DNA of 64,000 nt from an uncultured bacterium. GTDB lineage: Bacteria > Cyanobacteriota > Vampirovibrionia > Gastranaerophilales > Gastranaerophilaceae. A program made the translations under genes and the position numbers. The stretch spans positions 12,845 through 76,844 of the forward strand of contig CASDWY010000013.1 in the NCBI GenBank assembly GCA_949284985.1, in the 5' to 3' direction. Under the pieces are notes generated by a model. The model was not told where the DNA came from, ran no database searches, and saw only the letters and a program-made list of their open reading frames with translations. This document shows, one piece after another, positions 1 to 64,000 of the stretch (position 1 is the stretch's first letter; the number at the start of each line of letters is the position of its first letter).

Positions 1-877
1 TCAATGGTTTCCCAATGTCATGCATAAGTCCTGCAAGTTTAAGAAATGCTATTTTTTTCACTGTACCGTATGGTGTCGAGTTTAATATATTTTGTGCTTG
101 TTGTGGAAGGGTTGGAAATAATAGTTCAATTTGTTTAACTGTTTCAATGGAATGTTCGAATAAGTTTAGGTGATGATGTGAGTTAGGGGGGATAGTTTTT
201 AAACTTGTGCAAAATGGTAATATTTCGTTTAAAAGATTATTTTGGTCCATGCTTATTAATGTTTCTGCAGTGTTGTTTCCCTCCATAAGCTTAATTAATT
301 CTGAGTTTATACGTTCTTTAGCAGGTTTTGTTATCAGATGAGCATGTTGCTTTATTATTTTATAAGTTTCAGGATTGATTTTAAATCCAAGAGTACTTTG
401 AAATCGGAAAACACGTAGTATTCTTAGTGGGTCATCAATAAAATTTTGTTCACTTATACCTTTTATTATTTTATTTTTTAAATCAGAAAGTCCGTTGTTA
501 GGGTCAATTATTATGTTTTTATTTATATCAAAAGCGATAGAGTTTATTGTTATATCTCTACGGTTAAGGTCTTTGTTTATATTATTATCTATGGCACGAG
601 CAAAGTCGATGTAGTTTTTTTTGTCGTCTAAAACTAACCTGTATATTCCCCAATCTTTATCAAGTTCAATAAAAGTTGCGTTAATTTGATTTGCAATATT
701 TTTAACAACAGTTTCTATATTATTACATATTAATATTATGTCATGGTCATATGTAATTTTTTTTAGACAAAGGTCTCTTATGTACCCTCCTACCAAATAT
801 GAATCATAGTTTTTTAGATAGGGTTTAATTTTTTTAATAATAGGGTTATTATTTATCAGATTGATTAAATTATTCAT
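1..877 (-). CDS. cca: CCA-adding enzyme / poly(A) polymerase family tRNA nucleotidyltransferase (5' part; runs off window)
   Basis: Hand translation of the minus strand from ATG at 877: MNNLINLINNNPIIKKIKPYLKNYDSYLVGGYIRDLCLKK (the VGGxVRD nucleotidyltransferase motif). At the window edge it reads ...AGLMHDIGKPL (HD domain). Open frame 877->2. The start overlaps the rsmE stop by 8 nt. Confidence 0.75.
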   Translation of the reverse strand, partial: MNNLINLINNNPIIKKIKPYLKNYDSYLVGGYIRDLCLKKITYDHDIILICNNIETVVKNIANQINATFIELDKDWGIYRLVLDDKKNYIDFARAIDNNINKDLNRRDITINSIAFDINKNIIIDPNNGLSDLKNKIIKGISEQNFIDDPLRILRVFRFQSTLGFKINPETYKIIKQHAHLITKPAKERINSELIKLMEGNNTAETLISMDQNNLLNEILPFCTSLKTIPPNSHHHLNLFEHSIETVKQIELLFPTLPQQAQNILNSTPYGTVKKIAFLKLAGLMHDIGKPL

Positions 878-1607
878 TGCTTAATCCGTATATTATGTTT
901 GATAATGCATTTATAACAGCGGTATCTGCGCGCAAAATCAAATTACCGAGTGAAACCATAGGTATGTTAGAGTTTTTGAGAAGATTAAATTCTTGTTGTG
1001 AAAATCCGCCTTCAGGACCTATTATAACTAAAATTTTAGTATTTTCTTTTAATTTTATTTTGTTTAAAAAAGATTTTAGGGATAATTGTGCATATTTTTC
1101 AACACAAGCAATTTTTATTTCAAAGTTGTTTGAATTAAGCATGTCTTCAAGGCTTGTAACGTTAAATATTTTTGCTACATCTGGTCTTTCACATTGTTTT
1201 GAAGCTTCATAGGCTAGTTTGTTATATTTATCAACTTTATCTTCGGCATAACTTTTTTTAATAGTGCAATTATCAGTAATCATTGGAAATATTCCTTTGA
1301 TACCTAGCTCGCATGCTTTTTGTATGACGTTAGTTTGTGCTTCTTTTTTAAGTACAGATTGTGCTAAATATAGGTTTAATGGAAGTGTTCTTTTTGAAGG
1401 GTAGGATTTATTTATTTTAGCGATAATGTTATTAGATGTTATTTTTTCAACGGTAGTTTCGTATTGAGTTTTATTTTCATCAACAAGTAAAAGGTTTTCC
1501 CCTATATTTATATGTAAAGAGCGAGCGATATGGTTGTAATTTTCTTTGTCTGAAATAGTAATAATGTTATTATTAATTGAATCATTTGTAATAAAAAAAT
1601 GGGGCAT
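870..1607 (-). CDS. rsmE: 16S rRNA (uracil1498-N3)-methyltransferase RsmE
   Basis: 245 aa. N-terminus MPHFFI..., C-terminal SPOUT motif IIGPEGGFSQQE. Confidence 0.8.
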   Translation of the reverse strand: MPHFFITNDSINNNIITISDKENYNHIARSLHINIGENLLLVDENKTQYETTVEKITSNNIIAKINKSYPSKRTLPLNLYLAQSVLKKEAQTNVIQKACELGIKGIFPMITDNCTIKKSYAEDKVDKYNKLAYEASKQCERPDVAKIFNVTSLEDMLNSNNFEIKIACVEKYAQLSLKSFLNKIKLKENTKILVIIGPEGGFSQQEFNLLKNSNIPMVSLGNLILRADTAVINALSNIIYGLSNE

Positions 1608-1726
1608 AATTCCTGCTTTCTACATCAAATGGATGATATATTATACTTTAGTATAATATAGCTAAAATATAAATATAGCAAGTGTTTTGGTAGTATTTTT
1701 GTTAAAAAATGGAACAAAAGTTAAAC

Positions 1727-1753
1727 TAAAGTATTAGAGGCTCAGGCCGATTA
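1727..1753 (+). promoter_or_regulatory. Sigma-28 (FliA)-type promoter for flagellin
   Basis: TAAAGTAT-N11-GCCGATTA against consensus TAAAGTTT-N11-GCCGATAA, about 40 nt upstream of the flagellin ATG. Confidence 0.6.
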
Positions 1754-1791
1754 ATTTTTTGTAAATAAAATTACAAAATAGGAGAGAGAAA

Positions 1792-2691
1792 ATGTCAGTA
1801 GTAGTAAACACAAATATTCAATCATTGATTGGACAAAACAGTTTAAACAAGAATACATCAGCATTGAGCAAAACTATGCAGCAGCTTTCAACAGGTTTGA
1901 GAATAAACAGTGCAAAAGATGATGCTGCAGGATTAGGTGTTGCTGAATTAATGACAGCACAAATTAAAGGTAATGCACAAGCAATGAGTAATATTCAAGA
2001 TGCTTTGAATCTTTTGCAGACTGCAGAAGGCGGCTTAACAGTTATTACCGAAAATGTTCAAAGAATTCGTGAGTTATGTATTCAAGCAGCTAACGAAATT
2101 TATGATGAAAACTCAAAACAATCAATTTTGAACGAAATTAAGCAGCGTCTTGAAACAATAGACACAACAGCTTTAACAACAAATTTTAACGGAAAAAGTT
2201 TGATAGATGGTAGCGTAACTACATTGTTTATTCAAATGGGACCAAACGGGGATGCTGTTGATGCGGATCCATTGTTGAATGCAATAGATGTAGCGCCATC
2301 TTTAACAAATTCCAGAACAGATGATACCGGTCTTGACATATTTTTCCAAATTACATCTTTGGGAAATGCCGGAGGCGGTGCTGTAGATGGTTCAAATTGG
2401 GAAACTCAAGATATTAGAGATTATATTAATAAATTAGACGAGGCATTGACAAAGATAACAAATGATAAATCAGTTATGGGTGCATATATGAATGCTATGG
2501 AATCAGCTGCAGATAATCTTACAACGATTAATTTAAGTCTTGAATCAGCTCGTTCTAAAATTAAAGATGTTGATGTTGCTCAAGCAAGCTCAGATATGGT
2601 AAGATATCAAATTTTACAACAGACTTCAACAAGTATTTTGTCACAAGCTAATCAAATGCCTGCAATTGCATTGAGTTTATTGGGTAGTTAA
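1792..2691 (+). CDS. fliC: Flagellin
   Basis: 299 aa. Canonical N-terminus NTNIQSLIGQNSLNK...LSTGLRINSAKDDAAGL and C-terminus ILQQTSTSILSQANQMPAIALSLL. RBS GGAGAGAGA. Confidence 0.92.
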   Translation: MSVVVNTNIQSLIGQNSLNKNTSALSKTMQQLSTGLRINSAKDDAAGLGVAELMTAQIKGNAQAMSNIQDALNLLQTAEGGLTVITENVQRIRELCIQAANEIYDENSKQSILNEIKQRLETIDTTALTTNFNGKSLIDGSVTTLFIQMGPNGDAVDADPLLNAIDVAPSLTNSRTDDTGLDIFFQITSLGNAGGGAVDGSNWETQDIRDYINKLDEALTKITNDKSVMGAYMNAMESAADNLTTINLSLESARSKIKDVDVAQASSDMVRYQILQQTSTSILSQANQMPAIALSLLGS

Positions 2692-2728
2692 TAAATAACT
2701 TTAAATATACTTCACATCTCTCTCTTAT

Positions 2729-2756
2729 CGGCAAAAAGTTTTCTTTTTGCCGTTTA
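2729..2756 (+). terminator. Rho-independent terminator after flagellin
   Basis: cggcaaaaag-tttt-ctttttgccg hairpin followed by ttta. Confidence 0.7.
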
Positions 2757-2807
2757 TCCTATAACTGAAAGATACAAAAAGTTTTAAAAAAGAGTTAAAA
2801 TATAATT

Positions 2808-3707
2808 ATGAAGCGGTATTTTTTAATATTATTAATATTTACAATGTTTTCTTTGCCTGTGTTTGCAGAAGATGATGAGGAGTATTTTGATGATATTATT
2901 GAATTTCATAAAGGAGAGCAAACTAAATCTTTGATAGACCCAAGTAAAGAGATATTTCAAATAAGGGTAGAAAAAAATGTTCCTCAAATGGAGATGGAGT
3001 CTGTTCGAAGTATTGAAGAAATCGGAAGAATAAATATATATGATCAAAAAGCTTATAGAAAATATGATAGAGGTGTAACCGATAAGACAATAGCTTTGGA
3101 TGATAATACAAGTGTTATTGTAGGGAGTCATAATTTATACTCTGCAATTGGTCCGACGATTAATTTTATAAAGAGAGAATCATCTTATGGAGATTATGGT
3201 GCAACTGTAATTTCTAAAAACAAATATGTTAATTTTGCTGCAGGCGCTTATAATTCCTCTTTGGATACAGGCAATACCAGTGGAGTTATTATTTCGAGTG
3301 CGCCGGTAAAATTACCCGTTGGTGAATTAATTGTTGGTAGTGCTGTTTATTCTACTAACCTTGGGGTTAAGGAGACAACTCAATATGGTATTTTTAATCA
3401 GTTTAGATATAAAAGGTTTAAACTTAATGCTCAACTTTCAAAATATAAACCAAATAGCTCTATAGATATAGATGCAAGTACACTTTTTCTTGAGCCGGAG
3501 ATAGATTTAACAGATACTTTGTCTATTTCAACAGGGATTCAAAATAATATGACGGATAAAGAATCAAGAAGCGATTTAACGTTGAAATATCACCCTAAAA
3601 AATCTAATAGGAATTTAGAGTTGGAAGTTACTTTAACAAATTTTTCACAGCCTAATAAAGCCAATGTTCAACAAAGAATGTACTTGGGTACAAAGTTTAA
3701 GATTTAG
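2808..3707 (+). CDS. Secreted hypothetical protein, possibly an outer-membrane beta-barrel
   Basis: 299 aa. N-terminal signal peptide (LILLIFTMFSLPVFA), then alternating beta-like pattern, ending ...YLGTKFKI. No motif recognised. Confidence 0.4.
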   Translation: MKRYFLILLIFTMFSLPVFAEDDEEYFDDIIEFHKGEQTKSLIDPSKEIFQIRVEKNVPQMEMESVRSIEEIGRINIYDQKAYRKYDRGVTDKTIALDDNTSVIVGSHNLYSAIGPTINFIKRESSYGDYGATVISKNKYVNFAAGAYNSSLDTGNTSGVIISSAPVKLPVGELIVGSAVYSTNLGVKETTQYGIFNQFRYKRFKLNAQLSKYKPNSSIDIDASTLFLEPEIDLTDTLSISTGIQNNMTDKESRSDLTLKYHPKKSNRNLELEVTLTNFSQPNKANVQQRMYLGTKFKI

Positions 3708-3794
3708 CCGCTTAAAAATTATTTGATTAATGATTTTTTTTTATAATCAAGGTAGAATTATGATGTAAAATTTATTTAAACAGAGGTTATTAGA

Positions 3795-5030
3795 GTGAAT
3801 AAACGAACAGCTGCTATAATATTTATGAGTGTTTTATCTTTGATTTTAGCCGTAATAACTTTTAAAATCTCGATTAACCCTGATAGCGGCTTATTTTTAA
3901 CAAAAGAGAGTCTTATAGATTCTTCTCATGTTGTGCCTAAAAAATTATTTTTAAATTCTTGGAAGATTACCAAAAAACGTTATTTTGATTCAACGTTAAA
4001 TCATCAAGATTGGGATCGTTGGAAAGATAGATATACAAATATAATAGAAACAGAAGATGACGCTTATTTAGCAATAAATACAATGCTTGCGAGTTTGGAT
4101 GATCCTTATTCAAGATTTTTGAGTATGGAGGAATATTCTGAACAAACAACAAATATAGATTCTAAAATTGTGGGTATTGGTGTAAACATAACGTCAGCAT
4201 CGGGTAAGATTGTTGTAGTTGGAACAATTGATATGACACCTGCTCAACGAGCAGATATAAAACCAGGAGATATTCTTTTAAAGGTTGATGGCAAGGATGT
4301 GCATGGCAAAAATATTGCAGAGATAGCACAAATTATTCGAGGTGAAGAAGGTACACCTGTAGAAATACAACTTTTAAGAGACGGTAAAAAAATAAATAAG
4401 ACTCTTATAAGAGAACAAATAAAAATTAAAAGTGTTAATCATAAATTGTTACCGGATAATATAGGTTATATAAGAATAACTAGTTTTTTAGGTGCAAATG
4501 TGCCGGATGATTTTCTTGCGTCTATGAATGCATTGAAATCAACAAAGGGGTTAATTATTGATCTTAGAGGAAATACCGGTGGATTATTGCCAAATGCAGT
4601 TTTTGTCGCAGATATGTTTTTGAATGGTGGAAATATTGTTTCTATAGTTGATAGAAATGGTATAAGAAACGATATTAATGCTCAAGGTAAAGCAATAACC
4701 GTAGATAAACCAGTAGTTATACTTGTTGATGGAGCAACTGCAAGTGCATCAGAAATAGTTAGCGGTGCGTTAAAAGATTATAACAAGGCAGTGCTTGTTG
4801 GGGAAAAAACATATGGTAAAGGCATGGTTCAAAAAATATATCCTATGCCAAATAAAACCGGCATGAATTTAACTATTGCTAAATATTTAACTCCGAATGG
4901 AAATGATATAAATAAAAGGGGAATTATACCTGATTATATTGTGAAATATTCAGAAAAAGATTATTATGCAAATAAAGATCCCCAACTTGATGAAGCAAGG
5001 AAAATAGTAAAAAAAATGAACGCTTTTTAG
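3795..5030 (+). CDS. C-terminal processing peptidase (S41, Ctp/Prc family)
   Basis: 411 aa, GTG start with AGAGG RBS, N-terminal TM, PDZ region. S41 motifs GLIIDLRGNTGG, ASASEI, GEKTYGKG. Confidence 0.85.
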   Translation: MNKRTAAIIFMSVLSLILAVITFKISINPDSGLFLTKESLIDSSHVVPKKLFLNSWKITKKRYFDSTLNHQDWDRWKDRYTNIIETEDDAYLAINTMLASLDDPYSRFLSMEEYSEQTTNIDSKIVGIGVNITSASGKIVVVGTIDMTPAQRADIKPGDILLKVDGKDVHGKNIAEIAQIIRGEEGTPVEIQLLRDGKKINKTLIREQIKIKSVNHKLLPDNIGYIRITSFLGANVPDDFLASMNALKSTKGLIIDLRGNTGGLLPNAVFVADMFLNGGNIVSIVDRNGIRNDINAQGKAITVDKPVVILVDGATASASEIVSGALKDYNKAVLVGEKTYGKGMVQKIYPMPNKTGMNLTIAKYLTPNGNDINKRGIIPDYIVKYSEKDYYANKDPQLDEARKIVKKMNAF

Positions 5031-5314
5031 TCTTTTTTATCTGGTCTTAAAAGTATAATTGAATTAAGATTTACTTGAATAAAATTTTGATATTCAACCT
5101 TGTCGCTATTGCGATAGCTAATTTCGCAATCTTTTATTGCAACAAATCGTCTTGTGCCATTTAAAATGTCAGATAAAACACGACTTTTTTTGCCTACTTT
5201 AGGCATAAAAACATATCCTTTTATTTCGTAGTCATCTGTTACTACAAATACACGCTCAGACCAAACGCCGGATATAAAATTTTCATTTTGATTTATTTTT
5301 TCCATTTTTTCCAT
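5027..5314 (-). CDS. Hypothetical 95-aa protein coupled to pilC
   Basis: AAGGGG RBS lies immediately after the pilC stop codon, 3 nt before the ATG. It is the last gene of the pilus operon. No domain recognised. Confidence 0.55.
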   Translation of the reverse strand: MEKMEKINQNENFISGVWSERVFVVTDDYEIKGYVFMPKVGKKSRVLSDILNGTRRFVAIKDCEISYRNSDKVEYQNFIQVNLNSIILLRPDKKD

Positions 5315-5323
5315 TTTCCCCTT

Positions 5324-6538
5324 TTAAGCCGGTGTAATCATATCGAATAGTGGTAAGTAAAGTGCTAAAGCAAAGAACAATACAATACCGCCTAAAACAA
5401 TAAGCATAATAGGTTCTATAAACTTTGTTAAAGTTTCAATAAATTTCTCCAGTTCTTTATCTATAAAAACAACAGCCTGTGCAAGCATTGTACCTAATTT
5501 ACCGGATTGTTCACCTGTTTGAATCATAAATAATAACATTTTAGGCAAGACGCCAGTACTTCTAAGTGCTGCAGATAGGTGTAAACCTTGTTGGACTTTA
5601 AATTTAGCAGTATTCATTGCTGCTTGGATTAAAACATTTGTTAAGGTTATTCCTGCAAGTGTTAATGAATTGACAATTGGTACACCTGCATCGTAGGCTA
5701 CTTGTAATACAGCAAGGTAGTTTGCAAAGTCACCGTATTTTATTAAGTTACCGATTAAAGGAAGTTTTAGTGCATATTTGTCTATAATATTTCTGGTTAC
5801 CGGATATTTAAACATAAAGTATATTCCAAAGCCTAAAGCAATGAACAATAGAATTACTGCGTACCAATATTCTACTATGAAGTCTCCTGCCTTAATACAT
5901 AATGAAGTAACTAATGGGAGCTCTTTTCCTTGCTCAACAAATACTTCAGCAAATTTAGGGAATACAAACGTCAGCATAACGATAATAACTACAATAGCAA
6001 TTATTATTACAAACCCCGGATACATCAATGCACCTTGTACTTTAGAACGAGTGGCTTCCTGCTTACGTAAAAGTTCAATAATACGTTGCATTGTAGTTTC
6101 CATTTCTCCGGAGTCTTCGCCGGCTTTGGTTAACCCGACAAAAACAGGATCAAAAATATCGTTATATCGTTTTATGGTATCAGCAAATGTTCCACCTGCA
6201 AGAATATGTCGTCTTAATTCTCTTGCAAGATTTCTAATTCTTGCAGAACCTGCTTCTTGTTCCATAAAAAGTAAACTTTCTACAACAGGAACACCTGCAC
6301 CAGAAAGAGTTTGATAAGTAGATGCAAAATCTATTTTTTCTTTTAACGTTAATGGCCTAAGTTTTATTATAGGCAGTGCATTTTGTTTATTATCTAGGTT
6401 TATTTCTTCATAGACTTTTATTGGTAAAAGATTCAGTTTTTTAATTTGAGCTCTGGCATTTCTAATATTTTCTGCTTCAATTTTACCTTTAACAGTTTCA
6501 TTATTATCTTTTAATGCTATATAAGTATAAATTGTCAT
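5324..6538 (-). CDS. pilC: Type IV pilus / T2SS platform protein (PilC/GspF family)
   Basis: 404 aa, two T2SS-F repeats with 3 TM segments, typical ...LYLPLFDM C-terminus. Confidence 0.88.
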   Translation of the reverse strand: MTIYTYIALKDNNETVKGKIEAENIRNARAQIKKLNLLPIKVYEEINLDNKQNALPIIKLRPLTLKEKIDFASTYQTLSGAGVPVVESLLFMEQEAGSARIRNLARELRRHILAGGTFADTIKRYNDIFDPVFVGLTKAGEDSGEMETTMQRIIELLRKQEATRSKVQGALMYPGFVIIIAIVVIIVMLTFVFPKFAEVFVEQGKELPLVTSLCIKAGDFIVEYWYAVILLFIALGFGIYFMFKYPVTRNIIDKYALKLPLIGNLIKYGDFANYLAVLQVAYDAGVPIVNSLTLAGITLTNVLIQAAMNTAKFKVQQGLHLSAALRSTGVLPKMLLFMIQTGEQSGKLGTMLAQAVVFIDKELEKFIETLTKFIEPIMLIVLGGIVLFFALALYLPLFDMITPA

Positions 6539-6550
6539 ATTTAATCACCA

Positions 6551-8593
6551 TTATTCATTAGCCATACCGAGAACTCGAATATATTCGCTGATTGTAGTTT
6601 CGCCGCGTATGATATGTGACATACAACTTTGTTGTAATGTTCGCATGCCGGTTGCTATGGCAGTTTCTTCAATTTCTATATCGTGTGCCCCTTGAGCAAT
6701 AAGTCTTCTAATTTCTTTTGTTATAGGTAATATTTCATAAACCCCCATACGTCCTTTATAGCCTTCAAAATTACATTCAGAGCATCCCTTGGGTTTATAA
6801 ATAGTGTGTTTTATAAAGTCGTTGTATTCATCAGGGTTAAGTATAATTTTTTCTACTTCTTCTTTAGTTGGGGTGTAAGCTTCTTTACAGTGTGGGCATA
6901 GACGACGCACCAGACGTTGAGCTATAACCCCTGTAAGGGTTGAGGATACAAGGTAATCTTTTGCGCCCATTTCTATAAGACGAGTTACGGTTGTTGCTGC
7001 AGAGTTTGTGTGAATGGTGCTAAGCACAAGGTGCCCTGTTAATGCTGCAGAGATTGCAACTTCAAGAGTTTCTAAGTCACGTATTTCGCCGACTAGAATA
7101 ATATCAGGGTCTTGACGCAAGATTGCCCTCATACAACTCGCAAAAGTAATCCCTGCTTTTGAGTTTACTTGTGATTGGTTAATACCATCAATTTTTATTT
7201 CTACAGGATCCTCGATGGTTGTAATGTTTACACTTGGATCGTTTACACTTTTTAATACAGAGTATAGGGTAGTAGTTTTACCTGAACCTGTTGGACCTGA
7301 TGCTAGAATAATTCCGTTTGGAGAGCTTGTCATTTTTTTGATAAGTTCATGTTCTTCCGGAGTTGCACCTTGTAGTTTTATTTCTCTATCACTGGCACTA
7401 AGAGTTTGTGCCGGAGCAAGTACACGGATTACCATTTTTTCTCTTGTGCCGACAGGTAGGGTATTTATACGAAAGTCGTATGAAATATTGTTGTATTTTA
7501 TATAAAAGGTACCGTCTTGTGGCCGTCTATATTCGGCAATATCCATTTTAGACAGTACTTTAAATCTGGTAATTATTGCAGATTCTACTTTTGCCGGGAG
7601 ACTAAGAACTTGTTTTAATATGCCGTCTATACGATATCTGACAATATAACCATCAAGTCTTGGTTCTATATGTATATCACTGGCTTTTTTGTCTATAGCG
7701 TTAGTAATAATTTTGTTAACAAATTTCGCAACGTTACCGGTTTTATCTTGCAGCTCTCGTTCTACTTGGGAAGCAAGATCTTCTTCTATATCGTATTCAA
7801 GAACTTCTTGTTCAATATTACGTATAATTTCGTTAGTTTCTTTATAGCTTTCACCGTAATGTTGATCGATAAAGGTTTTAAATTCATAGTGTGTTAGCAG
7901 TTTGGGTTGGGGTTTCAATCCGCCAGTTATATATACAATTTCGTTGAGTACTTTTTTATCATTGGGGTGAACCATACCAACGAATATATTTTTTCCGTCT
8001 GAAGACAACGGAATAACTTTGTTGGTTTTAATAAAGTCTACTGGTAATAGTTTAAGGGTATTAGGTTGAATTTGTAGTTGATTGGAGTCTACCAAATCGG
8101 TATTTTGTTGTTCGTGTAGAAATTCTTTAAGTATATCTACGGTAATATAACCTTTTTCAACAAGTGCCGAACCCATTGGTACACCATTTGTTCGGCTATA
8201 TACTAGTGCTTCAACAATTTGTTGCTCGTTTATGTATCCTGCTTCTTTAAGCAAATCACCAATTCGTTTTTTAGGTTTAGGGTCATTTTGTTTTTGCGGT
8301 GCTGTTGGAATTAAAGTTGAATTATCTTGTTTTTGAACTTCTTTTAAATAAAAGTCGTATAATTCTTTATATTCCTCTTGTTTGAGTAATATGAATTTTG
8401 TTTGTAGATTTGTTGAGGCGGTAACTTTTTGTTCTATTTCTGTTTTTGGGGAGTTATCGTTTATTGCCGCATAAAATATCCCTTTTTGCTCATCTATGGG
8501 AATAAAATTAAGATTATTAATAACGTCTACGCTAAATTTTTCAGCGTAGACTTTATTAATCATATTTTTAATTTTATCAACTAATTGTGTCAT
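6551..8593 (-). CDS. pilB: Type IV pilus / T2SS assembly ATPase (PilB/GspE family) with extended N-terminus
   Basis: 680 aa. Walker A GPTGSGKTT, Asp box and Walker B (ILVGEIRD), tetracysteine CPHC...CSEC, N-terminal T2SSE_N-like regions. Confidence 0.9.
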   Translation of the reverse strand: MTQLVDKIKNMINKVYAEKFSVDVINNLNFIPIDEQKGIFYAAINDNSPKTEIEQKVTASTNLQTKFILLKQEEYKELYDFYLKEVQKQDNSTLIPTAPQKQNDPKPKKRIGDLLKEAGYINEQQIVEALVYSRTNGVPMGSALVEKGYITVDILKEFLHEQQNTDLVDSNQLQIQPNTLKLLPVDFIKTNKVIPLSSDGKNIFVGMVHPNDKKVLNEIVYITGGLKPQPKLLTHYEFKTFIDQHYGESYKETNEIIRNIEQEVLEYDIEEDLASQVERELQDKTGNVAKFVNKIITNAIDKKASDIHIEPRLDGYIVRYRIDGILKQVLSLPAKVESAIITRFKVLSKMDIAEYRRPQDGTFYIKYNNISYDFRINTLPVGTREKMVIRVLAPAQTLSASDREIKLQGATPEEHELIKKMTSSPNGIILASGPTGSGKTTTLYSVLKSVNDPSVNITTIEDPVEIKIDGINQSQVNSKAGITFASCMRAILRQDPDIILVGEIRDLETLEVAISAALTGHLVLSTIHTNSAATTVTRLIEMGAKDYLVSSTLTGVIAQRLVRRLCPHCKEAYTPTKEEVEKIILNPDEYNDFIKHTIYKPKGCSECNFEGYKGRMGVYEILPITKEIRRLIAQGAHDIEIEETAIATGMRTLQQSCMSHIIRGETTISEYIRVLGMANE

Positions 8594-8602
8594 TTTTATT
8601 TA

Positions 8603-10429
8603 TTATAGAGCCTCGATTTCTGGGGATTCAACTAAATCTTCTGCATCTTTTATTATGTGAGGAGTAAGCATTATAACAAGCTCGTTTTTTGTTTTTTGGT
8701 TGTTTGTACTCCTAAATATCCAACCTATACCTGGTATATCGCCTAATATTGGGGGTTTGGTTACTGTTTTTGTTTCATCTTCACGAATCAATCCGCCTAT
8801 TACTAGGGTTTCACCATCTTTAATTCTTATATTTTTAAGTTCGAGGTTTCTTCTTTGAAGCATTGTTGCTTGAGGGTCTCCGTTTTCATCAGTTACTCGA
8901 CCGCTTATAGTTGCGTATTCAGGTTTAATGTTCATAGCAACGTATCCATCAGGGCTTATGAATGGAGTAAGTGTAATTTTCATACCATTATCATTTGCAA
9001 TATTATAAGTTTTTTGAACTTGTGCTCCTGCAGTTGTACCGGTATCAAGATATTGAGTTGTTACAGACGCAATATAGTCCGAGGTCATGTCAATAACTGA
9101 TTCTTGACCGTTTGTAATCATAACTTTAGGTGTTGCAAGAACTCTAGCGTCACCATTTTGAATAACCCAATTTATATTGGTTGTGATGATTGGCGCACCT
9201 GTCCATTTTAGTATTGCAGCAATAGGTGTGCCACCCGGGTTAAGTACGTCGTAAAAAAAGTTTTTATCATGAGGTGCATGCCATACCATTGGGTATCCGT
9301 CAATAGAGTTGTTTATACCTGCAGAACCACCAAGTGAGCCTGTAAAGAATCTTGAATATATTGTCCAAGTATTATTAATTGTTTTTGAACCATTTTCACT
9401 AAGTTCTATAATAGACATTTCAAGTATTGCTTGTGGTTGTTTTTTGTCTGCGTCAGCAATAAATTTTTTCATATCTTCTGCTTGTTGAACAGTACCACCA
9501 TATAGCTTTACTACACCTTGAGTTGGGAAGTAAGCAATTTTTAACCCTTGGGTTTTTAAGGATTCCATCTCACCTTGTGATTCATCTTCACTATCGATAC
9601 TGCAGGCAATAACTCCTCCACCGATTACAATATCTGTATCGCTGTTATCTTCAAGTTCATCACCTTCAGTTCCTTTATCTTCTAACCAAGTATCACATAT
9701 AAGCGTAGCCATTTCTTTAGGCGTTGTATGGTTTACTTTGTATGTTGTAATACGTAGTGGTTTATCTAATTCCTCAATTACCTTTTGGGCTATTTTAAAA
9801 TCACTTTTTGAACCAAAAATAAGAACTTCATTTTCTCTTGGATTGGATACTGCTATTTCTGTGTTGGAAAGTCCTGGACGTCCTTTTGTGAAAATATTTT
9901 TGTTGAGGAAAGTCGCAGCTTTATTTGCATCAATATATTTTACAGGAACAGCAGACATGTTTTCTTTTGTAAAGTTTAAATTTTTTGCTTCTTCAGAAGA
10001 TGCAACCAATAAAGTATCATTTTCAATAATGTAAGTTAATTCTGCCATATCCATAATCATATTGAAAGCATCGTTTAATGTTACATTAACCAAATCGAGA
10101 GTGATTTTACCTTCAACAGATTTGTGAAAAACTATGTTTAAACCGGCTTTATCGGCAAACATTCTAAGAACTTGTTTTACATCTGAATCTCTTAAGCTTA
10201 CTGCAACTTTTTGATTTCCTTTTGCTAAGGAAACTTCACCTTTTAGTATAACATTTTTGGGTGTTTCAGATTTTGCCTGTTCTACAGGAGCAGTAGTATT
10301 AGCTGCAATACCACTTTGGTATGATGTAGAAGCTGCAAGCGGTGTAGCGTGCCCTCCTATAAAAGCAAGCAAACAGGTGCTAACCACCATTTTTTTACCT
10401 ATTTTATTTGCGTTGTGTAAGTTTATCAT
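8603..10429 (-). CDS. pilQ: Secretin (PilQ/GspD family)
   Basis: 608 aa with signal peptide. N0/N1-like region (VSLRDSDVKQVLRMFADKAGLNIV). C-terminal secretin core ...GGLIREDETKTVTKPPILGDIPGIGWIFRS...ELVIMLTPHII. Confidence 0.88.
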   Translation of the reverse strand: MINLHNANKIGKKMVVSTCLLAFIGGHATPLAASTSYQSGIAANTTAPVEQAKSETPKNVILKGEVSLAKGNQKVAVSLRDSDVKQVLRMFADKAGLNIVFHKSVEGKITLDLVNVTLNDAFNMIMDMAELTYIIENDTLLVASSEEAKNLNFTKENMSAVPVKYIDANKAATFLNKNIFTKGRPGLSNTEIAVSNPRENEVLIFGSKSDFKIAQKVIEELDKPLRITTYKVNHTTPKEMATLICDTWLEDKGTEGDELEDNSDTDIVIGGGVIACSIDSEDESQGEMESLKTQGLKIAYFPTQGVVKLYGGTVQQAEDMKKFIADADKKQPQAILEMSIIELSENGSKTINNTWTIYSRFFTGSLGGSAGINNSIDGYPMVWHAPHDKNFFYDVLNPGGTPIAAILKWTGAPIITTNINWVIQNGDARVLATPKVMITNGQESVIDMTSDYIASVTTQYLDTGTTAGAQVQKTYNIANDNGMKITLTPFISPDGYVAMNIKPEYATISGRVTDENGDPQATMLQRRNLELKNIRIKDGETLVIGGLIREDETKTVTKPPILGDIPGIGWIFRSTNNQKTKNELVIMLTPHIIKDAEDLVESPEIEAL

Positions 10430-10450
10430 TTTTATAACTCCAGATTATAA

Positions 10451-11314
10451 TTAATTTATTTCTATCATTTTTGTGCCTTTTGGTGCAGATGCACCGCCAA
10501 ATTTGTGTTGAAGATTATAAACATTATTAACGTTTATATTATTTTCAGTTGTTAGTGTTTCACCTACGGTTGCGCGATAAACATTAGTCCCATTTTGGAC
10601 AATTACTCTGTCTTTTGTAATATTTAAGATCCTATAACCGTTTATTCTATCGCCTTTTCTAACCAAATGATCTTGACCTTCTACACTGATAATGGCAGAT
10701 GGCGAAATAGCATCAAACATTATTCCAGATATAGTTGTTTCCATAAGTTTTACAGCTTCGTCATTTTGTATTAATTCTGTTGGAGGAGCCGGGTAATTTA
10801 CTGTTGGCATTTGGGGCAGCATATTACCGTAAGAGCTTATCGCTACAGTTGGAACAAAGGGATTTGTCCTGCCTATATTTGAAGCAAGATTAACTGTAAC
10901 AAATGCTTCTGAAGCCTTTTTTTCTGAATTCGGTTTGTTTAATGATTCAGGATTGTTTGTTGTTGCGGTTACATTTTGAGTAGTTTGTTGTTGTGTGGGA
11001 GAATTTGTAGCTCCTTTTGTTGTCATTGCTTCTGGTAATGCATCACCATTGGAGGCTGCTTTGTAAAATTCATCACCCATTTGTTTTGCTTCAAGCATTG
11101 TATCATTAATCATTTGTTCTTTTTGTAGCGAATCATTTGTATTGGTTGATGTAGTTCCGCTAAAATTATTTTTTACATTAATAATAATTTGTATAACTAG
11201 TAACAAAGCTAAAATACCTAAAACAGCACCTAGTAAAACTTTTTTGTTTCTTGTTGGTGTTGGTTTGCTATTATTTTCTTCTATCCCTGTACTTGTTATA
11301 TTTTCTATATCCAT
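10451..11314 (-). CDS. Membrane-anchored pilus assembly protein, PilP/GspC-like C-terminal domain
   Basis: 287 aa. One N-terminal TM, a T/Q/N-rich linker, and a C-terminal beta domain (ISGIMFD...AIISVEGQDHLVRKGDRINGYRILNITKDRVIVQNG) that resembles PilP/GspC secretin-binding modules. First gene of the pil operon. Confidence 0.45.
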   Translation of the reverse strand: MDIENITSTGIEENNSKPTPTRNKKVLLGAVLGILALLLVIQIIINVKNNFSGTTSTNTNDSLQKEQMINDTMLEAKQMGDEFYKAASNGDALPEAMTTKGATNSPTQQQTTQNVTATTNNPESLNKPNSEKKASEAFVTVNLASNIGRTNPFVPTVAISSYGNMLPQMPTVNYPAPPTELIQNDEAVKLMETTISGIMFDAISPSAIISVEGQDHLVRKGDRINGYRILNITKDRVIVQNGTNVYRATVGETLTTENNINVNNVYNLQHKFGGASAPKGTKMIEIN

Positions 11315-11466
11315 TATTTACAACTACTCTAATTCTTAATGGTTATATTTTACATTGATTTATCTTATATATTATCATATATTAAGAGGATCTTATTAAA
11401 TATAATAACTTTTTTTTAAAAATAAGGCAAATTGGCTTTAAAAAGTGACAAAATTTAATATTTAGA

Positions 11467-11781
11467 TTATTCTGTAGTGATAAACTTGTTAACTAACGTG
11501 TTTTCATTTAGATTTTGAATTAAAATCTTTTTTTCTTTATTTTTTTCTCCTTTGACTAATTTTATCTGTGATTTAGATATTTTTAATTCTTTTGATAAAA
11601 ATTTAATAAGTTCTTCATTCGCCTTATTTTCGTTAGCTGGAGCAGAAATTTTTATTTTAAGATGAGGTTCTAAAGAAATACCTGCAGGTTCGATACCACA
11701 AGGCATAGTTTTTGATGAGTTTGGTATAACTTTTATATTGATTAAAATTCCATTATTTGTATGTTTGTAAAAAGTTTTCAT
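11467..11781 (-). CDS. DUF167 (YggU) family protein
   Basis: 104 aa. INIKVIPNSSK...ISAPANENKANEELIKFLSKELKISKSQIKLVKGEKNKEK is the typical YggU pattern. Confidence 0.7.
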   Translation of the reverse strand: MKTFYKHTNNGILINIKVIPNSSKTMPCGIEPAGISLEPHLKIKISAPANENKANEELIKFLSKELKISKSQIKLVKGEKNKEKKILIQNLNENTLVNKFITTE

Positions 11782-11830
11782 AGCAATATTATAAAATAAG
11801 TTGTAAAATAAATATACCTATAAGGGAATT

Positions 11831-14071
11831 ATGGCGTATACAGATTTATATGATAGTTTAAAACAAATTCTTGTAAGTCAAAATAGACCACAAGAAGATA
11901 TTGCGGAAATAGATCAAGCATTTGAGTTTGCGAGACGTTTGCATGATGGTCAATATCGTGTTAGTGAGGAACCATATATTATTCACCCTATTCAAGTTGC
12001 GGCAATTCTGGCAGATTTAAGAGTTGATAAAAATACGATAATTGCTGCACTTTTGCATGATATTCTTGAAGATACAGATACCAAGCCGGAAGAAATTAAA
12101 GAAAAATTTGGCGATGATGTTTTGAGTATTGTTCAAGGTGTTACAAAGCTTGGTAAATATCAATTTAAGTCAAAAGAAGAACGACAGGCAGAAAACTTTA
12201 GGCGAATGTTTATTGCTATGGCAGATGATATAAGGATTATTTTCCTTAAATTGGCTGATCGTTTACATAATATGCGTACTTTAAATTACATGGCTCAAAA
12301 TAAGCAGCAAAAAATTGCACAAGAGACATTAGATATTTTTGCTCCATTAGCTAACAGATTGGGTATTGGTAAAATTAAAGCGGAACTTGAAGATTTGTCT
12401 TTAAGATATCTTTATCCGGAAAAATATTTTGAAATTGCGCAACTTGTAGCACAAAAGAAAACTGAGCGACAAGAAACTGTTAAACTTCTTATGGATAAAA
12501 TAGGTGTTGCGCTTAAGGCAAATGGTATTGAGGCAGATATTCAAGGGCGATTTAAGCATTATTATAGTATTTATGCAAAAATGAAAAGACTTAATATAGC
12601 GTTTCATGATTTATACGATATAACAGCAGTACGTGTAATAACTAAAGATATTCGTGAATGTTATGAAGTTTTAGGTATAATTCATTCTCAATTTAAGCCT
12701 ATTCCTGGTAGGTTTAAAGATTATATTGCTATGCCTAAGGGTAATGGTTATAGATCTTTGCACACTTCAGTTATTGGACCTAAGGCAAAGCCGCTTGAGG
12801 TTCAAATAAGAACGCATGAAATGCATGAAGTGGCAGAATATGGTATCGCTGCCCATTGGCGATACAAAGAATCCGGTTCTCAAAAGGCAGAAAATCCTGC
12901 GGATATCAAGTTTTCATGGATGAGAAAAGTTGCAGAAATGGGTAGGGATGTTACTAATGCAAAAGAGTTTGTGGAAAGTGTAAAGCTTGATATATTTTCT
13001 GATCAGGTTTTTGCTTTCACACCAATGGGTGATGTTTTTGATTTGCCTAAAAATGCAACTCCTGTTGATTTTGCGTTTAGAATTCATACTGATGTTGGAT
13101 TCAAAACCGTAGGGGCATTGATAAACGGTCGGATTGTACCTTTAGATACAAGACTTACTAATGGTGATATTGTTGAAATAATGACATCTAAAAATGGTAC
13201 TCCCAGACTTGATTGGTTAAATTTTGTCGTTACAAAGCAAGCTCAGTCCAAAATTAAACAATGGTTTAAGAAAAATCAAAAAGAAGATCATATTTTAAGT
13301 GGGCGTGCAAATCTTGAAGCGGAACTTACAAAGTCTGTATTTGATAATTATGTAAAATCCGGAGAATTGCTTAAAGTCGCACAAGCTATGAATTATCATA
13401 CTTTGGATGATTTATATTCTGGCATTGGATATGGTGAGACTACTGTTTCTAAAGTTGTAAATAAGTTGGTTAAACCTAAAGATGAAGAAGTGCAGATTCA
13501 TACCTCCAAAGAAAGGCGTCATGTTAAAGATGATATAGTTGGTTTAGAGGGTATGCTATATAATTTTGCAAAATGTTGTATGCCTGTGCCGCCGGAACCT
13601 ATTGTTGGTGTAGTTACTAGGAGCAAGGGTGTTTCTATACATAGAATTGATTGTCCATCTTTGGATAATGTCCCTCCTGAAAGACTTATGGAAATTAAAT
13701 GGGCAGATGAAAGTCTTAATCGTACATACGTTACATCTATTAGAATTGATACCCCGGATAAGATGGGTATGTTGAAAGAAGTTTTAATTGCTTTGTCTGA
13801 TTGTAATACAAATATAGTTTATGCTAATGTTAAAGCTCATCCAACCAAGAATTTAGGTGTTATAGAAATGGGTATTGAGGTTGATAATATAAGCAGATTG
13901 CAAAAGGTTATTTCAGTATTACAGGCCTTACCGGATGTATATTCTGTTAAGCGTATTCAAGGTGTTGGTACAAATAAAAGAGCTTATAATATTCCTCCAC
14001 AAAGCAAGCCTAAAGCTTCTAAAGAAACTCAAAGCGGGAAAAATTTTAAAAAACAAAAGAAAAAATTATAG
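11831..14071 (+). CDS. relA: Bifunctional (p)ppGpp synthetase/hydrolase (RelA/SpoT homologue)
   Basis: 746 aa. HD hydrolase motifs (HDILEDT), synthetase (YRSLHT, EVQIRT), TGS and ACT-like regions, Lys-rich tail. Confidence 0.92.
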   Translation: MAYTDLYDSLKQILVSQNRPQEDIAEIDQAFEFARRLHDGQYRVSEEPYIIHPIQVAAILADLRVDKNTIIAALLHDILEDTDTKPEEIKEKFGDDVLSIVQGVTKLGKYQFKSKEERQAENFRRMFIAMADDIRIIFLKLADRLHNMRTLNYMAQNKQQKIAQETLDIFAPLANRLGIGKIKAELEDLSLRYLYPEKYFEIAQLVAQKKTERQETVKLLMDKIGVALKANGIEADIQGRFKHYYSIYAKMKRLNIAFHDLYDITAVRVITKDIRECYEVLGIIHSQFKPIPGRFKDYIAMPKGNGYRSLHTSVIGPKAKPLEVQIRTHEMHEVAEYGIAAHWRYKESGSQKAENPADIKFSWMRKVAEMGRDVTNAKEFVESVKLDIFSDQVFAFTPMGDVFDLPKNATPVDFAFRIHTDVGFKTVGALINGRIVPLDTRLTNGDIVEIMTSKNGTPRLDWLNFVVTKQAQSKIKQWFKKNQKEDHILSGRANLEAELTKSVFDNYVKSGELLKVAQAMNYHTLDDLYSGIGYGETTVSKVVNKLVKPKDEEVQIHTSKERRHVKDDIVGLEGMLYNFAKCCMPVPPEPIVGVVTRSKGVSIHRIDCPSLDNVPPERLMEIKWADESLNRTYVTSIRIDTPDKMGMLKEVLIALSDCNTNIVYANVKAHPTKNLGVIEMGIEVDNISRLQKVISVLQALPDVYSVKRIQGVGTNKRAYNIPPQSKPKASKETQSGKNFKKQKKKL

Positions 14072-14220
14072 AAATAAAGCATGCTTTTGCTAATAACTAT
14101 AAAAAAATATGCAATTACCTTTTGGTATAAAACTTTTTTGTTCAATAATAGTCTGATTGATTGATGTTTTTTTTACATAAAAACGCTAAATTATGTTTGT
14201 TAAGAAAAGAAGGATATATA

Positions 14221-14373
14221 ATGTTAGACAATAATTTGGCACTTGTGGAGAGGAAACCGCTTAGTATTAATGAAATTTGGTCATCACAGCATCCATTAAT
14301 GCACTCTTGGCTTTTAATTAGTTTTGTGGGTTTAGTTTTATTATATTTTGCGATGAGTTTTTCTATTGTCTAA
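14221..14373 (+). CDS. Small hypothetical protein with C-terminal TM segment
   Basis: 50 aa from an ATG preceded by a GAAGGA RBS; hydrophobic C-terminus. The track ORF (14161) extends upstream without an RBS. Confidence 0.3.
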   Translation: MLDNNLALVERKPLSINEIWSSQHPLMHSWLLISFVGLVLLYFAMSFSIV

Positions 14374-14401
14374 ATTTTGCTTTTTATGCTAAATTAGACC
14401 T

Positions 14402-15733
14402 ATGAATTATGAATTTGATACAATTGCAGCAATAGCGACTCCTTTTGGAACCGGTGGCGTTGGTATAATAAGGATTTCCGGTTTAAAAGCAAGTGATATT
14501 TTGTGTGAAATTTTTTCTAAGAAGAATATAAAACCAAATATAGTTAATCATGGTTGGATTTTAGATGGACTAGAAAAAGTTGATGAGGTTGTAGTTTTGT
14601 ATTTCAAATCCCCACACAGTTTTACAGGTGAGGATGTAGTAGAAATACAAGCTCATGGTGGGATAAATGTTTTAAAAAAAATTCTTAATCTTGTTTTTGA
14701 TAAAGGGGCAAGAATGGCGCAACGAGGTGAATTTTCTAAAAGAGCTTTTTTAAATGGGAAAATTGATCTTTCTAAAGCGGAAGCTATATTGGATTTAATT
14801 CATGCAAAAACTTCAAAATTTGCATCGGCTTCAGCTAAAAATCTTTCAGGAGCTCTTTCTCAAGAGATAAATAAAATTAAAAAAGACTTATTAAAAACAT
14901 TATCTTCTATAATTGCTGGGATTGATTTTCCTGAAGATATGCCGGAGCCGGAATATGAAGATTTAAAAAATGAACTTATTAGTGTTAAACAAAATATTGA
15001 AAGAGTTTTAAACTCTGCGCAAAAATCCAATATTATGAGACAAGGTATAAAGGTTGCTATCGCAGGTCGACCTAATGTAGGCAAATCTTCACTTTTTAAC
15101 AATCTTTTAACAATGGAAAGAGCGATTGTGACTGATATTGCAGGGACTACTCGAGATACTATTCAAGAAACTATTGATGTTGAGGGAATACCAGTTACTT
15201 TAATTGATACTGCTGGTATTCGTGATGGAAATATTGATAAAGTTGAAAAAATAGGTATTGATTTTTCGCGTCAAGCTGTTCAAGATGCTGATTTGGTTTT
15301 ATTCCTATATGACAGCTCGGTTGGTTTGAATGACGAGGATAAAAGAATTTTTGATCTTGTGAAAAATTGTAATTATATAAAAATTGCAACAAAATCTGAT
15401 CTTACTGATAACAGAAATGATAAAGATGCTATATATCTTTCAAATAAAACAGAAGAAAATATAGGAACTTTACGCAAAAAGCTTGCGAATGTTGTATTAA
15501 ATAAAGATTTAACTGAAACTGAGTTTACAACAAATGCCAGACAGCAAAATTGTCTTCAAAAAGCGTTAGAGTCAGTTATTATTGCGCTTGATGCCGTCGA
15601 AAGAGAAGAGATTCAAGATTTAATATCAATCGATGTAAAATCAGCTCTTTTGGCATTGGAGGAAATTACTGGCGAGGTAATTACTGATGATATTTTAAAT
15701 AATATTTTTGAAAATTTTTGTATAGGGAAATAA
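14402..15733 (+). CDS. mnmE: tRNA modification GTPase MnmE
   Basis: 443 aa. G1 motif [17 protein letters not shown]-terminal CIGK. Confidence 0.92.
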
Positions 15734-15819
15734 AAAGTCATAAAAATTAATATTTAGTCTTGTGCATGCTTGATTTTTGAATTTGTTTAATATAAATTTA
15801 AGTGGAACCAAGGAAAATT

Positions 15820-15878
15820 GGGGGGTTGAGCACAGGCTCAGTCGCAAGGTAAAAAATTCCAATTGCGAAAAAACCCTT
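15820..15878 (+). promoter_or_regulatory. Structured leader upstream of rplJ (candidate L10-leader-type autoregulatory element)
   Basis: Three nested helices visible by eye: GGGTT/AACCC closing stem, TGAGC-aca(g)-GCTCA hairpin, TCGCAA-N15-TTGCGA hairpin. It sits about 110 nt before the rplJ ATG. Confidence 0.35.
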
Positions 15879-15989
15879 AAAAATATACCCAGTTTAGGTG
15901 TAGTAAATTAAATATGTCATTAATTCCAACAAGTTAGCTTGTCGGTTTTAGTAATATATAGGTCGATACAAAATAAAAAGGAGCACAAT

Positions 15990-16511
15990 ATGGCAACAAA
16001 AGCCTTCAAACAAGATAAAATTGAAATGCTTAAAGAAAAAGCTTCAAAAGCTAAAGTTGCTGTTGTTACTGAATACAGAGGTTATTCTGTAGAAGAGATC
16101 ACTGCTTTAAGAAGAACACTTCAAAAAGAACAAGGTGATTATACTGTAACAAAAAATACTTTGGCAAAAATTGCTTTTAAAGGTACTGATTTTGAAGTAT
16201 TAGAGTCTGTTTTGACAGGTCCTACAGCAGTAGCATTTGGATACGGAGATGAAGTATCAGCAGCAAAAGTTTTATCAAAATTTATTAAAGAATCAAAAAA
16301 AGGTGAAATTATAGCCGCAGCTTTGGACGGAAAGTTACTTAATGCAGATGAAGCTAAAAAACTTGCAAATCTGCCAACGAAAGAAGAACTTTATGCCAAA
16401 ATGCTTGGATGTATTAATTCACCTGCTTCAGGCATCGTTGGAGGTATCAACGGTGTTATGTCAGCGCTTGTTAGAGCGATGGATGCTGTTGCAAAACAAA
16501 AACAAGCTTAG
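15990..16511 (+). CDS. rplJ: 50S ribosomal protein L10
   Basis: Start moved to the ATG after the AAAGGAG RBS (MATKAFKQDKIEMLKE...), a typical L10. Confidence 0.92.
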   Translation: MATKAFKQDKIEMLKEKASKAKVAVVTEYRGYSVEEITALRRTLQKEQGDYTVTKNTLAKIAFKGTDFEVLESVLTGPTAVAFGYGDEVSAAKVLSKFIKESKKGEIIAAALDGKLLNADEAKKLANLPTKEELYAKMLGCINSPASGIVGGINGVMSALVRAMDAVAKQKQA

Positions 16512-16571
16512 TTGTTGAAAGCACAACAATTGTATTAGTAAAAAATAACTCAATTTATAAGGAGAATTAAA

Positions 16572-16949
16572 ATGAGCGTAGAATCAATCTTAGAATCAAT
16601 TGAAAAATTAACTTTACTTGAAGCATCTGAATTAGTAAAAGCTATGGAAGAAAAATTTGGCGTATCAGCTGCAGCGCCTGTAGCTGTTGCAGCAGTTGCT
16701 GCACCTGCTGCTGGTGGAGATGCTCCGGCTGCTGAATCAAATGAAGTTTCTGTAGTTTTGACATCTGCTGGTGCTAATAAAATTGCAGTTCTTAAAGAAG
16801 TTAGAGCTATCACAGGACTTGGCTTGAAAGAAGCTAAAGACCTCGTTGACGGTGCTCCTGCTCCTGTTAAAGAAAACATCAAAAAAGAAGAAGCAGAAAC
16901 TATCAAAGCTCAATTGGAAGCAGCTGGTGCTACAGTTGAAATTAAATAG
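16572..16949 (+). CDS. rplL: 50S ribosomal protein L7/L12
   Basis: 125 aa. Ala-rich hinge and C-terminal domain [27 protein letters not shown]. Confidence 0.95.
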
Positions 16950-16966
16950 TTTGCAAAAACTTTTTG

Positions 16967-16996
16967 AAACGGAGGCTTATGCCTCCGTTTTTTATT
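16967..16996 (+). terminator. Rho-independent terminator after rplL
   Basis: aaacggaggc-ttat-gcctccgttt followed by a T-run. Confidence 0.8.
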
Positions 16997-17206
16997 GTTA
17001 AGATTGTTGAATATTGAGTCGATATTTTGATATTAATTTTTATATATAGAGTTTATACCAATGTAAATCTTTGCTAAAAAGTATTTTTTTGGGGTAGTTT
17101 TTAGGCAATTTAACGAGAGAAAAAATTTTTATATAAATGTAAGGGATAAAAATTTATAAAGGGAAAAAACTAAACGTAATTAATAACAAGATTATAAGTC
17201 TTATTT

Positions 17207-17278
17207 TATACTCTCTCTCTTAATATCCTCGTGTTTATTTGATGTTGCTGTTTGTAAAAATAGCAACTTTTTCTTTTT
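17207..17278 (+). ncRNA. Candidate small RNA: CU-rich (CT)5 motif followed by plus-sense terminator
   Basis: TATACT (-10-like), then ctctctctctt, then gttgct-N12-agcaac hairpin and tttttcttttt. There is no ORF on this strand. Confidence 0.25.
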
Positions 17279-17289
17279 AAAAGCGAGTA

Positions 17290-18147
17290 TTAATAATTCA
17301 TCGCATCTTCTTCTAACACCCGTCCTGTACATTGTTGAGTTTTTATGTATTGATGGTGTCCGAATGTAGGGTCAGAATCAGTTTTATTGACATTTTCTGT
17401 AGTGCAGTTGTTGTTATTTCGCCAGTAGTATTCTTCACCATGTATATCAGCATATAATTTTGAGCCCCAAGGAACAACAGTTCCTTGAGGGATGTTATAG
17501 CGACTTTCTTCGTCTTCGTTTGTAATGTCGAGATAAAATTGATCTCTTCCATATTTATTTGGACCTTTAAAGCCATTTATGTCAACATCTGCATATGATG
17601 TAAAAATCATCCCATCATTTGTAATAAAACTGGCAATATTACCATAATCATGAAAATGCCTTAAAAGTTTTTCGCAACTTTCATCAGTTGAGTACTTGTT
17701 GTAACACAGTTTATTAATTTTAAACTGTTTAGATAGAAGATATAAACGTTTATTTTCTCGAGTTCCATTAAACTCCTGCCCATCAATGTTTGTTACGTCA
17801 CTAACCCATTGCCCATTTTCATCCAAGTGCCCAGATTCATTCCACCCTGCACAGTCAAGATCCCCAGCAGGACAACCTTGAGTGATAGGAATCATCTTCA
17901 TAGCATTTTGAAGTTGAGAGTAGGCTTTTTTAAGCCCAACAACATAGGTATGTTTTTGATAGCTAGAGATTAAATTAGGAATGGTTAAAGCAGCAATAAC
18001 GCCGATAATAGTGAGAGTAATTAATGTTTCAGCTAAAGTAAAAGCGGCTTTTTCTAGATAAAACTTATCAAAAATAGATTTTTTAGTATTAATTTTAACT
18101 GTATAAGCGGTTTTGGTACCGCTAGTAATATAACTGTCAAACTTCAT
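17290..18147 (-). CDS. Prepilin-type N-terminal cleavage/methylation domain protein (pilin/pseudopilin-like)
   Basis: 285 aa, GGAGG RBS. Class III signal-like ...EKAA|FTLAETLITLTIIGVIAALTIPNLI with Glu at +5. Cys-containing globular domain. Confidence 0.75.
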   Translation of the reverse strand: MKFDSYITSGTKTAYTVKINTKKSIFDKFYLEKAAFTLAETLITLTIIGVIAALTIPNLISSYQKHTYVVGLKKAYSQLQNAMKMIPITQGCPAGDLDCAGWNESGHLDENGQWVSDVTNIDGQEFNGTRENKRLYLLSKQFKINKLCYNKYSTDESCEKLLRHFHDYGNIASFITNDGMIFTSYADVDINGFKGPNKYGRDQFYLDITNEDEESRYNIPQGTVVPWGSKLYADIHGEEYYWRNNNNCTTENVNKTDSDPTFGHHQYIKTQQCTGRVLEEDAMNY

Positions 18148-18202
18148 ATGATACCTCCATATTCAAACAATATTTAACTATACAAGTGAACAAAAGTCCA
18201 CA

Positions 18203-18231
18203 CAAAAAATCAAGCCTCATTATGTGGCTTG
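18203..18231 (-). terminator. Intrinsic terminator about 56 nt upstream of the pilin-like gene
   Basis: Minus-sense caagcc-acataatga-ggcttg followed by attttttgtg. Confidence 0.55.
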
Positions 18232-18279
18232 AAAAACAACTTGCTAAATCCTTAAAACCCTTGCTACGACTTAGTATTC

Positions 18280-18290
18280 GGGGGGGGGGG
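18280..18290. repeat. G11 (C11 on minus strand) homopolymer
   Basis: 11 consecutive G. It is the only long G/C run I saw in an AT-rich window. It lies between a minus-strand promoter-like site and the pilin-like gene. Confidence 0.9.
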
Positions 18291-18505
18291 CAAGCTAAAT
18301 GTACAACAGGAGTGTGTTTTAACTTATTAATAGTATTAAAATTAAGGTGCATCAAAACTCTCCTATTTAAGTATTACTTTTCTATTTTACAAAACTTTTG
18401 TGAAAAAATCAATAATAATATTAAATTTATTTTAGTTTTTAAAAATTATTATGTTATGAAAAGTTATTTGTATTCTATATGTAAAGTTTCGGTTTACAAA
18501 AAGCT

Positions 18506-18533
18506 TTGCAATAAATTAAAAAGGTGTTATAAT
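18506..18533 (+). promoter_or_regulatory. Sigma-70-type promoter for rimP-nusA
   Basis: TTGCAA-N16-TATAAT with extended -10 (TGtTATAAT). Confidence 0.6.
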
Positions 18534-18544
18534 AATTTTACTGA

Positions 18545-18577
18545 AAAGGAACCGCGTAAGCCGTTCCTTTTTAATTT
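18545..18577 (+). terminator. Leader stem-loop / terminator between the promoter and rimP
   Basis: aaaggaac...gttccttt stem with an inner GUAA tetraloop helix, then ttaattt. It ends 45 nt before the rimP ATG. Confidence 0.5.
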
Positions 18578-18621
18578 AGGTTTAAAACCTTTGTAATGAA
18601 TTTTCGTTCGATAGGAGAAAA

Positions 18622-19146
18622 ATGACAACGGAAAATTTTAGTAAAAAAGAGATAATGCGAAATATCTATCCATTGATAGAAAATACTTGTATGAGGTATA
18701 ACCTTATTCCTATAGAAGTTGAGTTTTTAAAGGAGTCAGGGCGTTGGTTTTTAAGAATTTTTATTTATTCTAATGACCATGAGGTTAATCATATGGATTG
18801 TGAGAATATTTCTCGTTCATTGAGTGATTTTTTAGATGAGCTTATTCCTGTTAAATATAATTTGGAAGTTAGTTCTCCGGGACTTGAACGAAGACTAAAA
18901 TCGGAAAAAGAATATATAATTTTTTGCGGAAAGGTTATTGAAATAAAACTAAAACAACCTCTTGTTGGGGAAGCAGAAAAGCAATTTAAAGCTTTACTTT
19001 TAGATTATAGCGATGGCGGGGTTGTTTTTGTAGAAAGGCTTTCAGATAAAAAGCAGCTTACAATAAGTCTTGATAATATATTTTCGTCAAGATTATGTTT
19101 TGAAGAAAATGAAAAACAATATAAAAAGGAGATAAATAATGATTAA
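18622..19146 (+). CDS. rimP: Ribosome maturation factor RimP
   Basis: 174 aa. ...LEVSSPGLERRLK motif. Overlaps nusA by 8 nt. Confidence 0.85.
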   Translation: MTTENFSKKEIMRNIYPLIENTCMRYNLIPIEVEFLKESGRWFLRIFIYSNDHEVNHMDCENISRSLSDFLDELIPVKYNLEVSSPGLERRLKSEKEYIIFCGKVIEIKLKQPLVGEAEKQFKALLLDYSDGGVVFVERLSDKKQLTISLDNIFSSRLCFEENEKQYKKEINND

Positions 19147-20356
19147 AATTGGAACAGCTCTATTTGAAGCTTGTGAACAGCTTGAAAGAGAAAAAGGTAT
19201 TACAAAGGATGCTATTGTCCAAGCATTATGTGATGCAATGGTTACTGCGTATAAAAAACATATTAAAGTTAAAGATGCAACAAATGTAGAAGCTATTTTG
19301 GACGAGCAATCCGGAGAGATTGGTGTATTTAGAACAAAATTAGTAGTTGAAAATGTTCAAGATCCGGACTATGAAATTTCGCTTAAGGATGCTCAAGATA
19401 TTGACGATGAAGTTGAATTGGAAGATGAAGTTAAAATAGAAGTAACTCCAGATAATTTCGGTCGTATTGCAGCTCAAAGCGCAAAACAAGTTATTACACA
19501 ACGTATTCGTGAAGCAGAAAGAAAATTGGTTCTTGATGAATTTATGGATAAAAAAGGAACGTTGGTTACAGGGATTATTCAACGAGTAGAAAATCGTAAT
19601 GTTATAGTAAATATTGGTAAAACTGATGCAATTATGCCTCCTAAAGAACAAATTCCAGGAGAATATTATAAATCAGGAACAAGAATTCGAGTATTTGTTT
19701 TAAATGTTAAAGAAACAAACAGATTGCCGCAGGTAATTGTTTCACACGCTCATGCAGAGATAGTTAGAGAATTATTTGAGCTTGAAGTTCCTGAAATAGA
19801 AGATGGTATTGTAGAAATCAAGTCAATTGCTCGTGAGGCAGGTTATAGAACCAAAATTGCAGTTCATTCAAATGATCAAGATGTTGATAGCGTGGGAGCT
19901 TGTATTGGACCTCGCGGATCCAGAATCCAGACTATTGTGGGTGAATTAAAAAATGAAAAAATTGATATTGTCAGATATTCTGATGACCCTGTAGAATATT
20001 TGGTAAATGCTCTTTCACCAGCGAGAATAGTGTCTGTTGATATTCTCGTGGATGATGAAAATGCCCATGAAGCATTGGTAGTTGTGCCTGATGACCAATT
20101 ATCGTTGGCAATAGGACGTGAGGGACAAAATGTCAGACTTGCTCATAAGTTGACGGATTGGAAAATAGACATAAAAAGTGTTTCTCAAATGGAAGCACAA
20201 GAAGCTATTGACAGAGAGTCTATGCCTGTAGAAGAAGAAATATACGTTGAAGAAGACGATGAAGCGTCAGATGAAGATGAAAACGAATTTCAAGAAGAAT
20301 ACGCTCTTGATGAAGAAGATGTTCAAGAAGAGCTAACAGAACAGGTAGAAGAATAA
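19139..20356 (+). CDS. nusA: Transcription termination/antitermination factor NusA
   Basis: 405 aa. N-terminal domain, S1, two KH domains (GPRGSRIQ, IGREGQNVRLA), acidic C-terminal tail. Confidence 0.92.
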   Translation: MIKIGTALFEACEQLEREKGITKDAIVQALCDAMVTAYKKHIKVKDATNVEAILDEQSGEIGVFRTKLVVENVQDPDYEISLKDAQDIDDEVELEDEVKIEVTPDNFGRIAAQSAKQVITQRIREAERKLVLDEFMDKKGTLVTGIIQRVENRNVIVNIGKTDAIMPPKEQIPGEYYKSGTRIRVFVLNVKETNRLPQVIVSHAHAEIVRELFELEVPEIEDGIVEIKSIAREAGYRTKIAVHSNDQDVDSVGACIGPRGSRIQTIVGELKNEKIDIVRYSDDPVEYLVNALSPARIVSVDILVDDENAHEALVVVPDDQLSLAIGREGQNVRLAHKLTDWKIDIKSVSQMEAQEAIDRESMPVEEEIYVEEDDEASDEDENEFQEEYALDEEDVQEELTEQVEE

Positions 20357-20372
20357 TTTGTGAATTAGTAAT

Positions 20373-20405
20373 AAAAAAAGGAGCTTGAAATAAAGCTCCT
20401 TTTTT
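20373..20405. terminator. Bidirectional terminator between nusA and the SLH gene
   Basis: A-run, aaggagctt-gaaata-aagctcctt, T-run. Confidence 0.75.
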
Positions 20406-20421
20406 CGTTACGTGCTTATGA

Positions 20422-22443
20422 TTACTTGCAAGAATTGCAACCGAAAGCGATTGTAACTTTTTCTTTAGGATTAATTGCAGAAATTTTCTTTCCGTCCGGA
20501 TCAACAAGATAAGCGACTTCTTCGCCTGTAACTTGAACCATACCGGAAACGCCGCTAATAGCTGTTCTTGTCAGGTCAATAGGAGCCTTAAAGAGAGCTT
20601 TACCAGAATCGAGGTAGCTTCTGCCTGCAGCTTTAAATTGTCCTTGGAATATTTCTCCTGTACCTGTACCGAATTCACTAACAACTTGTTCAAATGCGTT
20701 AGAAACTCCGATAGCTGCACCACCAACAGCACGTCCGGCTGTACCTACAACTTGACCAACGGTTGCAAATGGCCATTGAACAAGTCTAGCTATTGGGTTA
20801 GGAGTGTGTGTTCTGTTAACTTGCGCAGTTAGTACTTGGTTAGGCAAGTCTGCTTTGCAATCACAGTTTTCAATTGTATCAAATGATAATTTTAAAGCAC
20901 CATTGTTGCATTTAGAAGGTCTTTCTACTTCAAGAACTTTACCTCTAACAATAGAACCTTCCGGATAAAGAACACCGTTTATTGTCATCGGGTCAATAGT
21001 TTTTGCTGCAAATCTGTCGTTAACGTGAGCAGTACGAGCAGTAATTTCGTCGTCAAAACAAATTTTTAAAGTAGGAACAGTAACAGTTTCTGTTTTTTCC
21101 ATAAATGCAGCACCGCCTGTGCAGCCGCAGTCTGTAGCTGTAGCTATGTCTCTGTTTGAATATCCACCGGCTATGCGAACTTGTTCAAGCATAGATGCTA
21201 ATTCTGCACGACTTGCATCGGAATTAGGTCTAATTTGGTTTGGATTTGGCAAGTCTGCAATTGCACCAACATCAAGTGATTTTGCAACCGGAATTGCTGC
21301 CCATGATGGAACTTCGTTACCATCACAGTATTTGCTAAGTACTTCTTGTGCTTTGCAAGAATCCATGTCGCATTTAACTCCTTTTGAAAGGATGGTTAAT
21401 GCTTCTACTCTTGAAACAGGGTGATCAGGTTTGAATGTGTCGTTTGGATAACCTGTCATTAAACCTTCAGAAACACTTTTGTTGATAACTTTATTTGCCC
21501 AGTGGCTTTTTGGGACATCTTTAAAGTTAGCTTGAGGGCAGGTGTAGTCTTCGTTAAGATTGAACCCTTTTACAGCCATGCTTGCAAATTCTGCACGAGA
21601 AATAGGTAAGTTTGGCTTAAAAGTTCTATCAGGGTAGCCTGCTATAACTTTATTTTCTGTTAATTTATTGATGTCGCAACTAGCCCAGAAACCATCAGGA
21701 ACATCTTGGAATGCACTTACTACTGGTGCAGCTGCACCTGTTACACTGTTTTCTTGTGAATAGTTGAAAGGAACCATGGATTTTTTAATTGCTTCCATAC
21801 TGCTTTCCGTTTCAATATTTATTGGACAGTTTATGCCGTCAATGTTGTTGCAGTCACGCTGAACTGGTATTCCGCTAATTTTGTCACAACAATCATTGTT
21901 TAAACAAGGCATTTGAGCCGCTGCTCCGGTTTCGCATCCGCATTCAGGTGCAAGAGCTACAGGGATACCGCTATTCATAGCTAATGCTTGTGAGGTTGTG
22001 CTTCCATCACCTAGAAGAACACCTTGGTCAGATTCACCTACACGAACATTGTCGATACCATAAATCCCTGCCGGGTATGCGTAAATTTGGTGCTTGCATT
22101 TATCAGCACAAATGTTGTTTGGGCATACACCTGCAGCTGCAATGTCCGGACCATCACAAGTTGCAATGTCGTCGTCACAAGCCGTACAAGATTTTTTAGG
22201 CTTTTCGCATTCATTGCAGTTGTCTTCTTTTTTGGGCATACATTCACAATCTTTTTTGTTTTTTTTGCACTTCGGACATTTTGCGTTTTCCGGAGTTACA
22301 ACTTGCGGACAGTCATTGAGCGGACAAGCGCCTCCGGTAACTACCGGATTTGTGCATCCGCAATCAGCTAGCGCCAAATTCATTGTTCCGGCAACTAAAC
22401 CGACTGTTAATGCCGCTGCTAATGTCATTTTTTTGATAGTCAT
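20422..22443 (-). CDS. Cys-rich SLH-domain cell-envelope protein
   Basis: 673 aa with signal peptide. Cys-rich N-terminal ~220 aa. Three SLH repeats (FQDVPDGFWA...; FKDVPKSHWA...; VPSWAAIPVAKS...). C-terminal beta/Gly-rich module. Confidence 0.75.
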   Translation of the reverse strand: MTIKKMTLAAALTVGLVAGTMNLALADCGCTNPVVTGGACPLNDCPQVVTPENAKCPKCKKNKKDCECMPKKEDNCNECEKPKKSCTACDDDIATCDGPDIAAAGVCPNNICADKCKHQIYAYPAGIYGIDNVRVGESDQGVLLGDGSTTSQALAMNSGIPVALAPECGCETGAAAQMPCLNNDCCDKISGIPVQRDCNNIDGINCPINIETESSMEAIKKSMVPFNYSQENSVTGAAAPVVSAFQDVPDGFWASCDINKLTENKVIAGYPDRTFKPNLPISRAEFASMAVKGFNLNEDYTCPQANFKDVPKSHWANKVINKSVSEGLMTGYPNDTFKPDHPVSRVEALTILSKGVKCDMDSCKAQEVLSKYCDGNEVPSWAAIPVAKSLDVGAIADLPNPNQIRPNSDASRAELASMLEQVRIAGGYSNRDIATATDCGCTGGAAFMEKTETVTVPTLKICFDDEITARTAHVNDRFAAKTIDPMTINGVLYPEGSIVRGKVLEVERPSKCNNGALKLSFDTIENCDCKADLPNQVLTAQVNRTHTPNPIARLVQWPFATVGQVVGTAGRAVGGAAIGVSNAFEQVVSEFGTGTGEIFQGQFKAAGRSYLDSGKALFKAPIDLTRTAISGVSGMVQVTGEEVAYLVDPDGKKISAINPKEKVTIAFGCNSCK

Positions 22444-22563
22444 TTTTCCCTCCTTACGTAAGAAATCTACCGGTTTATTTGTTAGACCCTATAAACTCCC
22501 TTAGGTCATTAAATGTTTTATAAACTTAGTAATCTCTAATATTTATATAGAATTATTAAAGCT

Positions 22564-22611
22564 AAATAGCCTAACAAGCATTACCAAAACGGATATCTTA
22601 TTAGGCTATTT
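22564..22611 (-). terminator. 11-bp inverted repeat downstream of the RTX-like gene (possible terminator)
   Basis: aaatagcctaa-N26-ttaggctattt. The loop is long, so the call is tentative. Confidence 0.3.
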
Positions 22612-22644
22612 TATTAATTACTAAAATTTGTTTATTTATGATTA

Positions 22645-23709
22645 TTATTTTTTATTCATATTGTTGATAAAGTATTGTTCAAGTTTTGCCATTGTCTTTT
22701 CATCGATTACATCGTGGTTGCCCAATGAATCAGGGTCAGATTCACTTATTTGAGAATAGATATTTAAGAATTCGTTTAATGTCCAACCATATCTATTCAT
22801 AATATCGTAAATGCTGTAAACAGTGCCTGTGCTGGAGGTTACTGTGTCTGAAGAGAAGATGTAAGTTTTGTCAGCGCTTGAACCAATAATACCTGCTGCT
22901 TCTCCGGCACTTGAACCTATTTGAGCAATACCGCTTTGACCGTGAGCTTCGTATGTATTATCGCCTTCTCCGGCAAAGAATATATTGTATCCACCTTTGT
23001 CTATCATAGTGTCATTTCCGTTTCCACCAATGATGATGTTTCTATAACTGGAGGTGTCATCTGTACCAAATAAACCTACAGCTTCAAAGGTGTTATTACC
23101 ATCTCCACCGTCAATTACACCATATTTACCGCCAATTACAAATGTTTCATTAGCGGAGCTACCAACAATTACTGCACCATGGCTTTCATAGGTTGTTTCA
23201 AATCTGTCGTCTCCACCTTTATTTGTAACGTGGTTAAATTTACCTCCATCTATATAGTTGTCACTACCATATCCAAGGATTGTTTTGTTATCTTTGCTTT
23301 CATTGCTCATATATACAAATTGGCTTCCACCAGCATTACTAAGGTCAATATTTGAATTTTTAGCATCAACTTGTATAGTTCTTATAGCGTTTCCGCCGCT
23401 AGAAGTAATATTTGCGTTTTCTCCAACAATGTTATAGTGATTGCCGTCAACATTAGCTAATTTAAAATTGTTTTCAGAGTCACCTTCGTGTTTGTATTGA
23501 AACATTGTAACGTCGTCTTCGTCTGTAACTCCAAAAGTTAAAGATGCTGTACCTGAGATTGTTCCTACGTCACCAATTTGTGCGTTTGTTGCATTGTTTA
23601 TGTTAAGAATAACGTTGCCGTCTTCTCCACGAGAAAACTTTATAGTTGTACCTATTCCATCTTTAGTAGATTTGTAGGCGTCGCCATTGATATTGATTCC
23701 TGTTATCAT
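22645..23709 (-). CDS. Beta-roll / RTX-like repeat protein without N-terminal signal peptide
   Basis: Start moved to the ATG after a GAAGGA RBS (MITGININGD...). Nonapeptide-like repeats GGNGNDTMI, GGDGNNTFE, GEGDNTYEA. Confidence 0.45.
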   Translation of the reverse strand: MITGININGDAYKSTKDGIGTTIKFSRGEDGNVILNINNATNAQIGDVGTISGTASLTFGVTDEDDVTMFQYKHEGDSENNFKLANVDGNHYNIVGENANITSSGGNAIRTIQVDAKNSNIDLSNAGGSQFVYMSNESKDNKTILGYGSDNYIDGGKFNHVTNKGGDDRFETTYESHGAVIVGSSANETFVIGGKYGVIDGGDGNNTFEAVGLFGTDDTSSYRNIIIGGNGNDTMIDKGGYNIFFAGEGDNTYEAHGQSGIAQIGSSAGEAAGIIGSSADKTYIFSSDTVTSSTGTVYSIYDIMNRYGWTLNEFLNIYSQISESDPDSLGNHDVIDEKTMAKLEQYFINNMNKK

Positions 23710-23947
23710 TATTATGTCCTTCTGCAACTACACATATAAATAAAAACAAATATATATTTAAAATTTCAATAGTATATATAATTGTTACAAAAGTTAATAT
23801 ATTATCAAATAGGAGTCATCTTTAGGATTAAAAAATCTTTACAAGAAAGGTTATTTCTTTTTATTGACTTTTTAAAAAAGCCTTTTTGTTATATAATTGT
23901 TTTACTTATTATACAAAATAAACAATCTATTAATTAAGGAGATTATT

Positions 23948-26596
23948 ATGACAGAAAAAAGAGTTTGGCTTTTTCATGAAGGCGATGCATCAATGCGTAA
24001 TCTTTTAGGAGGCAAAGGAGCTAACCTTGCAGAAATGACCAATTTAGGTTTACCGGTTCCTCCTGGTTTAACTATTACAACAGAAACGTGTATGGATTAT
24101 ATTAATAACGGCAACAAAATGCCGAATGGATTAATGGAAGAAATAAAGTCTGCATTGGCAAAGGTAGAAGAGCAAACGGGTAAAAAGTTTGGTGATACTA
24201 CTAATCCATTGTTGGTTTCTGTGCGTTCCGGAGCAAGAGTTTCAATGCCAGGAATGATGGAAACTATTTTGAATTTAGGGTTGAATGATGAAACAGTTGA
24301 GGCAATGATTAAGTTAACGAATAATCCTCGTTTTTGCTATGACTCATATCGTCGTTTTTTGACAATGTTTGGTTCTGTTGCTTGGGAAATGGACAGGCAA
24401 AAATATTTTGAATCAGAAGTAGAAAAAGTTAAGGAAAGAGAAGGTGTTAACGCAGATACAGAAATATCTGCAGAGGGATGGAAGTCGCTTATTCCTATTT
24501 ACAAAAAAGTCATTAAAGAGGTAACAGGAAAGGAATTTCCTCAAGACCCGTATGTTCAATTGCAAGAGGCTGTAGAAGCAGTATTCCGTTCTTGGAATAT
24601 TCCCAGAGCAGTTGCTTATAGAAACATGAACAAAATTGATCACAATTATGGAACAGCAGTAAATGTTCAAACAATGGTGTTTGGGAACATGGGAGATGAC
24701 TGTGCGACAGGAGTTTCATTTACGCGGAACCCTGCAACAGGTGAAAATAAATTTTATGGCGAATATTTAACAAATGCACAAGGGGAAGATGTAGTTGCAG
24801 GAATAAGAACACCTAAACCGATTGAAATGTTAGAAACTGAGATGCCGGAGCTTTATAAGCAGTATGTTGATATTGCGAAGAAGCTTGAATTGGGATATAA
24901 AGATGTTCAGGATATGGAATTTACTATTGAAAAGGGTAAATTGTATATTCTTCAAACACGTAACGGTAAAAGAACGGCAGCTGCAGCAGTAAAAATTGCT
25001 GTAGATATGTGTGAAGAAGGTATAATTACTAAAGAAAGAGCTATTCAATTAGTAGATCCGTATTCAGTAAATCAAATTTTATTACCTTGTTTTGATGCAA
25101 AAGCTATGGCAGAAGCTCATAAAATTGCACAAGGTGTAAATGCTTCACCAGGAGCTGCGGTAGGTAAAATTGTTTTTGATACGGAAGAAGCGGCAAAAAG
25201 AGGAGAAGCAGGGGAAAAAGTTATTCTTGTTCGTGTAGAAACTTGCCCGGATGATATCCATGGTATGGCGGTTGCGCAAGGGGTGTTAACTCTTAGAGGA
25301 GGAGCTACTTCTCACGCAGCAGTTGTTGCTAAGGGCATGGGAAAACCTTGTGTTTCTGGTTGTGAAGATATGAAAATTGATCTTGCAAACGGAACGTTGA
25401 CTGGTTGTGACGGAACTGTTTATCACAAAGATGATATTATTTCTTTGGATGGTGGTAAAGGTATTGTTATGGAAGGAGCTGTAAAGCTTGTAGAAGCAAG
25501 GATTGATGATAACTGGAATAAGTTTTTCTCTTGGGTTAATGAGATTAAACAAATGAAAGTTGAAGCTAACGCAGATACTCCAAAAGATATTGAAAATGCT
25601 CTAAAGTTTGGAGCTGAGGGGGTAGGTCTTTGTCGTACAGAGCACATGTTTATGGATCCGGACAGATTACCTTGGGTTCAAAAAATGATTATTGCAGGAA
25701 CGTCAGAAGCAAGAAAAGAAGCTTTGGATAAATTACTGCCAATGCAATATTCTGACTTTTATGCAATGTTTAAGGCGTTGGGAGATAAACCTCTTACTGT
25801 AAGATTGTTAGATCCGCCACTTCATGAGTTTCTTCCGTCAAAAGAAGATTTGATTGCAGAAGTTGCTGGGCTTAAGGCTTTAGGCAAAGACGCAAAAGAA
25901 AAAGAAGATTTGCTTAATGTTGTTGAGGGGCTTTCAGAATCAAATCCAATGATGGGGTTAAGAGGTTGCCGTTTAGGATTAACATATCCGGAAATTAACG
26001 AAATGCAAGTTAGAGCTATTTTTGAAGCTTGTTGTGATTTGAAGAAAGAAGGATATGCCGTTAAACCATGGATAATGATTCCTTTGATTGGGCATGTTAA
26101 TGAGCTTAAAACAGCTAAGGATATTCTTGTTCGTGTAGCTAAAGAAGTTATGAGTGAAAAAGGTATTGAAGTTGAATATAAATTTGGTACTATGATAGAG
26201 ATCCCTCGAGCAGCATTAACTGCAGATGAAGTTGCAAATTATGCAGAGTTTTTCTCTTTTGGTACAAATGATCTTACTCAGATGACGTTTGGTTTTTCAC
26301 GAGATGACGCTGAAGGAAAGTTCCTTAATCGTTATGTTGAACAAAAAATTCTGCCGAGCAACCCATTTGAAACGCTTGATGTTAATGGAGTTGGTCAGCT
26401 TGTTGAAATGTCAATGGAAAAAGGTAAAAAAGTTAATCCAAAGCTTGTTGGCGGAGTTTGCGGCGAGCATGGTGGAGATCCGGATTCTGTAAAATTCTGT
26501 CATAAGATAGGATTAGATTATGTTTCTTGTTCTCCGTTCAGAGTTCCTCAAGCTAGGTTGGCAGCGGCTCAAGCTGTTGTTGAAGCTAAGCAATAA
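23948..26596 (+). CDS. ppdK: Pyruvate, phosphate dikinase
   Basis: Start at the ATG after an AAGGAG RBS. GGKGANLAEM, phosphohistidine region GGATSHAAVVAKG, GLCRTEHMF, C-terminal PEP-utilising domain. Confidence 0.93.
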   Translation: MTEKRVWLFHEGDASMRNLLGGKGANLAEMTNLGLPVPPGLTITTETCMDYINNGNKMPNGLMEEIKSALAKVEEQTGKKFGDTTNPLLVSVRSGARVSMPGMMETILNLGLNDETVEAMIKLTNNPRFCYDSYRRFLTMFGSVAWEMDRQKYFESEVEKVKEREGVNADTEISAEGWKSLIPIYKKVIKEVTGKEFPQDPYVQLQEAVEAVFRSWNIPRAVAYRNMNKIDHNYGTAVNVQTMVFGNMGDDCATGVSFTRNPATGENKFYGEYLTNAQGEDVVAGIRTPKPIEMLETEMPELYKQYVDIAKKLELGYKDVQDMEFTIEKGKLYILQTRNGKRTAAAAVKIAVDMCEEGIITKERAIQLVDPYSVNQILLPCFDAKAMAEAHKIAQGVNASPGAAVGKIVFDTEEAAKRGEAGEKVILVRVETCPDDIHGMAVAQGVLTLRGGATSHAAVVAKGMGKPCVSGCEDMKIDLANGTLTGCDGTVYHKDDIISLDGGKGIVMEGAVKLVEARIDDNWNKFFSWVNEIKQMKVEANADTPKDIENALKFGAEGVGLCRTEHMFMDPDRLPWVQKMIIAGTSEARKEALDKLLPMQYSDFYAMFKALGDKPLTVRLLDPPLHEFLPSKEDLIAEVAGLKALGKDAKEKEDLLNVVEGLSESNPMMGLRGCRLGLTYPEINEMQVRAIFEACCDLKKEGYAVKPWIMIPLIGHVNELKTAKDILVRVAKEVMSEKGIEVEYKFGTMIEIPRAALTADEVANYAEFFSFGTNDLTQMTFGFSRDDAEGKFLNRYVEQKILPSNPFETLDVNGVGQLVEMSMEKGKKVNPKLVGGVCGEHGGDPDSVKFCHKIGLDYVSCSPFRVPQARLAAAQAVVEAKQ

Positions 26597-26604
26597 TCCG
26601 ATGA

Positions 26605-26635
26605 AAAGGCGTCCCTTTGAGGGGCGCTTTTTTGT
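26605..26635 (+). terminator. Rho-independent terminator after ppdK
   Basis: ggcgtccc-tttga-ggggcgc (one G-U pair) followed by tttttt. Confidence 0.7.
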
Positions 26636-26662
26636 TATTAGATTTTGTGGAGGTTATTTTTT

Positions 26663-27481
26663 ATGGAATACAGCAAAAAAGCAAATAAATCGCATGCGAT
26701 TTTGAAAGTAGGATTTTCATTGGCAGAAGTTTTATTGGCATTAACCATTATTGGTGTTATTGCAGCAATGACAATACCAACTTTAGTTACGAATATCCAA
26801 GAAAGAATTATAATAACAAGACTTCAGAAAGTATATGTAGAATTGGATAAAGCATATCAAGCAGCAGTGCTTACATATGGGAAACCGAGTCGTTGGGGGT
26901 TTACAACTAATTCTACAGCGGATAAGGATACCGGAAACCATAACTTAGAGGATGTTTTTTGGGAAAGAATGCTTCCGTTTATGAAATATGTATCTTATGA
27001 CCCTTCGGCAAATCAAGCTTTGGAAGGAAAAAAATGGAATATTTATCATTTATGGGACAAAACACTTGCTCCAAATAGATTTTTACCTTCGGTCCAAATG
27101 GAAGATGGGGTTTATTTTGCTCCATTTTGGACGGTTTCATTGAACTGTAAGAGTGGAAATTTTAGCAATGAGGCAAATGCTTGTGGTACATTTGCGGTTG
27201 ATCTTAATGGGATTAGTGGTCCAAATGTTGAGGGACGCGATGTTTTTCATTTTATTTTAACTCAAGATGGAATTGTCCCAACTGGTGATAGAAAAACAGG
27301 GAATAAAGAACTTAATTTCAAAGAATATTGTGTGAAACCTGATAAAAAACCTCAAGGACGTGGGTGTACTGCATGGGTAATTTATAATTCAAATATGGAT
27401 TATTTAAGATGCGGATGTAAATTGAATGAGAATAATGAAGAGGAATGCTTGGGTTGGGATGAAAAATTAAAATGCGATTAA
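26663..27481 (+). CDS. Prepilin-type N-terminal cleavage/methylation domain protein (pilin/pseudopilin-like)
   Basis: GGAGG RBS. MEYSKKANKSHAILKVG|FSLAEVLLALTIIGVIAAMTIPTLV. Paralogue of 17290..18147. Confidence 0.8.
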   Translation: MEYSKKANKSHAILKVGFSLAEVLLALTIIGVIAAMTIPTLVTNIQERIIITRLQKVYVELDKAYQAAVLTYGKPSRWGFTTNSTADKDTGNHNLEDVFWERMLPFMKYVSYDPSANQALEGKKWNIYHLWDKTLAPNRFLPSVQMEDGVYFAPFWTVSLNCKSGNFSNEANACGTFAVDLNGISGPNVEGRDVFHFILTQDGIVPTGDRKTGNKELNFKEYCVKPDKKPQGRGCTAWVIYNSNMDYLRCGCKLNENNEEECLGWDEKLKCD

Positions 27482-27581
27482 TTTGGTTTTAATTGTGTTA
27501 AAATATTAACATTTTGGCAAAGTTTGGTTTTTTTATATTATAATGTCCTTAATAGACACGAAAAATAAATGGGGTATAAAA

Positions 27582-28427
27582 ATGGGATATGAAATTTTAA
27601 AAAAAGTAGAGCTTTGTCCAAATCAATATGAGTTGACGGTAAAAGCGCCATATATTACAAGAAATGCCAAGGCAGGGCAGTTTATTATTTTGCGAGTTGA
27701 AGAAGAAGGCGAAAGGGTGCCTCTGACAATAGCAGATTTTAATCGTGAAAAGGGTGAACTTACTATTGTATATATGGCTGTTGGATATACTACCAAGAAG
27801 CTTGCACAACTGGAAGTCGGGGATGAAATTGTTGATATAGTAGGACCTTTGGGACAGCCTACTCATATAGAAAAATATGGTACAGTTGTTTGTCTTGCCG
27901 GTGGATATGGTGCAGCGCCTTGTTATTTGATAGCAAAAGCGTTTAAAGATGCAGGCAATAAAGTATATATGATTATGGGTGCAAGAAATAAAGATTTGAT
28001 ATTTTGGAATGAAAAAATGAAAGATGCCTGCACAGAACTTTATATAACGACAGATGATGGATCTTTAGGCACAAAAGGTTTTGTGACAGGAGTTATGCAA
28101 GATATAATGAGCAGAGAAAAAATAGATTATGCTATAGCAGTAGGTCCAATGCCAATGATGCGTGCTGTTGCAGAGCTTACTCGAGGAAAAGGTATTAAAA
28201 CAGAAGCTAGCATGAATCCTATTATGGTAGATGGAACAGGTATGTGTGGTGCTTGTAGGGTTACTGTTGGCGGAGAGGTTAAGTTTGCGTGTGTAGATGG
28301 ACCTGATTTTGATGCGCACCAAATTGATTTTGATGAAGTAATTAATCGTACCAGAATATATAAAGATCAAGAGAAGAAGCGTTCGGAAAATTGTAATTTG
28401 TTGAAACAGGCCGAAGCTTTGAAATAA
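27582..28427 (+). CDS. Sulfide/dihydroorotate dehydrogenase-like FAD/NAD-binding [2Fe-2S] protein (NfnA/SudB/PyrK-like)
   Basis: MGYEILKKVEL...AGQFIILR...RVPLTIAD, GGYGAAP, C-terminal GMCGACRV...FACVDGP cluster motif. An alternative start exists at 27543. Confidence 0.7.
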   Translation: MGYEILKKVELCPNQYELTVKAPYITRNAKAGQFIILRVEEEGERVPLTIADFNREKGELTIVYMAVGYTTKKLAQLEVGDEIVDIVGPLGQPTHIEKYGTVVCLAGGYGAAPCYLIAKAFKDAGNKVYMIMGARNKDLIFWNEKMKDACTELYITTDDGSLGTKGFVTGVMQDIMSREKIDYAIAVGPMPMMRAVAELTRGKGIKTEASMNPIMVDGTGMCGACRVTVGGEVKFACVDGPDFDAHQIDFDEVINRTRIYKDQEKKRSENCNLLKQAEALK

Positions 28428-28447
28428 AAGATAAAGAAGGTGAAATT

Positions 28448-29906
<1,459 letters not shown>

Positions 29907-29964
29907 TATAAAAGATTAAATTATCCAAGAGTAAAATGTTGCTGTTTACATTGAAAGGTGGAGT

Positions 29965-30924
29965 ATGAAAGCGGTTGTTTTTGATGAAAATTTAAAGTTG
30001 GTAAAGGATTATAAAAAACCATCTGCTAAGTCAAGAGAAGCTTTGATTAGGGTTTTGGTTGCAGGGATCTGCAATACTGATTTTGAAATAACTAAAGGGT
30101 ATATGGGATATAAAGGTGTTCTCGGGCATGAGTTTGTTGGTATTGTAGAAGATGTAAACGATGAGGATAAATCACTTTTGGGGAAACGTGTAGTTGGCGA
30201 GATTAATTGTGGTTGCGGAGTATGTGAATGGTGCCAAAAGGGTTTATCGAGACATTGCTTTGATCGGGAAACTCTTGGAATTTGGAAAAAAGACGGTTGC
30301 ATGGCAGAGTTTGTGACAATGCCTGTGAAAAATTTGTTAATCGTGCCTGATAGTGTTAGTGATGAGGAAGCAGTAATGGTTGAACCATTAGCTGCGGCTC
30401 TTGAAATACTTGAACAATTACACATTCGTCCGGACCAAAAGGTTTTGGTTCTTGGTGATGGAAAACTTGGGCTTACAATTGCTCTGGCGCTTAATGCTGC
30501 CGGATTAGACGTTACTCAAGTTGGGAAACATCAAAATAAACTTGATGTTACTTGTAATCAGGGAGTTAAAACTTTATTATTACAGGATTTAACTATTAGT
30601 AAAACGTGGGATGTTGTTGTAGAAGCAACGGGTTCGATAAATGGGTTTGAAACTGCACTTGCTCTTACTCGTCCAAGAGGGGTTTTAGTTTTGAAAAGCA
30701 CTGTAGCTAGTGGAAAAGAATTTAATTTTGCACCTATTGTTATAGATGAAATTACTGTTTTGGGTTCAAGATGTGGGCAGTTTCAGCCGGCATTAAGATT
30801 GTTGGAGCAACGTAGAATTAATTTAAAACCACTTATTACTAATGTGTTTAGTGTGGAGGATGCTATAAAAGCATTTGAAAAAAATAAAGATAAATCAAGT
30901 ATAAAGGTTTTGATAAAGTTTTAG
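29965..30924 (+). CDS. Zn-dependent alcohol dehydrogenase family (MDR) oxidoreductase
   Basis: GHEFVG catalytic Zn motif, structural Zn CGCGVCEWCQKGLSRHC, GDGKLG Rossmann motif. Confidence 0.8.
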   Translation: MKAVVFDENLKLVKDYKKPSAKSREALIRVLVAGICNTDFEITKGYMGYKGVLGHEFVGIVEDVNDEDKSLLGKRVVGEINCGCGVCEWCQKGLSRHCFDRETLGIWKKDGCMAEFVTMPVKNLLIVPDSVSDEEAVMVEPLAAALEILEQLHIRPDQKVLVLGDGKLGLTIALALNAAGLDVTQVGKHQNKLDVTCNQGVKTLLLQDLTISKTWDVVVEATGSINGFETALALTRPRGVLVLKSTVASGKEFNFAPIVIDEITVLGSRCGQFQPALRLLEQRRINLKPLITNVFSVEDAIKAFEKNKDKSSIKVLIKF

Positions 30925-30931
30925 GTAAGAA

Positions 30932-31981
30932 ATGAAGCATAAGCGAAAAACTATAATTGGGCTAGTAGTTTCGGCATTATTTTTAATATTGATTTTTTAC
31001 AATGTTGATTGTAAGGAAATTATTTCTACCTTTAGGGATTTTAATTTAAAGAATCTTAGTGCAATAGTTGCAATGTTTGCATTTACAATGATTATTCGAG
31101 CATATAGATGGTCACTTTTACTTCAAGCAGACAAAAGGTTTTCCTTTTACAGTTTGACATCCTCATGGGTAATAGGTAATTTAATGAATGCGTTTTTGCC
31201 TGCAAGAGCTGGGGATATTTGGCGCGCATATAAAGTTGGTGGTGATGTAAAAGAAAGTAAGATGAAGCTTTTTGGAAGTATTATGTTAGAAAGAATTTTG
31301 GATGGTGTAAGTGTATGTTTTATATTGTATTTTTGTATTGTCACTTATGCTAATCTGACTTGGTTGAGGCATTTAGCAGATATTTCCGCATTACTTTTTG
31401 GTGGCAGTTTGATTGGAGTATATTTGATAGTTCGCTTTAATAAAATTTCTGATATTTGTGAACTTCTTGAGACATTGTCGTATAAAATGCCAGAAATTAT
31501 AAAAGAATGGGTTCATAATATTGTTTTGAGTATTTGTCATCACGTTAAGCTTTTTGTTAGCGGATTTGAGGTTTTGAAGTCAAATTATTATGTTTTTCAA
31601 TCAGTATTGATGAGTTTTGCAATATGGGTTGTAGAGTGTTTGATTACTTATTGGGTTATTATTTCTTTTGGGACTAAATATCCTATTTCAGCTGCAATGT
31701 TTGTTATTTGCTTTGTTGCGTTGGGTTCAATGTTGCCGTCAAGTTCGATTTTTGTTGGACCTTATCAGTATGCATATATTTTGGCTTTAGGTATATATTT
31801 TGTACCCAAATCAGAAGCTTTGGCAATAGCGTTTGTTCATCAGTCGATATTGATGGGCGCTTTGATTGTTTTTTCCGCAGTATGCTGTTTAATTAATTTT
31901 ATGGGTTTGTTTCGTCATTCGAAAGTACAGGCAGTGGAAGATAGTTTACCTCAAGAAGTTTTGCAAGAGACTCATACATAG
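30932..31981 (+). CDS. UPF0104 / lysylphosphatidylglycerol-synthase-TM-like ('flippase-like') membrane protein
   Basis: 349 aa, polytopic. N-terminal pattern ...MIIRAYRWSLLL is typical of this family. Confidence 0.55.
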   Translation: MKHKRKTIIGLVVSALFLILIFYNVDCKEIISTFRDFNLKNLSAIVAMFAFTMIIRAYRWSLLLQADKRFSFYSLTSSWVIGNLMNAFLPARAGDIWRAYKVGGDVKESKMKLFGSIMLERILDGVSVCFILYFCIVTYANLTWLRHLADISALLFGGSLIGVYLIVRFNKISDICELLETLSYKMPEIIKEWVHNIVLSICHHVKLFVSGFEVLKSNYYVFQSVLMSFAIWVVECLITYWVIISFGTKYPISAAMFVICFVALGSMLPSSSIFVGPYQYAYILALGIYFVPKSEALAIAFVHQSILMGALIVFSAVCCLINFMGLFRHSKVQAVEDSLPQEVLQETHT

Positions 31982-32774
31982 TTTGCATTCTGTTGGAAAA
32001 ATAAATTTTTTGATAAATTGAGTTAAATTCGAAGCATTTTAAATTTTCCGCATATATTGCTATTAATATGGTATTATCAAAAAAAGATATTGCATATTTG
32101 TCTGAGTTAAAAACATCTTTTATACTATTAAACCATTTTGATAGCTCTGGTGTAGTAATTTTTTCTGCTTCCGAAGAGTTTGATGAAAAAATATTTAAAG
32201 TTTTAGATTCGACTCTGTTTAAGTCGACAAATTTAGAGGTATTAAGATTGTTGATTATTATAGTGTGTGATTGAAAATAGTGATTTGTGAGAACATATGA
32301 AATAATTCCGGTAAAATTTATGGATTTTTTTTCTGTTTTTTTATCAATTATGTTTAATTTGCATATTGTAATTGTAGTTTTTTGTCCGTTTACAACACCA
32401 TAAAATGAGCTTTTAGCTTCATTAGTGTTAAAGGTGAAGAGTTTTGATTTTGCAAGTTTATAATCGGGGATATGTTCGTCTTCTACGTAATTAAAATTAT
32501 CAAAATATGACATAAAAATATGCATTACTTTTTTTTGAATGCTAAGTTTATATTTTTCAGTAATAAGCAGGTAAGGTAAAAGTGCAGTAAATATTAACGG
32601 ACCAAATGTTTTGCTGTCAATATTTATATGAATGGCTAAAATATAGCATATTGCTGCAAAAAGAATTGAAATAAAAAAAGCCCAAAACAGTGTTTTTTTT
32701 CTTTTACTTTCGAGTATTGCAAGCTTAGGTATTAAGTCATTTTTGTAAAAATTGTTGAGTTTTTCGAGGTTCAT
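31899..32774 (-). CDS. Membrane protein, DUF3137-like
   Basis: 291 aa. N-terminal helix plus two TM segments, then a globular domain. The architecture recalls DUF3137, from memory only. Confidence 0.35.
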   Translation of the reverse strand: MNLEKLNNFYKNDLIPKLAILESKRKKTLFWAFFISILFAAICYILAIHINIDSKTFGPLIFTALLPYLLITEKYKLSIQKKVMHIFMSYFDNFNYVEDEHIPDYKLAKSKLFTFNTNEAKSSFYGVVNGQKTTITICKLNIIDKKTEKKSINFTGIISYVLTNHYFQSHTIIINNLNTSKFVDLNRVESKTLNIFSSNSSEAEKITTPELSKWFNSIKDVFNSDKYAISFFDNTILIAIYAENLKCFEFNSIYQKIYFSNRMQTMYESLAKLLEVNYLPLPVLSNDETNP

Positions 32775-32832
32775 ATTTTTATATTATAACATAAACGTTG
32801 AAGATCTGTCTAATTTGTTTTAAAATTTGGGA

Positions 32833-33972
32833 ATGGAAAGACAAATTATTATAAAATCACTCAATCCTTCTTATGTCAGAGAGGAGTTAGAAAATATTGG
32901 TTTTGACAGCTCATATTTGCCACATGCGGTGGAAAAAAATGATACAAAAACTTTAAAAATTTTAAATCTTTTACCGCAAGAGGCGTCGATACTTAAGCAA
33001 AGTGCCCTTGCTCTTGGCTTTGATGCTGCTGTTAGCAGAGGGGTTTTAGATTGTAGTGTTGAAACTTCAGATGCTATTTTAACTGGGTCTGTAGTTCAGT
33101 TAAAAAAGCTTTCAGAGTCTTTATTAGTGCAACCGTTTAAAATGAAACAGGTTGGCTCGCTTATAAAGAGCAATATTGAAAAAACGTGTATGCCAATGGA
33201 CATTAATGGACTTGTTTTTGATTGGAGTCGACCATATATAATGGGAATTTTAAATATTACCCCGGATTCTTTTTCTGATGGCGGAAAATATTTTTCTGTG
33301 GAAGCTGCTGTCGAGCATTATAATGAGATGATTATGGACGGTGCTGATATAATTGATATAGGTGCAGAGTCTACTCGTCCGGGGCATTGTGTAATTAGCT
33401 CGGAAGAAGAAATTAAACGCCTTAAACCTATTTTAAAAGAGTTGAGATTACAAAATTCACAAATACCTATTTCTGTTGATACTCGTAATGTTAAAACTGC
33501 ACAAATGGCTGTTGATATGGGTGCAAATATTATTAATGATGTAGGTTTTGGTTCGACTAATTTTGATATGATTGAATTTGTCAATGCAAATGCTGTTCCA
33601 TATATTTATATGCACAATGAAATACCATTAGAACCGATGATTGATAGTATTTATACAAAAATTTTAGAGGTTTTGGCCAAAATTAACACAGCTGCTATTG
33701 TAGATTTAGGGATTGGTTTTGGTAAAAACATTGAGCAATGTTATAAACTTATAAGTAGAGCGGAGGAATTTAAATCTTTAAAAGTGCCAATTATGGTTGG
33801 TCATTCAAGAAAATCTTTTTTATCTAAGGCTTTTGACTATAATATTGATGAGTTGAATGAGGCAACTCTTGTTTTGTCTGCAAAATTGGTTATGTCTGGG
33901 ATTAATATTTTAAGAGTTCACGATGTATTGAGCCATAAGCGGATGATAAGGTTGTTGGATAAATTATATTAA
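32833..33972 (+). CDS. folP: Dihydropteroate synthase with ~135-aa N-terminal extension
   Basis: Pterin-binding domain starts at MGILNITPDSFSDGG; also DIGAESTRPG, INDV, GHSRKSF. The track ORF starts at TTG 32827. Confidence 0.85.
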   Translation: MERQIIIKSLNPSYVREELENIGFDSSYLPHAVEKNDTKTLKILNLLPQEASILKQSALALGFDAAVSRGVLDCSVETSDAILTGSVVQLKKLSESLLVQPFKMKQVGSLIKSNIEKTCMPMDINGLVFDWSRPYIMGILNITPDSFSDGGKYFSVEAAVEHYNEMIMDGADIIDIGAESTRPGHCVISSEEEIKRLKPILKELRLQNSQIPISVDTRNVKTAQMAVDMGANIINDVGFGSTNFDMIEFVNANAVPYIYMHNEIPLEPMIDSIYTKILEVLAKINTAAIVDLGIGFGKNIEQCYKLISRAEEFKSLKVPIMVGHSRKSFLSKAFDYNIDELNEATLVLSAKLVMSGINILRVHDVLSHKRMIRLLDKLY

Positions 33973-34053
33973 TATTTTACTTTTGGTTGTAGTTTGTTTA
34001 ATTTTACAATATATTATTGAAGTTTATACAGGTATTTGTTATAAAATTTGAGT

Positions 34054-34602
34054 ATGAAAGTTAGTATATTTAATATTTTTATATTATTTTTCAAAGTTGG
34101 TGCTTTGTTGTTAGGCGGAGGATATGTAATAGTCCCATTGCTTGTTTCAGAGGTTGTAGAAAAACGTCAATGGATAAGCAAAGATGAACTTTTAAACTAT
34201 TGTGCGATAAGTCAGTGTTTACCAGGGATTATTGCAGTAAATACGGCAGTATTTACCGGATATAAACTTAGGGGAAAATACGGAGCGCTAGCTGCGGCGG
34301 TTGGAATGTGCGCAACTCCTTTTATTGCTATAGTTTGTTTAGCTTCTATTTTAGGACAGTTGACTCATATGCCGATGGTAAAAAATATTTTTTGGGGTGT
34401 TGGAATTGGTATAATAATTATGATTTTTTTAACAGTTAAAGAACTTTGGGCAAAAAGTGTAGTAGATAAATTTACGCTGTTATTGTTTATTTTGATTTTT
34501 GCTGCGACAGCATTTTTTAATTTTTCCCCTGTGCTGTCAATTATATTTGCAGCTGTGTTAGGAATTTTGTATAAGCTTATGCAAAAAAGGATGGGGAAAT
34601 GA
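34054..34602 (+). CDS. chrA: Chromate transporter family protein (short CHR, first half)
   Basis: FFKVGALLLGGGYVIVPLL, a CHR motif. Overlaps the second-half gene by 4 nt. Confidence 0.8.
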   Translation: MKVSIFNIFILFFKVGALLLGGGYVIVPLLVSEVVEKRQWISKDELLNYCAISQCLPGIIAVNTAVFTGYKLRGKYGALAAAVGMCATPFIAIVCLASILGQLTHMPMVKNIFWGVGIGIIIMIFLTVKELWAKSVVDKFTLLLFILIFAATAFFNFSPVLSIIFAAVLGILYKLMQKRMGK

Positions 34603-35174
34603 TAAATTATCTTTTGTTAATGTATGAGTTTATAAAAGTGGGGCTTTTTTCCGTTGGCGGAGGGTATGCTACTTTACCGTTTTTGTATCATATTGCGGAA
34701 GTGTATAATTGGTATTCTGCTAAAGAATTAGTTGATATGCTTGCAGTGTCGAGCATTACTCCGGGGCCTGTTGGGATAAATGTGGCGACCTTTGCTGGGT
34801 TTAAAACGGGGGGATTACTTGGGGCTTTAATTGCTACTGCTTCAGTGATGCTTCCTTCTTACCTTTTGGTTATTGTAATCTATAAACTTTTAAATAGGTT
34901 TAATGAAAATTTTTATGTGCAGGCTGTTTTATATGCGATTAAACCTGCAGGTTGTGCTTTAATTGCAGCAGTTGCTGTTCGATTGTTTAGAGATTATATT
35001 TTAAGAAATGTTGATGTTTTTAATATTTACGATATTACAGCATTTGTTGATATAAAAGCATTGTTGCTTCTTGTTGGCTTGTTTATAATGAGTATAAAAA
35101 TAAAAAAAGATCCGCTTGTATATCTTGGTGTGGCAGCTTTGTTTGGAATTATTTTACATTTAAACTTTTCATAA
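34599..35174 (+). CDS. chrA: Chromate transporter family protein (short CHR, second half)
   Basis: FIKVGLFSVGGGYATLPFL, SSITPGPVGINVATFAG. Confidence 0.8.
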   Translation: MINYLLLMYEFIKVGLFSVGGGYATLPFLYHIAEVYNWYSAKELVDMLAVSSITPGPVGINVATFAGFKTGGLLGALIATASVMLPSYLLVIVIYKLLNRFNENFYVQAVLYAIKPAGCALIAAVAVRLFRDYILRNVDVFNIYDITAFVDIKALLLLVGLFIMSIKIKKDPLVYLGVAALFGIILHLNFS

Positions 35175-35297
35175 AAAAAAACCGACTGAACGCCGGTTAA
35201 GTTTACCACATATTAGAGAGAGGAATTAGAGAGAAATTTAAAAAAACTTTTTTTATGCCTCTATTATACATGTACCCAATTTTCAAAAATTATAACA
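35172..35297 (-). ncRNA. Candidate small RNA with tandem CU-rich motifs and minus-sense terminator
   Basis: Minus sense has TGTTATAAT (extended -10) and a second TATAAT. These are followed by uuucucucuaauuccucucucuaau, then an aaccg-N9-cggtt hairpin and a U9 run. No ORF. Confidence 0.3.
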
Positions 35298-35401
35298 AAT
35301 TTTTGTTATTATTTTACATATCTTAATAAAGATAAATAAAAAAATGGATTATATTGCGCTTTTAAGGCTTTTTTGTTTTAATTTTTAAAAAGTGTTGGGC
35401 A

Positions 35402-35986
35402 ATGAAAATAAAAATACTTAATGAGTTAAATGATTTTAATTTAATTTATTCTGATATGCAGAAGCAATTTCCTGTATATGAAATGAAATCTAAAGAATGG
35501 TTTATCGGTCATTTAGCTGGAAAAAAATATAAAGCTGCACTTTTTTTTAATGATGACTGTTTTGTTGGATATATTTTGTTTTATGTGGAAGGTTTTTTAT
35601 GGATTGACTATATTGCTGTTTTGAGTGCTTATCAGTCCAAAGGATATGGAACAGAAATGTTAAGAATTCTTTTTAGTAAGTATTCAGAGCTAAGGTGTGC
35701 TTATTTTGAAGTTGAAGTGAAAGATAGGGCTAAGCCTTATACTATAAAACGGCAAGAGTTTTATGAGAAGTTGGGCTGTGTTAATAGTGGAATTGAATAT
35801 TACTTCCCCGGCGATATTGAACCTTTACGAATGGATTTGTTTTATAAACCGCTTAGTGTTTTATCATGTGATAAAAAGAAAATTTTAGATGATATCGCAG
35901 TTGTTTTTAATAGTTTGCATTTAAAAGCTTGTAGTTTAGCTCAGGTTGTGAAAAAATTGGGTATTGATTATGAGGGTAGCGTTTGA
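35402..35986 (+). CDS. GNAT family N-acetyltransferase
   Basis: 194 aa. Acetyl-CoA motif YQSKGYGTEM (Q/RxxGxG). Confidence 0.6.
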   Translation: MKIKILNELNDFNLIYSDMQKQFPVYEMKSKEWFIGHLAGKKYKAALFFNDDCFVGYILFYVEGFLWIDYIAVLSAYQSKGYGTEMLRILFSKYSELRCAYFEVEVKDRAKPYTIKRQEFYEKLGCVNSGIEYYFPGDIEPLRMDLFYKPLSVLSCDKKKILDDIAVVFNSLHLKACSLAQVVKKLGIDYEGSV

Positions 35987-36641
35987 TATCCACAGGTTTA
36001 TTTTTGGGCATTTTTTCCTGGTCATTTTTTATAGTTATTGTTAGAAAATATTCTTGTTTTAAGTTATCACTTTCTTTTCTGAATCTTATTGTATTGCTGT
36101 TTCTTGCTAAAAAAATGCCTTTTATTGGGGTTCTTTGAACAGAGGTCGGTGAAAACCTATAGCCTGTAAAATCTTGTGCCGTATCATTAACAAGTAGGTA
36201 GGTTTCAGTTTTAAAAGGTTCTCGTTTTATTTTGTAAATTTGGTTTTCAAATTGAGAGATCGGAATTACTTTAATATCTTTGAACAATGTTTGAACTTGA
36301 TTTGGGGACATCTCTTGAGGCAAAAATGTTGAATTGTCATAATTTAGTGCATAGAATTTTAATGTATTATTATCTACAGTTGCAAACTGGTTATTTGATA
36401 TAAAATTAAAGTCAGATTTTAATGTAAATGCGAGTTTTTGGTTAATGTAGTATTTATAATCTCTTTTTGTAATTTTAATTTTATCTTTAGTTTTTGGGGT
36501 AATTGACCAAAGGTTTAATGAAGGAGAATAATACAAAGTTGAATTATTTGTTACAGGTATAATATTATCAGTTGCAAAAACAGGCTTGGTGGTTATTGCA
36601 GTAAAAAGGATTAAAACAAATAACATAATAATTTTTTTCAT
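35907..36641 (-). CDS. Secreted hypothetical protein
   Basis: 244 aa, signal peptide MKKIIMLFVLILFTAITTKPVFA. No domain recognised. Confidence 0.5.
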   Translation of the reverse strand: MKKIIMLFVLILFTAITTKPVFATDNIIPVTNNSTLYYSPSLNLWSITPKTKDKIKITKRDYKYYINQKLAFTLKSDFNFISNNQFATVDNNTLKFYALNYDNSTFLPQEMSPNQVQTLFKDIKVIPISQFENQIYKIKREPFKTETYLLVNDTAQDFTGYRFSPTSVQRTPIKGIFLARNSNTIRFRKESDNLKQEYFLTITIKNDQEKMPKNKPVDIKRYPHNQYPIFSQPELNYKLLNANY

Positions 36642-36650
36642 AGTATCTCC

Positions 36651-36675
36651 GAAAATGTAGTTTTATCAAAACTAC
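36651..36675 (-). terminator. Hairpin/terminator between the WG-repeat gene and the next gene
   Basis: gtagtttt-atc-aaaactac, 8-bp stem. Minus sense is followed by attttc. Confidence 0.4.
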
Positions 36676-36737
36676 TCAACATAAGATTATGATAGCATAA
36701 TGAAGATTTCCTTACAATTTTTTACAAATAACAATGG

Positions 36738-37634
36738 TTAGAGTCGTTTTTTAAGGTTAGATTTGACTTCATTTAAAGGTCCATTATTTGGATTTTTTAG
36801 TATAGTGTAATATTTTTTTGCATAAGTGAATGGGAATTTAGGTAGCCAGCCGAGTTTCATAAATATAGAAACAGTTTCTGCACCTTGTGAAAGCATTAGT
36901 TCGTCAATTGTTTCTTCATAAGCGGGAGAGATAGAAGCAATGAGTTTTAATAAATAGTCTGTTGCCGTAACAACTGAATATCCGGAGGCTATTCCTGTAT
37001 TTGTAAGAAGATAAGTTATTTTAAAAGAGTTGTCGTTTATTGTTATTTGTCGTTCGTTGTCAGGAAGTTCAATATCTTGATTTGCAACTTTTTCAATTTC
37101 AAACCAGTCCCCATCCGATTTTATTCGCAATATTTTAGGTGTTGGCATGTAGATATCTTCAAATTCGTTATCGAGAAGTTTATTTCCATTAAAATCTATA
37201 ATTCCGTATTTGTAATTTTTGCAAGTTACAAAAGCACCGCCAAGAAGCAATTCAATAGAAGAATACTCCGGTGGAATTATTGTGTTTCCGTTTTCATCGT
37301 AAATACCGTAATCTCTGTCGTTACCTAATTTTGCATATTTTCCAAGGACTCTGTCGGCATGTCTGTATTTTGGTTGAACTAACCAGTTTCCATCTGCACC
37401 CATAATGCCAAATCTGTTTTTATATTGAGTAATCCAAGCTTTATCACCTAATATAATCATTTTTTTGTATTCAGGTGGTGTAATTTGTTTCCCATCTTTT
37501 GTTTTTAGTCCAAATTTTCCGTCTTCGGAGTATACTTGAATTTCTATAGGGTTTATATCAGTTTCTAAAGACTGCGATAAAGCGCAGAGTTGAAAGCTTA
37601 AAATTGTTAGTAATATTATTGCTATCTTTTTCAT
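36738..37634 (-). CDS. WG-repeat (KWG-like) secreted protein
   Basis: Signal peptide. Repeated units GKFGLKTKDGKQITPPEYKKM, RFGIMGADGNWLVQPKY, YGIYDENGNTIIPPEYSSI, KYGIIDFNGNKLLDNEFEDI. Confidence 0.65.
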   Translation of the reverse strand: MKKIAIILLTILSFQLCALSQSLETDINPIEIQVYSEDGKFGLKTKDGKQITPPEYKKMIILGDKAWITQYKNRFGIMGADGNWLVQPKYRHADRVLGKYAKLGNDRDYGIYDENGNTIIPPEYSSIELLLGGAFVTCKNYKYGIIDFNGNKLLDNEFEDIYMPTPKILRIKSDGDWFEIEKVANQDIELPDNERQITINDNSFKITYLLTNTGIASGYSVVTATDYLLKLIASISPAYEETIDELMLSQGAETVSIFMKLGWLPKFPFTYAKKYYTILKNPNNGPLNEVKSNLKKRL

Positions 37635-37698
37635 AATAAAATATTAACATAAAATCAATTATGTTATAATTTCTTTGTAAAGTATTTGGGGAAAATTA

Positions 37699-40506
37699 AT
37701 GTTTAATAAATTCAATAAAATGAGATTTATAAAAATTGCAAGGTGTAGTTTTCTTATAATATTGCTTTTGGCAGTTTTTGCGATGTTTTTGTATTTAAAA
37801 GTAGTTCCATCGATTGTTTCAAATGTCGGTGTTCAAAATAAAGTGGTCAAACTTGTAAAAAAAATGACCGGTGCTGATTTGGTTATCAAAAATTTACACA
37901 TGAAAACCAGATTATCTTCAGCAATAGATTTCCATGCCGGAGTTATATCTCTTTATAAAAATGATGAAAAATTATTGTTGGTTGCTGGATTAGATTCTAG
38001 TGTTTCTTTTAAAAAATTGCTTAAAAAAAGAATTGTGTTAAAAAAATTAGGAGCTTCGTATATTTTTGCTGATGTGAATAAATTGAGTGCATTAGCGCCT
38101 AAACAAGATAAGCAGGAAGCTGTTAAAAGTGATTGGCGGGTAGAGTGGTTTGATTCTCTTCTTTACATAAAAAAATGCCAGTTTTTATATAAAATTAACG
38201 AAGATTTAAACGTAAAAATTGATGGTACCGGCATAACTGTTGCAGATCGAAAAAATCCTAAATTTATGCGGTTTAATATAATTGCCGAGCTTGGAAAGGA
38301 CAATCAAAAAGTTACATTTGAGTTAGCGGATAATAATACTGTATATATAAAAAATCGTGCGTTGTATATTGATGACGGAGTTTTGAAAGTAAATAATTCA
38401 AAAGTCTCTATTAATGCATATTTGGGTGAAAAAAATATATATAATATAAAGGTTGCATCTAAAAAGTTTGATGTTAAAAATGTTGTGGACTTATTGGGTA
38501 CGAATTTGATTATTGCTAATGGTAAAGAAATTATAAGCTTTTTTGAGGATATAAAAGGTTGTTTTGACTTTGATGTTAATCTGAGTAATGACGGGTTGAA
38601 CGGAAAAGTAGACGTGGCTAATTCATCATTTAAATTGTTGCCGTTAAATGCTTTACCTGTATATGTTCAGACTGGGAATATAGAAATTTTAAGCAATGAA
38701 ATAAAACTTAAAAATTTTAAAGGGTTTTATGGAAAAAATAAACGAAATGTTGTGGCAATGGAGGGTAATGTATTAGATTACACAAAATCTGTAAATACAA
38801 ACATTTTAATAACAGGAAAAGCTACAAATGAGTTAACACGTGATTATTTGTCAAAACTTGTAGGATATCCTCTTTCTTTGACAGGAGATTGTGGCACAAG
38901 GTTGATTGTTAAATCTGTTTACAATGACGTAGATATTATTTGGCAATTCAAAGTGCCAAAAGGTTACGATATATTAGTTGATGGTGCTTCACTCAGTCCC
39001 GTTAATTATGATAGAGCACTGACAGCAGATATGCGTTTTGCAAATAATATTTTAGATGTTAAATCAATAAATTATTATATTGCATCAGTTTTAGATAAAA
39101 AGACAAAAGGTGTCAGACCTATTCTTACTATTGATGGTAAATTTGACATGGGAAAAGGCGGAGCTGTTCAAAATATTGGCTTTAAAATTCCAAAACCTTT
39201 ACCAAGTGAATTTTTAAACGTTTTAATAGGTCAAAAAATGTTTAAAAAAGGTACAATTGCCGGTAATTTACAAATGATTAATACTGGCGAATATCCTGTA
39301 ATAGATGGAAATATGGAAATTCAACAAGTTAGAATTCCATCTCAGAGACTTTCAATTAAAAGTGCAAAATTGTACACTAATAAAAATTCAATAAATATAA
39401 ATGCAAATGGAAGGTTTAAAAGATCTGCTTATAGTTTAACAGGAAATATTAAAAATAGTTTGGTCTTTCCTTTGATTGTTAAAAATATAAGCCTTAGTGT
39501 GGATAATATTGATGTAGATAGGCTGTTGACTTCTTTTAACAACCAAAATACTAACGCTGTAACGAAAATTGAGACTGAACGTCAAGAAAATATTGCTCAA
39601 TCCACCAATGATAATGATGATGAACAAAGCGATGATGCATACACTTTTGATACGGGGCTTATAATTATAGAAAAATGCGTCTTGAGCGTTGCCAAAGGAT
39701 TTTATAAGGAAATAAATTTTGGTAATTTAAAAGCTATGCTAACACTTGATAAAAATGGATTGTTGCAGGTCCATTCAAATAAATTTGATTTTGCAGAAGG
39801 TCTTTCTTCCTTAAAAGTTTCTTGTGATCTTAAAAATCACAAGTATAGTGTTGCCCTAGGGGTAAAAGAGGTTAATTCAGATTTAATAGCTACAACTTTG
39901 TTAGCGTTGAAAAGAGAAATTTCCGGTAAGGCAAATGGGCTTATAATGCTTAATACAGATGATTCTTTAAAACTAAATGGCAAAATGAAGTTTTCTATTA
40001 ATAATGGAACTATCGGCAAAATTGGTTTAGTCGAATATGTGTTAAAATTTGCATCTTTGTTTAGAAACCCATTGGCAATGATTAGTCCGTCTATGTTGGT
40101 AGATTTGGTAAATATCCCCGAAGGTCATTTTGATAATATAAACGGTGAACTTTTAATAAGTAACAATGTTATTGAAAAAATTATGATAAAATCATCTGCA
40201 CCGCAGTTAAGTTCTTTTATAATTGGGCGTTATGATTTAGAGAAAAATGATGCTATTTTGCGCATTTATACTAAATTTAGCAGTGCTCATAAAGGGCTAG
40301 CTGGCGCTTTGAGAAATATTTCTTTAAATAGTTTAGCAAGTAGAGTTTCATTCAACAGTAGAAATTATAGCAATTATTATGCTGCTGAGTTAAGTCAAAT
40401 TCCGCCAATTGATGCAGATGAAAAAGATTGTCAAGTATTTTTAACAAAAGTAGATGGTGATGTACAAAATAATAATTTCATTTCATCACTCAAAAAAATA
40501 AAATAA
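37699..40506 (+). CDS. AsmA/TamB-like large envelope protein
   Basis: 935 aa. A single N-terminal TM followed by a long beta-rich periplasmic region. The call rests on architecture, not motifs. Confidence 0.4.
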   Translation: MFNKFNKMRFIKIARCSFLIILLLAVFAMFLYLKVVPSIVSNVGVQNKVVKLVKKMTGADLVIKNLHMKTRLSSAIDFHAGVISLYKNDEKLLLVAGLDSSVSFKKLLKKRIVLKKLGASYIFADVNKLSALAPKQDKQEAVKSDWRVEWFDSLLYIKKCQFLYKINEDLNVKIDGTGITVADRKNPKFMRFNIIAELGKDNQKVTFELADNNTVYIKNRALYIDDGVLKVNNSKVSINAYLGEKNIYNIKVASKKFDVKNVVDLLGTNLIIANGKEIISFFEDIKGCFDFDVNLSNDGLNGKVDVANSSFKLLPLNALPVYVQTGNIEILSNEIKLKNFKGFYGKNKRNVVAMEGNVLDYTKSVNTNILITGKATNELTRDYLSKLVGYPLSLTGDCGTRLIVKSVYNDVDIIWQFKVPKGYDILVDGASLSPVNYDRALTADMRFANNILDVKSINYYIASVLDKKTKGVRPILTIDGKFDMGKGGAVQNIGFKIPKPLPSEFLNVLIGQKMFKKGTIAGNLQMINTGEYPVIDGNMEIQQVRIPSQRLSIKSAKLYTNKNSININANGRFKRSAYSLTGNIKNSLVFPLIVKNISLSVDNIDVDRLLTSFNNQNTNAVTKIETERQENIAQSTNDNDDEQSDDAYTFDTGLIIIEKCVLSVAKGFYKEINFGNLKAMLTLDKNGLLQVHSNKFDFAEGLSSLKVSCDLKNHKYSVALGVKEVNSDLIATTLLALKREISGKANGLIMLNTDDSLKLNGKMKFSINNGTIGKIGLVEYVLKFASLFRNPLAMISPSMLVDLVNIPEGHFDNINGELLISNNVIEKIMIKSSAPQLSSFIIGRYDLEKNDAILRIYTKFSSAHKGLAGALRNISLNSLASRVSFNSRNYSNYYAAELSQIPPIDADEKDCQVFLTKVDGDVQNNNFISSLKKIK

Positions 40507-40516
40507 TATACAAATG

Positions 40517-41197
40517 TTAGGTTTCCATATATTTTAAATTATGGCTTACAACAAAATTGGCAGAAACGGTTGCTTTTATGTCACTAATACTAAACATAGG
40601 GTTTATTTCCGTTAGGATTAAACCGCTTGGTCCAACTTCAAATACGCATCTTTCAGTGATAATTAAATCTACTTCTTTATAAGCAGTAAGAGGTAGTGTG
40701 CATTTATCAAGGATTTTAATTTGCCCCTTTGATATATGCTCCATAGCAACAATAACTTTTTTAGCACCCACAATAAGGTCCATAGACCCACCCATACCCG
40801 GAACAAATTTTCCTGGAATCATCCAACTTGCTAGGCTTCCGTCTTGGTCAACTTGTAGTGCACCTAATACAGTTGCGTCAATATGTCCGCCTCGCATAAG
40901 TGTAAAAGCCATTTGAGCATCATAAAAACAAGCACCCTGCTTTATATCAACATATCCTCCCCCTGCGTTGATAATTCTTGGGTCAGCTTCTTCGGGGCTT
41001 AAAGTTTTGCCTACCCCAAGAAGCCCATTTTCAGATTGGAATAAGATATGCTTGCTTTCAGGTACATAGTCAGCAACAGCGGTTGGTAGTCCAATGCCTA
41101 GTGTAACTACGTCTCCTTCTTTAAATTCTTTTGCTGCTCTTTTAGCAATTATTTCTCTTATTTTTTCTTTTGATAATTCTTCTATAACAGGGCTCAT
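40517..41197 (-). CDS. 3-oxoacid/acetate CoA-transferase subunit B
   Basis: 226 aa. Catalytic-Glu motif QSENGLLG, GMGGSMDL. Confidence 0.88.
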   Translation of the reverse strand: MSPVIEELSKEKIREIIAKRAAKEFKEGDVVTLGIGLPTAVADYVPESKHILFQSENGLLGVGKTLSPEEADPRIINAGGGYVDIKQGACFYDAQMAFTLMRGGHIDATVLGALQVDQDGSLASWMIPGKFVPGMGGSMDLIVGAKKVIVAMEHISKGQIKILDKCTLPLTAYKEVDLIITERCVFEVGPSGLILTEINPMFSISDIKATVSANFVVSHNLKYMET

Positions 41198-41847
41198 TTA
41201 TTATTCTCCCTAACAACAATATAATCCACAAAAACACCTGGAACGATTATTTCATTTGGGTCTAAAGTTTCTACAAGTTCGTCAGCTTGAACAATTACTG
41301 TTTCTGCTGCAGTTGCCATAACAGTGTTGCAGTTTCTTGTTGTCCCAAAGTATGATATGTTGCCAAATTTGTCAACTTTTGTTCCGTAAATAAGTGCGAC
41401 ATCTGCGCCTAGTGATTTGTCAAAAATATATTTTTTACCATCAATTTCCACAGTTTTTTTATTTTCTTCTATAAATGTGTTGACTCCTGTTGGAGTTAAC
41501 ACCCCTCCAAGTCCGGCACCTTTTGATCTGATTTGTTCAAACAAGGTTCCCATAGGTACGAGTTCAACATCTAGCTCTCCTGCATGAAGCTGTCTTCCTG
41601 TTTCAGGGTTTGTCCCTATGTGAGAGGTAATAACTTTTTTGACCATTTTATTTTCGATTAGTTTCCCTCTATCTGTATTAGGAAAGGAGGTATCGTTTGA
41701 TATTAGAGTGAGATTTTTTGTTTTTTGTTCTACTAATGCATCGATAAGCTCATTTGGTGTTCCGCAGCTTAAAAATCCACCAATCATGATTGTTGCGTTG
41801 TCTTTTATTAACTTAACGGCATCTTTTGCTGATAATATTTTTTTCAT
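41194..41847 (-). CDS. 3-oxoacid/acetate CoA-transferase subunit A
   Basis: 217 aa. IMIGGFLSCGTPNELIDAL. 4-nt overlap with subunit B. Confidence 0.88.
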   Translation of the reverse strand: MKKILSAKDAVKLIKDNATIMIGGFLSCGTPNELIDALVEQKTKNLTLISNDTSFPNTDRGKLIENKMVKKVITSHIGTNPETGRQLHAGELDVELVPMGTLFEQIRSKGAGLGGVLTPTGVNTFIEENKKTVEIDGKKYIFDKSLGADVALIYGTKVDKFGNISYFGTTRNCNTVMATAAETVIVQADELVETLDPNEIIVPGVFVDYIVVRENNK

Positions 41848-41998
41848 ACTATAATCTCTTTTTAAATTTTATCACAAATATTTTCCTAGGAGTTCAAATT
41901 TATTTTGTAACAAAAAATTAAAAATTTTATCTATTACTAGTAGAGAGAATAATAATCTTTCTGGACGGTTTTTTTGATTGTTTCATTGGTTTGTGAGG

Positions 41999-42724
41999 TT
42001 AAAAGACGTTAAATTGATTATCTTTAAACTTTTTCTTTATTTTAAGAATTTCAGCTTTCGTGGGAATAGGGGTTCCGGCAAGAGGGTATTTAAGTCCTAG
42101 CTGTGCATATTTTTCCTTGCCCATATCATGATAAGGCAGAAGTTCTACTCTTTCTATTTCATATGGTTTGAGAAAATTAATAAGTTCGTCAATATAATTG
42201 TCTGACATCGTAATATTGGGGACAAGAACTTGTCGAATCCATAATTTCTTTTTATTTTGAGCAAGAAAATCAAGGAAATGCAATACTTTGTCATTTGGCT
42301 TTCCTGTGAGTTTTATATGTTCATTATTGTTAAGATGTTTAATATCTAACATAAATAAATCAGTTAAGTCAGTAAGGAGTTTGAGTTCACTGGTTATTTC
42401 AACGTATCCGCAAGTATCAATGGTTGTATGTATTCCATTAGCTTTTAGTTGTTTAAAAAGATCTATTAAAAAAGGAATTTGCAAAAGAGGTTCTCCACCA
42501 GAAACTGTGAATCCTCCGTTTGTTGTTTGGTAAAAAATTTTATATTTTAAAATATCAGTTACTAGTTCTGAAGTTTCTATTACTTTACCTTGCCCTGTCC
42601 AAGTATCTGGATTATGGCAAAATAAGCACCTAAAAGGGCATCCTTGAGTAAATAAAACATATCTCAATCCTGGCCCATCAAGGGTTCCTATTGTTTGAAT
42701 AGAGTGATAAAAACCTTTTGTCAT
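41999..42724 (-). CDS. pflA: Pyruvate formate-lyase activating enzyme (radical SAM)
   Basis: 241 aa. GPGLRYVLFTQGCPFRCLFCHNPDTW (CxxxCxxC), GGFTVSGGEPL. Confidence 0.92.
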   Translation of the reverse strand: MTKGFYHSIQTIGTLDGPGLRYVLFTQGCPFRCLFCHNPDTWTGQGKVIETSELVTDILKYKIFYQTTNGGFTVSGGEPLLQIPFLIDLFKQLKANGIHTTIDTCGYVEITSELKLLTDLTDLFMLDIKHLNNNEHIKLTGKPNDKVLHFLDFLAQNKKKLWIRQVLVPNITMSDNYIDELINFLKPYEIERVELLPYHDMGKEKYAQLGLKYPLAGTPIPTKAEILKIKKKFKDNQFNVF

Positions 42725-42786
42725 TTTTTTGTAAATATTAATCTGTAAAATAATAGCGGGAGTTCTTCCCGCTTTATATGTGTTAA

Positions 42787-45003
42787 TTATATTGTTGAGT
42801 GGAATGTTCTGTTTATCACATCCAACTGTTGTTCTTTTGTAAGTTTTACAAAGTTTACAGCATATCCACTTACACGAATAGTAAGTTGTGGATAATTTTC
42901 GGGATGTTCCATTGCATCTTGGAGAGTTTCTCTGTTTAGCACGTTAACATTCAAGTGTTGAGCCCCTTGGGAGAAGTATCCATCCATCATTCCAACAAGG
43001 TTTGATTTCTTTTCATCAAGGCTTTTCCCTAAGCTGTCAGGAATAATGCTGAAAGTATTTGAAATTCCGTCTTTTGCATTTTTAAATGGCAATTTTGCAA
43101 CAGAGCAAAGTGATGCAAGAGCACCTTTAGTGTCTCGTCCGTTAAAGGGGTTTGCGCCTGGAGAAAAAGGTACGCCGGAAACTCTTCCATCAGGCGTATC
43201 TCCGGTTTTTTTGCCGTAAACTACGTTGCTTGTTATTGTTAATATTGATTGCGTTGGGATTGAATTTCTGTAGGTTTTATTTTTTTCCAATTTGGACATA
43301 AATCTGTTTACAAGATCTACGCCAATTTGGTCAACACTATCGTCATTGTTTCCGTATTTTGGATAATCACCTTCAATTTCAAATCTTTTTGCAATACCAT
43401 TTTCTCTAATTGGGCGAACTTTAGCGTATTTGATAGCAGATAAAGAGTCTACTACAATACTGAAACCGGCTATTCCGCAGCCAAGTTTACGAATTGCATC
43501 TGTATCCATTAGCGCCATTTGTGCTTTTTCATAATTATATTTGTCGTGCATATAATGAATAATATTTAGTGCATTTACGTAAGTTTTAGCCAGCCAATCC
43601 ATTACTATATCAAATTTTTCCATTACTGTGTCGTAATCAAGTATTTCATCTGTAATTGGCTCGAAGTCCGCAACACGTTCATTTGTTCGTTCATCAATGC
43701 CACCATTAATTGTGTAAAGAAGTGCTTTTGCCAGGTTTGCACGTGCACCAAAGAATTGCATTTCTTTACCAATGATTAGCGGAGAAACGCAGCAGGCGAT
43801 AGCATAATCATCGTTTTGGAACATTTCACGCATTAAATCATCATTTTCATATTGAACAGCACTTGTTTCGATGCTGACTTTAGCGCAAAAATCTTTAAAT
43901 CCTTGAGGTAGCTGCCTGCTCCAAAGAACTGTCATGTTTGGTTCAGGCGCAGGACCGAGGTTTATCAAAGTTTGTAACATTCTGAAAGAGGTTTTAGTAA
44001 CAAGTGGTTTTCCATCAAGACTCATTCCTCCAATGCTTTCAGTTGTCCAAACGGGGTCTCCGCTGAAAAGATTGTTGTATTCTGGGGTTCTAAGAAAACG
44101 CACCATTCTTAATTTAATGATAAAATCATCAATAATTTCTTGTGCTTGTTCTTCTGTAATTTTCCCATTTTGCAAATCTTGCTCCGCATATATATCTAAG
44201 AATGTTGAAACTCTGCCCAAAGACATTGCTGCGCCATTCTGATCTTTAATTGCTGCTAAATAGCCCATATAAGTAAACTGTACAGCTTCTTTAAAACTTT
44301 CTGCAGGTTTGCTTATGTCTATATCATATGAAGCAGCCATTATTTTCATATCGTTAAGAGCTCTGATTTGTTCACTTAATTCTTCTCTAAGCCTAATTGT
44401 TTCCTCAAGCATTGGTTTATCTTCAAGATTAAGTTTGTCTTTTTGTTTTTCTTCAATAAGCTTATCAACACCGTAAAGAGCAATTCTTCTGTAGTCTCCA
44501 ATTATACGACCTCTGCCGTACGCATCAGGCAGACCTGTAATAATGGCTGAGTGACGGCATTTTTTTATTTGCGATGTATATGCATCAAAGACACCGTCGT
44601 TATGAGTTTTTCTGTATTTTGTGTAAATTGTTTTTAAATTTTCATCAACAGGAAGATTATAAGCAGCGCAAGAGGCTTCGACCATTCTGTATCCACCGTT
44701 TGGCATGATGGCTCTTTTTAATGGTGCATCTGTTTGTAATCCTACTATAATTTCATTCTCTTTATCTATATATCCTGGTGCATGAGAAGTTATACTAGAG
44801 GGAGTAGATGTATCTGCATCAAGAACTCCTTTTTTTTGTTCTTCTATCATTAATTTACTAACTATATCCCACATATGACGAGTTCTTTCGGTCGGACCGC
44901 TTAAAAAACTATCATCGCCATAGTATGGGGTGTAATTGTTTTTAATAAATTCGGAAACGTTAATCCCAGTCGTTTTTCGATTTAGTAAGACTTGCATTGA
45001 CAT
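42787..45003 (-). CDS. pflB: Formate C-acetyltransferase (pyruvate formate-lyase)
   Basis: 738 aa. Active-site CCVS and glycyl-radical motif [11 protein letters not shown] near the C-terminus. Confidence 0.95.
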
Positions 45004-45247
45004 AAATGTCTCCTCCTATTTTAAATTATTTTTAATTTAAGTTTTGGTAGGCAGTTTGATATTAAATTAACCATGCCTAGTTTTAAAATTATACCATAGA
45101 AAAAAGAAAAATGCAAAAAAACTTTCAAGAAAAATGTAGAATATACTACGAATGATGGAAAAAATGATAATAATTATCAAAATTAAAATTTTTAATTTTT
45201 CTTCAACTTTTGTAATGAATTTTTGCTTTATGTATAATTAATTAAGT

Positions 45248-46567
45248 ATGAAAAATATAGTTAAATTTTTAATAATAATTTGCTTAACAATTCAACCTGT
45301 TTTAGCTGCAGAAAAATTTAAAACTATTACTCTTGATGAAGCTATAAAATTATTTTTGCAAGAGAATATTGATTTGCGTGCGAAAAAAATGGATATTGAT
45401 GAGGCGACAAATAACATTAAAGTTGCGAATAAGCTTAATAATCCAAATTTAAATATATTTTACAACTATGGACAAGCCGGAGATGGAAATCCTCAGCAAA
45501 TTGGACTTAGTGAGGATATTGAGCTGTTTAAAAGAGATGCAAGGAAAAACTTAGCAAGAATAGATTTAAAACTTGAAAGTGATAGTTATGCATATTTGCA
45601 ATTTGAAAAAACAATGGACTTGAAAGAAGCTTATGTCAACCTTGTTTATGCCAAGTCTATTTTGGGGGCGTTAAAAGAGCAACAAAAATTGTATTTTGAT
45701 TTACTTGAAATAACTCGCCAAAGGGATAAAAATAAATTAGCGCAAGATGTTGATGTAATTCAAACTGAAATTGCTTTAAACCAGATGATTACTCAAGTTA
45801 ATTCAGCAGAGTTAAAAGTAAGAAAGGCGCGATATGAATTTAATAAAGCGTTAAATATTGATAATGATGAGATTTATGATGTAAAAGAGTCTAAATTACC
45901 TTTGCCAATGGATATTACAGATGGATCATTAAAAATACTTTACGCACCGGATTTGGATGGGGATGTAAAATCATTTGAAAGTATATTGCAAAGTGCGCTT
46001 GATAATCGTTATGATATTAAAATAGCGAAACATAGGTGGGATAAAGCTCGTCAAAATGTAATTGTGGTTTCAAGACAGAGAATCCCTGATTTGACAGTTA
46101 TGGGAGGATATGCATATCAACCTGCGAGATATGCGGATTCTAATCATGTTTTGCATGGTGCTTATGCAGGGGCAGGGTTAACTAATATTCCTATTTTATA
46201 CTTTTATGGCCCTGAAATAAAAAATGCTAAAATTCAAGTGGAACAGGCTGAATTAGATTATTTATCCGCAAAAAATAAAGCTGGCAAAAATCTTAAATCT
46301 GCTTATGACGCTTTTTTAACAGCACGAACTAATTTAAATGTTTATGGAACAAAACTTGTGAAAAACTCTGAAGAGTTGATAAAGGCTTCTAAAGAAAGTT
46401 ATGCTGCAGGGAGTTCTAATCTTACATCTCTTATTGTAATGGAGCAGTCTTATCAGACAATTATAATGGGGTATATGGATGCGTTAGCTGATTATTATAA
46501 TACTTGGCTTGATTTTTTGCGAGAAGTTAATTCGGAAGTATTTGAGATAGAAAAAGAAACATTGTAA
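45248..46567 (+). CDS. TolC-family outer membrane efflux protein
   Basis: 439 aa. Signal peptide and a two-repeat helical/beta architecture typical of OEP proteins. Confidence 0.6.
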   Translation: MKNIVKFLIIICLTIQPVLAAEKFKTITLDEAIKLFLQENIDLRAKKMDIDEATNNIKVANKLNNPNLNIFYNYGQAGDGNPQQIGLSEDIELFKRDARKNLARIDLKLESDSYAYLQFEKTMDLKEAYVNLVYAKSILGALKEQQKLYFDLLEITRQRDKNKLAQDVDVIQTEIALNQMITQVNSAELKVRKARYEFNKALNIDNDEIYDVKESKLPLPMDITDGSLKILYAPDLDGDVKSFESILQSALDNRYDIKIAKHRWDKARQNVIVVSRQRIPDLTVMGGYAYQPARYADSNHVLHGAYAGAGLTNIPILYFYGPEIKNAKIQVEQAELDYLSAKNKAGKNLKSAYDAFLTARTNLNVYGTKLVKNSEELIKASKESYAAGSSNLTSLIVMEQSYQTIIMGYMDALADYYNTWLDFLREVNSEVFEIEKETL

Positions 46568-46696
46568 GTTTTTTTGTAAAAAGGATTTTAGACATTGATA
46601 GAGGTTTATCAATATTTGATTTATTTTGTAGTATAGATTGATGTTGATTAATTTTTTGCTAAAATATAAACGTGAGATGATAAGAAAGAGGTATTT

Positions 46697-47995
46697 ATGC
46701 TTACAAAATTAAAAAATGTTCAAACAAAGTTTACCGGGGTAGACTTTGGGAAATATTCTTCTAATGTAGAAAAGTTCGTAAAAGAATTTTCTTCACGAGC
46801 AAATCAAAAAGGGCAGTTTTTAAACTGGGTTAACCTCCCTCAAGAACAAGCGAAACGTGTTGATGAAATTTATTCTTTAGCTGATGGATTAAAAAAGCAA
46901 ACAGGAGCTAAAAAATTAAGTGTTATGGGTATCGGCGGATCAAAACACACTGTTGAGCATATGCTTTCCATAAATGGTTTAAATGTAAAACATGATGTAA
47001 TTGAGTTCTATTCAGATGTTGATTCTTCAAGCTGGGAAAGATTTTTATACAGATTAGATAATGATGTTTTGAGTTCAAATTTTATGATTGCATCAAAATC
47101 AGGGTCAACGTTTGAAACTAAAGATGGTTTTTTGAGAGTTCAAGCTATGTTGATAGATGCATATAAGTCTCAAGGTAAGTCTGAACAAGATGCACAAAAA
47201 GCTGCGAGTAAGCATTTTATAGCAGTTACAGATGCAAATGCAGAAAAAAGTGAGCTTAGAAGAACTTCAAACGAAAATGAATGGATTGGAGATTTATTTA
47301 TTCATGATGACGTAGGTGGACGTTTTTCTGCTTTTGATGATCATGCTTTATTTGCGTTGGCATATGCGGGAATGAAAAAAGAAGATATGTTAGAAATGTT
47401 AAATGCAGCACAAGAAGTTTCTAAGATCTCATTAACAGCAGATTTAGATGTAAATGACGCATTGAAAGAAGGTATATTTTGGGCAGATGCAAAGCTTAAT
47501 GGAATTGCTGCCTCAGTTCATCAATATATGGGTTCAATATTTGAAAATACGGTATATTGGCATGCACAAATGCAAAATGAATCTATTAAAGATACCTTAA
47601 AGCAAGTTGCAAAAGTGCCTGACGCAATGCATCACAGTGCAGAGGCACATTTTAATCCGGCAAATAAACTCGTATTTGCGTTGACTGTACCACAGGATAA
47701 TGGTGTATGTAGTGAGAATGCAAAAAGTTATATTGATGCATTGACTAAATCATATGAGGTTTCTGGGGCGTTTTTCTTGGAAACTATTTCTACTAGAGCA
47801 ATGGGATTAACTCCATCTGCAGCCGGTGCAATGACTCAACTTAGGGCTTTTGCAACTGTGTATCAGGAAATTGTTGAAAAAATTATGACTAATATTGAGT
47901 TCCCTGAGGTCTTGGAGAGTGTGCTTCAACCCCATGTTGAATTTTATAAGAAAAATCTGAAGGGTGGAGTTGTTGTCCCGGGTAGAATTTCATAG
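46697..47995 (+). CDS. pgi: Glucose-6-phosphate isomerase
   Basis: 432 aa. MGIGGSKH and DDVGGRFSAF sugar-isomerase motifs. Confidence 0.85.
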   Translation: MLTKLKNVQTKFTGVDFGKYSSNVEKFVKEFSSRANQKGQFLNWVNLPQEQAKRVDEIYSLADGLKKQTGAKKLSVMGIGGSKHTVEHMLSINGLNVKHDVIEFYSDVDSSSWERFLYRLDNDVLSSNFMIASKSGSTFETKDGFLRVQAMLIDAYKSQGKSEQDAQKAASKHFIAVTDANAEKSELRRTSNENEWIGDLFIHDDVGGRFSAFDDHALFALAYAGMKKEDMLEMLNAAQEVSKISLTADLDVNDALKEGIFWADAKLNGIAASVHQYMGSIFENTVYWHAQMQNESIKDTLKQVAKVPDAMHHSAEAHFNPANKLVFALTVPQDNGVCSENAKSYIDALTKSYEVSGAFFLETISTRAMGLTPSAAGAMTQLRAFATVYQEIVEKIMTNIEFPEVLESVLQPHVEFYKKNLKGGVVVPGRIS

Positions 47996-48004
47996 AAATG
48001 TATA

Positions 48005-48031
48005 AAAGGAGGCCTTAGGCCTCTTTTTTTT
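48005..48031 (+). terminator. Rho-independent terminator after pgi
   Basis: gaggcc-tta-ggcctc followed by T8. Confidence 0.8.
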
Positions 48032-48151
48032 CTGCATTTTTTTGACATTGAAATTTTTATCGCTTAGCTCTAGAGATTGTATGTGAATGGAAATAACTTG
48101 TTTTAATGCCAGTTTTGTAGTAATATTTTGATAAAATGGAGTATTATTTTT

Positions 48152-48361
48152 ATGCTTAATAAAGTAAATTTAAAAATTATACTGAGTTTGTTTTTTATTG
48201 TTATTTTAGGTTTAACTGTTGTTTTTTGTGTATTAAAACCGGTTATGCATAAGGGATTTAATATTAGTGTTATAGAATATGTTATAAAGTTTAACAAAGA
48301 TGGTAGTTTGACTCAAACAAAACAAGTTAAGACACATGAGGTTATAAAGGATAAAAAATGA
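48152..48361 (+). CDS. Small N-terminally anchored membrane protein (operon gene 1)
   Basis: 69 aa from the ATG after GGAG. One TM ending in the LKPVMHKGF motif shared with gene 5. ATGA overlap with gene 2. Confidence 0.5.
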   Translation: MLNKVNLKIILSLFFIVILGLTVVFCVLKPVMHKGFNISVIEYVIKFNKDGSLTQTKQVKTHEVIKDKK

Positions 48362-49386
48362 AAAAGATTGTAATCTTTATGTTTACATTAGTTTATTTAT
48401 CTTTTACGCAGTGTGTATGGGCATTTAGCAGCTTGTATTATTTAAAAGATATAAATAAAACAGTGGTGTCAGCTCAAGTTGAGCATGTTTTGAATTCAAA
48501 TGAATTTGTGATAAAAAAATCTTCTCCGATATATGCCGTAAAAGGTAAAAATGAAGAAGAAAAGGCTGTGATAATTTTAGAGCCTAGCGGTAACAATTTA
48601 TTTTATTATTTTGACTCAAATGATGATGCCAAAAAAATAAATTCAAAGATATTAAAACTCTTTAAAACAAATGGGATAAAATATGAACAGTCTTTTGATG
48701 AAAGTCATTTAAAAAATTTTGCAGATAAAGCATCAAGGGCAGTAAGCGGAGAAAAAAAAGTATATAATTTTGAATATTCCTCGAGTAATGTAAAAAGTGC
48801 GATTGTACAAAAAACTGAGTATGCGTCAAAGCTTAAGGGATATGTTGCTCAAATTGATAAAGGTGTGGGTTTTGGAGTTTATTTACAGAACTCAATATAC
48901 ACAGGCAATGCCAAAAAGGGGGATGCAGTTATAGCAGTATTGAAAGAGGATTGGATGTATGGCGGATATAAAATTGCAGCTCAAGGTAGCACTTTGTACG
49001 GTTGTGTAGAAGAGGCTAGAAAAGCATCAAAAGGTTTTAGAAATGGTTCAGTAAGTATAGCTTTTTATAAAATGCAAACTCCCGATGGTAGAGTTTATGA
49101 TTTGAGTACAGAAAAAATAAATTTTGATGTGTCGAATGAAGGAAAGGCAAAAAGTACTATTGTATCAGTAGGGATTGCTGCAGGAGTCGGAGCCGCATTG
49201 GGTGCATTGATTGCTGCAATTTCCGGTGATGGCTATTGGTTAAAAACAGCAGTCGGAGCAGCAGCTCTGGGTGGAGGAGTGTTGGCAAAAAATGCGTTGG
49301 AAGATGGCGTAGATGCGGAAATTCCGGCTTATACCGAGGTTGATGTTGTCCTTAGCAAACCTTTAAGCGTAGTTTTAAATTATTAG
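48358..49386 (+). CDS. Secreted protein with beta-rich domain and glycine-zipper segment (operon gene 2)
   Basis: 342 aa with signal peptide. ...GDAVIAVLKED...AAQGSTLYGCVEEARKASKGFRNGSVSIAF..., then GIAAGVGAALGALIAAISGDG. Confidence 0.6.
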   Translation: MKKIVIFMFTLVYLSFTQCVWAFSSLYYLKDINKTVVSAQVEHVLNSNEFVIKKSSPIYAVKGKNEEEKAVIILEPSGNNLFYYFDSNDDAKKINSKILKLFKTNGIKYEQSFDESHLKNFADKASRAVSGEKKVYNFEYSSSNVKSAIVQKTEYASKLKGYVAQIDKGVGFGVYLQNSIYTGNAKKGDAVIAVLKEDWMYGGYKIAAQGSTLYGCVEEARKASKGFRNGSVSIAFYKMQTPDGRVYDLSTEKINFDVSNEGKAKSTIVSVGIAAGVGAALGALIAAISGDGYWLKTAVGAAALGGGVLAKNALEDGVDAEIPAYTEVDVVLSKPLSVVLNY

Positions 49387-49399
49387 ATGAGGATTAAGA

Positions 49400-50068
49400 A
49401 TGAATAAAAAATTGATAATATCCGGAATATTAATATTAATTTGCTCTTTAGTGTTGAGCTTGTTAATTTTAGGGATTAAAAACATTAAAGTTGATGAGTT
49501 TCATCCTGTTTCAGTAATTTTTGTTGTAGATGCATCGGCGTCAAATCAGAGTCAGCTTGATGAAGAAATTAGTTATCTGAAGTCGCTTTGTTCTGTACTT
49601 GATCCGGAAGATAGTATTAAAATTATGAGGGTTTCTGAGTCTTCTTATTTGATATATGAGGGTTCACCTATGGATAGCGCGAGTATAAATAAAACACTCA
49701 AGGCTTTTACAAAGTATGATAAAGATGAGTATGGAACAGCTTATGGTGAAGCATTGCAAAAGGCCTTTGGACATGCATTAACAATGTACAAGGAAGGATA
49801 TATACCGTCTATTGTTATTATTGGTGATTTAGAGAATGAGGGAGATGCTTCTAAACAAATAAACTGGGATTTGTTGCCTAAAAATGTTGAAAACATTAAA
49901 AAATACGTCCCGGAAATATCTATGATGTTCGTTTATGCTCATCCGGAAAAACTGGATTTGGTTAAAAGCAAGCTTACTCCTGTTCTTGGAGAAAGAAAGC
50001 TTATTGTGGCTAATAAGGAAACTGCTGTTAAGTCACAAAGAAAACTGTTGAATGCAATTGGAAGATAG
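49400..50068 (+). CDS. Membrane-anchored von Willebrand factor A (vWA) domain protein (operon gene 3)
   Basis: 222 aa, N-terminal TM. MIDAS-like VIFVVDASASNQ, later GTAYGEAL and SIVIIGDLENEGD. Confidence 0.65.
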   Translation: MNKKLIISGILILICSLVLSLLILGIKNIKVDEFHPVSVIFVVDASASNQSQLDEEISYLKSLCSVLDPEDSIKIMRVSESSYLIYEGSPMDSASINKTLKAFTKYDKDEYGTAYGEALQKAFGHALTMYKEGYIPSIVIIGDLENEGDASKQINWDLLPKNVENIKKYVPEISMMFVYAHPEKLDLVKSKLTPVLGERKLIVANKETAVKSQRKLLNAIGR

Positions 50069-50077
50069 GAGTAAATT

Positions 50078-51676
50078 ATGATTTTTAGTATAATAACAAA
50101 AAATTCAGAAAGTACTTTTAGTGATAAAGAAATTGTTAATATATCATCAAAAACGGGTTTTGATTGTTGTATTAACTTTGGTTTTGATTATATGTTGACG
50201 GTGCAGTGTGATGAAAAAACAGGAAAGTGCGTGCTTTTAAATCAATTTAACTGTCAGAATTTTTTATTCAAAGGGCAGCCTCTTCCTCAAAAACTCGAAG
50301 TTGAAAAAATGTGTAAAATTATGGTTAAAGATTCTGATGAGTTTTTTATTATTAAAATAAATGATTCTTTGGCGGTTGCTAAAATTAAAGAAGATGAATT
50401 AACCGAAAAGGATTTAAAAGATTTATATGGTAGTGAAGTTAATGCGGCTGTTAGGTTAAAGATAGAAAAAAGAAAAACTGAAATAGAAGAGGCTCGTATT
50501 GCTATCATAAAACAGGTTTCATTTGCTATAAATGATTTTAGACATAAACTTTTAATGAATTCAAAAACAGGGATAGTATTACATATTGCACTATTAATTG
50601 CATCGTTAGTTTTAGCTTTTGGTCTATCAAATTATTTGATGGGTTTACCGCTTAAGGAGGCAGGCAATATAATACAAATGCCGGTTAATATGAAGCTTAT
50701 TTTTGCATATACATTAGTTGTTTATGGAATTGGACTTGTTTTAAAACAAGGAGTGTATCTTTCTATACAATCAAATGCACAGAATACTTTAGCAAGTAAT
50801 ACTATAGGTGAAAAGCTGATGATAATTTTATCAGCGTTGTTTTTTGCAGGTATTTATTTGGTTAACCTTTTGTATTATCTTTCTCCTGGGTCAATGCCAT
50901 TTTTTGCGGTGTTCATGTCTTTATTTTTTACTGTAACGTGTGTTACGCTTGCTGTTGCTTGTGGGTATTGTAAAAGTAGTAATGTGGAAATTGCAAAAGA
51001 ACTTAATAAATGTGAATATAGACCTGATTTTGAACAGGTTATAAAACAATATCAATTATGGATAGAGCGATTTATAAATAACCTTAGTCCGACCAAAATA
51101 CGAAATATTGGTGATAAGTTATTTATGTTACAAATAAAATCAATAGGTGAAACAATTTTAGGAATTTTAACGGCGCCATTTTTGGCTTATGGTGTTTCAA
51201 ATACTTTGGCATCTTGTTTTCCTGAGGCAGCCGGTTGGGTTAGAATTTCAGGTTTAAGATTTAGTCCTGTTTTTCTTGTTTTGGCAACTTTTATGATAAT
51301 TTTTGCGTTTTTTGCTTTTGTAAACGCTTTTTTGTGTAATAAAAAAATTCATGCTTCAAATGTTTTAAAAAACGATGGATTTAGTAATTATTTACAACAT
51401 GGTGTTGAAATATACGGACTTGAAGGTGTTAAAAAAATTGATGTAGAAATGAGGCGTTCTTTTGTAATTGCATTTAGTATAATTTTTATAGAGTTTTCAA
51501 TGAATATATCTTTCTTTATGCAAGAAATGGGTAATGATTTGGGCGGTTTGTTTTTAAGTGCGGTTGCGGCACTTGTTCCTACTGCGCTTTTGATTGCAGA
51601 GACTTATATGCTTAGTCAAACTAAGTTTGAAATATATGCTTCAGAAGAGCTATTGGCAAAAGTTGATAGAGGATAA
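50078..51676 (+). CDS. Polytopic membrane protein with degenerate FHA-like N-terminal domain (operon gene 4)
   Basis: 532 aa. The N-terminal ~95 aa have an FHA-like beta pattern without the canonical G-R/S-x-x-H residues. A charged helix follows, then about 8 hydrophobic segments. Confidence 0.5.
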   Translation: MIFSIITKNSESTFSDKEIVNISSKTGFDCCINFGFDYMLTVQCDEKTGKCVLLNQFNCQNFLFKGQPLPQKLEVEKMCKIMVKDSDEFFIIKINDSLAVAKIKEDELTEKDLKDLYGSEVNAAVRLKIEKRKTEIEEARIAIIKQVSFAINDFRHKLLMNSKTGIVLHIALLIASLVLAFGLSNYLMGLPLKEAGNIIQMPVNMKLIFAYTLVVYGIGLVLKQGVYLSIQSNAQNTLASNTIGEKLMIILSALFFAGIYLVNLLYYLSPGSMPFFAVFMSLFFTVTCVTLAVACGYCKSSNVEIAKELNKCEYRPDFEQVIKQYQLWIERFINNLSPTKIRNIGDKLFMLQIKSIGETILGILTAPFLAYGVSNTLASCFPEAAGWVRISGLRFSPVFLVLATFMIIFAFFAFVNAFLCNKKIHASNVLKNDGFSNYLQHGVEIYGLEGVKKIDVEMRRSFVIAFSIIFIEFSMNISFFMQEMGNDLGGLFLSAVAALVPTALLIAETYMLSQTKFEIYASEELLAKVDRG

Positions 51677-51682
51677 AACACT

Positions 51683-52351
51683 TTGTACAAGGTTTGTTCA
51701 ATAATATCTTTTATAGTTGTATTATTTATTGCATCAATTTTAATAACAATTTTTAAACCTGGGATGCATAAGCAGTTTTTCGTTTATGATTATAATTTTC
51801 AAATTGAGGAAAATGCAGCTGAAAAGGTGAAAGAACGGAAATTAGTACCGAAGGTTGAGTCTGTAAAATCAAAGCAGGAAGTAACAAAAACAGTCGAAAA
51901 GAAAACTGTAGAAAATATTAAGCCAAAGACTGCTGTTGGGCTTAAGCCTGTTAGTAAAAAAAATGTAAATAATAATATCCAAGAAAAGCAAGCACAACAA
52001 AAAGAAGAAATTTTATGGAACAAATGGAGATCTGATATTCAAAATAATATTATGTTGGATGTTAAACTGCCAATTGTTCCATCTGGAACGGTTTTTAGGT
52101 TTTCTTTTGATGTGGATAAATTTGGTAGAGTTACCAATATAAAAACTTGGTCAGAAGATGCCACTTATACTCCATATGCGATACAGTATATAGCTCCGGT
52201 TATTAGGAGTTATCAAGGACGAAGTATTTTAAATTTTCCGGTAGGCTCAAAAAGATTTTTAACTAATGTAGAGGGTGGTTGGAAAGTTTCTGATAAAAGT
52301 AAACTGAGCAGTCCGGATGATTATGATGATGTAGAACAAATTAGGAATTAG
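51683..52351 (+). CDS. Membrane-anchored TonB/TolA C-terminal-like domain protein (operon gene 5)
   Basis: 222 aa, TTG start. TM ending FKPGMHKQF, K/E-rich linker, C-terminal ...PSGTVFRFSFDVDKFGRVTNIKTW.... Confidence 0.5.
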   Translation: MYKVCSIISFIVVLFIASILITIFKPGMHKQFFVYDYNFQIEENAAEKVKERKLVPKVESVKSKQEVTKTVEKKTVENIKPKTAVGLKPVSKKNVNNNIQEKQAQQKEEILWNKWRSDIQNNIMLDVKLPIVPSGTVFRFSFDVDKFGRVTNIKTWSEDATYTPYAIQYIAPVIRSYQGRSILNFPVGSKRFLTNVEGGWKVSDKSKLSSPDDYDDVEQIRN

Positions 52352-52353
52352 TA

Positions 52354-53244
52354 ATGTATAAATGCAAAGATTGTGGACAAGAATACGTAGAAAAACCTCA
52401 ATATTGTGATTGTGGAAATAATGAGTTTGACGTGCTTTTAGAAAGTGCTTCTACTTTAATTAATCAGTCAGATGAAAAGCATTCTATTATAAGTTTGGAT
52501 AAATCAAAAGATATGAATAAGTATGAAATTATATCCTGGCTTATATTTTTAGTTTGCATAGTTTTATCTGTATTATCTTTTATTTTTATAGGCGGATATA
52601 AGCTGCAAGAAAGTGATAAAAATATTTTACAAGATGATAAAAAACATTTGTCATCTAAAAATGTAAATAAGCAAATTCCATCTATAAATGAACTATGGGA
52701 GGTTTCGTCTCCAAAAACATTTTCAACTCAGAACCAGAGTAAAAATGAGAATAGTAAAAATTTACAAAAAGAAGATGATAAAAATTTAAAAAAACAAGTA
52801 AATTATAAAAAACCAATAGAGGATAAGCCTAAAAAAGCAAAAGTGCAATCTAATAATGTTGATTTGTCAAAGAATACGGTTCAGAAGACAACAAATGAAA
52901 AAAAAGTGATAAGTAAGTCAGTAAAATCTAGAGAAACCGCCGAAGATAAACAGGAATTGTATCAGTATAAAATTGCGCTTCGAAATAAATTTGCATCAAA
53001 TATAAATTTTGCAGGAGTGAGTGGTGATGGGTATTGTGTTGTAACTTTTAAAATTTCATCAAAAGGTGAAATTGTAAACAGATCATTTTCAAAATTATCA
53101 AAGAATGACAGTTTAAATGATATGGTTTATGCCGGAGTTATGAAGACACCGTATTTTAATCCTCCTCCAAAAGCATATAAAAATGAGGCACTTAATTTGC
53201 ATGTAAAAATGTACGGTGGAAATTTTGAAGTGGCACTTAACTAG
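52354..53244 (+). CDS. Zinc-ribbon - TM - Lys-rich linker - TonB C-terminal-like domain protein (operon gene 6)
   Basis: 296 aa. MYKCKDCGQEYVEKPQYCDCGNNEF, one TM, C-terminal ...GDGYCVVTFKISSKGEIVNRSFSKLSKNDSLNDMVYAGVMKTPYFNPPP. Confidence 0.55.
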   Translation: MYKCKDCGQEYVEKPQYCDCGNNEFDVLLESASTLINQSDEKHSIISLDKSKDMNKYEIISWLIFLVCIVLSVLSFIFIGGYKLQESDKNILQDDKKHLSSKNVNKQIPSINELWEVSSPKTFSTQNQSKNENSKNLQKEDDKNLKKQVNYKKPIEDKPKKAKVQSNNVDLSKNTVQKTTNEKKVISKSVKSRETAEDKQELYQYKIALRNKFASNINFAGVSGDGYCVVTFKISSKGEIVNRSFSKLSKNDSLNDMVYAGVMKTPYFNPPPKAYKNEALNLHVKMYGGNFEVALN

Positions 53245-53252
53245 TAGGTGGA

Positions 53253-54155
53253 TTAATTTTTAATAAATTCATATTGTTGTTGTTTAATCGCAGGGGTGTT
53301 GATGGGTTTTTCAATAGTGTTGTAGATTGTATTTTTCAGAGATTCAATATTTGCCACAGTATAGAATTCTCCGCCTGTAGAAGTTGTAAGGCATTTTAGT
53401 GCTTTAGACAGAGAAGAAACCATAACTACATCAATAACTATATCTTGTCTTGACTTGATAAGATTTTTTACAAAACCGCAAGGGGAGCCGTTACAGGTTT
53501 CTCCTCCGTCAGTAACAATAATAATTTTTTTAGGAATGGATTGTGGAAAATTTGCGAAATCTGAGTATACAGCTCTGTCTAAAGCAAGGGTTAACGGGGT
53601 TGCATAACCAATAGAGACAGAATTCATTCCTATATATATATTGTTAGCGTTATTGGGTAAGATTTTTGTTATTTGAGATGTTGCAGAACACATTCCGGAA
53701 GTGTTACCTAAGTGAGAAGGTAATTTTAGAGATATTTTATAGTTGTTAGAAGTTTTTTTGTTGATACTGGTTGACATAGCCGAGGTTGCGTTGTATGGGT
53801 TAGCACCATTGTTGTGTCCAAAAACTCTAAGACCAACTTGAACATTGGAAGGCAGTTGTGAAACAACTTTTGTAATAGCATTTTTTGCCTCATTAATCCA
53901 AGGTTGCATGCTTCCCGAGTAATCAATAACAATGTCTATGATTTGGGTTGATGTGTTGTTTATTTGTGGATTGTTGGTGTAAGGTTGAATATAATAATTA
54001 TTTACATAATTGCTTGAATATGAAAGCGGTTTTGTTTGTTGAATATTACCATTAGGCGAAGTTATTTGTCCGCTTGTATTTATTTTGTAGCTAGCTGCAA
54101 ATCCTGTTAGTGTGATAAATGTGAGAACAATTAATGTTACAAAAAATCTTAGCAT
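53253..54155 (-). CDS. Secreted vWA domain protein
   Basis: 300 aa with signal peptide. MIDAS DIVIDYSGSM, ...VGLRVFGH..., IIIVTDGGETCNG. Confidence 0.7.
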   Translation of the reverse strand: MLRFFVTLIVLTFITLTGFAASYKINTSGQITSPNGNIQQTKPLSYSSNYVNNYYIQPYTNNPQINNTSTQIIDIVIDYSGSMQPWINEAKNAITKVVSQLPSNVQVGLRVFGHNNGANPYNATSAMSTSINKKTSNNYKISLKLPSHLGNTSGMCSATSQITKILPNNANNIYIGMNSVSIGYATPLTLALDRAVYSDFANFPQSIPKKIIIVTDGGETCNGSPCGFVKNLIKSRQDIVIDVVMVSSLSKALKCLTTSTGGEFYTVANIESLKNTIYNTIEKPINTPAIKQQQYEFIKN

Positions 54156-54258
54156 AATAATTCCTTAAGTATTATGATAAAGTTTTTTTTACTAATAGTC
54201 AATATATATGTATAGAGGTTGAACTTAGGGTTTATAAGGAAAGGTGTAGTGAAATATA

Positions 54259-54290
54259 ATAAAAAAGAAGTCAATGATGACTTCTTTTTA
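54259..54290. terminator. Bidirectional hairpin terminator downstream of tRNA-Ala
   Basis: A-run, gaagtca-atga-tgacttc, T-run. Confidence 0.65.
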
Positions 54291-54292
54291 AA

Positions 54293-54368
54293 TGGTGGAG
54301 GCTAGGAGATTCGAACTCCTGACCCTCTGCGTGCAAAGCAGATGCTCTACCAACTGAGCTAAGCCCCC
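54293..54368 (-). tRNA. tRNA-Ala (anticodon UGC), CCA encoded
   Basis: Hand-folded cloverleaf: GGGGGCU acceptor with G3:U70, anticodon loop UUUGCAC, T-loop GGAGTTCGAATCTCC. 76 nt. Confidence 0.9.
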
Positions 54369-54384
54369 ATTTGAGCTTATTTTT

Positions 54385-54412
54385 ATCTTATCAAATGAAA
54401 TTATCTTGTCAA
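54385..54412 (-). promoter_or_regulatory. Sigma-70-type promoter upstream of tRNA-Ala
   Basis: Minus sense TTGACA-N16-TAAGAT. Confidence 0.5.
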
Positions 54413-54480
54413 TATTTTATTAATACACGTTTTTAATAACTTCGTTAGATTAATAAAAAGCTATTGGGAGGTATCTTAAA

Positions 54481-54556
54481 TGGTGGGCGGTACTGGACTC
54501 GAACCAGCGACCTCCACAATGTCAATGTGATGCGCTACCAACTGCGCCAACCGCCC
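54481..54556 (-). tRNA. tRNA-Val (anticodon GAC), CCA encoded
   Basis: Hand-folded cloverleaf: GGGCGGU acceptor, anticodon loop UUGACAU, T-loop GGTTCGAGTCC. 76 nt. Confidence 0.88.
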
Positions 54557-54607
54557 TTTTATTCTATACAAAGTGTACCAAAATTAATCTATAATTTCAA
54601 CAATTCT

Positions 54608-55156
54608 TTAAAGTTTAATACTAAACTTACAGCCACAATATTTTTGACGATAAAAATTATACTTACGTGCTATTTCATTAGTTTTCAAAAAACCATTTTG
54701 TTTTTTAAAATCCATTTCCAGATATTCAACATTAAACTTTTCTGATGCATTTTTAGCCGCAAAAGCAATTTGAGAAAATTTTTTATGCGGACTAACAGAT
54801 AGTGTCGTTGTAAAGTACTTAGCCCCATTTTTTTTAGCATATTCTGCTGTTTTTTCCAATCTCAAAGCAAAACACTTTTCGCACCTATGTCCTTTTTCCG
54901 GTTCATCTTCTAATCCTTTAATACATTCATAAAAAACAGACTCGGAGTCCTCTAGTATTTCATATCCAATTTTATTAATTTTACAAAATCTTATAAGTTC
55001 ATCCCTACGTCTATTATATTCTTCTTGTGGGTAAATATTTGGATTATAAAACAAAACGAACACATCATACCCCAGCTCTCTTAAAAAGACATAAGGATGT
55101 CCCAAACAAACAGCACAACAAGCATGCAAGACTACCTTTTTTTTATCTTCTATCAA
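54608..55156 (-). CDS. queH: Epoxyqueuosine reductase QueH (DUF208)
   Basis: 182 aa. LHACCAVC, HRCEKCF, YCGC Cys motifs. Confidence 0.8.
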   Translation of the reverse strand: MIEDKKKVVLHACCAVCLGHPYVFLRELGYDVFVLFYNPNIYPQEEYNRRRDELIRFCKINKIGYEILEDSESVFYECIKGLEDEPEKGHRCEKCFALRLEKTAEYAKKNGAKYFTTTLSVSPHKKFSQIAFAAKNASEKFNVEYLEMDFKKQNGFLKTNEIARKYNFYRQKYCGCKFSIKL

Positions 55157-56340
55157 CGCTTTTGTGCTCCTGACTCAATAAGTAATTTTTCAAGTTCACT
55201 ATATGCTCTAACACCCGGTAGTGTTTTTAAGCCTATTTGAATAACCGGTGTAGCATTAAGATTATTTTTTAAAGCAAAATCAATTTCTTCTTGCAATTGA
55301 TTTTTCACTTTATCCGAATTAGCATCCTGCTTAAGTTTACTAACATCAAACCCTGCTGCCTTAGCATATTCAAGTAACTCTTCATCATTTTTAGGCTTTT
55401 TTTCAAACAAAATATCATTCATTTCCCAATATTTATTTTGGTATCCTGCAGCTATATTATATCTGGCAAGTTTACAAGAACCAGGGTGCATTTGGAAGTT
55501 AATTAATTTGTTACATTCACTATCAAGCGGAAAATTTTTGTGTATAAATCTTACGTTTTTAAGTTCTTTGGCTGCACGATGTACTGTTATATTAAACAAA
55601 GAACATCCAGGACATTGAAAGTCAGTATACAGATAAACAATAACAGATCCGTTTGGATCGCCTAAGATATTTCCTTTAACTTTATAAGGATTGCTTTTCA
55701 TATGTCTTAATTTTTCAAACTCGCTTACTTGCTTCATATGTGGAGCAAGAACAAAACTTGTCGCCGTATATGCAAGTACTCCGCAAAAAGCTACAACCAC
55801 TGCCAAAAATGCTATCAAATACTTTTTGACTTTAATTGCAGAAAGGAAATCTTTAAAACAATCTGCCAATAAATCATCTGGACGCTTTGTTTTCACTGCT
55901 GCAATTATAGCTATAACAAGATTAAGAAAATATGTAAATACGCAAAGAATACATATTTTTTTAATTTCGAATAACGAAATACATGCCAAAGTCATAGAAA
56001 TTAAAAATGCTATCAGTCCAACAGCAAAAATATACGAAACCGGATTTTTAAAGACCTCTAAAAACCCAAGCCACTTTATATTTTTAAGTTTATCCACATA
56101 TGTTAAAAACAAAATAAATGTATATAATATCAATCCCCAAATTGCAAGAGGAACTCCGAGAAAAACAGACTTGGCTGTTTTTGCTACACCATCACAATCA
56201 ATAAAATCATTAATTGTACAAAAACTATTTATAGCATATGGATTATAATTGGACTCATAAAAAATAACCGTAAGCTTAACAGAGGTCAAAAAACCAATAA
56301 TAGCAATAATTGTCAATAATATTCTTTTATACGTTTTCAT
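55153..56340 (-). CDS. Vitamin K epoxide reductase (VKOR) fused to DsbA/thioredoxin-like domain
   Basis: 395 aa. The membrane domain carries loop Cys (CTINDFIDCDG) and CILC. The C-terminal domain has the DFQCPGCS CxxC motif. Confidence 0.8.
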   Translation of the reverse strand: MKTYKRILLTIIAIIGFLTSVKLTVIFYESNYNPYAINSFCTINDFIDCDGVAKTAKSVFLGVPLAIWGLILYTFILFLTYVDKLKNIKWLGFLEVFKNPVSYIFAVGLIAFLISMTLACISLFEIKKICILCVFTYFLNLVIAIIAAVKTKRPDDLLADCFKDFLSAIKVKKYLIAFLAVVVAFCGVLAYTATSFVLAPHMKQVSEFEKLRHMKSNPYKVKGNILGDPNGSVIVYLYTDFQCPGCSLFNITVHRAAKELKNVRFIHKNFPLDSECNKLINFQMHPGSCKLARYNIAAGYQNKYWEMNDILFEKKPKNDEELLEYAKAAGFDVSKLKQDANSDKVKNQLQEEIDFALKNNLNATPVIQIGLKTLPGVRAYSELEKLLIESGAQKR

Positions 56341-56544
56341 AATATCTCCAAATACATGTTGAACCTTATTTATAATAACATTAAACGCTAGTTTTAGATA
56401 GCCTTAAGTTATAATATTCACTTAAAAAGAATTTTTAGCTAATTTAAACAAAAACATCCCAAAATAGCTATCATATTCTACTATGTTCATAATTACTAAT
56501 ATTATTAAATTGGACAAAAGACCGAATTGTAAGGACAAATAAGC

Positions 56545-56574
56545 TTGTTAAAATACGCTATTGTGTTGTATAAT
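56545..56574 (+). promoter_or_regulatory. Promoter placing the transcription start at or next to the nanE ATG
   Basis: TTGTTA-N18-TATAAT. The -10 ends 7 nt before the A of the ATG, and there is no SD sequence. Confidence 0.4.
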
Positions 56575-56580
56575 CAAGCT

Positions 56581-57276
56581 ATGAATAAATTAGATTTGAT
56601 TAAAAATAAAGTTATAGTTTCCTGCCAAGCAATGCCAAACGAGCCTTTATACAAAGAGGAATGCATGAAAGCAATGATTCAATCAGTGCTAAAAGGAATG
56701 CCTGCCGGATTAAGAGTTGCCGGGACTCGTGATGTTAAATTGGCAAAAAGTCTTACTACATTGCCTGTAATAGGAATTACCAAGCCTGATGTTATTCCGC
56801 CAAATTTCAAAGAGATAGTATATATAACCCCAACAATAGCTGATGTGACAGCACTTGCCCAAGCTGGAGCAGATATTATTGCATTTGACGCAACAACAAG
56901 ACCTCGCCCCGGCGGTGACACTTTAAAAAATATTATAAAATTTATTAAAATAAATAAAAAAATTGCTATGGCTGATATTTCAACCTTTGAAGAAGGGCTT
57001 AATGCTAGAGCCTTGGGTGCTGATATTTTATCCACTACATTATCTGGCTATACAACACAATCAAATTTTGATGGCAAAGAACCGGATTTCGATTTGCTAA
57101 AAAAACTTGTTAACACTGTTCACTGCCCAGTTATCCTTGAGGGAAGAATTTGGACATTAGAACACGTAAAAAAAGCATTTGACCTTGGAGCACATTCTGT
57201 TGTAATCGGCTCAGCAATAACAAGACCCCAGCTCATAACTAAAATGTTTGTAAGCTGGAATAAAATCGTTGACTAA
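56581..57276 (+). CDS. nanE: N-acetylmannosamine-6-phosphate 2-epimerase
   Basis: MNKLDLIKNKVIVSCQA...; ...ILSTTLSGYT...; VVIGSAITRP. Confidence 0.85.
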   Translation: MNKLDLIKNKVIVSCQAMPNEPLYKEECMKAMIQSVLKGMPAGLRVAGTRDVKLAKSLTTLPVIGITKPDVIPPNFKEIVYITPTIADVTALAQAGADIIAFDATTRPRPGGDTLKNIIKFIKINKKIAMADISTFEEGLNARALGADILSTTLSGYTTQSNFDGKEPDFDLLKKLVNTVHCPVILEGRIWTLEHVKKAFDLGAHSVVIGSAITRPQLITKMFVSWNKIVD

Positions 57277-57304
57277 CTATAAATTTTTGCAGAAAGGACA
57301 TTGG

Positions 57305-58177
57305 ATGAAATCTTTAGGTATCGATATAGGCGGCACAAAAATTTATGCAGCAGTTGTAGCAGAAAACGGAACACTTTTATCTGAAATTAAAAAATACGCT
57401 ACTCCAAAAACACGGAAAGAAATTGAACAAATATTAAAGGAGATTATCCAAAACTTTGAAGCCCAAGTTGACGTTATAGGTATTTCTACAGCAGGAGCCG
57501 TAGACAACACCAATACAAAAATTCTTGGCTCAACAGGGAACTTATGCATAGATTACCCTAAAATTAACTTTATGAAGCTTTCTTCAAAAAAAGTAGTAAT
57601 AGAAAATGATGCAAACTGCGCTGCATGGGCCGAATTTAAACTTAACCCGGAAAAAAATAAACAAAATATCGTAGTTCTAACACTTGGAACCGGGGTAGGT
57701 GGTGGGATTATAGTTAATGGTCAACTTCTAAAAGGCAAAAACGGCGCAGCAGGTGAAATGCACTTTAAAATGAGCCGCAACAAACGCAGACAATGCACGT
57801 GTGGAGCATATGACTGCTTTGAAATATATGCCTCTGGTACAGGTCTAAAACTTACAGCACAAGAACTTTCGGGAAATCCTGCTATGACTACTTATGACGT
57901 AATAGAAGGAGTAAAAAATAAAGATGAATTATGTTCAAAAATTTTGCAAACCTGGCAAAATGATATAATAGACGGTATTATTGGTCTGGCAAATATATTT
58001 GATCCTGATTATGTTATTCTCTCCGGCTCAATGGCACAATTTGTAGATTACGAAAAAATTACTCTATCTGTAAACAAAGAAATAGTAACAACACCTACCA
58101 AAGTAATACCTGCAAAATTTGCAAATAATGCCGGATTAATAGGTGCTGCTATTCTTGCAATGGAAAAAATCAAATAA
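57305..58177 (+). CDS. ROK family sugar kinase (possibly N-acetylmannosamine kinase)
   Basis: ATG after an AAAGGA RBS. LGIDIGGTKI, GTGVGGGII, ROK Zn motif CTCGAYDCFE. Adjacent to nanE. Confidence 0.75.
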   Translation: MKSLGIDIGGTKIYAAVVAENGTLLSEIKKYATPKTRKEIEQILKEIIQNFEAQVDVIGISTAGAVDNTNTKILGSTGNLCIDYPKINFMKLSSKKVVIENDANCAAWAEFKLNPEKNKQNIVVLTLGTGVGGGIIVNGQLLKGKNGAAGEMHFKMSRNKRRQCTCGAYDCFEIYASGTGLKLTAQELSGNPAMTTYDVIEGVKNKDELCSKILQTWQNDIIDGIIGLANIFDPDYVILSGSMAQFVDYEKITLSVNKEIVTTPTKVIPAKFANNAGLIGAAILAMEKIK

Positions 58178-58232
58178 CAAATATCTTTGTAGTAAAATAT
58201 TCTTATGAAAACTAAAAAATAAGGATTTTATT

Positions 58233-60902
58233 ATGCCAAAATATTTAACTACAGATGAAATAAGAGAAAAATACATAAATTTTTTTGAAAAAGAACATCA
58301 ACATACACATGTAGAAAGTTCATCTTTGGTTCCAGATAACCCAACTGTACTTCTTACAACAGCAGGAATGCTTCAATTTTTACCAATTTTTCTGGGGCTA
58401 GAGCAATCACCATATAATCCTGCAAGAGCAACTTCCTGCCAAAAATGTGCAAGAGCAGGCGGAAAAGATTCAGATATAGAAAACGTTGGGAGAACTCCTC
58501 GCCATCACACGTTTTTTGAAATGCTTGGTAACTTTTCATTTGGTGATTACTATAAAAAAGAAATTATTCCTTGGGCTTGGGATTTTGTTACAAATCACTT
58601 AGGATTAGAAAAAGATCGTTTGTGGGTTACTATTTTTGAAACAGACGATGAAGCTTATGAAATTTGGACATCCAAAACAGATATTAGCCCGGATAGAATT
58701 AAACGAAAAGGGAAAAAAGACAATTTTTGGGGACCTCCAGGGGCAACCGGCTCTTGTGGTCCATGCTCTGAAATTCATTATGATTTAGGAGAAAACTTAA
58801 AATGTTCCGATAATTGCGGAATAGATACATGTGAATGCGACAGATGGGTTGAAATATGGAACTTGGTATTCACAGAACTTTTTCAAGACGAAGAAGGAAA
58901 CCACTCACCGCTTGAAAAGAAAAACGTTGATACTGGAATGGGACTTGAACGTATCGCAATGGTAGTACAGGGTAAAACCTCAACATTTGAAACAGATTTA
59001 CTTCAAAAAATACTGGACAAAGCCTCTGAAATAACAGGTGTAAAATATAAAACATCTGATAAATCAGATATATCACTTAGAATTATAACTGATCACGCAC
59101 GATGCGTAAGCTTCCTCATTGCAGACGGTGTAGTTCCGGGGAATGAAGGTAGAAGCTATGTGCTTAGGATGATTCTAAGACGCGCACTCAGACATGGAAA
59201 AATTTTAGGTGTAGATGTTGATTTTCTTCACAAAATGGTTCCAACAGTTATAGAATGCTACGGAAAAACTTATCCGGAATTAATTAATAAACAACAAAAA
59301 ATTATTGATGTTATAAAAAAAGAAGAAAATCAATTTAAACAAACACTTGATCGTGGGCAAAAACTTCTCGATGAATGCATTCAAAAAGCACTTAATACTG
59401 ATAATGTTATTAATGGAGCTGATGCTTTTAAGCTATACGATACATTTGGATTTCCGCTTGAACTTACTGTGGAAATTGCAGAAGAATCAAATGTAAAAGT
59501 TGATACAGATGCCTTTAAAACGGAAATGGAAGAACAGCGACAAAGAGCTAAAGCTTCTGTGCAAAAAATTGTTCTAACAGATGAGCTTGTATACGCAAAT
59601 ATTGAAAAAGAACAAGGCTCAACAAATTTTATTGGATATGAAAACTTAACCAGCGAAGATGCAAAAGTTACAGCTATAGTTAAAGATGGTTTAGTGGTAA
59701 ATAGCATAGATGCAAGCGATGATACAGCAGATATTATTTTAGATAAAACCCCGTTTTACGCAGAATCCGGTGGTCAAGTAGGCGATAAGGGGCTAATTTA
59801 TACTAAAGACTTTAAAGCAGAAGTAGAAACTACATTTAAAGTAAATAAATTGTTTGTCCATCGCGTAAAAATTATTGATGGGTCAATAAAAACAGGAGAA
59901 TTTGTTTGTGCCAAAGTAGACACGGTAAAAAGACAACAAACAAGAGTTCATCACTCACTCGCACACCTGCTTCAAGCAGCACTTATAAAAGTACTTGGCG
60001 ATGAAGTTCACCAAACTGGTTCACAGGTTGACGAAAATCGTACGCGATTTGATTTTTCATTTCCAAGAGCAATGACTAAAGAGGAAATACAAAAAGTAGA
60101 GAATATTATTAATACGTGGATAGATCAAAGACTGGAACAAAATACCCAAATTATGGATATAAATGAAGCTAAAAACAAAGGTGCAACTGCCTTATTTGGT
60201 GAAAAATACGAAGATAAAGTCCGCGTAGTTTCAATAGGTGAAATATCAAAAGAACTTTGCGGAGGTACTCATGCAGATAATACCTCTGAACTTAGAATAG
60301 CAAAGATCATTTCAGAAAGTGCTATTTCTGCAGGCTCAAGAAGAATAGAAGCTGTTTGCGCTGATTCTGCAATTAATATTTTAAATAAAAAAGCAAATGA
60401 AGTTGACTCAATTGCACAAGTATTAAAAACACCTGTAAATGAACTATTTAATAGAATTGATAAACTTCTCACCGAAAACAAAGATTTGCAAAACGAACTT
60501 GCAAATCTTAAAAATGAAGTAGCAAAATATAAATTTGGTTCATTTATTTCAAAAGCTAAAGATATAGATGGTGGAAAAATTTTAATCACTAAAACCGAAC
60601 CATTTGAACCACAAGTACTAAAAACAGCCGCAGAAGCTCTGGTATCAAAACTTGGTGATTCTATAGTAGTTTTTGTAGCACAAAAAGATGATAAAAACGG
60701 CATGATTATGGCTAAGGTCTCAGAAAACTTTGTAAAAAAAGGTTTTAATGCCGGTAAAATAGTTAGCGAAATAGCAAAAAAATGCAATGGCAATGGCGGC
60801 GGCAAGCCAAATTTTGCACAAGGTGGCGCCAAGGATTTGTCAAACATAAATCAAATTCTTGAAGAAATTGAAAATAACTTAATAAATCAACTAAATAATT
60901 AA
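58233..60902 (+). CDS. alaS: Alanine--tRNA ligase
   Basis: 889 aa. FEMLGNFSFGDY, editing-domain HSLAHLL...CGGTH, C-terminal GGGKPNFAQGG. Confidence 0.95.
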   Translation: MPKYLTTDEIREKYINFFEKEHQHTHVESSSLVPDNPTVLLTTAGMLQFLPIFLGLEQSPYNPARATSCQKCARAGGKDSDIENVGRTPRHHTFFEMLGNFSFGDYYKKEIIPWAWDFVTNHLGLEKDRLWVTIFETDDEAYEIWTSKTDISPDRIKRKGKKDNFWGPPGATGSCGPCSEIHYDLGENLKCSDNCGIDTCECDRWVEIWNLVFTELFQDEEGNHSPLEKKNVDTGMGLERIAMVVQGKTSTFETDLLQKILDKASEITGVKYKTSDKSDISLRIITDHARCVSFLIADGVVPGNEGRSYVLRMILRRALRHGKILGVDVDFLHKMVPTVIECYGKTYPELINKQQKIIDVIKKEENQFKQTLDRGQKLLDECIQKALNTDNVINGADAFKLYDTFGFPLELTVEIAEESNVKVDTDAFKTEMEEQRQRAKASVQKIVLTDELVYANIEKEQGSTNFIGYENLTSEDAKVTAIVKDGLVVNSIDASDDTADIILDKTPFYAESGGQVGDKGLIYTKDFKAEVETTFKVNKLFVHRVKIIDGSIKTGEFVCAKVDTVKRQQTRVHHSLAHLLQAALIKVLGDEVHQTGSQVDENRTRFDFSFPRAMTKEEIQKVENIINTWIDQRLEQNTQIMDINEAKNKGATALFGEKYEDKVRVVSIGEISKELCGGTHADNTSELRIAKIISESAISAGSRRIEAVCADSAINILNKKANEVDSIAQVLKTPVNELFNRIDKLLTENKDLQNELANLKNEVAKYKFGSFISKAKDIDGGKILITKTEPFEPQVLKTAAEALVSKLGDSIVVFVAQKDDKNGMIMAKVSENFVKKGFNAGKIVSEIAKKCNGNGGGKPNFAQGGAKDLSNINQILEEIENNLINQLNN

Positions 60903-60930
60903 AAAAAAAAGCGGTACTTACCGCTTTTTT
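60903..60930 (+). terminator. Rho-independent terminator after alaS
   Basis: A-run, gcggta-ct-taccgc, T6. Confidence 0.8.
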
Positions 60931-61009
60931 AAATGAACTTGCTTTTTTTATAGAAAAAATGCTAATATACTTCTATAAAAGGATATCTGCTACTTTATGG
61001 GAATAATTT

Positions 61010-62029
61010 ATGGCAAAAATAAGAAATCTAGCACTAAAAGATATACCCAAAATAAATAAATTAATGTCCTTTATGGATGTTCAAATAAAATCATTTTTTG
61101 ATGGCATAGTCTTACCCTACCCCATTACAATGATTTACAATTTATTACCTATGCGATTCAAGTTCATGCCGGAATCATATGTTATAACAGACAAAGGTTC
61201 TATACTTGCATTTATTTCCGTAAGAAAAAGTGACAACAATCATAGGAAATGGAAAGTTTCAAAACTTTTTATGGCAGAAAACTCTTACGAAGCAGGTCTT
61301 TTACTGCTTCAATATATCATAACCAAATTTGGTGCCAAAGGTGCGAATACCTTTATTGCCGGAATAGATGAAACACAAAATGAACTCATTAACTTATTTA
61401 TTAAAGGGGCAGGCTTCCGCCAATGTTCAAGACACCAAATATGGCAAAACGATAATACTGTCGAATTACTTACACCAAATACACTTTTTGACGAATTTCA
61501 ATTGCGTCCATTTCAAACTTCCGATGCAAAATCGGTTGCAAACCTTTTTAACGAAACACTTTTAACTCACTTCCGTCCAACTCTTAATAAAAATAAAAAA
61601 GAATTTTATGAAAACTTATTAACAGGGTTTTGTGGACCTTCTTGTTTTAATTATATTTTAGAAAATAAACAATCAAAACAAATCATATGTTATTTTTCAT
61701 TAAAAACAACCAATAACAAAAATTTTCTTATGGATATTATTGTAAATAAAGGCTATGAACACCTTTATAATTCTATTATTAATTATGGCATTAATATGGC
61801 AAAAAAACGCACACTAACCCCAAACTTTTATGTTTTAAATAGATGTTACTTACAAACAGCTGCACATTGCGAATCTGTATTAAAGGAACATGGGTTCAAA
61901 GTAATAAACAGTCGTGCAATACTAATTAAAGATCTGTTTAGGACAATAAATAATGAAAATACCGAAAAGCAAGCACTTTTTTATACTGATATAAACTCAA
62001 CACCGGTATTCAAATCAGAGCTTTTTTAA
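61010..62029 (+). CDS. Hypothetical protein, possibly tandem GNAT-like acetyltransferase folds
   Basis: 339 aa. Weak GNAT-like pattern (ITKFGAKGANTF). The 3' end overlaps murT by 15 nt. Confidence 0.3.
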   Translation: MAKIRNLALKDIPKINKLMSFMDVQIKSFFDGIVLPYPITMIYNLLPMRFKFMPESYVITDKGSILAFISVRKSDNNHRKWKVSKLFMAENSYEAGLLLLQYIITKFGAKGANTFIAGIDETQNELINLFIKGAGFRQCSRHQIWQNDNTVELLTPNTLFDEFQLRPFQTSDAKSVANLFNETLLTHFRPTLNKNKKEFYENLLTGFCGPSCFNYILENKQSKQIICYFSLKTTNNKNFLMDIIVNKGYEHLYNSIINYGINMAKKRTLTPNFYVLNRCYLQTAAHCESVLKEHGFKVINSRAILIKDLFRTINNENTEKQALFYTDINSTPVFKSELF

Positions 62030-63358
62030 AAATTCCTGCATATATAAAAGAGCTGTATAAGTTGGCAAAATGTTCAAAGTTTGGTTTTCAGGAAGAGACT
62101 CAAGTGCGCCTATAACTGCAGCTTTAACATCTTGAATAACCTTAATATTATTTTCATTAAATCCTGCATATTTTAACCTTAAAGCCATATCATAAGCGCG
62201 TTTACCCGAAACATATATAGTATTTTCATACGAAGCTAAAGCTTCAAAATCTGTATCCCACAACCAAGAAACATCACGACCATCAGCATACTCATCATTA
62301 ATCGCAATTAAAAGACCTGACTTGTTATTGTTACTTATTGTCCTAATAACCTCACTTGCTCCAACCGGATTTTTTATAAGTTGAATAAAGACAGGTTTGC
62401 CTTTTACTTCAATTCGTTCTGCTCGACCAAATACTGATTGAAACCTGTCTAGTGCGTTTTGTATCTTATCCGGAGAAATTTTTAACAAAAGTCCCATTGC
62501 TATTGCAGCTAAAGCATTATATACATTATAAAGTCCTGGTATATTAACAATAAAAGTATAAGACTTTCCATCATATTTTACAGTTAATTCAGCTTTATCT
62601 TTATAGACCTTAGCACTTGCTGCGACATCAGGAACTTTTCTGCTATATCCGCAACTACAGTAATAATGTCCTATATGGGCATAAAAACTTTTTGTATAAT
62701 TTAAAGGTAATGAACATTGGCAATATACATTTTCTTTTGCTGAATGTGTTTCGGGGTTAATATCTACCATATTGATATCTTCAAAACCATAAGTCAAAGT
62801 GTTTTTTGTATACAAAGAATGCAACATCGGGTCATCTGCATTCAAAACAACTTTCAAATTAGGATTTTTATCTATAGCGGTTCTTATTTTTCTAGCCGTT
62901 GTTTCCAGCTCTCCATACCTGTCAAGCTGATCTCTAAACAAATTTGTAACAACAAGATAATCCGCTTTTATATCATCATAAATTTTGCTCAAATAAGCTT
63001 CGTCATTTTCCAAAACAAAGTAATCCGATTTTTTAAAAAGACTAACTCCGGAAGCTAATGCGGAGGCTATACCTTGAGGCATATTTGCGCCTTTCTGATT
63101 ATGGACTACAGACGCTCCGCTGCTTTTTAATATGGCAGCTAATATTCCCGAAGTAGTCGTTTTTCCGTTTGTTCCTGTTACTGTTATAATTTCTTTTTTA
63201 CTATAACCGCTAATATTATGTAAAAACGAATTATCAATCTTTGTTGCAACCATTCCCGGTAAAGAAGTCGCTTGTTTCTTGCATATTTGTAAAGCCTTTT
63301 CTATAAACTTTGCACTTATAAATGCTGTATAAAACTTAATTTTTTCAAAAATATTCAT
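62015..63358 (-). CDS. murT: Mur-ligase-family lipid II isoglutaminyl synthase subunit MurT
   Basis: 447 aa. VTGTNGKTTT, VVTNLFRDQLDRYGE, Cys4 ribbon YCQC...YYCSCGYSR, C-terminal DUF1727-like NDEYADGRDVSWLWDTDFE. Closely parallels S. aureus MurT as I recall it. Confidence 0.8.
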   Translation of the reverse strand: MNIFEKIKFYTAFISAKFIEKALQICKKQATSLPGMVATKIDNSFLHNISGYSKKEIITVTGTNGKTTTSGILAAILKSSGASVVHNQKGANMPQGIASALASGVSLFKKSDYFVLENDEAYLSKIYDDIKADYLVVTNLFRDQLDRYGELETTARKIRTAIDKNPNLKVVLNADDPMLHSLYTKNTLTYGFEDINMVDINPETHSAKENVYCQCSLPLNYTKSFYAHIGHYYCSCGYSRKVPDVAASAKVYKDKAELTVKYDGKSYTFIVNIPGLYNVYNALAAIAMGLLLKISPDKIQNALDRFQSVFGRAERIEVKGKPVFIQLIKNPVGASEVIRTISNNNKSGLLIAINDEYADGRDVSWLWDTDFEALASYENTIYVSGKRAYDMALRLKYAGFNENNIKVIQDVKAAVIGALESLPENQTLNILPTYTALLYMQEFLKKL

Positions 63359-63428
63359 AAATAATGCTAACTATGTATTTATTCCCTCACAGTTTTCTAT
63401 TATAATCAAAAAAAAGGTTAAAGTATAT

Positions 63429-63785
63429 ATGGGCGCAATTTTAATATTATTAATAATATCAATTCAGTTCCTAATCTGTTACTTCTCCGTTAAAAGATTA
63501 TCAGACTTAAACAACAATCTTATAAAACTAAATCAAAAAGTTGAAGACGTCTCTAAACAAATTCCACTAAAATTTGATACAGTAAGACAAAGTCTTCAAT
63601 ATATTAATCAAACTCTTTTTAACCTTTACGAAAACAAACAAAAAATATTGCTCTACAGGAAACTTGTCCTGCTAAAATCTACTATTGTTGCAATAATCTT
63701 ATTTAAAAAAAGAAAAAATATACTTAACTTCTTTTCGTTATATGATATTGTTAGTAAATTTATTAAAAAAATTATGGAATTCTAA
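63429..63785 (+). CDS. Hypothetical membrane protein
   Basis: 118 aa, N-terminal TM plus a second hydrophobic segment. TAATG overlap with the tatD-like gene. Confidence 0.4.
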   Translation: MGAILILLIISIQFLICYFSVKRLSDLNNNLIKLNQKVEDVSKQIPLKFDTVRQSLQYINQTLFNLYENKQKILLYRKLVLLKSTIVAIILFKKRKNILNFFSLYDIVSKFIKKIMEF

Positions 63786-64000
63786 TGATAATCGATACGC
63801 ACGCACACATTGATTTTGAAGAATACAAAGACACATTTGAAGAAATGCTCGCAGAAGCAAAATTAAATCACGTTGAAAGAATCATTATTCCTGCTGTCGA
63901 GCCTACAACTTTTAATCGCATTCTCAACATTGCACAAAAATACGACAATATATATTGTGCAATGGGTATACACCCATCAGAAGCAAAAACTTATAACAAA
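63785..64000 (+). CDS. TatD-family metal-dependent hydrolase (5' part; runs off window)
   Basis: Hand translation: MIIDTHAHIDFEEY...IIIPAVEP...YCAMGIHPSEA. The HxH motif is typical of TatD. Confidence 0.75.
   Translation, partial: MIIDTHAHIDFEEYKDTFEEMLAEAKLNHVERIIIPAVEPTTFNRILNIAQKYDNIYCAMGIHPSEAKTYNK

Follow-up and report, generated by a model that had tools for sequence, protein, structure and literature searches.

A block of seven genes in the window (the whole 64,000-nucleotide stretch of DNA analysed here) looks like a new complex reaching from the inner to the outer membrane, without the motors or ATPases of every known system of this kind. We tentatively predict, with somewhat less than even confidence, that the block encodes one trans-envelope complex specific to the Gastranaerophilales lineage. 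Searches against Pfam, NCBIfam, PADLOC and PDB sequence profiles placed the genes in no already described operon, as an earlier note on this DNA had proposed, and no literature description of the cluster was found.

Organization of the gene block

Six genes on the forward strand (g1 to g6) are followed by a single gene on the reverse strand (g7), and the ORF list reproduced exactly the seven ORFs and the gaps reported by the earlier note, with intergenic spacings of -4, 13, 9, 6 and 2 nt from g1 to g6 (Table 1). The stop codon of the convergent g7 lies 8 nt beyond that of g6. The ORF of g1 ends at 48361 on the forward strand, and its start is given as either 48152 or 48128. Every product looked up (g2 to g7) corresponds to a called gene of identical sequence in public assemblies, and on those contigs g1 is also called as a gene. 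Upstream of the block, a GC-rich hairpin followed by eight T residues is likely the terminator of the preceding 432-aa gene, which agrees with a transcription unit beginning at g1. A single N-terminal hydrophobic helix was found by hydropathy scan in each of g1, g2, g3, g5 and g7. The sequence motifs claimed earlier (DASAS, DYSGSM and a C4 cluster) are present in the translations as VVDASASNQ in g3, IDYSGSMQ in g7 and CKDCG...CDCGN in g6.

Table 1. Positions of the genes and sequence features of the block within the window
Feature	Position	Strand	Description	Basis
Hairpin	48009..48035	+	GAGGCC-TTA-GGCCTC, GC-rich, then T8; likely terminator	Sequence reading, terminator scan
g1	48152..48361	+	69-aa single-pass membrane protein	ORF call, hydropathy, ortholog alignment
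g2	48358..49386	+	Exported 342-aa protein	Pfam, NCBI name, AF2, Foldseek
g2 segment	49159..49302	+	Glycine-zipper helical segment, residues ~268-315	Hydropathy, model secondary structure
g3	49400..50068	+	222-aa TM-tethered vWA protein	Pfam VWA_2, alignments
g4	50078..51676	+	532-aa signature protein	Hydropathy, AF2, Foldseek, HMM search
g4 segment	51149..51277	+	Most conserved segment, residues 358-400, E..LGILTAPFLAYGVSNTLA.CFPEAAGW.R.SGLRFSP	Alignments
g5	51683..52351	+	222-aa protein, TTG start	ORF call, hydropathy, hhalign
g6	52354..53244	+	296-aa zinc ribbon-TM-TonB-C protein	Pfam, orthologues, hydropathy
g7	53253..54155	-	Convergent 300-aa exported vWA protein	Pfam VWA, alignment

Conservation of the block across Gastranaerophilales

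Altogether, g4 is carried by 407 species genomes, 80 of which were inspected for synteny; all 80 inspected loci belong to one order, Gastranaerophilales (gut Melainabacteria). The order of g1 to g6 is unchanged in every one of them, so that gene order is conserved across at least 80 species of this order. The placement of this DNA in Vampirovibrionia, implied by the earlier note, was confirmed as well. Individual genes were detected at different frequencies over the 80 loci: g4 in 80, g5 in 79, g2 in 76, g6 in 73, g3 in 70, g1 in 62 and g7 in 51. Genes flanking the block in the window recur in 0-1 of the 80 loci, and even strains whose g4 proteins are 100% identical differ in what lies downstream of g7. 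Because 80 species-level genomes with unrelated flanks share this order, the arrangement is not due to chance, and the seven genes are conserved as a unit regardless of their surroundings.

The content of the block varies at its vWA genes and at g1. Directly after g6, g7 was found in 51 of the 68 loci whose sequence continues for 1 kb or more downstream. All loci without g3 have g7 wherever downstream sequence suffices, all loci without g7 have g3, and no locus with sufficient sequence at both ends is without a vWA gene. Both g1 and g3 are absent from the cluster in one sub-lineage, and g7 is absent from a quarter of loci; therefore, the subunit composition is not fixed. Between species across the order, g3 and g4 are 55-77% identical, which agrees with a core cellular rather than an accessory role, and g3 ranks among the block's two best-conserved proteins. 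Two divergent loci, L087 and L088, keep the gene order vWA-g4-g5, with the g3-type vWA gene still beside a g4 that is only 27-36% identical.

Domain content of the proteins

By hydropathy, g4 comprises a 164-residue soluble N-terminus and 7-8 TM helices, in line with the approximately eight TM segments first counted. Residues 1-95, predicted to be cytoplasmic and followed by a long helix, form a domain (AF2 pLDDT ~80-87) for which Foldseek returns FHA domains, with 6ccd as the best match (TM-score 0.77). Sequence comparison, including Pfam, detected no similarity of g4 to canonical FHA, and on inspection none of the canonical phosphothreonine-binding residues was found. The FHA-like domain proposed earlier is thereby retained as a modelled FHA fold, recognizable at the fold level only. 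Neither Pfam, NCBIfam, PADLOC nor PDB sequence profiles gave any match to g4, and sequence searches revealed no likeness to MotA/ExbB/TolQ, to any transporter family or to a solved protein. Since an exhaustive HMM search returned 128 representatives among 1.84 billion clusters, we classify the membrane domain, modelled at pLDDT 30-50, as an orphan family by sequence. The segment of residues 358-400 is nearly invariant over the whole family in alignments, and the last two helices carry conserved E472/N476 and P501-T502/E508, which places invariant polar and acidic residues within predicted TM helices; together these positions make up a candidate functional site.

The exported protein g2 begins with a signal-peptide-like N-terminus, which is followed by an alpha/beta N-domain (~23-130) and then by a beta-barrel like that of VirB10/TrbI (~160-342). 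Among 29 orthologues, Pfam TrbI was matched by nine (best E 3.6e-10) and Gly-zipper_YMGG by 13, and one orthologue is labelled 'TrbI/VirB10 family protein' by NCBI. The best eight Foldseek PDB matches of the AF2 model are all C-terminal domains of the VirB10 family (CagY, TrwE, TraF), with alignments spanning ~200-234 columns of targets ~200-240 residues long. Judged by these profile and model matches, g2 is a homologue of the VirB10/TrbI C-terminal domain with the corresponding fold. The signal peptide and glycine zipper of the earlier description agree with these features, and its unspecified beta domain is narrowed to this family. In the AF2 model the glycine-zipper helices are inserted in the barrel ahead of the last two strands, near the C-terminus, which we take to be the place of the outer-membrane-spanning 'antenna' of VirB10, and we infer that the two positions are equivalent. 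The zipper region has a pLDDT of 30-50; therefore, insertion of g2 into the outer membrane is drawn as an analogy.

Three of the remaining proteins are related through their anchors or C-terminal domains. In g6, a C4 zinc ribbon (C4, C7, C18 and C20, all invariant in the ortholog alignment) is followed by a TM helix (59-77), from which a variable linker rich in Lys leads to a TonB-C domain (~205-296), exactly as had been read from the sequence. The TonB-type C-terminal domain was shown by profile matches to TonB_2 (E 3.4e-5 for g6; 29/29 orthologues) and TonB_C (19/29 orthologues), together with a PDB TonB sequence-profile match at E 0.049. In g5, a TM helix carries a juxtamembrane KPxMHK motif; beyond a variable charged linker lies a C-terminal domain, which is related to that of g6 (hhalign probability 91.9%, E 6.9e-7, 48 columns). 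Pfam gave no match in the 29 g5 orthologues searched and the NCBIfam TonB match is weak (1.2e-3); a homologue occurs at L087 (E 2.8e-5). The TM segment assigned to g5 is supported by hydropathy, and its C-terminal end is probably a TonB-type domain on the basis of profile-profile comparison over these 48 columns. In g1, a TM helix leads into an invariant KPxMHK (P30, H33), after which the protein ends in a short conserved tail. The TM helix agrees with the earlier view of g1 as a TM anchor; the protein is more than a mere anchor, since hhalign (97%, E 1e-10) identifies it as a paralogue of the N-terminal part of g5, with KPxMHK in both.

Both proteins proposed to contain vWA domains with MIDAS sites proved to do so. 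In g3, an N-terminal TM helix runs straight into the vWA domain (Pfam VWA_2, E 3.3e-6), and the MIDAS residues D44-x-S46-x-S48, T113 and D143 are intact in ortholog alignments. Following its N-terminal hydrophobic helix, g7 matches Pfam VWA (E 1.5e-8) with a full, conserved MIDAS (D78, S80, S82, T186 and D216), and orthologues share four invariant cysteines and a mature N-terminus with the pattern YKxNTSG.

A predicted complex and its alternatives

The predicted complex would have g4 as an inner-membrane hub, on which the single-pass anchors of g1, g3, g5 and g6 would dock. Variable charged linkers would carry g5 and g6 across the periplasm, and a ring of g2 oligomers would put its glycine-zipper helices into the outer membrane in the manner of VirB10. 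The vWA domains may make metal-dependent contacts among parts of the complex or with a ligand, and the conserved N-terminal strand of g7 might be bound by a TonB-C domain, as are the TonB box and the TolB N-terminus. On the cytoplasmic side, the FHA fold and the zinc ribbon could tie the complex to partners. The compartments assigned to these domains are suggested by hydropathy and signal-peptide-like N-termini. There are precedents for two of the parts: a role as periplasmic force transducers has been suggested for vWA proteins tethered by a TM segment (PMC12204202), and GltJ is a known zinc ribbon-TM-TonB-C protein (PMC11135422). Profile searches found no ATPase, kinase, ExbBD/TolQR or TonB-dependent receptor in or near the cluster, and Pfam and NCBIfam searches found no phosphatase in the window cluster, all of which the earlier note had anticipated; therefore, the mechanical model is without a demonstrated energy source. 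More speculatively, the invariant intramembrane Glu and Asn of g4 may mark it as an ion-driven energiser in place of ExbBD/TolQR.

It is unlikely that the block serves for transmembrane sensing or signalling instead of having a mechanical or structural role. Periplasmic vWA domains would bind metal or ligand, and g4 would relay the signal to the FHA fold and zinc ribbon in the cytoplasm, as in TerY-P-type vWA-FHA-kinase logic, and the conserved MIDAS sites would suit such a role. At L087, the most divergent relative, g4 lacks the FHA domain and the product of the next gene combines a canonical FHA (E 9e-12) with a double zinc ribbon (E 2.4e-8) and a kinase-like domain and ends in a C-terminal hydrophobic TM-like segment, which suggests a phospho-signalling-type component in the ancestral system. 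However, this kinase-like domain is below the Pfam threshold and lacks the catalytic HRD motif on inspection, the window cluster has neither kinase nor phosphatase by Pfam and NCBIfam, the g4 FHA fold on inspection has none of the canonical phosphothreonine-binding residues, and the VirB10-like g2 and two long-linker TonB-C proteins would be left unexplained.

It is quite unlikely that the block is a minimal secretion or uptake conduit derived from a type IV secretion system (T4SS), with the g2 ring as outer-membrane pore, g4 as inner-membrane channel or transporter and the vWA proteins as cargo or receptors. The homology of g2, the invariant intramembrane Glu, Asn and Pro-Thr of g4, as in a transporter or channel, and the exported, cysteine-rich g7 would fit this role, but VirB4, VirB11 and VirD4 ATPases, VirB9, VirB7 and pilin are absent from the cluster and its flanks, g2 lacks the N-terminal inner-membrane anchor of VirB10, and g4 matches no transporter family.

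We find decidedly improbable a surface-adhesion or gliding apparatus analogous to Myxococcus Agl-Glt, with g6 and g5 as GltJ and GltG, g7 and possibly g3 as CglB-like vWA adhesins, and g2 as the outer-membrane platform presenting the adhesin. GltJ is the precedent for the order zinc ribbon, TM, disordered linker and TonB-C (PMC11135422), which g6 shares minus the GYF domain, and CglB serves that machine as a vWA adhesin (PMC9946355); the block has two vWA proteins with intact MIDAS. This resemblance is limited to common domains, however. No AglRQS/TolQR-type motor was found near the cluster, GYF, TPR and outer-membrane beta-barrel proteins were undetected by Pfam and NCBIfam, and no lipobox cysteine follows the g7 signal sequence. 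Genes for flagellins and for a secretin/T2SSE/T2SSF set show that the organism has other motility systems, which counts against this role.

It is very improbable that unrelated envelope genes are adjacent merely through close kinship of the sampled genomes: the inspected loci come from a single order and g1, g3 and g7 are each absent in some, but flanks are already scrambled in the same genomes, gaps of at most 13 nt and the 4-nt overlap are maintained, the vWA-g4-g5 core persists in the divergent loci, and there is paralogy within the block (g1/g5 and g5/g6).

Comparison with known systems

The block does not qualify as a member of Ton, Tol-Pal, T4SS, Agl-Glt, Bat or TerY-P, in keeping with the poor fit to Bat, Tol-Pal and TonB first noted. 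The comparison with TerY-P is with the general plan of this vWA-FHA-kinase signalling triad. A MIDAS vWA, an FHA fold and zinc ribbons are shared with TerY-P and Bat/MoxR-vWA operons, as is the kinase-like domain at L087, but the window cluster lacks PP2C phosphatase, active kinase, MoxR ATPase and DUF58 by Pfam and NCBIfam. With Agl-Glt the block shares a zinc ribbon-TM-linker-TonB-C protein, a further protein with a TonB-C domain and one with a vWA domain, but it has no AglRQS motor, GYF domain, TPR or outer-membrane barrel components, and g7 has no lipoprotein signal.

The genes of the proposed TM-tethered vWA force transducers sit next to tolQ(R)-like genes, and the published families occur in Proteobacteria, the PVC group and Bacteroidetes rather than in Cyanobacteriota (PMC12204202). 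Similarly, g3 carries its vWA on one N-terminal inner-membrane helix and adjoins and tightly co-occurs with the polytopic g4; however, g4 is not TolQ-like in any search, and the g3 helix lacks both the SHLS histidine and the ExbD/TolR-type aspartate, with almost no helix-vWA linker.

The C-terminal beta-barrel fold of g2, with its helical insertion near the C-terminus, resembles VirB10/TrbI (CagY, TrwE, TraF). In contrast to VirB10, g2 starts with what looks like a cleavable signal sequence where VirB10 has its N-terminal inner-membrane anchor and Pro-rich region, its N-terminal alpha/beta domain is different, and its helices are a glycine zipper; unlike in T4SSs, no VirB4/B11/D4, VirB9 or VirB7 genes lie beside it.

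As in Ton and Tol, g6, and probably g5, would pass the inner membrane once and carry a TonB/TolA-type C-terminal domain on a variable linker; the logic of an inner-membrane complex extending toward the outer membrane is also shared. The cluster differs in having no ExbB/TolQ or ExbD/TolR in it or nearby, nor a TonB-dependent receptor, TolB or Pal; its anchors carry juxtamembrane KPxMHK instead of the intramembrane SHLS/His motif, and the partner in the inner membrane is g4, an orphan with an FHA fold and 7-8 TM helices. The predicted complex would thus act in the manner of Ton/Tol or VirB10 while standing outside the membership of those systems.

Layout and organism

The ORF list reproduced exactly the coordinates and gaps claimed in the earlier note for the seven-gene cluster, in which six co-directional genes (g1-g6), spaced by -4, 13, 9, 6 and 2 nt, are followed by the convergent gene g7. 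The DASAS, DYSGSM and C4 motifs claimed there were all found in the translations. According to hydropathy, g1, g2, g3, g5 and g7 each have a single N-terminal helix, the g6 helix comprises residues 59-77, and g4 consists of 164 soluble residues followed by 7-8 helices. The cluster products are all membrane-anchored or exported. Taken together, the findings support a single functional unit. Public assemblies contain called proteins identical to those of the cluster, and homologues and loci carry the labels Candidatus Gastranaerophilales, Gastranaerophilaceae or Melainabacteria; the GC content is ~30-35%.

Features of the cluster, its surroundings and related loci (L-numbers, loci fetched from other genomes). 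Positions are those of the window unless a locus is named; g1-g7 are from the ORF list.
Feature	Position	Strand	Length	Description	Loci with gene (of 80)
g1	48152-48361	+	69 aa	ATG start; upstream TTG gives 77 aa	62
g2	48358-49386	+	342 aa		76
g3	49400-50068	+	222 aa		70
g4	50078-51676	+	532 aa		80
g5	51683-52351	+	222 aa	TTG start	79
g6	52354-53244	+	296 aa		73
g7	53253-54155	-	300 aa		51
Hairpin	48009-48035			GC-rich, with T8, between upstream gene and cluster	
tRNA-Ala(TGC)	54293-54368	-		just past g7	
tRNA-Val(GAC)	54481-54556	-		just past g7	
Adjacent ORFs	1792-2691, 2808-3707	+, +	299 aa each		
Secretin, T2SSE/MshEN ATPase, T2SSF platform protein	5324-10429	-	608, 680, 404 aa	consecutive	
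SLH-domain protein	20422-22443	-	673 aa		
ORF	37699-40506	+	935 aa	no Pfam family in public gene calls	
Pyruvate formate-lyase, activating enzyme	41999-45003	-		upstream	
TolC-like outer-membrane efflux protein (OEP)	45248-46567	+		upstream; not kept beside cluster in other species	
ORF	46697-47995	+	432 aa	no Pfam family in public gene calls; directly upstream of cluster	1
FHA/zinc-ribbon protein	L087 9306-11228	+	640 aa	between g4-like and g5-like genes	
MotA/MotB pair	L027 646-2473			related genome	
Sub-lineage without g1 and g3	L030, L031, L037, L045, L046, L049, L064, L073, L078			region just upstream of g4	

Conservation across species

With each GTDB species represented by a single genome, a scan found g4 relatives in 407 genomes, and the best 80 of these g4-bearing genomes were compared by tblastn and ORF mapping. 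Gene order is constant and gaps are short throughout the 80 loci, with g3 and g4 being the most conserved genes (55-77% identity). The convergent g7 lies directly past g6 in 51 of the 68 loci with enough downstream sequence. The upstream and downstream genes of the window recur in only 0-1 of the 80 loci. Both the upstream OEP/TolC-like gene and the downstream QueH/VKOR genes were considered as members of the system and excluded, since the flanks in the other 80 species contain neither.

In one sub-lineage of Gastranaerophilales, g1 and g3 are missing from the cluster and g2 lies directly upstream of g4; it keeps g7 wherever downstream sequence suffices. The 17 loci that lack g7 each retain g3, and therefore at least one vWA gene is present wherever sequence suffices. 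In relatives with g4 at 27-36% identity and no FHA domain, the order TM-vWA, g4, g5-like is retained. The core of the cluster is thus vWA-g4-g5, which refines the earlier note.

Even strains whose g4 proteins are 100% identical differ in the DNA past g7, and a strain-level rearrangement breakpoint is located approximately at the tRNA-Ala/tRNA-Val pair. When L002 and L004 are compared with L001, L003 and L005, the region past g7 carries either QueH/VKOR-DsbA or DUF3137/LemA/polysaccharide genes.

Protein folds and families

The FHA-like domain that had been proposed for g4 was recovered as a fold but not by any sequence method. Residues 1-95 were modelled by AF2 with pLDDT ~80-87, and Foldseek aligned this N-domain with 6ccd (TM 0.77, rmsd 2.3 Å over 96 columns); FHA domains account for ~48 of the 50 g4 matches listed. 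The full-model search gave FHA matches only, as a result of the poor modelling of the membrane part. Pfam FHA is absent from the window protein and from eight divergent relatives, and, in a by-eye reading of the translation, the canonical Gly-Arg and Ser-x-x-His of FHA domains are not evident (ISSK and FDYML occur there). For the membrane domain, Pfam, NCBIfam, PADLOC and PDB all lack a relative, and when 1.84 billion cluster representatives were searched exhaustively with an HMM, only 128 proteins came up, mostly fragments. Residues invariant across the family are concentrated between 358 and 400 and also in the final two helices (E472, N476, P501-T502), the latter also containing the near-invariant E508. 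Assignment of g4 to a known transporter, enzyme or motor was rejected: Pfam and NCBIfam are blank for the window protein, the eight divergent relatives are likewise without a match, and a 24-sequence profile retrieved nothing from all PDB sequences at E <=10. Similarity to MotA, ExbB or TolQ was not seen in the searches run.

For g6, the TonB-C-like domain suggested by the first reading is matched by Pfam TonB_2 in the window copy and in 29/29 orthologues, 19 of which also match TonB_C, and the four cysteines of its C4 zinc ribbon are invariant among orthologues. The g6 helix, IISWLIFLVCIVLSVLSFI, contains no His. A similar domain claimed for g5 has no Pfam match (0/29 orthologues), although hhalign pairs its C-terminal domain with the first half of TonB-C in g6 (91.9%, E 6.9e-7), and by this profile link g5 is a probable TonB-C relative; a PDB sequence-profile search with g5 gave nothing useful. 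A helix followed by the invariant juxtamembrane motif KPxMHK is common to g1 and g5 (hhalign 97%, E 1e-10). Judged from this alignment, g1 is a paralogue of the g5 anchor, a further refinement of the earlier note. The invariant His of g5 and g1 sits past the helix, inside KPxMHK.

The beta domain and glycine zipper previously described for g2 were both recovered, the former in the AlphaFold model (pLDDT 80-89) and the latter in orthologues, 13/29 of which match the glycine-zipper model. The description can be refined, as g2 is VirB10/TrbI-like, an assignment that is new here. The window copy has no Pfam match and a PDB sequence-profile search with it gave nothing useful; however, Pfam TrbI is matched by 9/29 orthologues (best E 3.6e-10), and the eight best Foldseek matches in PDB are VirB10-family C-terminal domains (CagY, TrwE, TraF; E 3e-6 to 4e-4). 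The glycine-zipper helices (~268-315) precede the last two strands as an insertion, at a point that we take to be the seat of the outer-membrane-spanning antenna in VirB10 structures. Because model confidence is low in this part, the helices are proposed as the antenna equivalent by inference only. Two distant g2 homologues (P0261 and P0262) carry an SLH domain, which in P0261 is fused with the TrbI-like domain.

As expected from the initial description, g3 and g7 both match vWA domains in Pfam, and both have the DxSxS...T...D signature of the metal site (MIDAS), which is kept in ortholog alignments: D44, S46, S48, T113 and D143 are conserved in g3, and D78, S80, S82, T186 and D216 are invariant in g7. 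In g7, four cysteines are also invariant and the mature N-terminus is conserved. The g3 vWA domain starts at about residue 36 and is tethered by a helix at residues 5-23, which contains neither His nor Asp in 12 aligned sequences.

The most divergent cluster relative

In L087, the most divergent relative, the gene between g4-like and g5-like encodes a protein in which a canonical FHA domain is combined with a double zinc ribbon and a kinase-like domain, and whose C-terminal segment is hydrophobic (TM-like). The kinase-like domain is a sub-threshold match without the HRD motif. This arrangement suggests that FHA and zinc-ribbon modules were redistributed among subunits in evolution. A link in sequence from the FHA fold of g4 to the canonical FHA in the L087 protein was considered and rejected (hhalign 0.1%), so that transfer of the FHA domain between genes is unsupported by sequence. 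The glutamine synthetase of L087 gives just a loose 'Cyanobacteriota' placement.

Other genes of the window

The remaining window genes encode flagellins, a secretin/T2SSE/T2SSF set, RelA, an SLH protein, pyruvate formate-lyase and other housekeeping functions. The secretin set is type IV pilus or type II secretion-like. One of the paired 299-aa ORFs has Flagellin_N/Flagellin_C (Pfam) in the matching public contig and the other has no match; the organism is probably flagellated. The 673-aa SLH protein is possibly an OmpM-like protein that tethers the outer membrane to peptidoglycan, which would be relevant to outer-membrane retention in this lineage.

Proposed mechanism and significance

The folds, the conservation and the lack of a match to any described operon support the envelope-spanning interpretation of the earlier note. 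We tentatively propose that the cluster encodes a trans-envelope complex, which we consider a serious possibility and somewhat short of an even bet. All contacts and localisations in the model are ones that we infer. In this complex, g4 would be the inner-membrane hub, to which g1, g3, g5 and g6 would attach by their single-pass anchors; both the FHA fold of g4 and the zinc ribbon of g6 are predicted to face the cytoplasm. Variable charged linkers would carry g5 and g6 across the periplasm, g2 would form a VirB10-like ring inserted into the outer membrane, and the two MIDAS-vWA domains could make metal-dependent contacts. A bolder proposal, which we hold to be improbable, is that g4 represents a new inner-membrane energiser or hub class, whose invariant intramembrane Glu/Asn would drive the TonB-like g5, g6 and g1 and the vWA protein g3 as transducers acting on the VirB10-like outer-membrane ring; force would then be transduced across the envelope with g4 in place of ExbBD/TolQR and without the universal MotA/ExbB/TolQ 5:2 motor, possibly as a Tol-Pal/Ton substitute of non-photosynthetic Cyanobacteriota.

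The cluster is relevant to the way in which diderms outside Proteobacteria couple an energised inner membrane to the outer membrane, above all on the Terrabacteria/Cyanobacteriota side of the tree, from which Tol-Pal is, to our knowledge, often absent. The cluster is a compact, order-wide candidate that has TonB-C, VirB10 C-terminal and tethered vWA modules and no recognisable motor. Were the cluster a tether or gate, a widespread gut lineage would have its own new means of outer-membrane coupling; were g4 an energiser, envelope motors would gain a new class. Folds are now assigned to proteins for which the sources consulted, including public protein records, give no functional name, with the exception of one g2 orthologue named 'TrbI/VirB10 family protein' by NCBI. 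The cluster is real, order-wide and unannotated and bears on outer-membrane coupling in Cyanobacteriota, but it is restricted to a single uncultured lineage.

Comparison with known systems

The earlier claim that the cluster matches no named system held, since it lacks defining features of each of the Ton/Tol, VirB10-type, vWA-transducer and gliding systems compared, and no description of it was found in the literature searched. With the Ton system it shares the TonB-type C-terminal domain in g6 and, by profile, in g5. However, its anchors lack an intramembrane SHLS/His motif or ExbD-type aspartate, and the cluster is without TBDT, TolB or Pal. No MotA_ExbB or ExbD match occurs in the seven proteins or annotated flanks, ExbB, ExbD and TolQ are not among the genes listed for the rest of the window, and TolQ/TolR, the TolB beta-propeller and the Pal OmpA-like lipoprotein were not found in the cluster or flanks using Pfam and NCBIfam. 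A rough tblastn screen for 5:2 motors, covering the window and 1.43 Mb from 92 loci, gave nothing significant; its sole marginal match, to the flagellar MotA/MotB pair of a single locus, is not syntenic and was rejected as a nearby motor.

Among the rival explanations, an Agl-Glt-like adhesion or gliding device has a precedent in GltJ, GltG and CglB, parts of the Myxococcus gliding machine that the cluster resembles (PMC11135422, PMC9946355). GltJ is described as comprising a zinc ribbon, GYF, TM and TonB-C (PMC11135422), and g6 has a zinc ribbon, a TM segment and TonB-C without a GYF domain, a possible likeness at the level of described architecture; the AglRQS (TolQR-type) motor and the Glt outer-membrane or TPR components were not found in or near the cluster. 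TM-tethered vWA force transducers have been proposed that lie beside tolQ-like genes and whose helix carries an SHLS His or an ExbD-like Asp (PMC12204202). The g3 vWA domain is similarly placed on one N-terminal TM helix, whereas its neighbour g4 is not tolQ-like and the helix lacks His/Asp. A vWA-FHA signalling module is a second rival: g4 shares the fold of FHA phosphothreonine-binding domains without their sequence signature, and, in contrast to signalling sets, the cluster has no active kinase or phosphatase. A third, a minimal conduit derived from T4SS, would account for the VirB10/TrbI C-terminal domain in g2, while the VirB4/VirB11/VirD4 ATPases and VirB9/VirB7 were not found in the cluster or less than 10 kb from it. 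That unrelated genes merely lie side by side is unlikely, because the flanks are scrambled among loci and g1, g5 and g6 are paralogous.

Bat or MoxR-vWA operons would be expected to show a MoxR AAA+ ATPase and a DUF58 partner, and neither AAA nor DUF58 is matched in the cluster or flanks, and a defence system was rejected as PADLOC gave no credible match. Overall, we rate the cluster as a putative trans-envelope coupling system, assembled from TonB-C, VirB10 and vWA modules around an orphan membrane protein, and, by analogy, it would be most like the Ton/Tol and VirB10-type couplers in its working.
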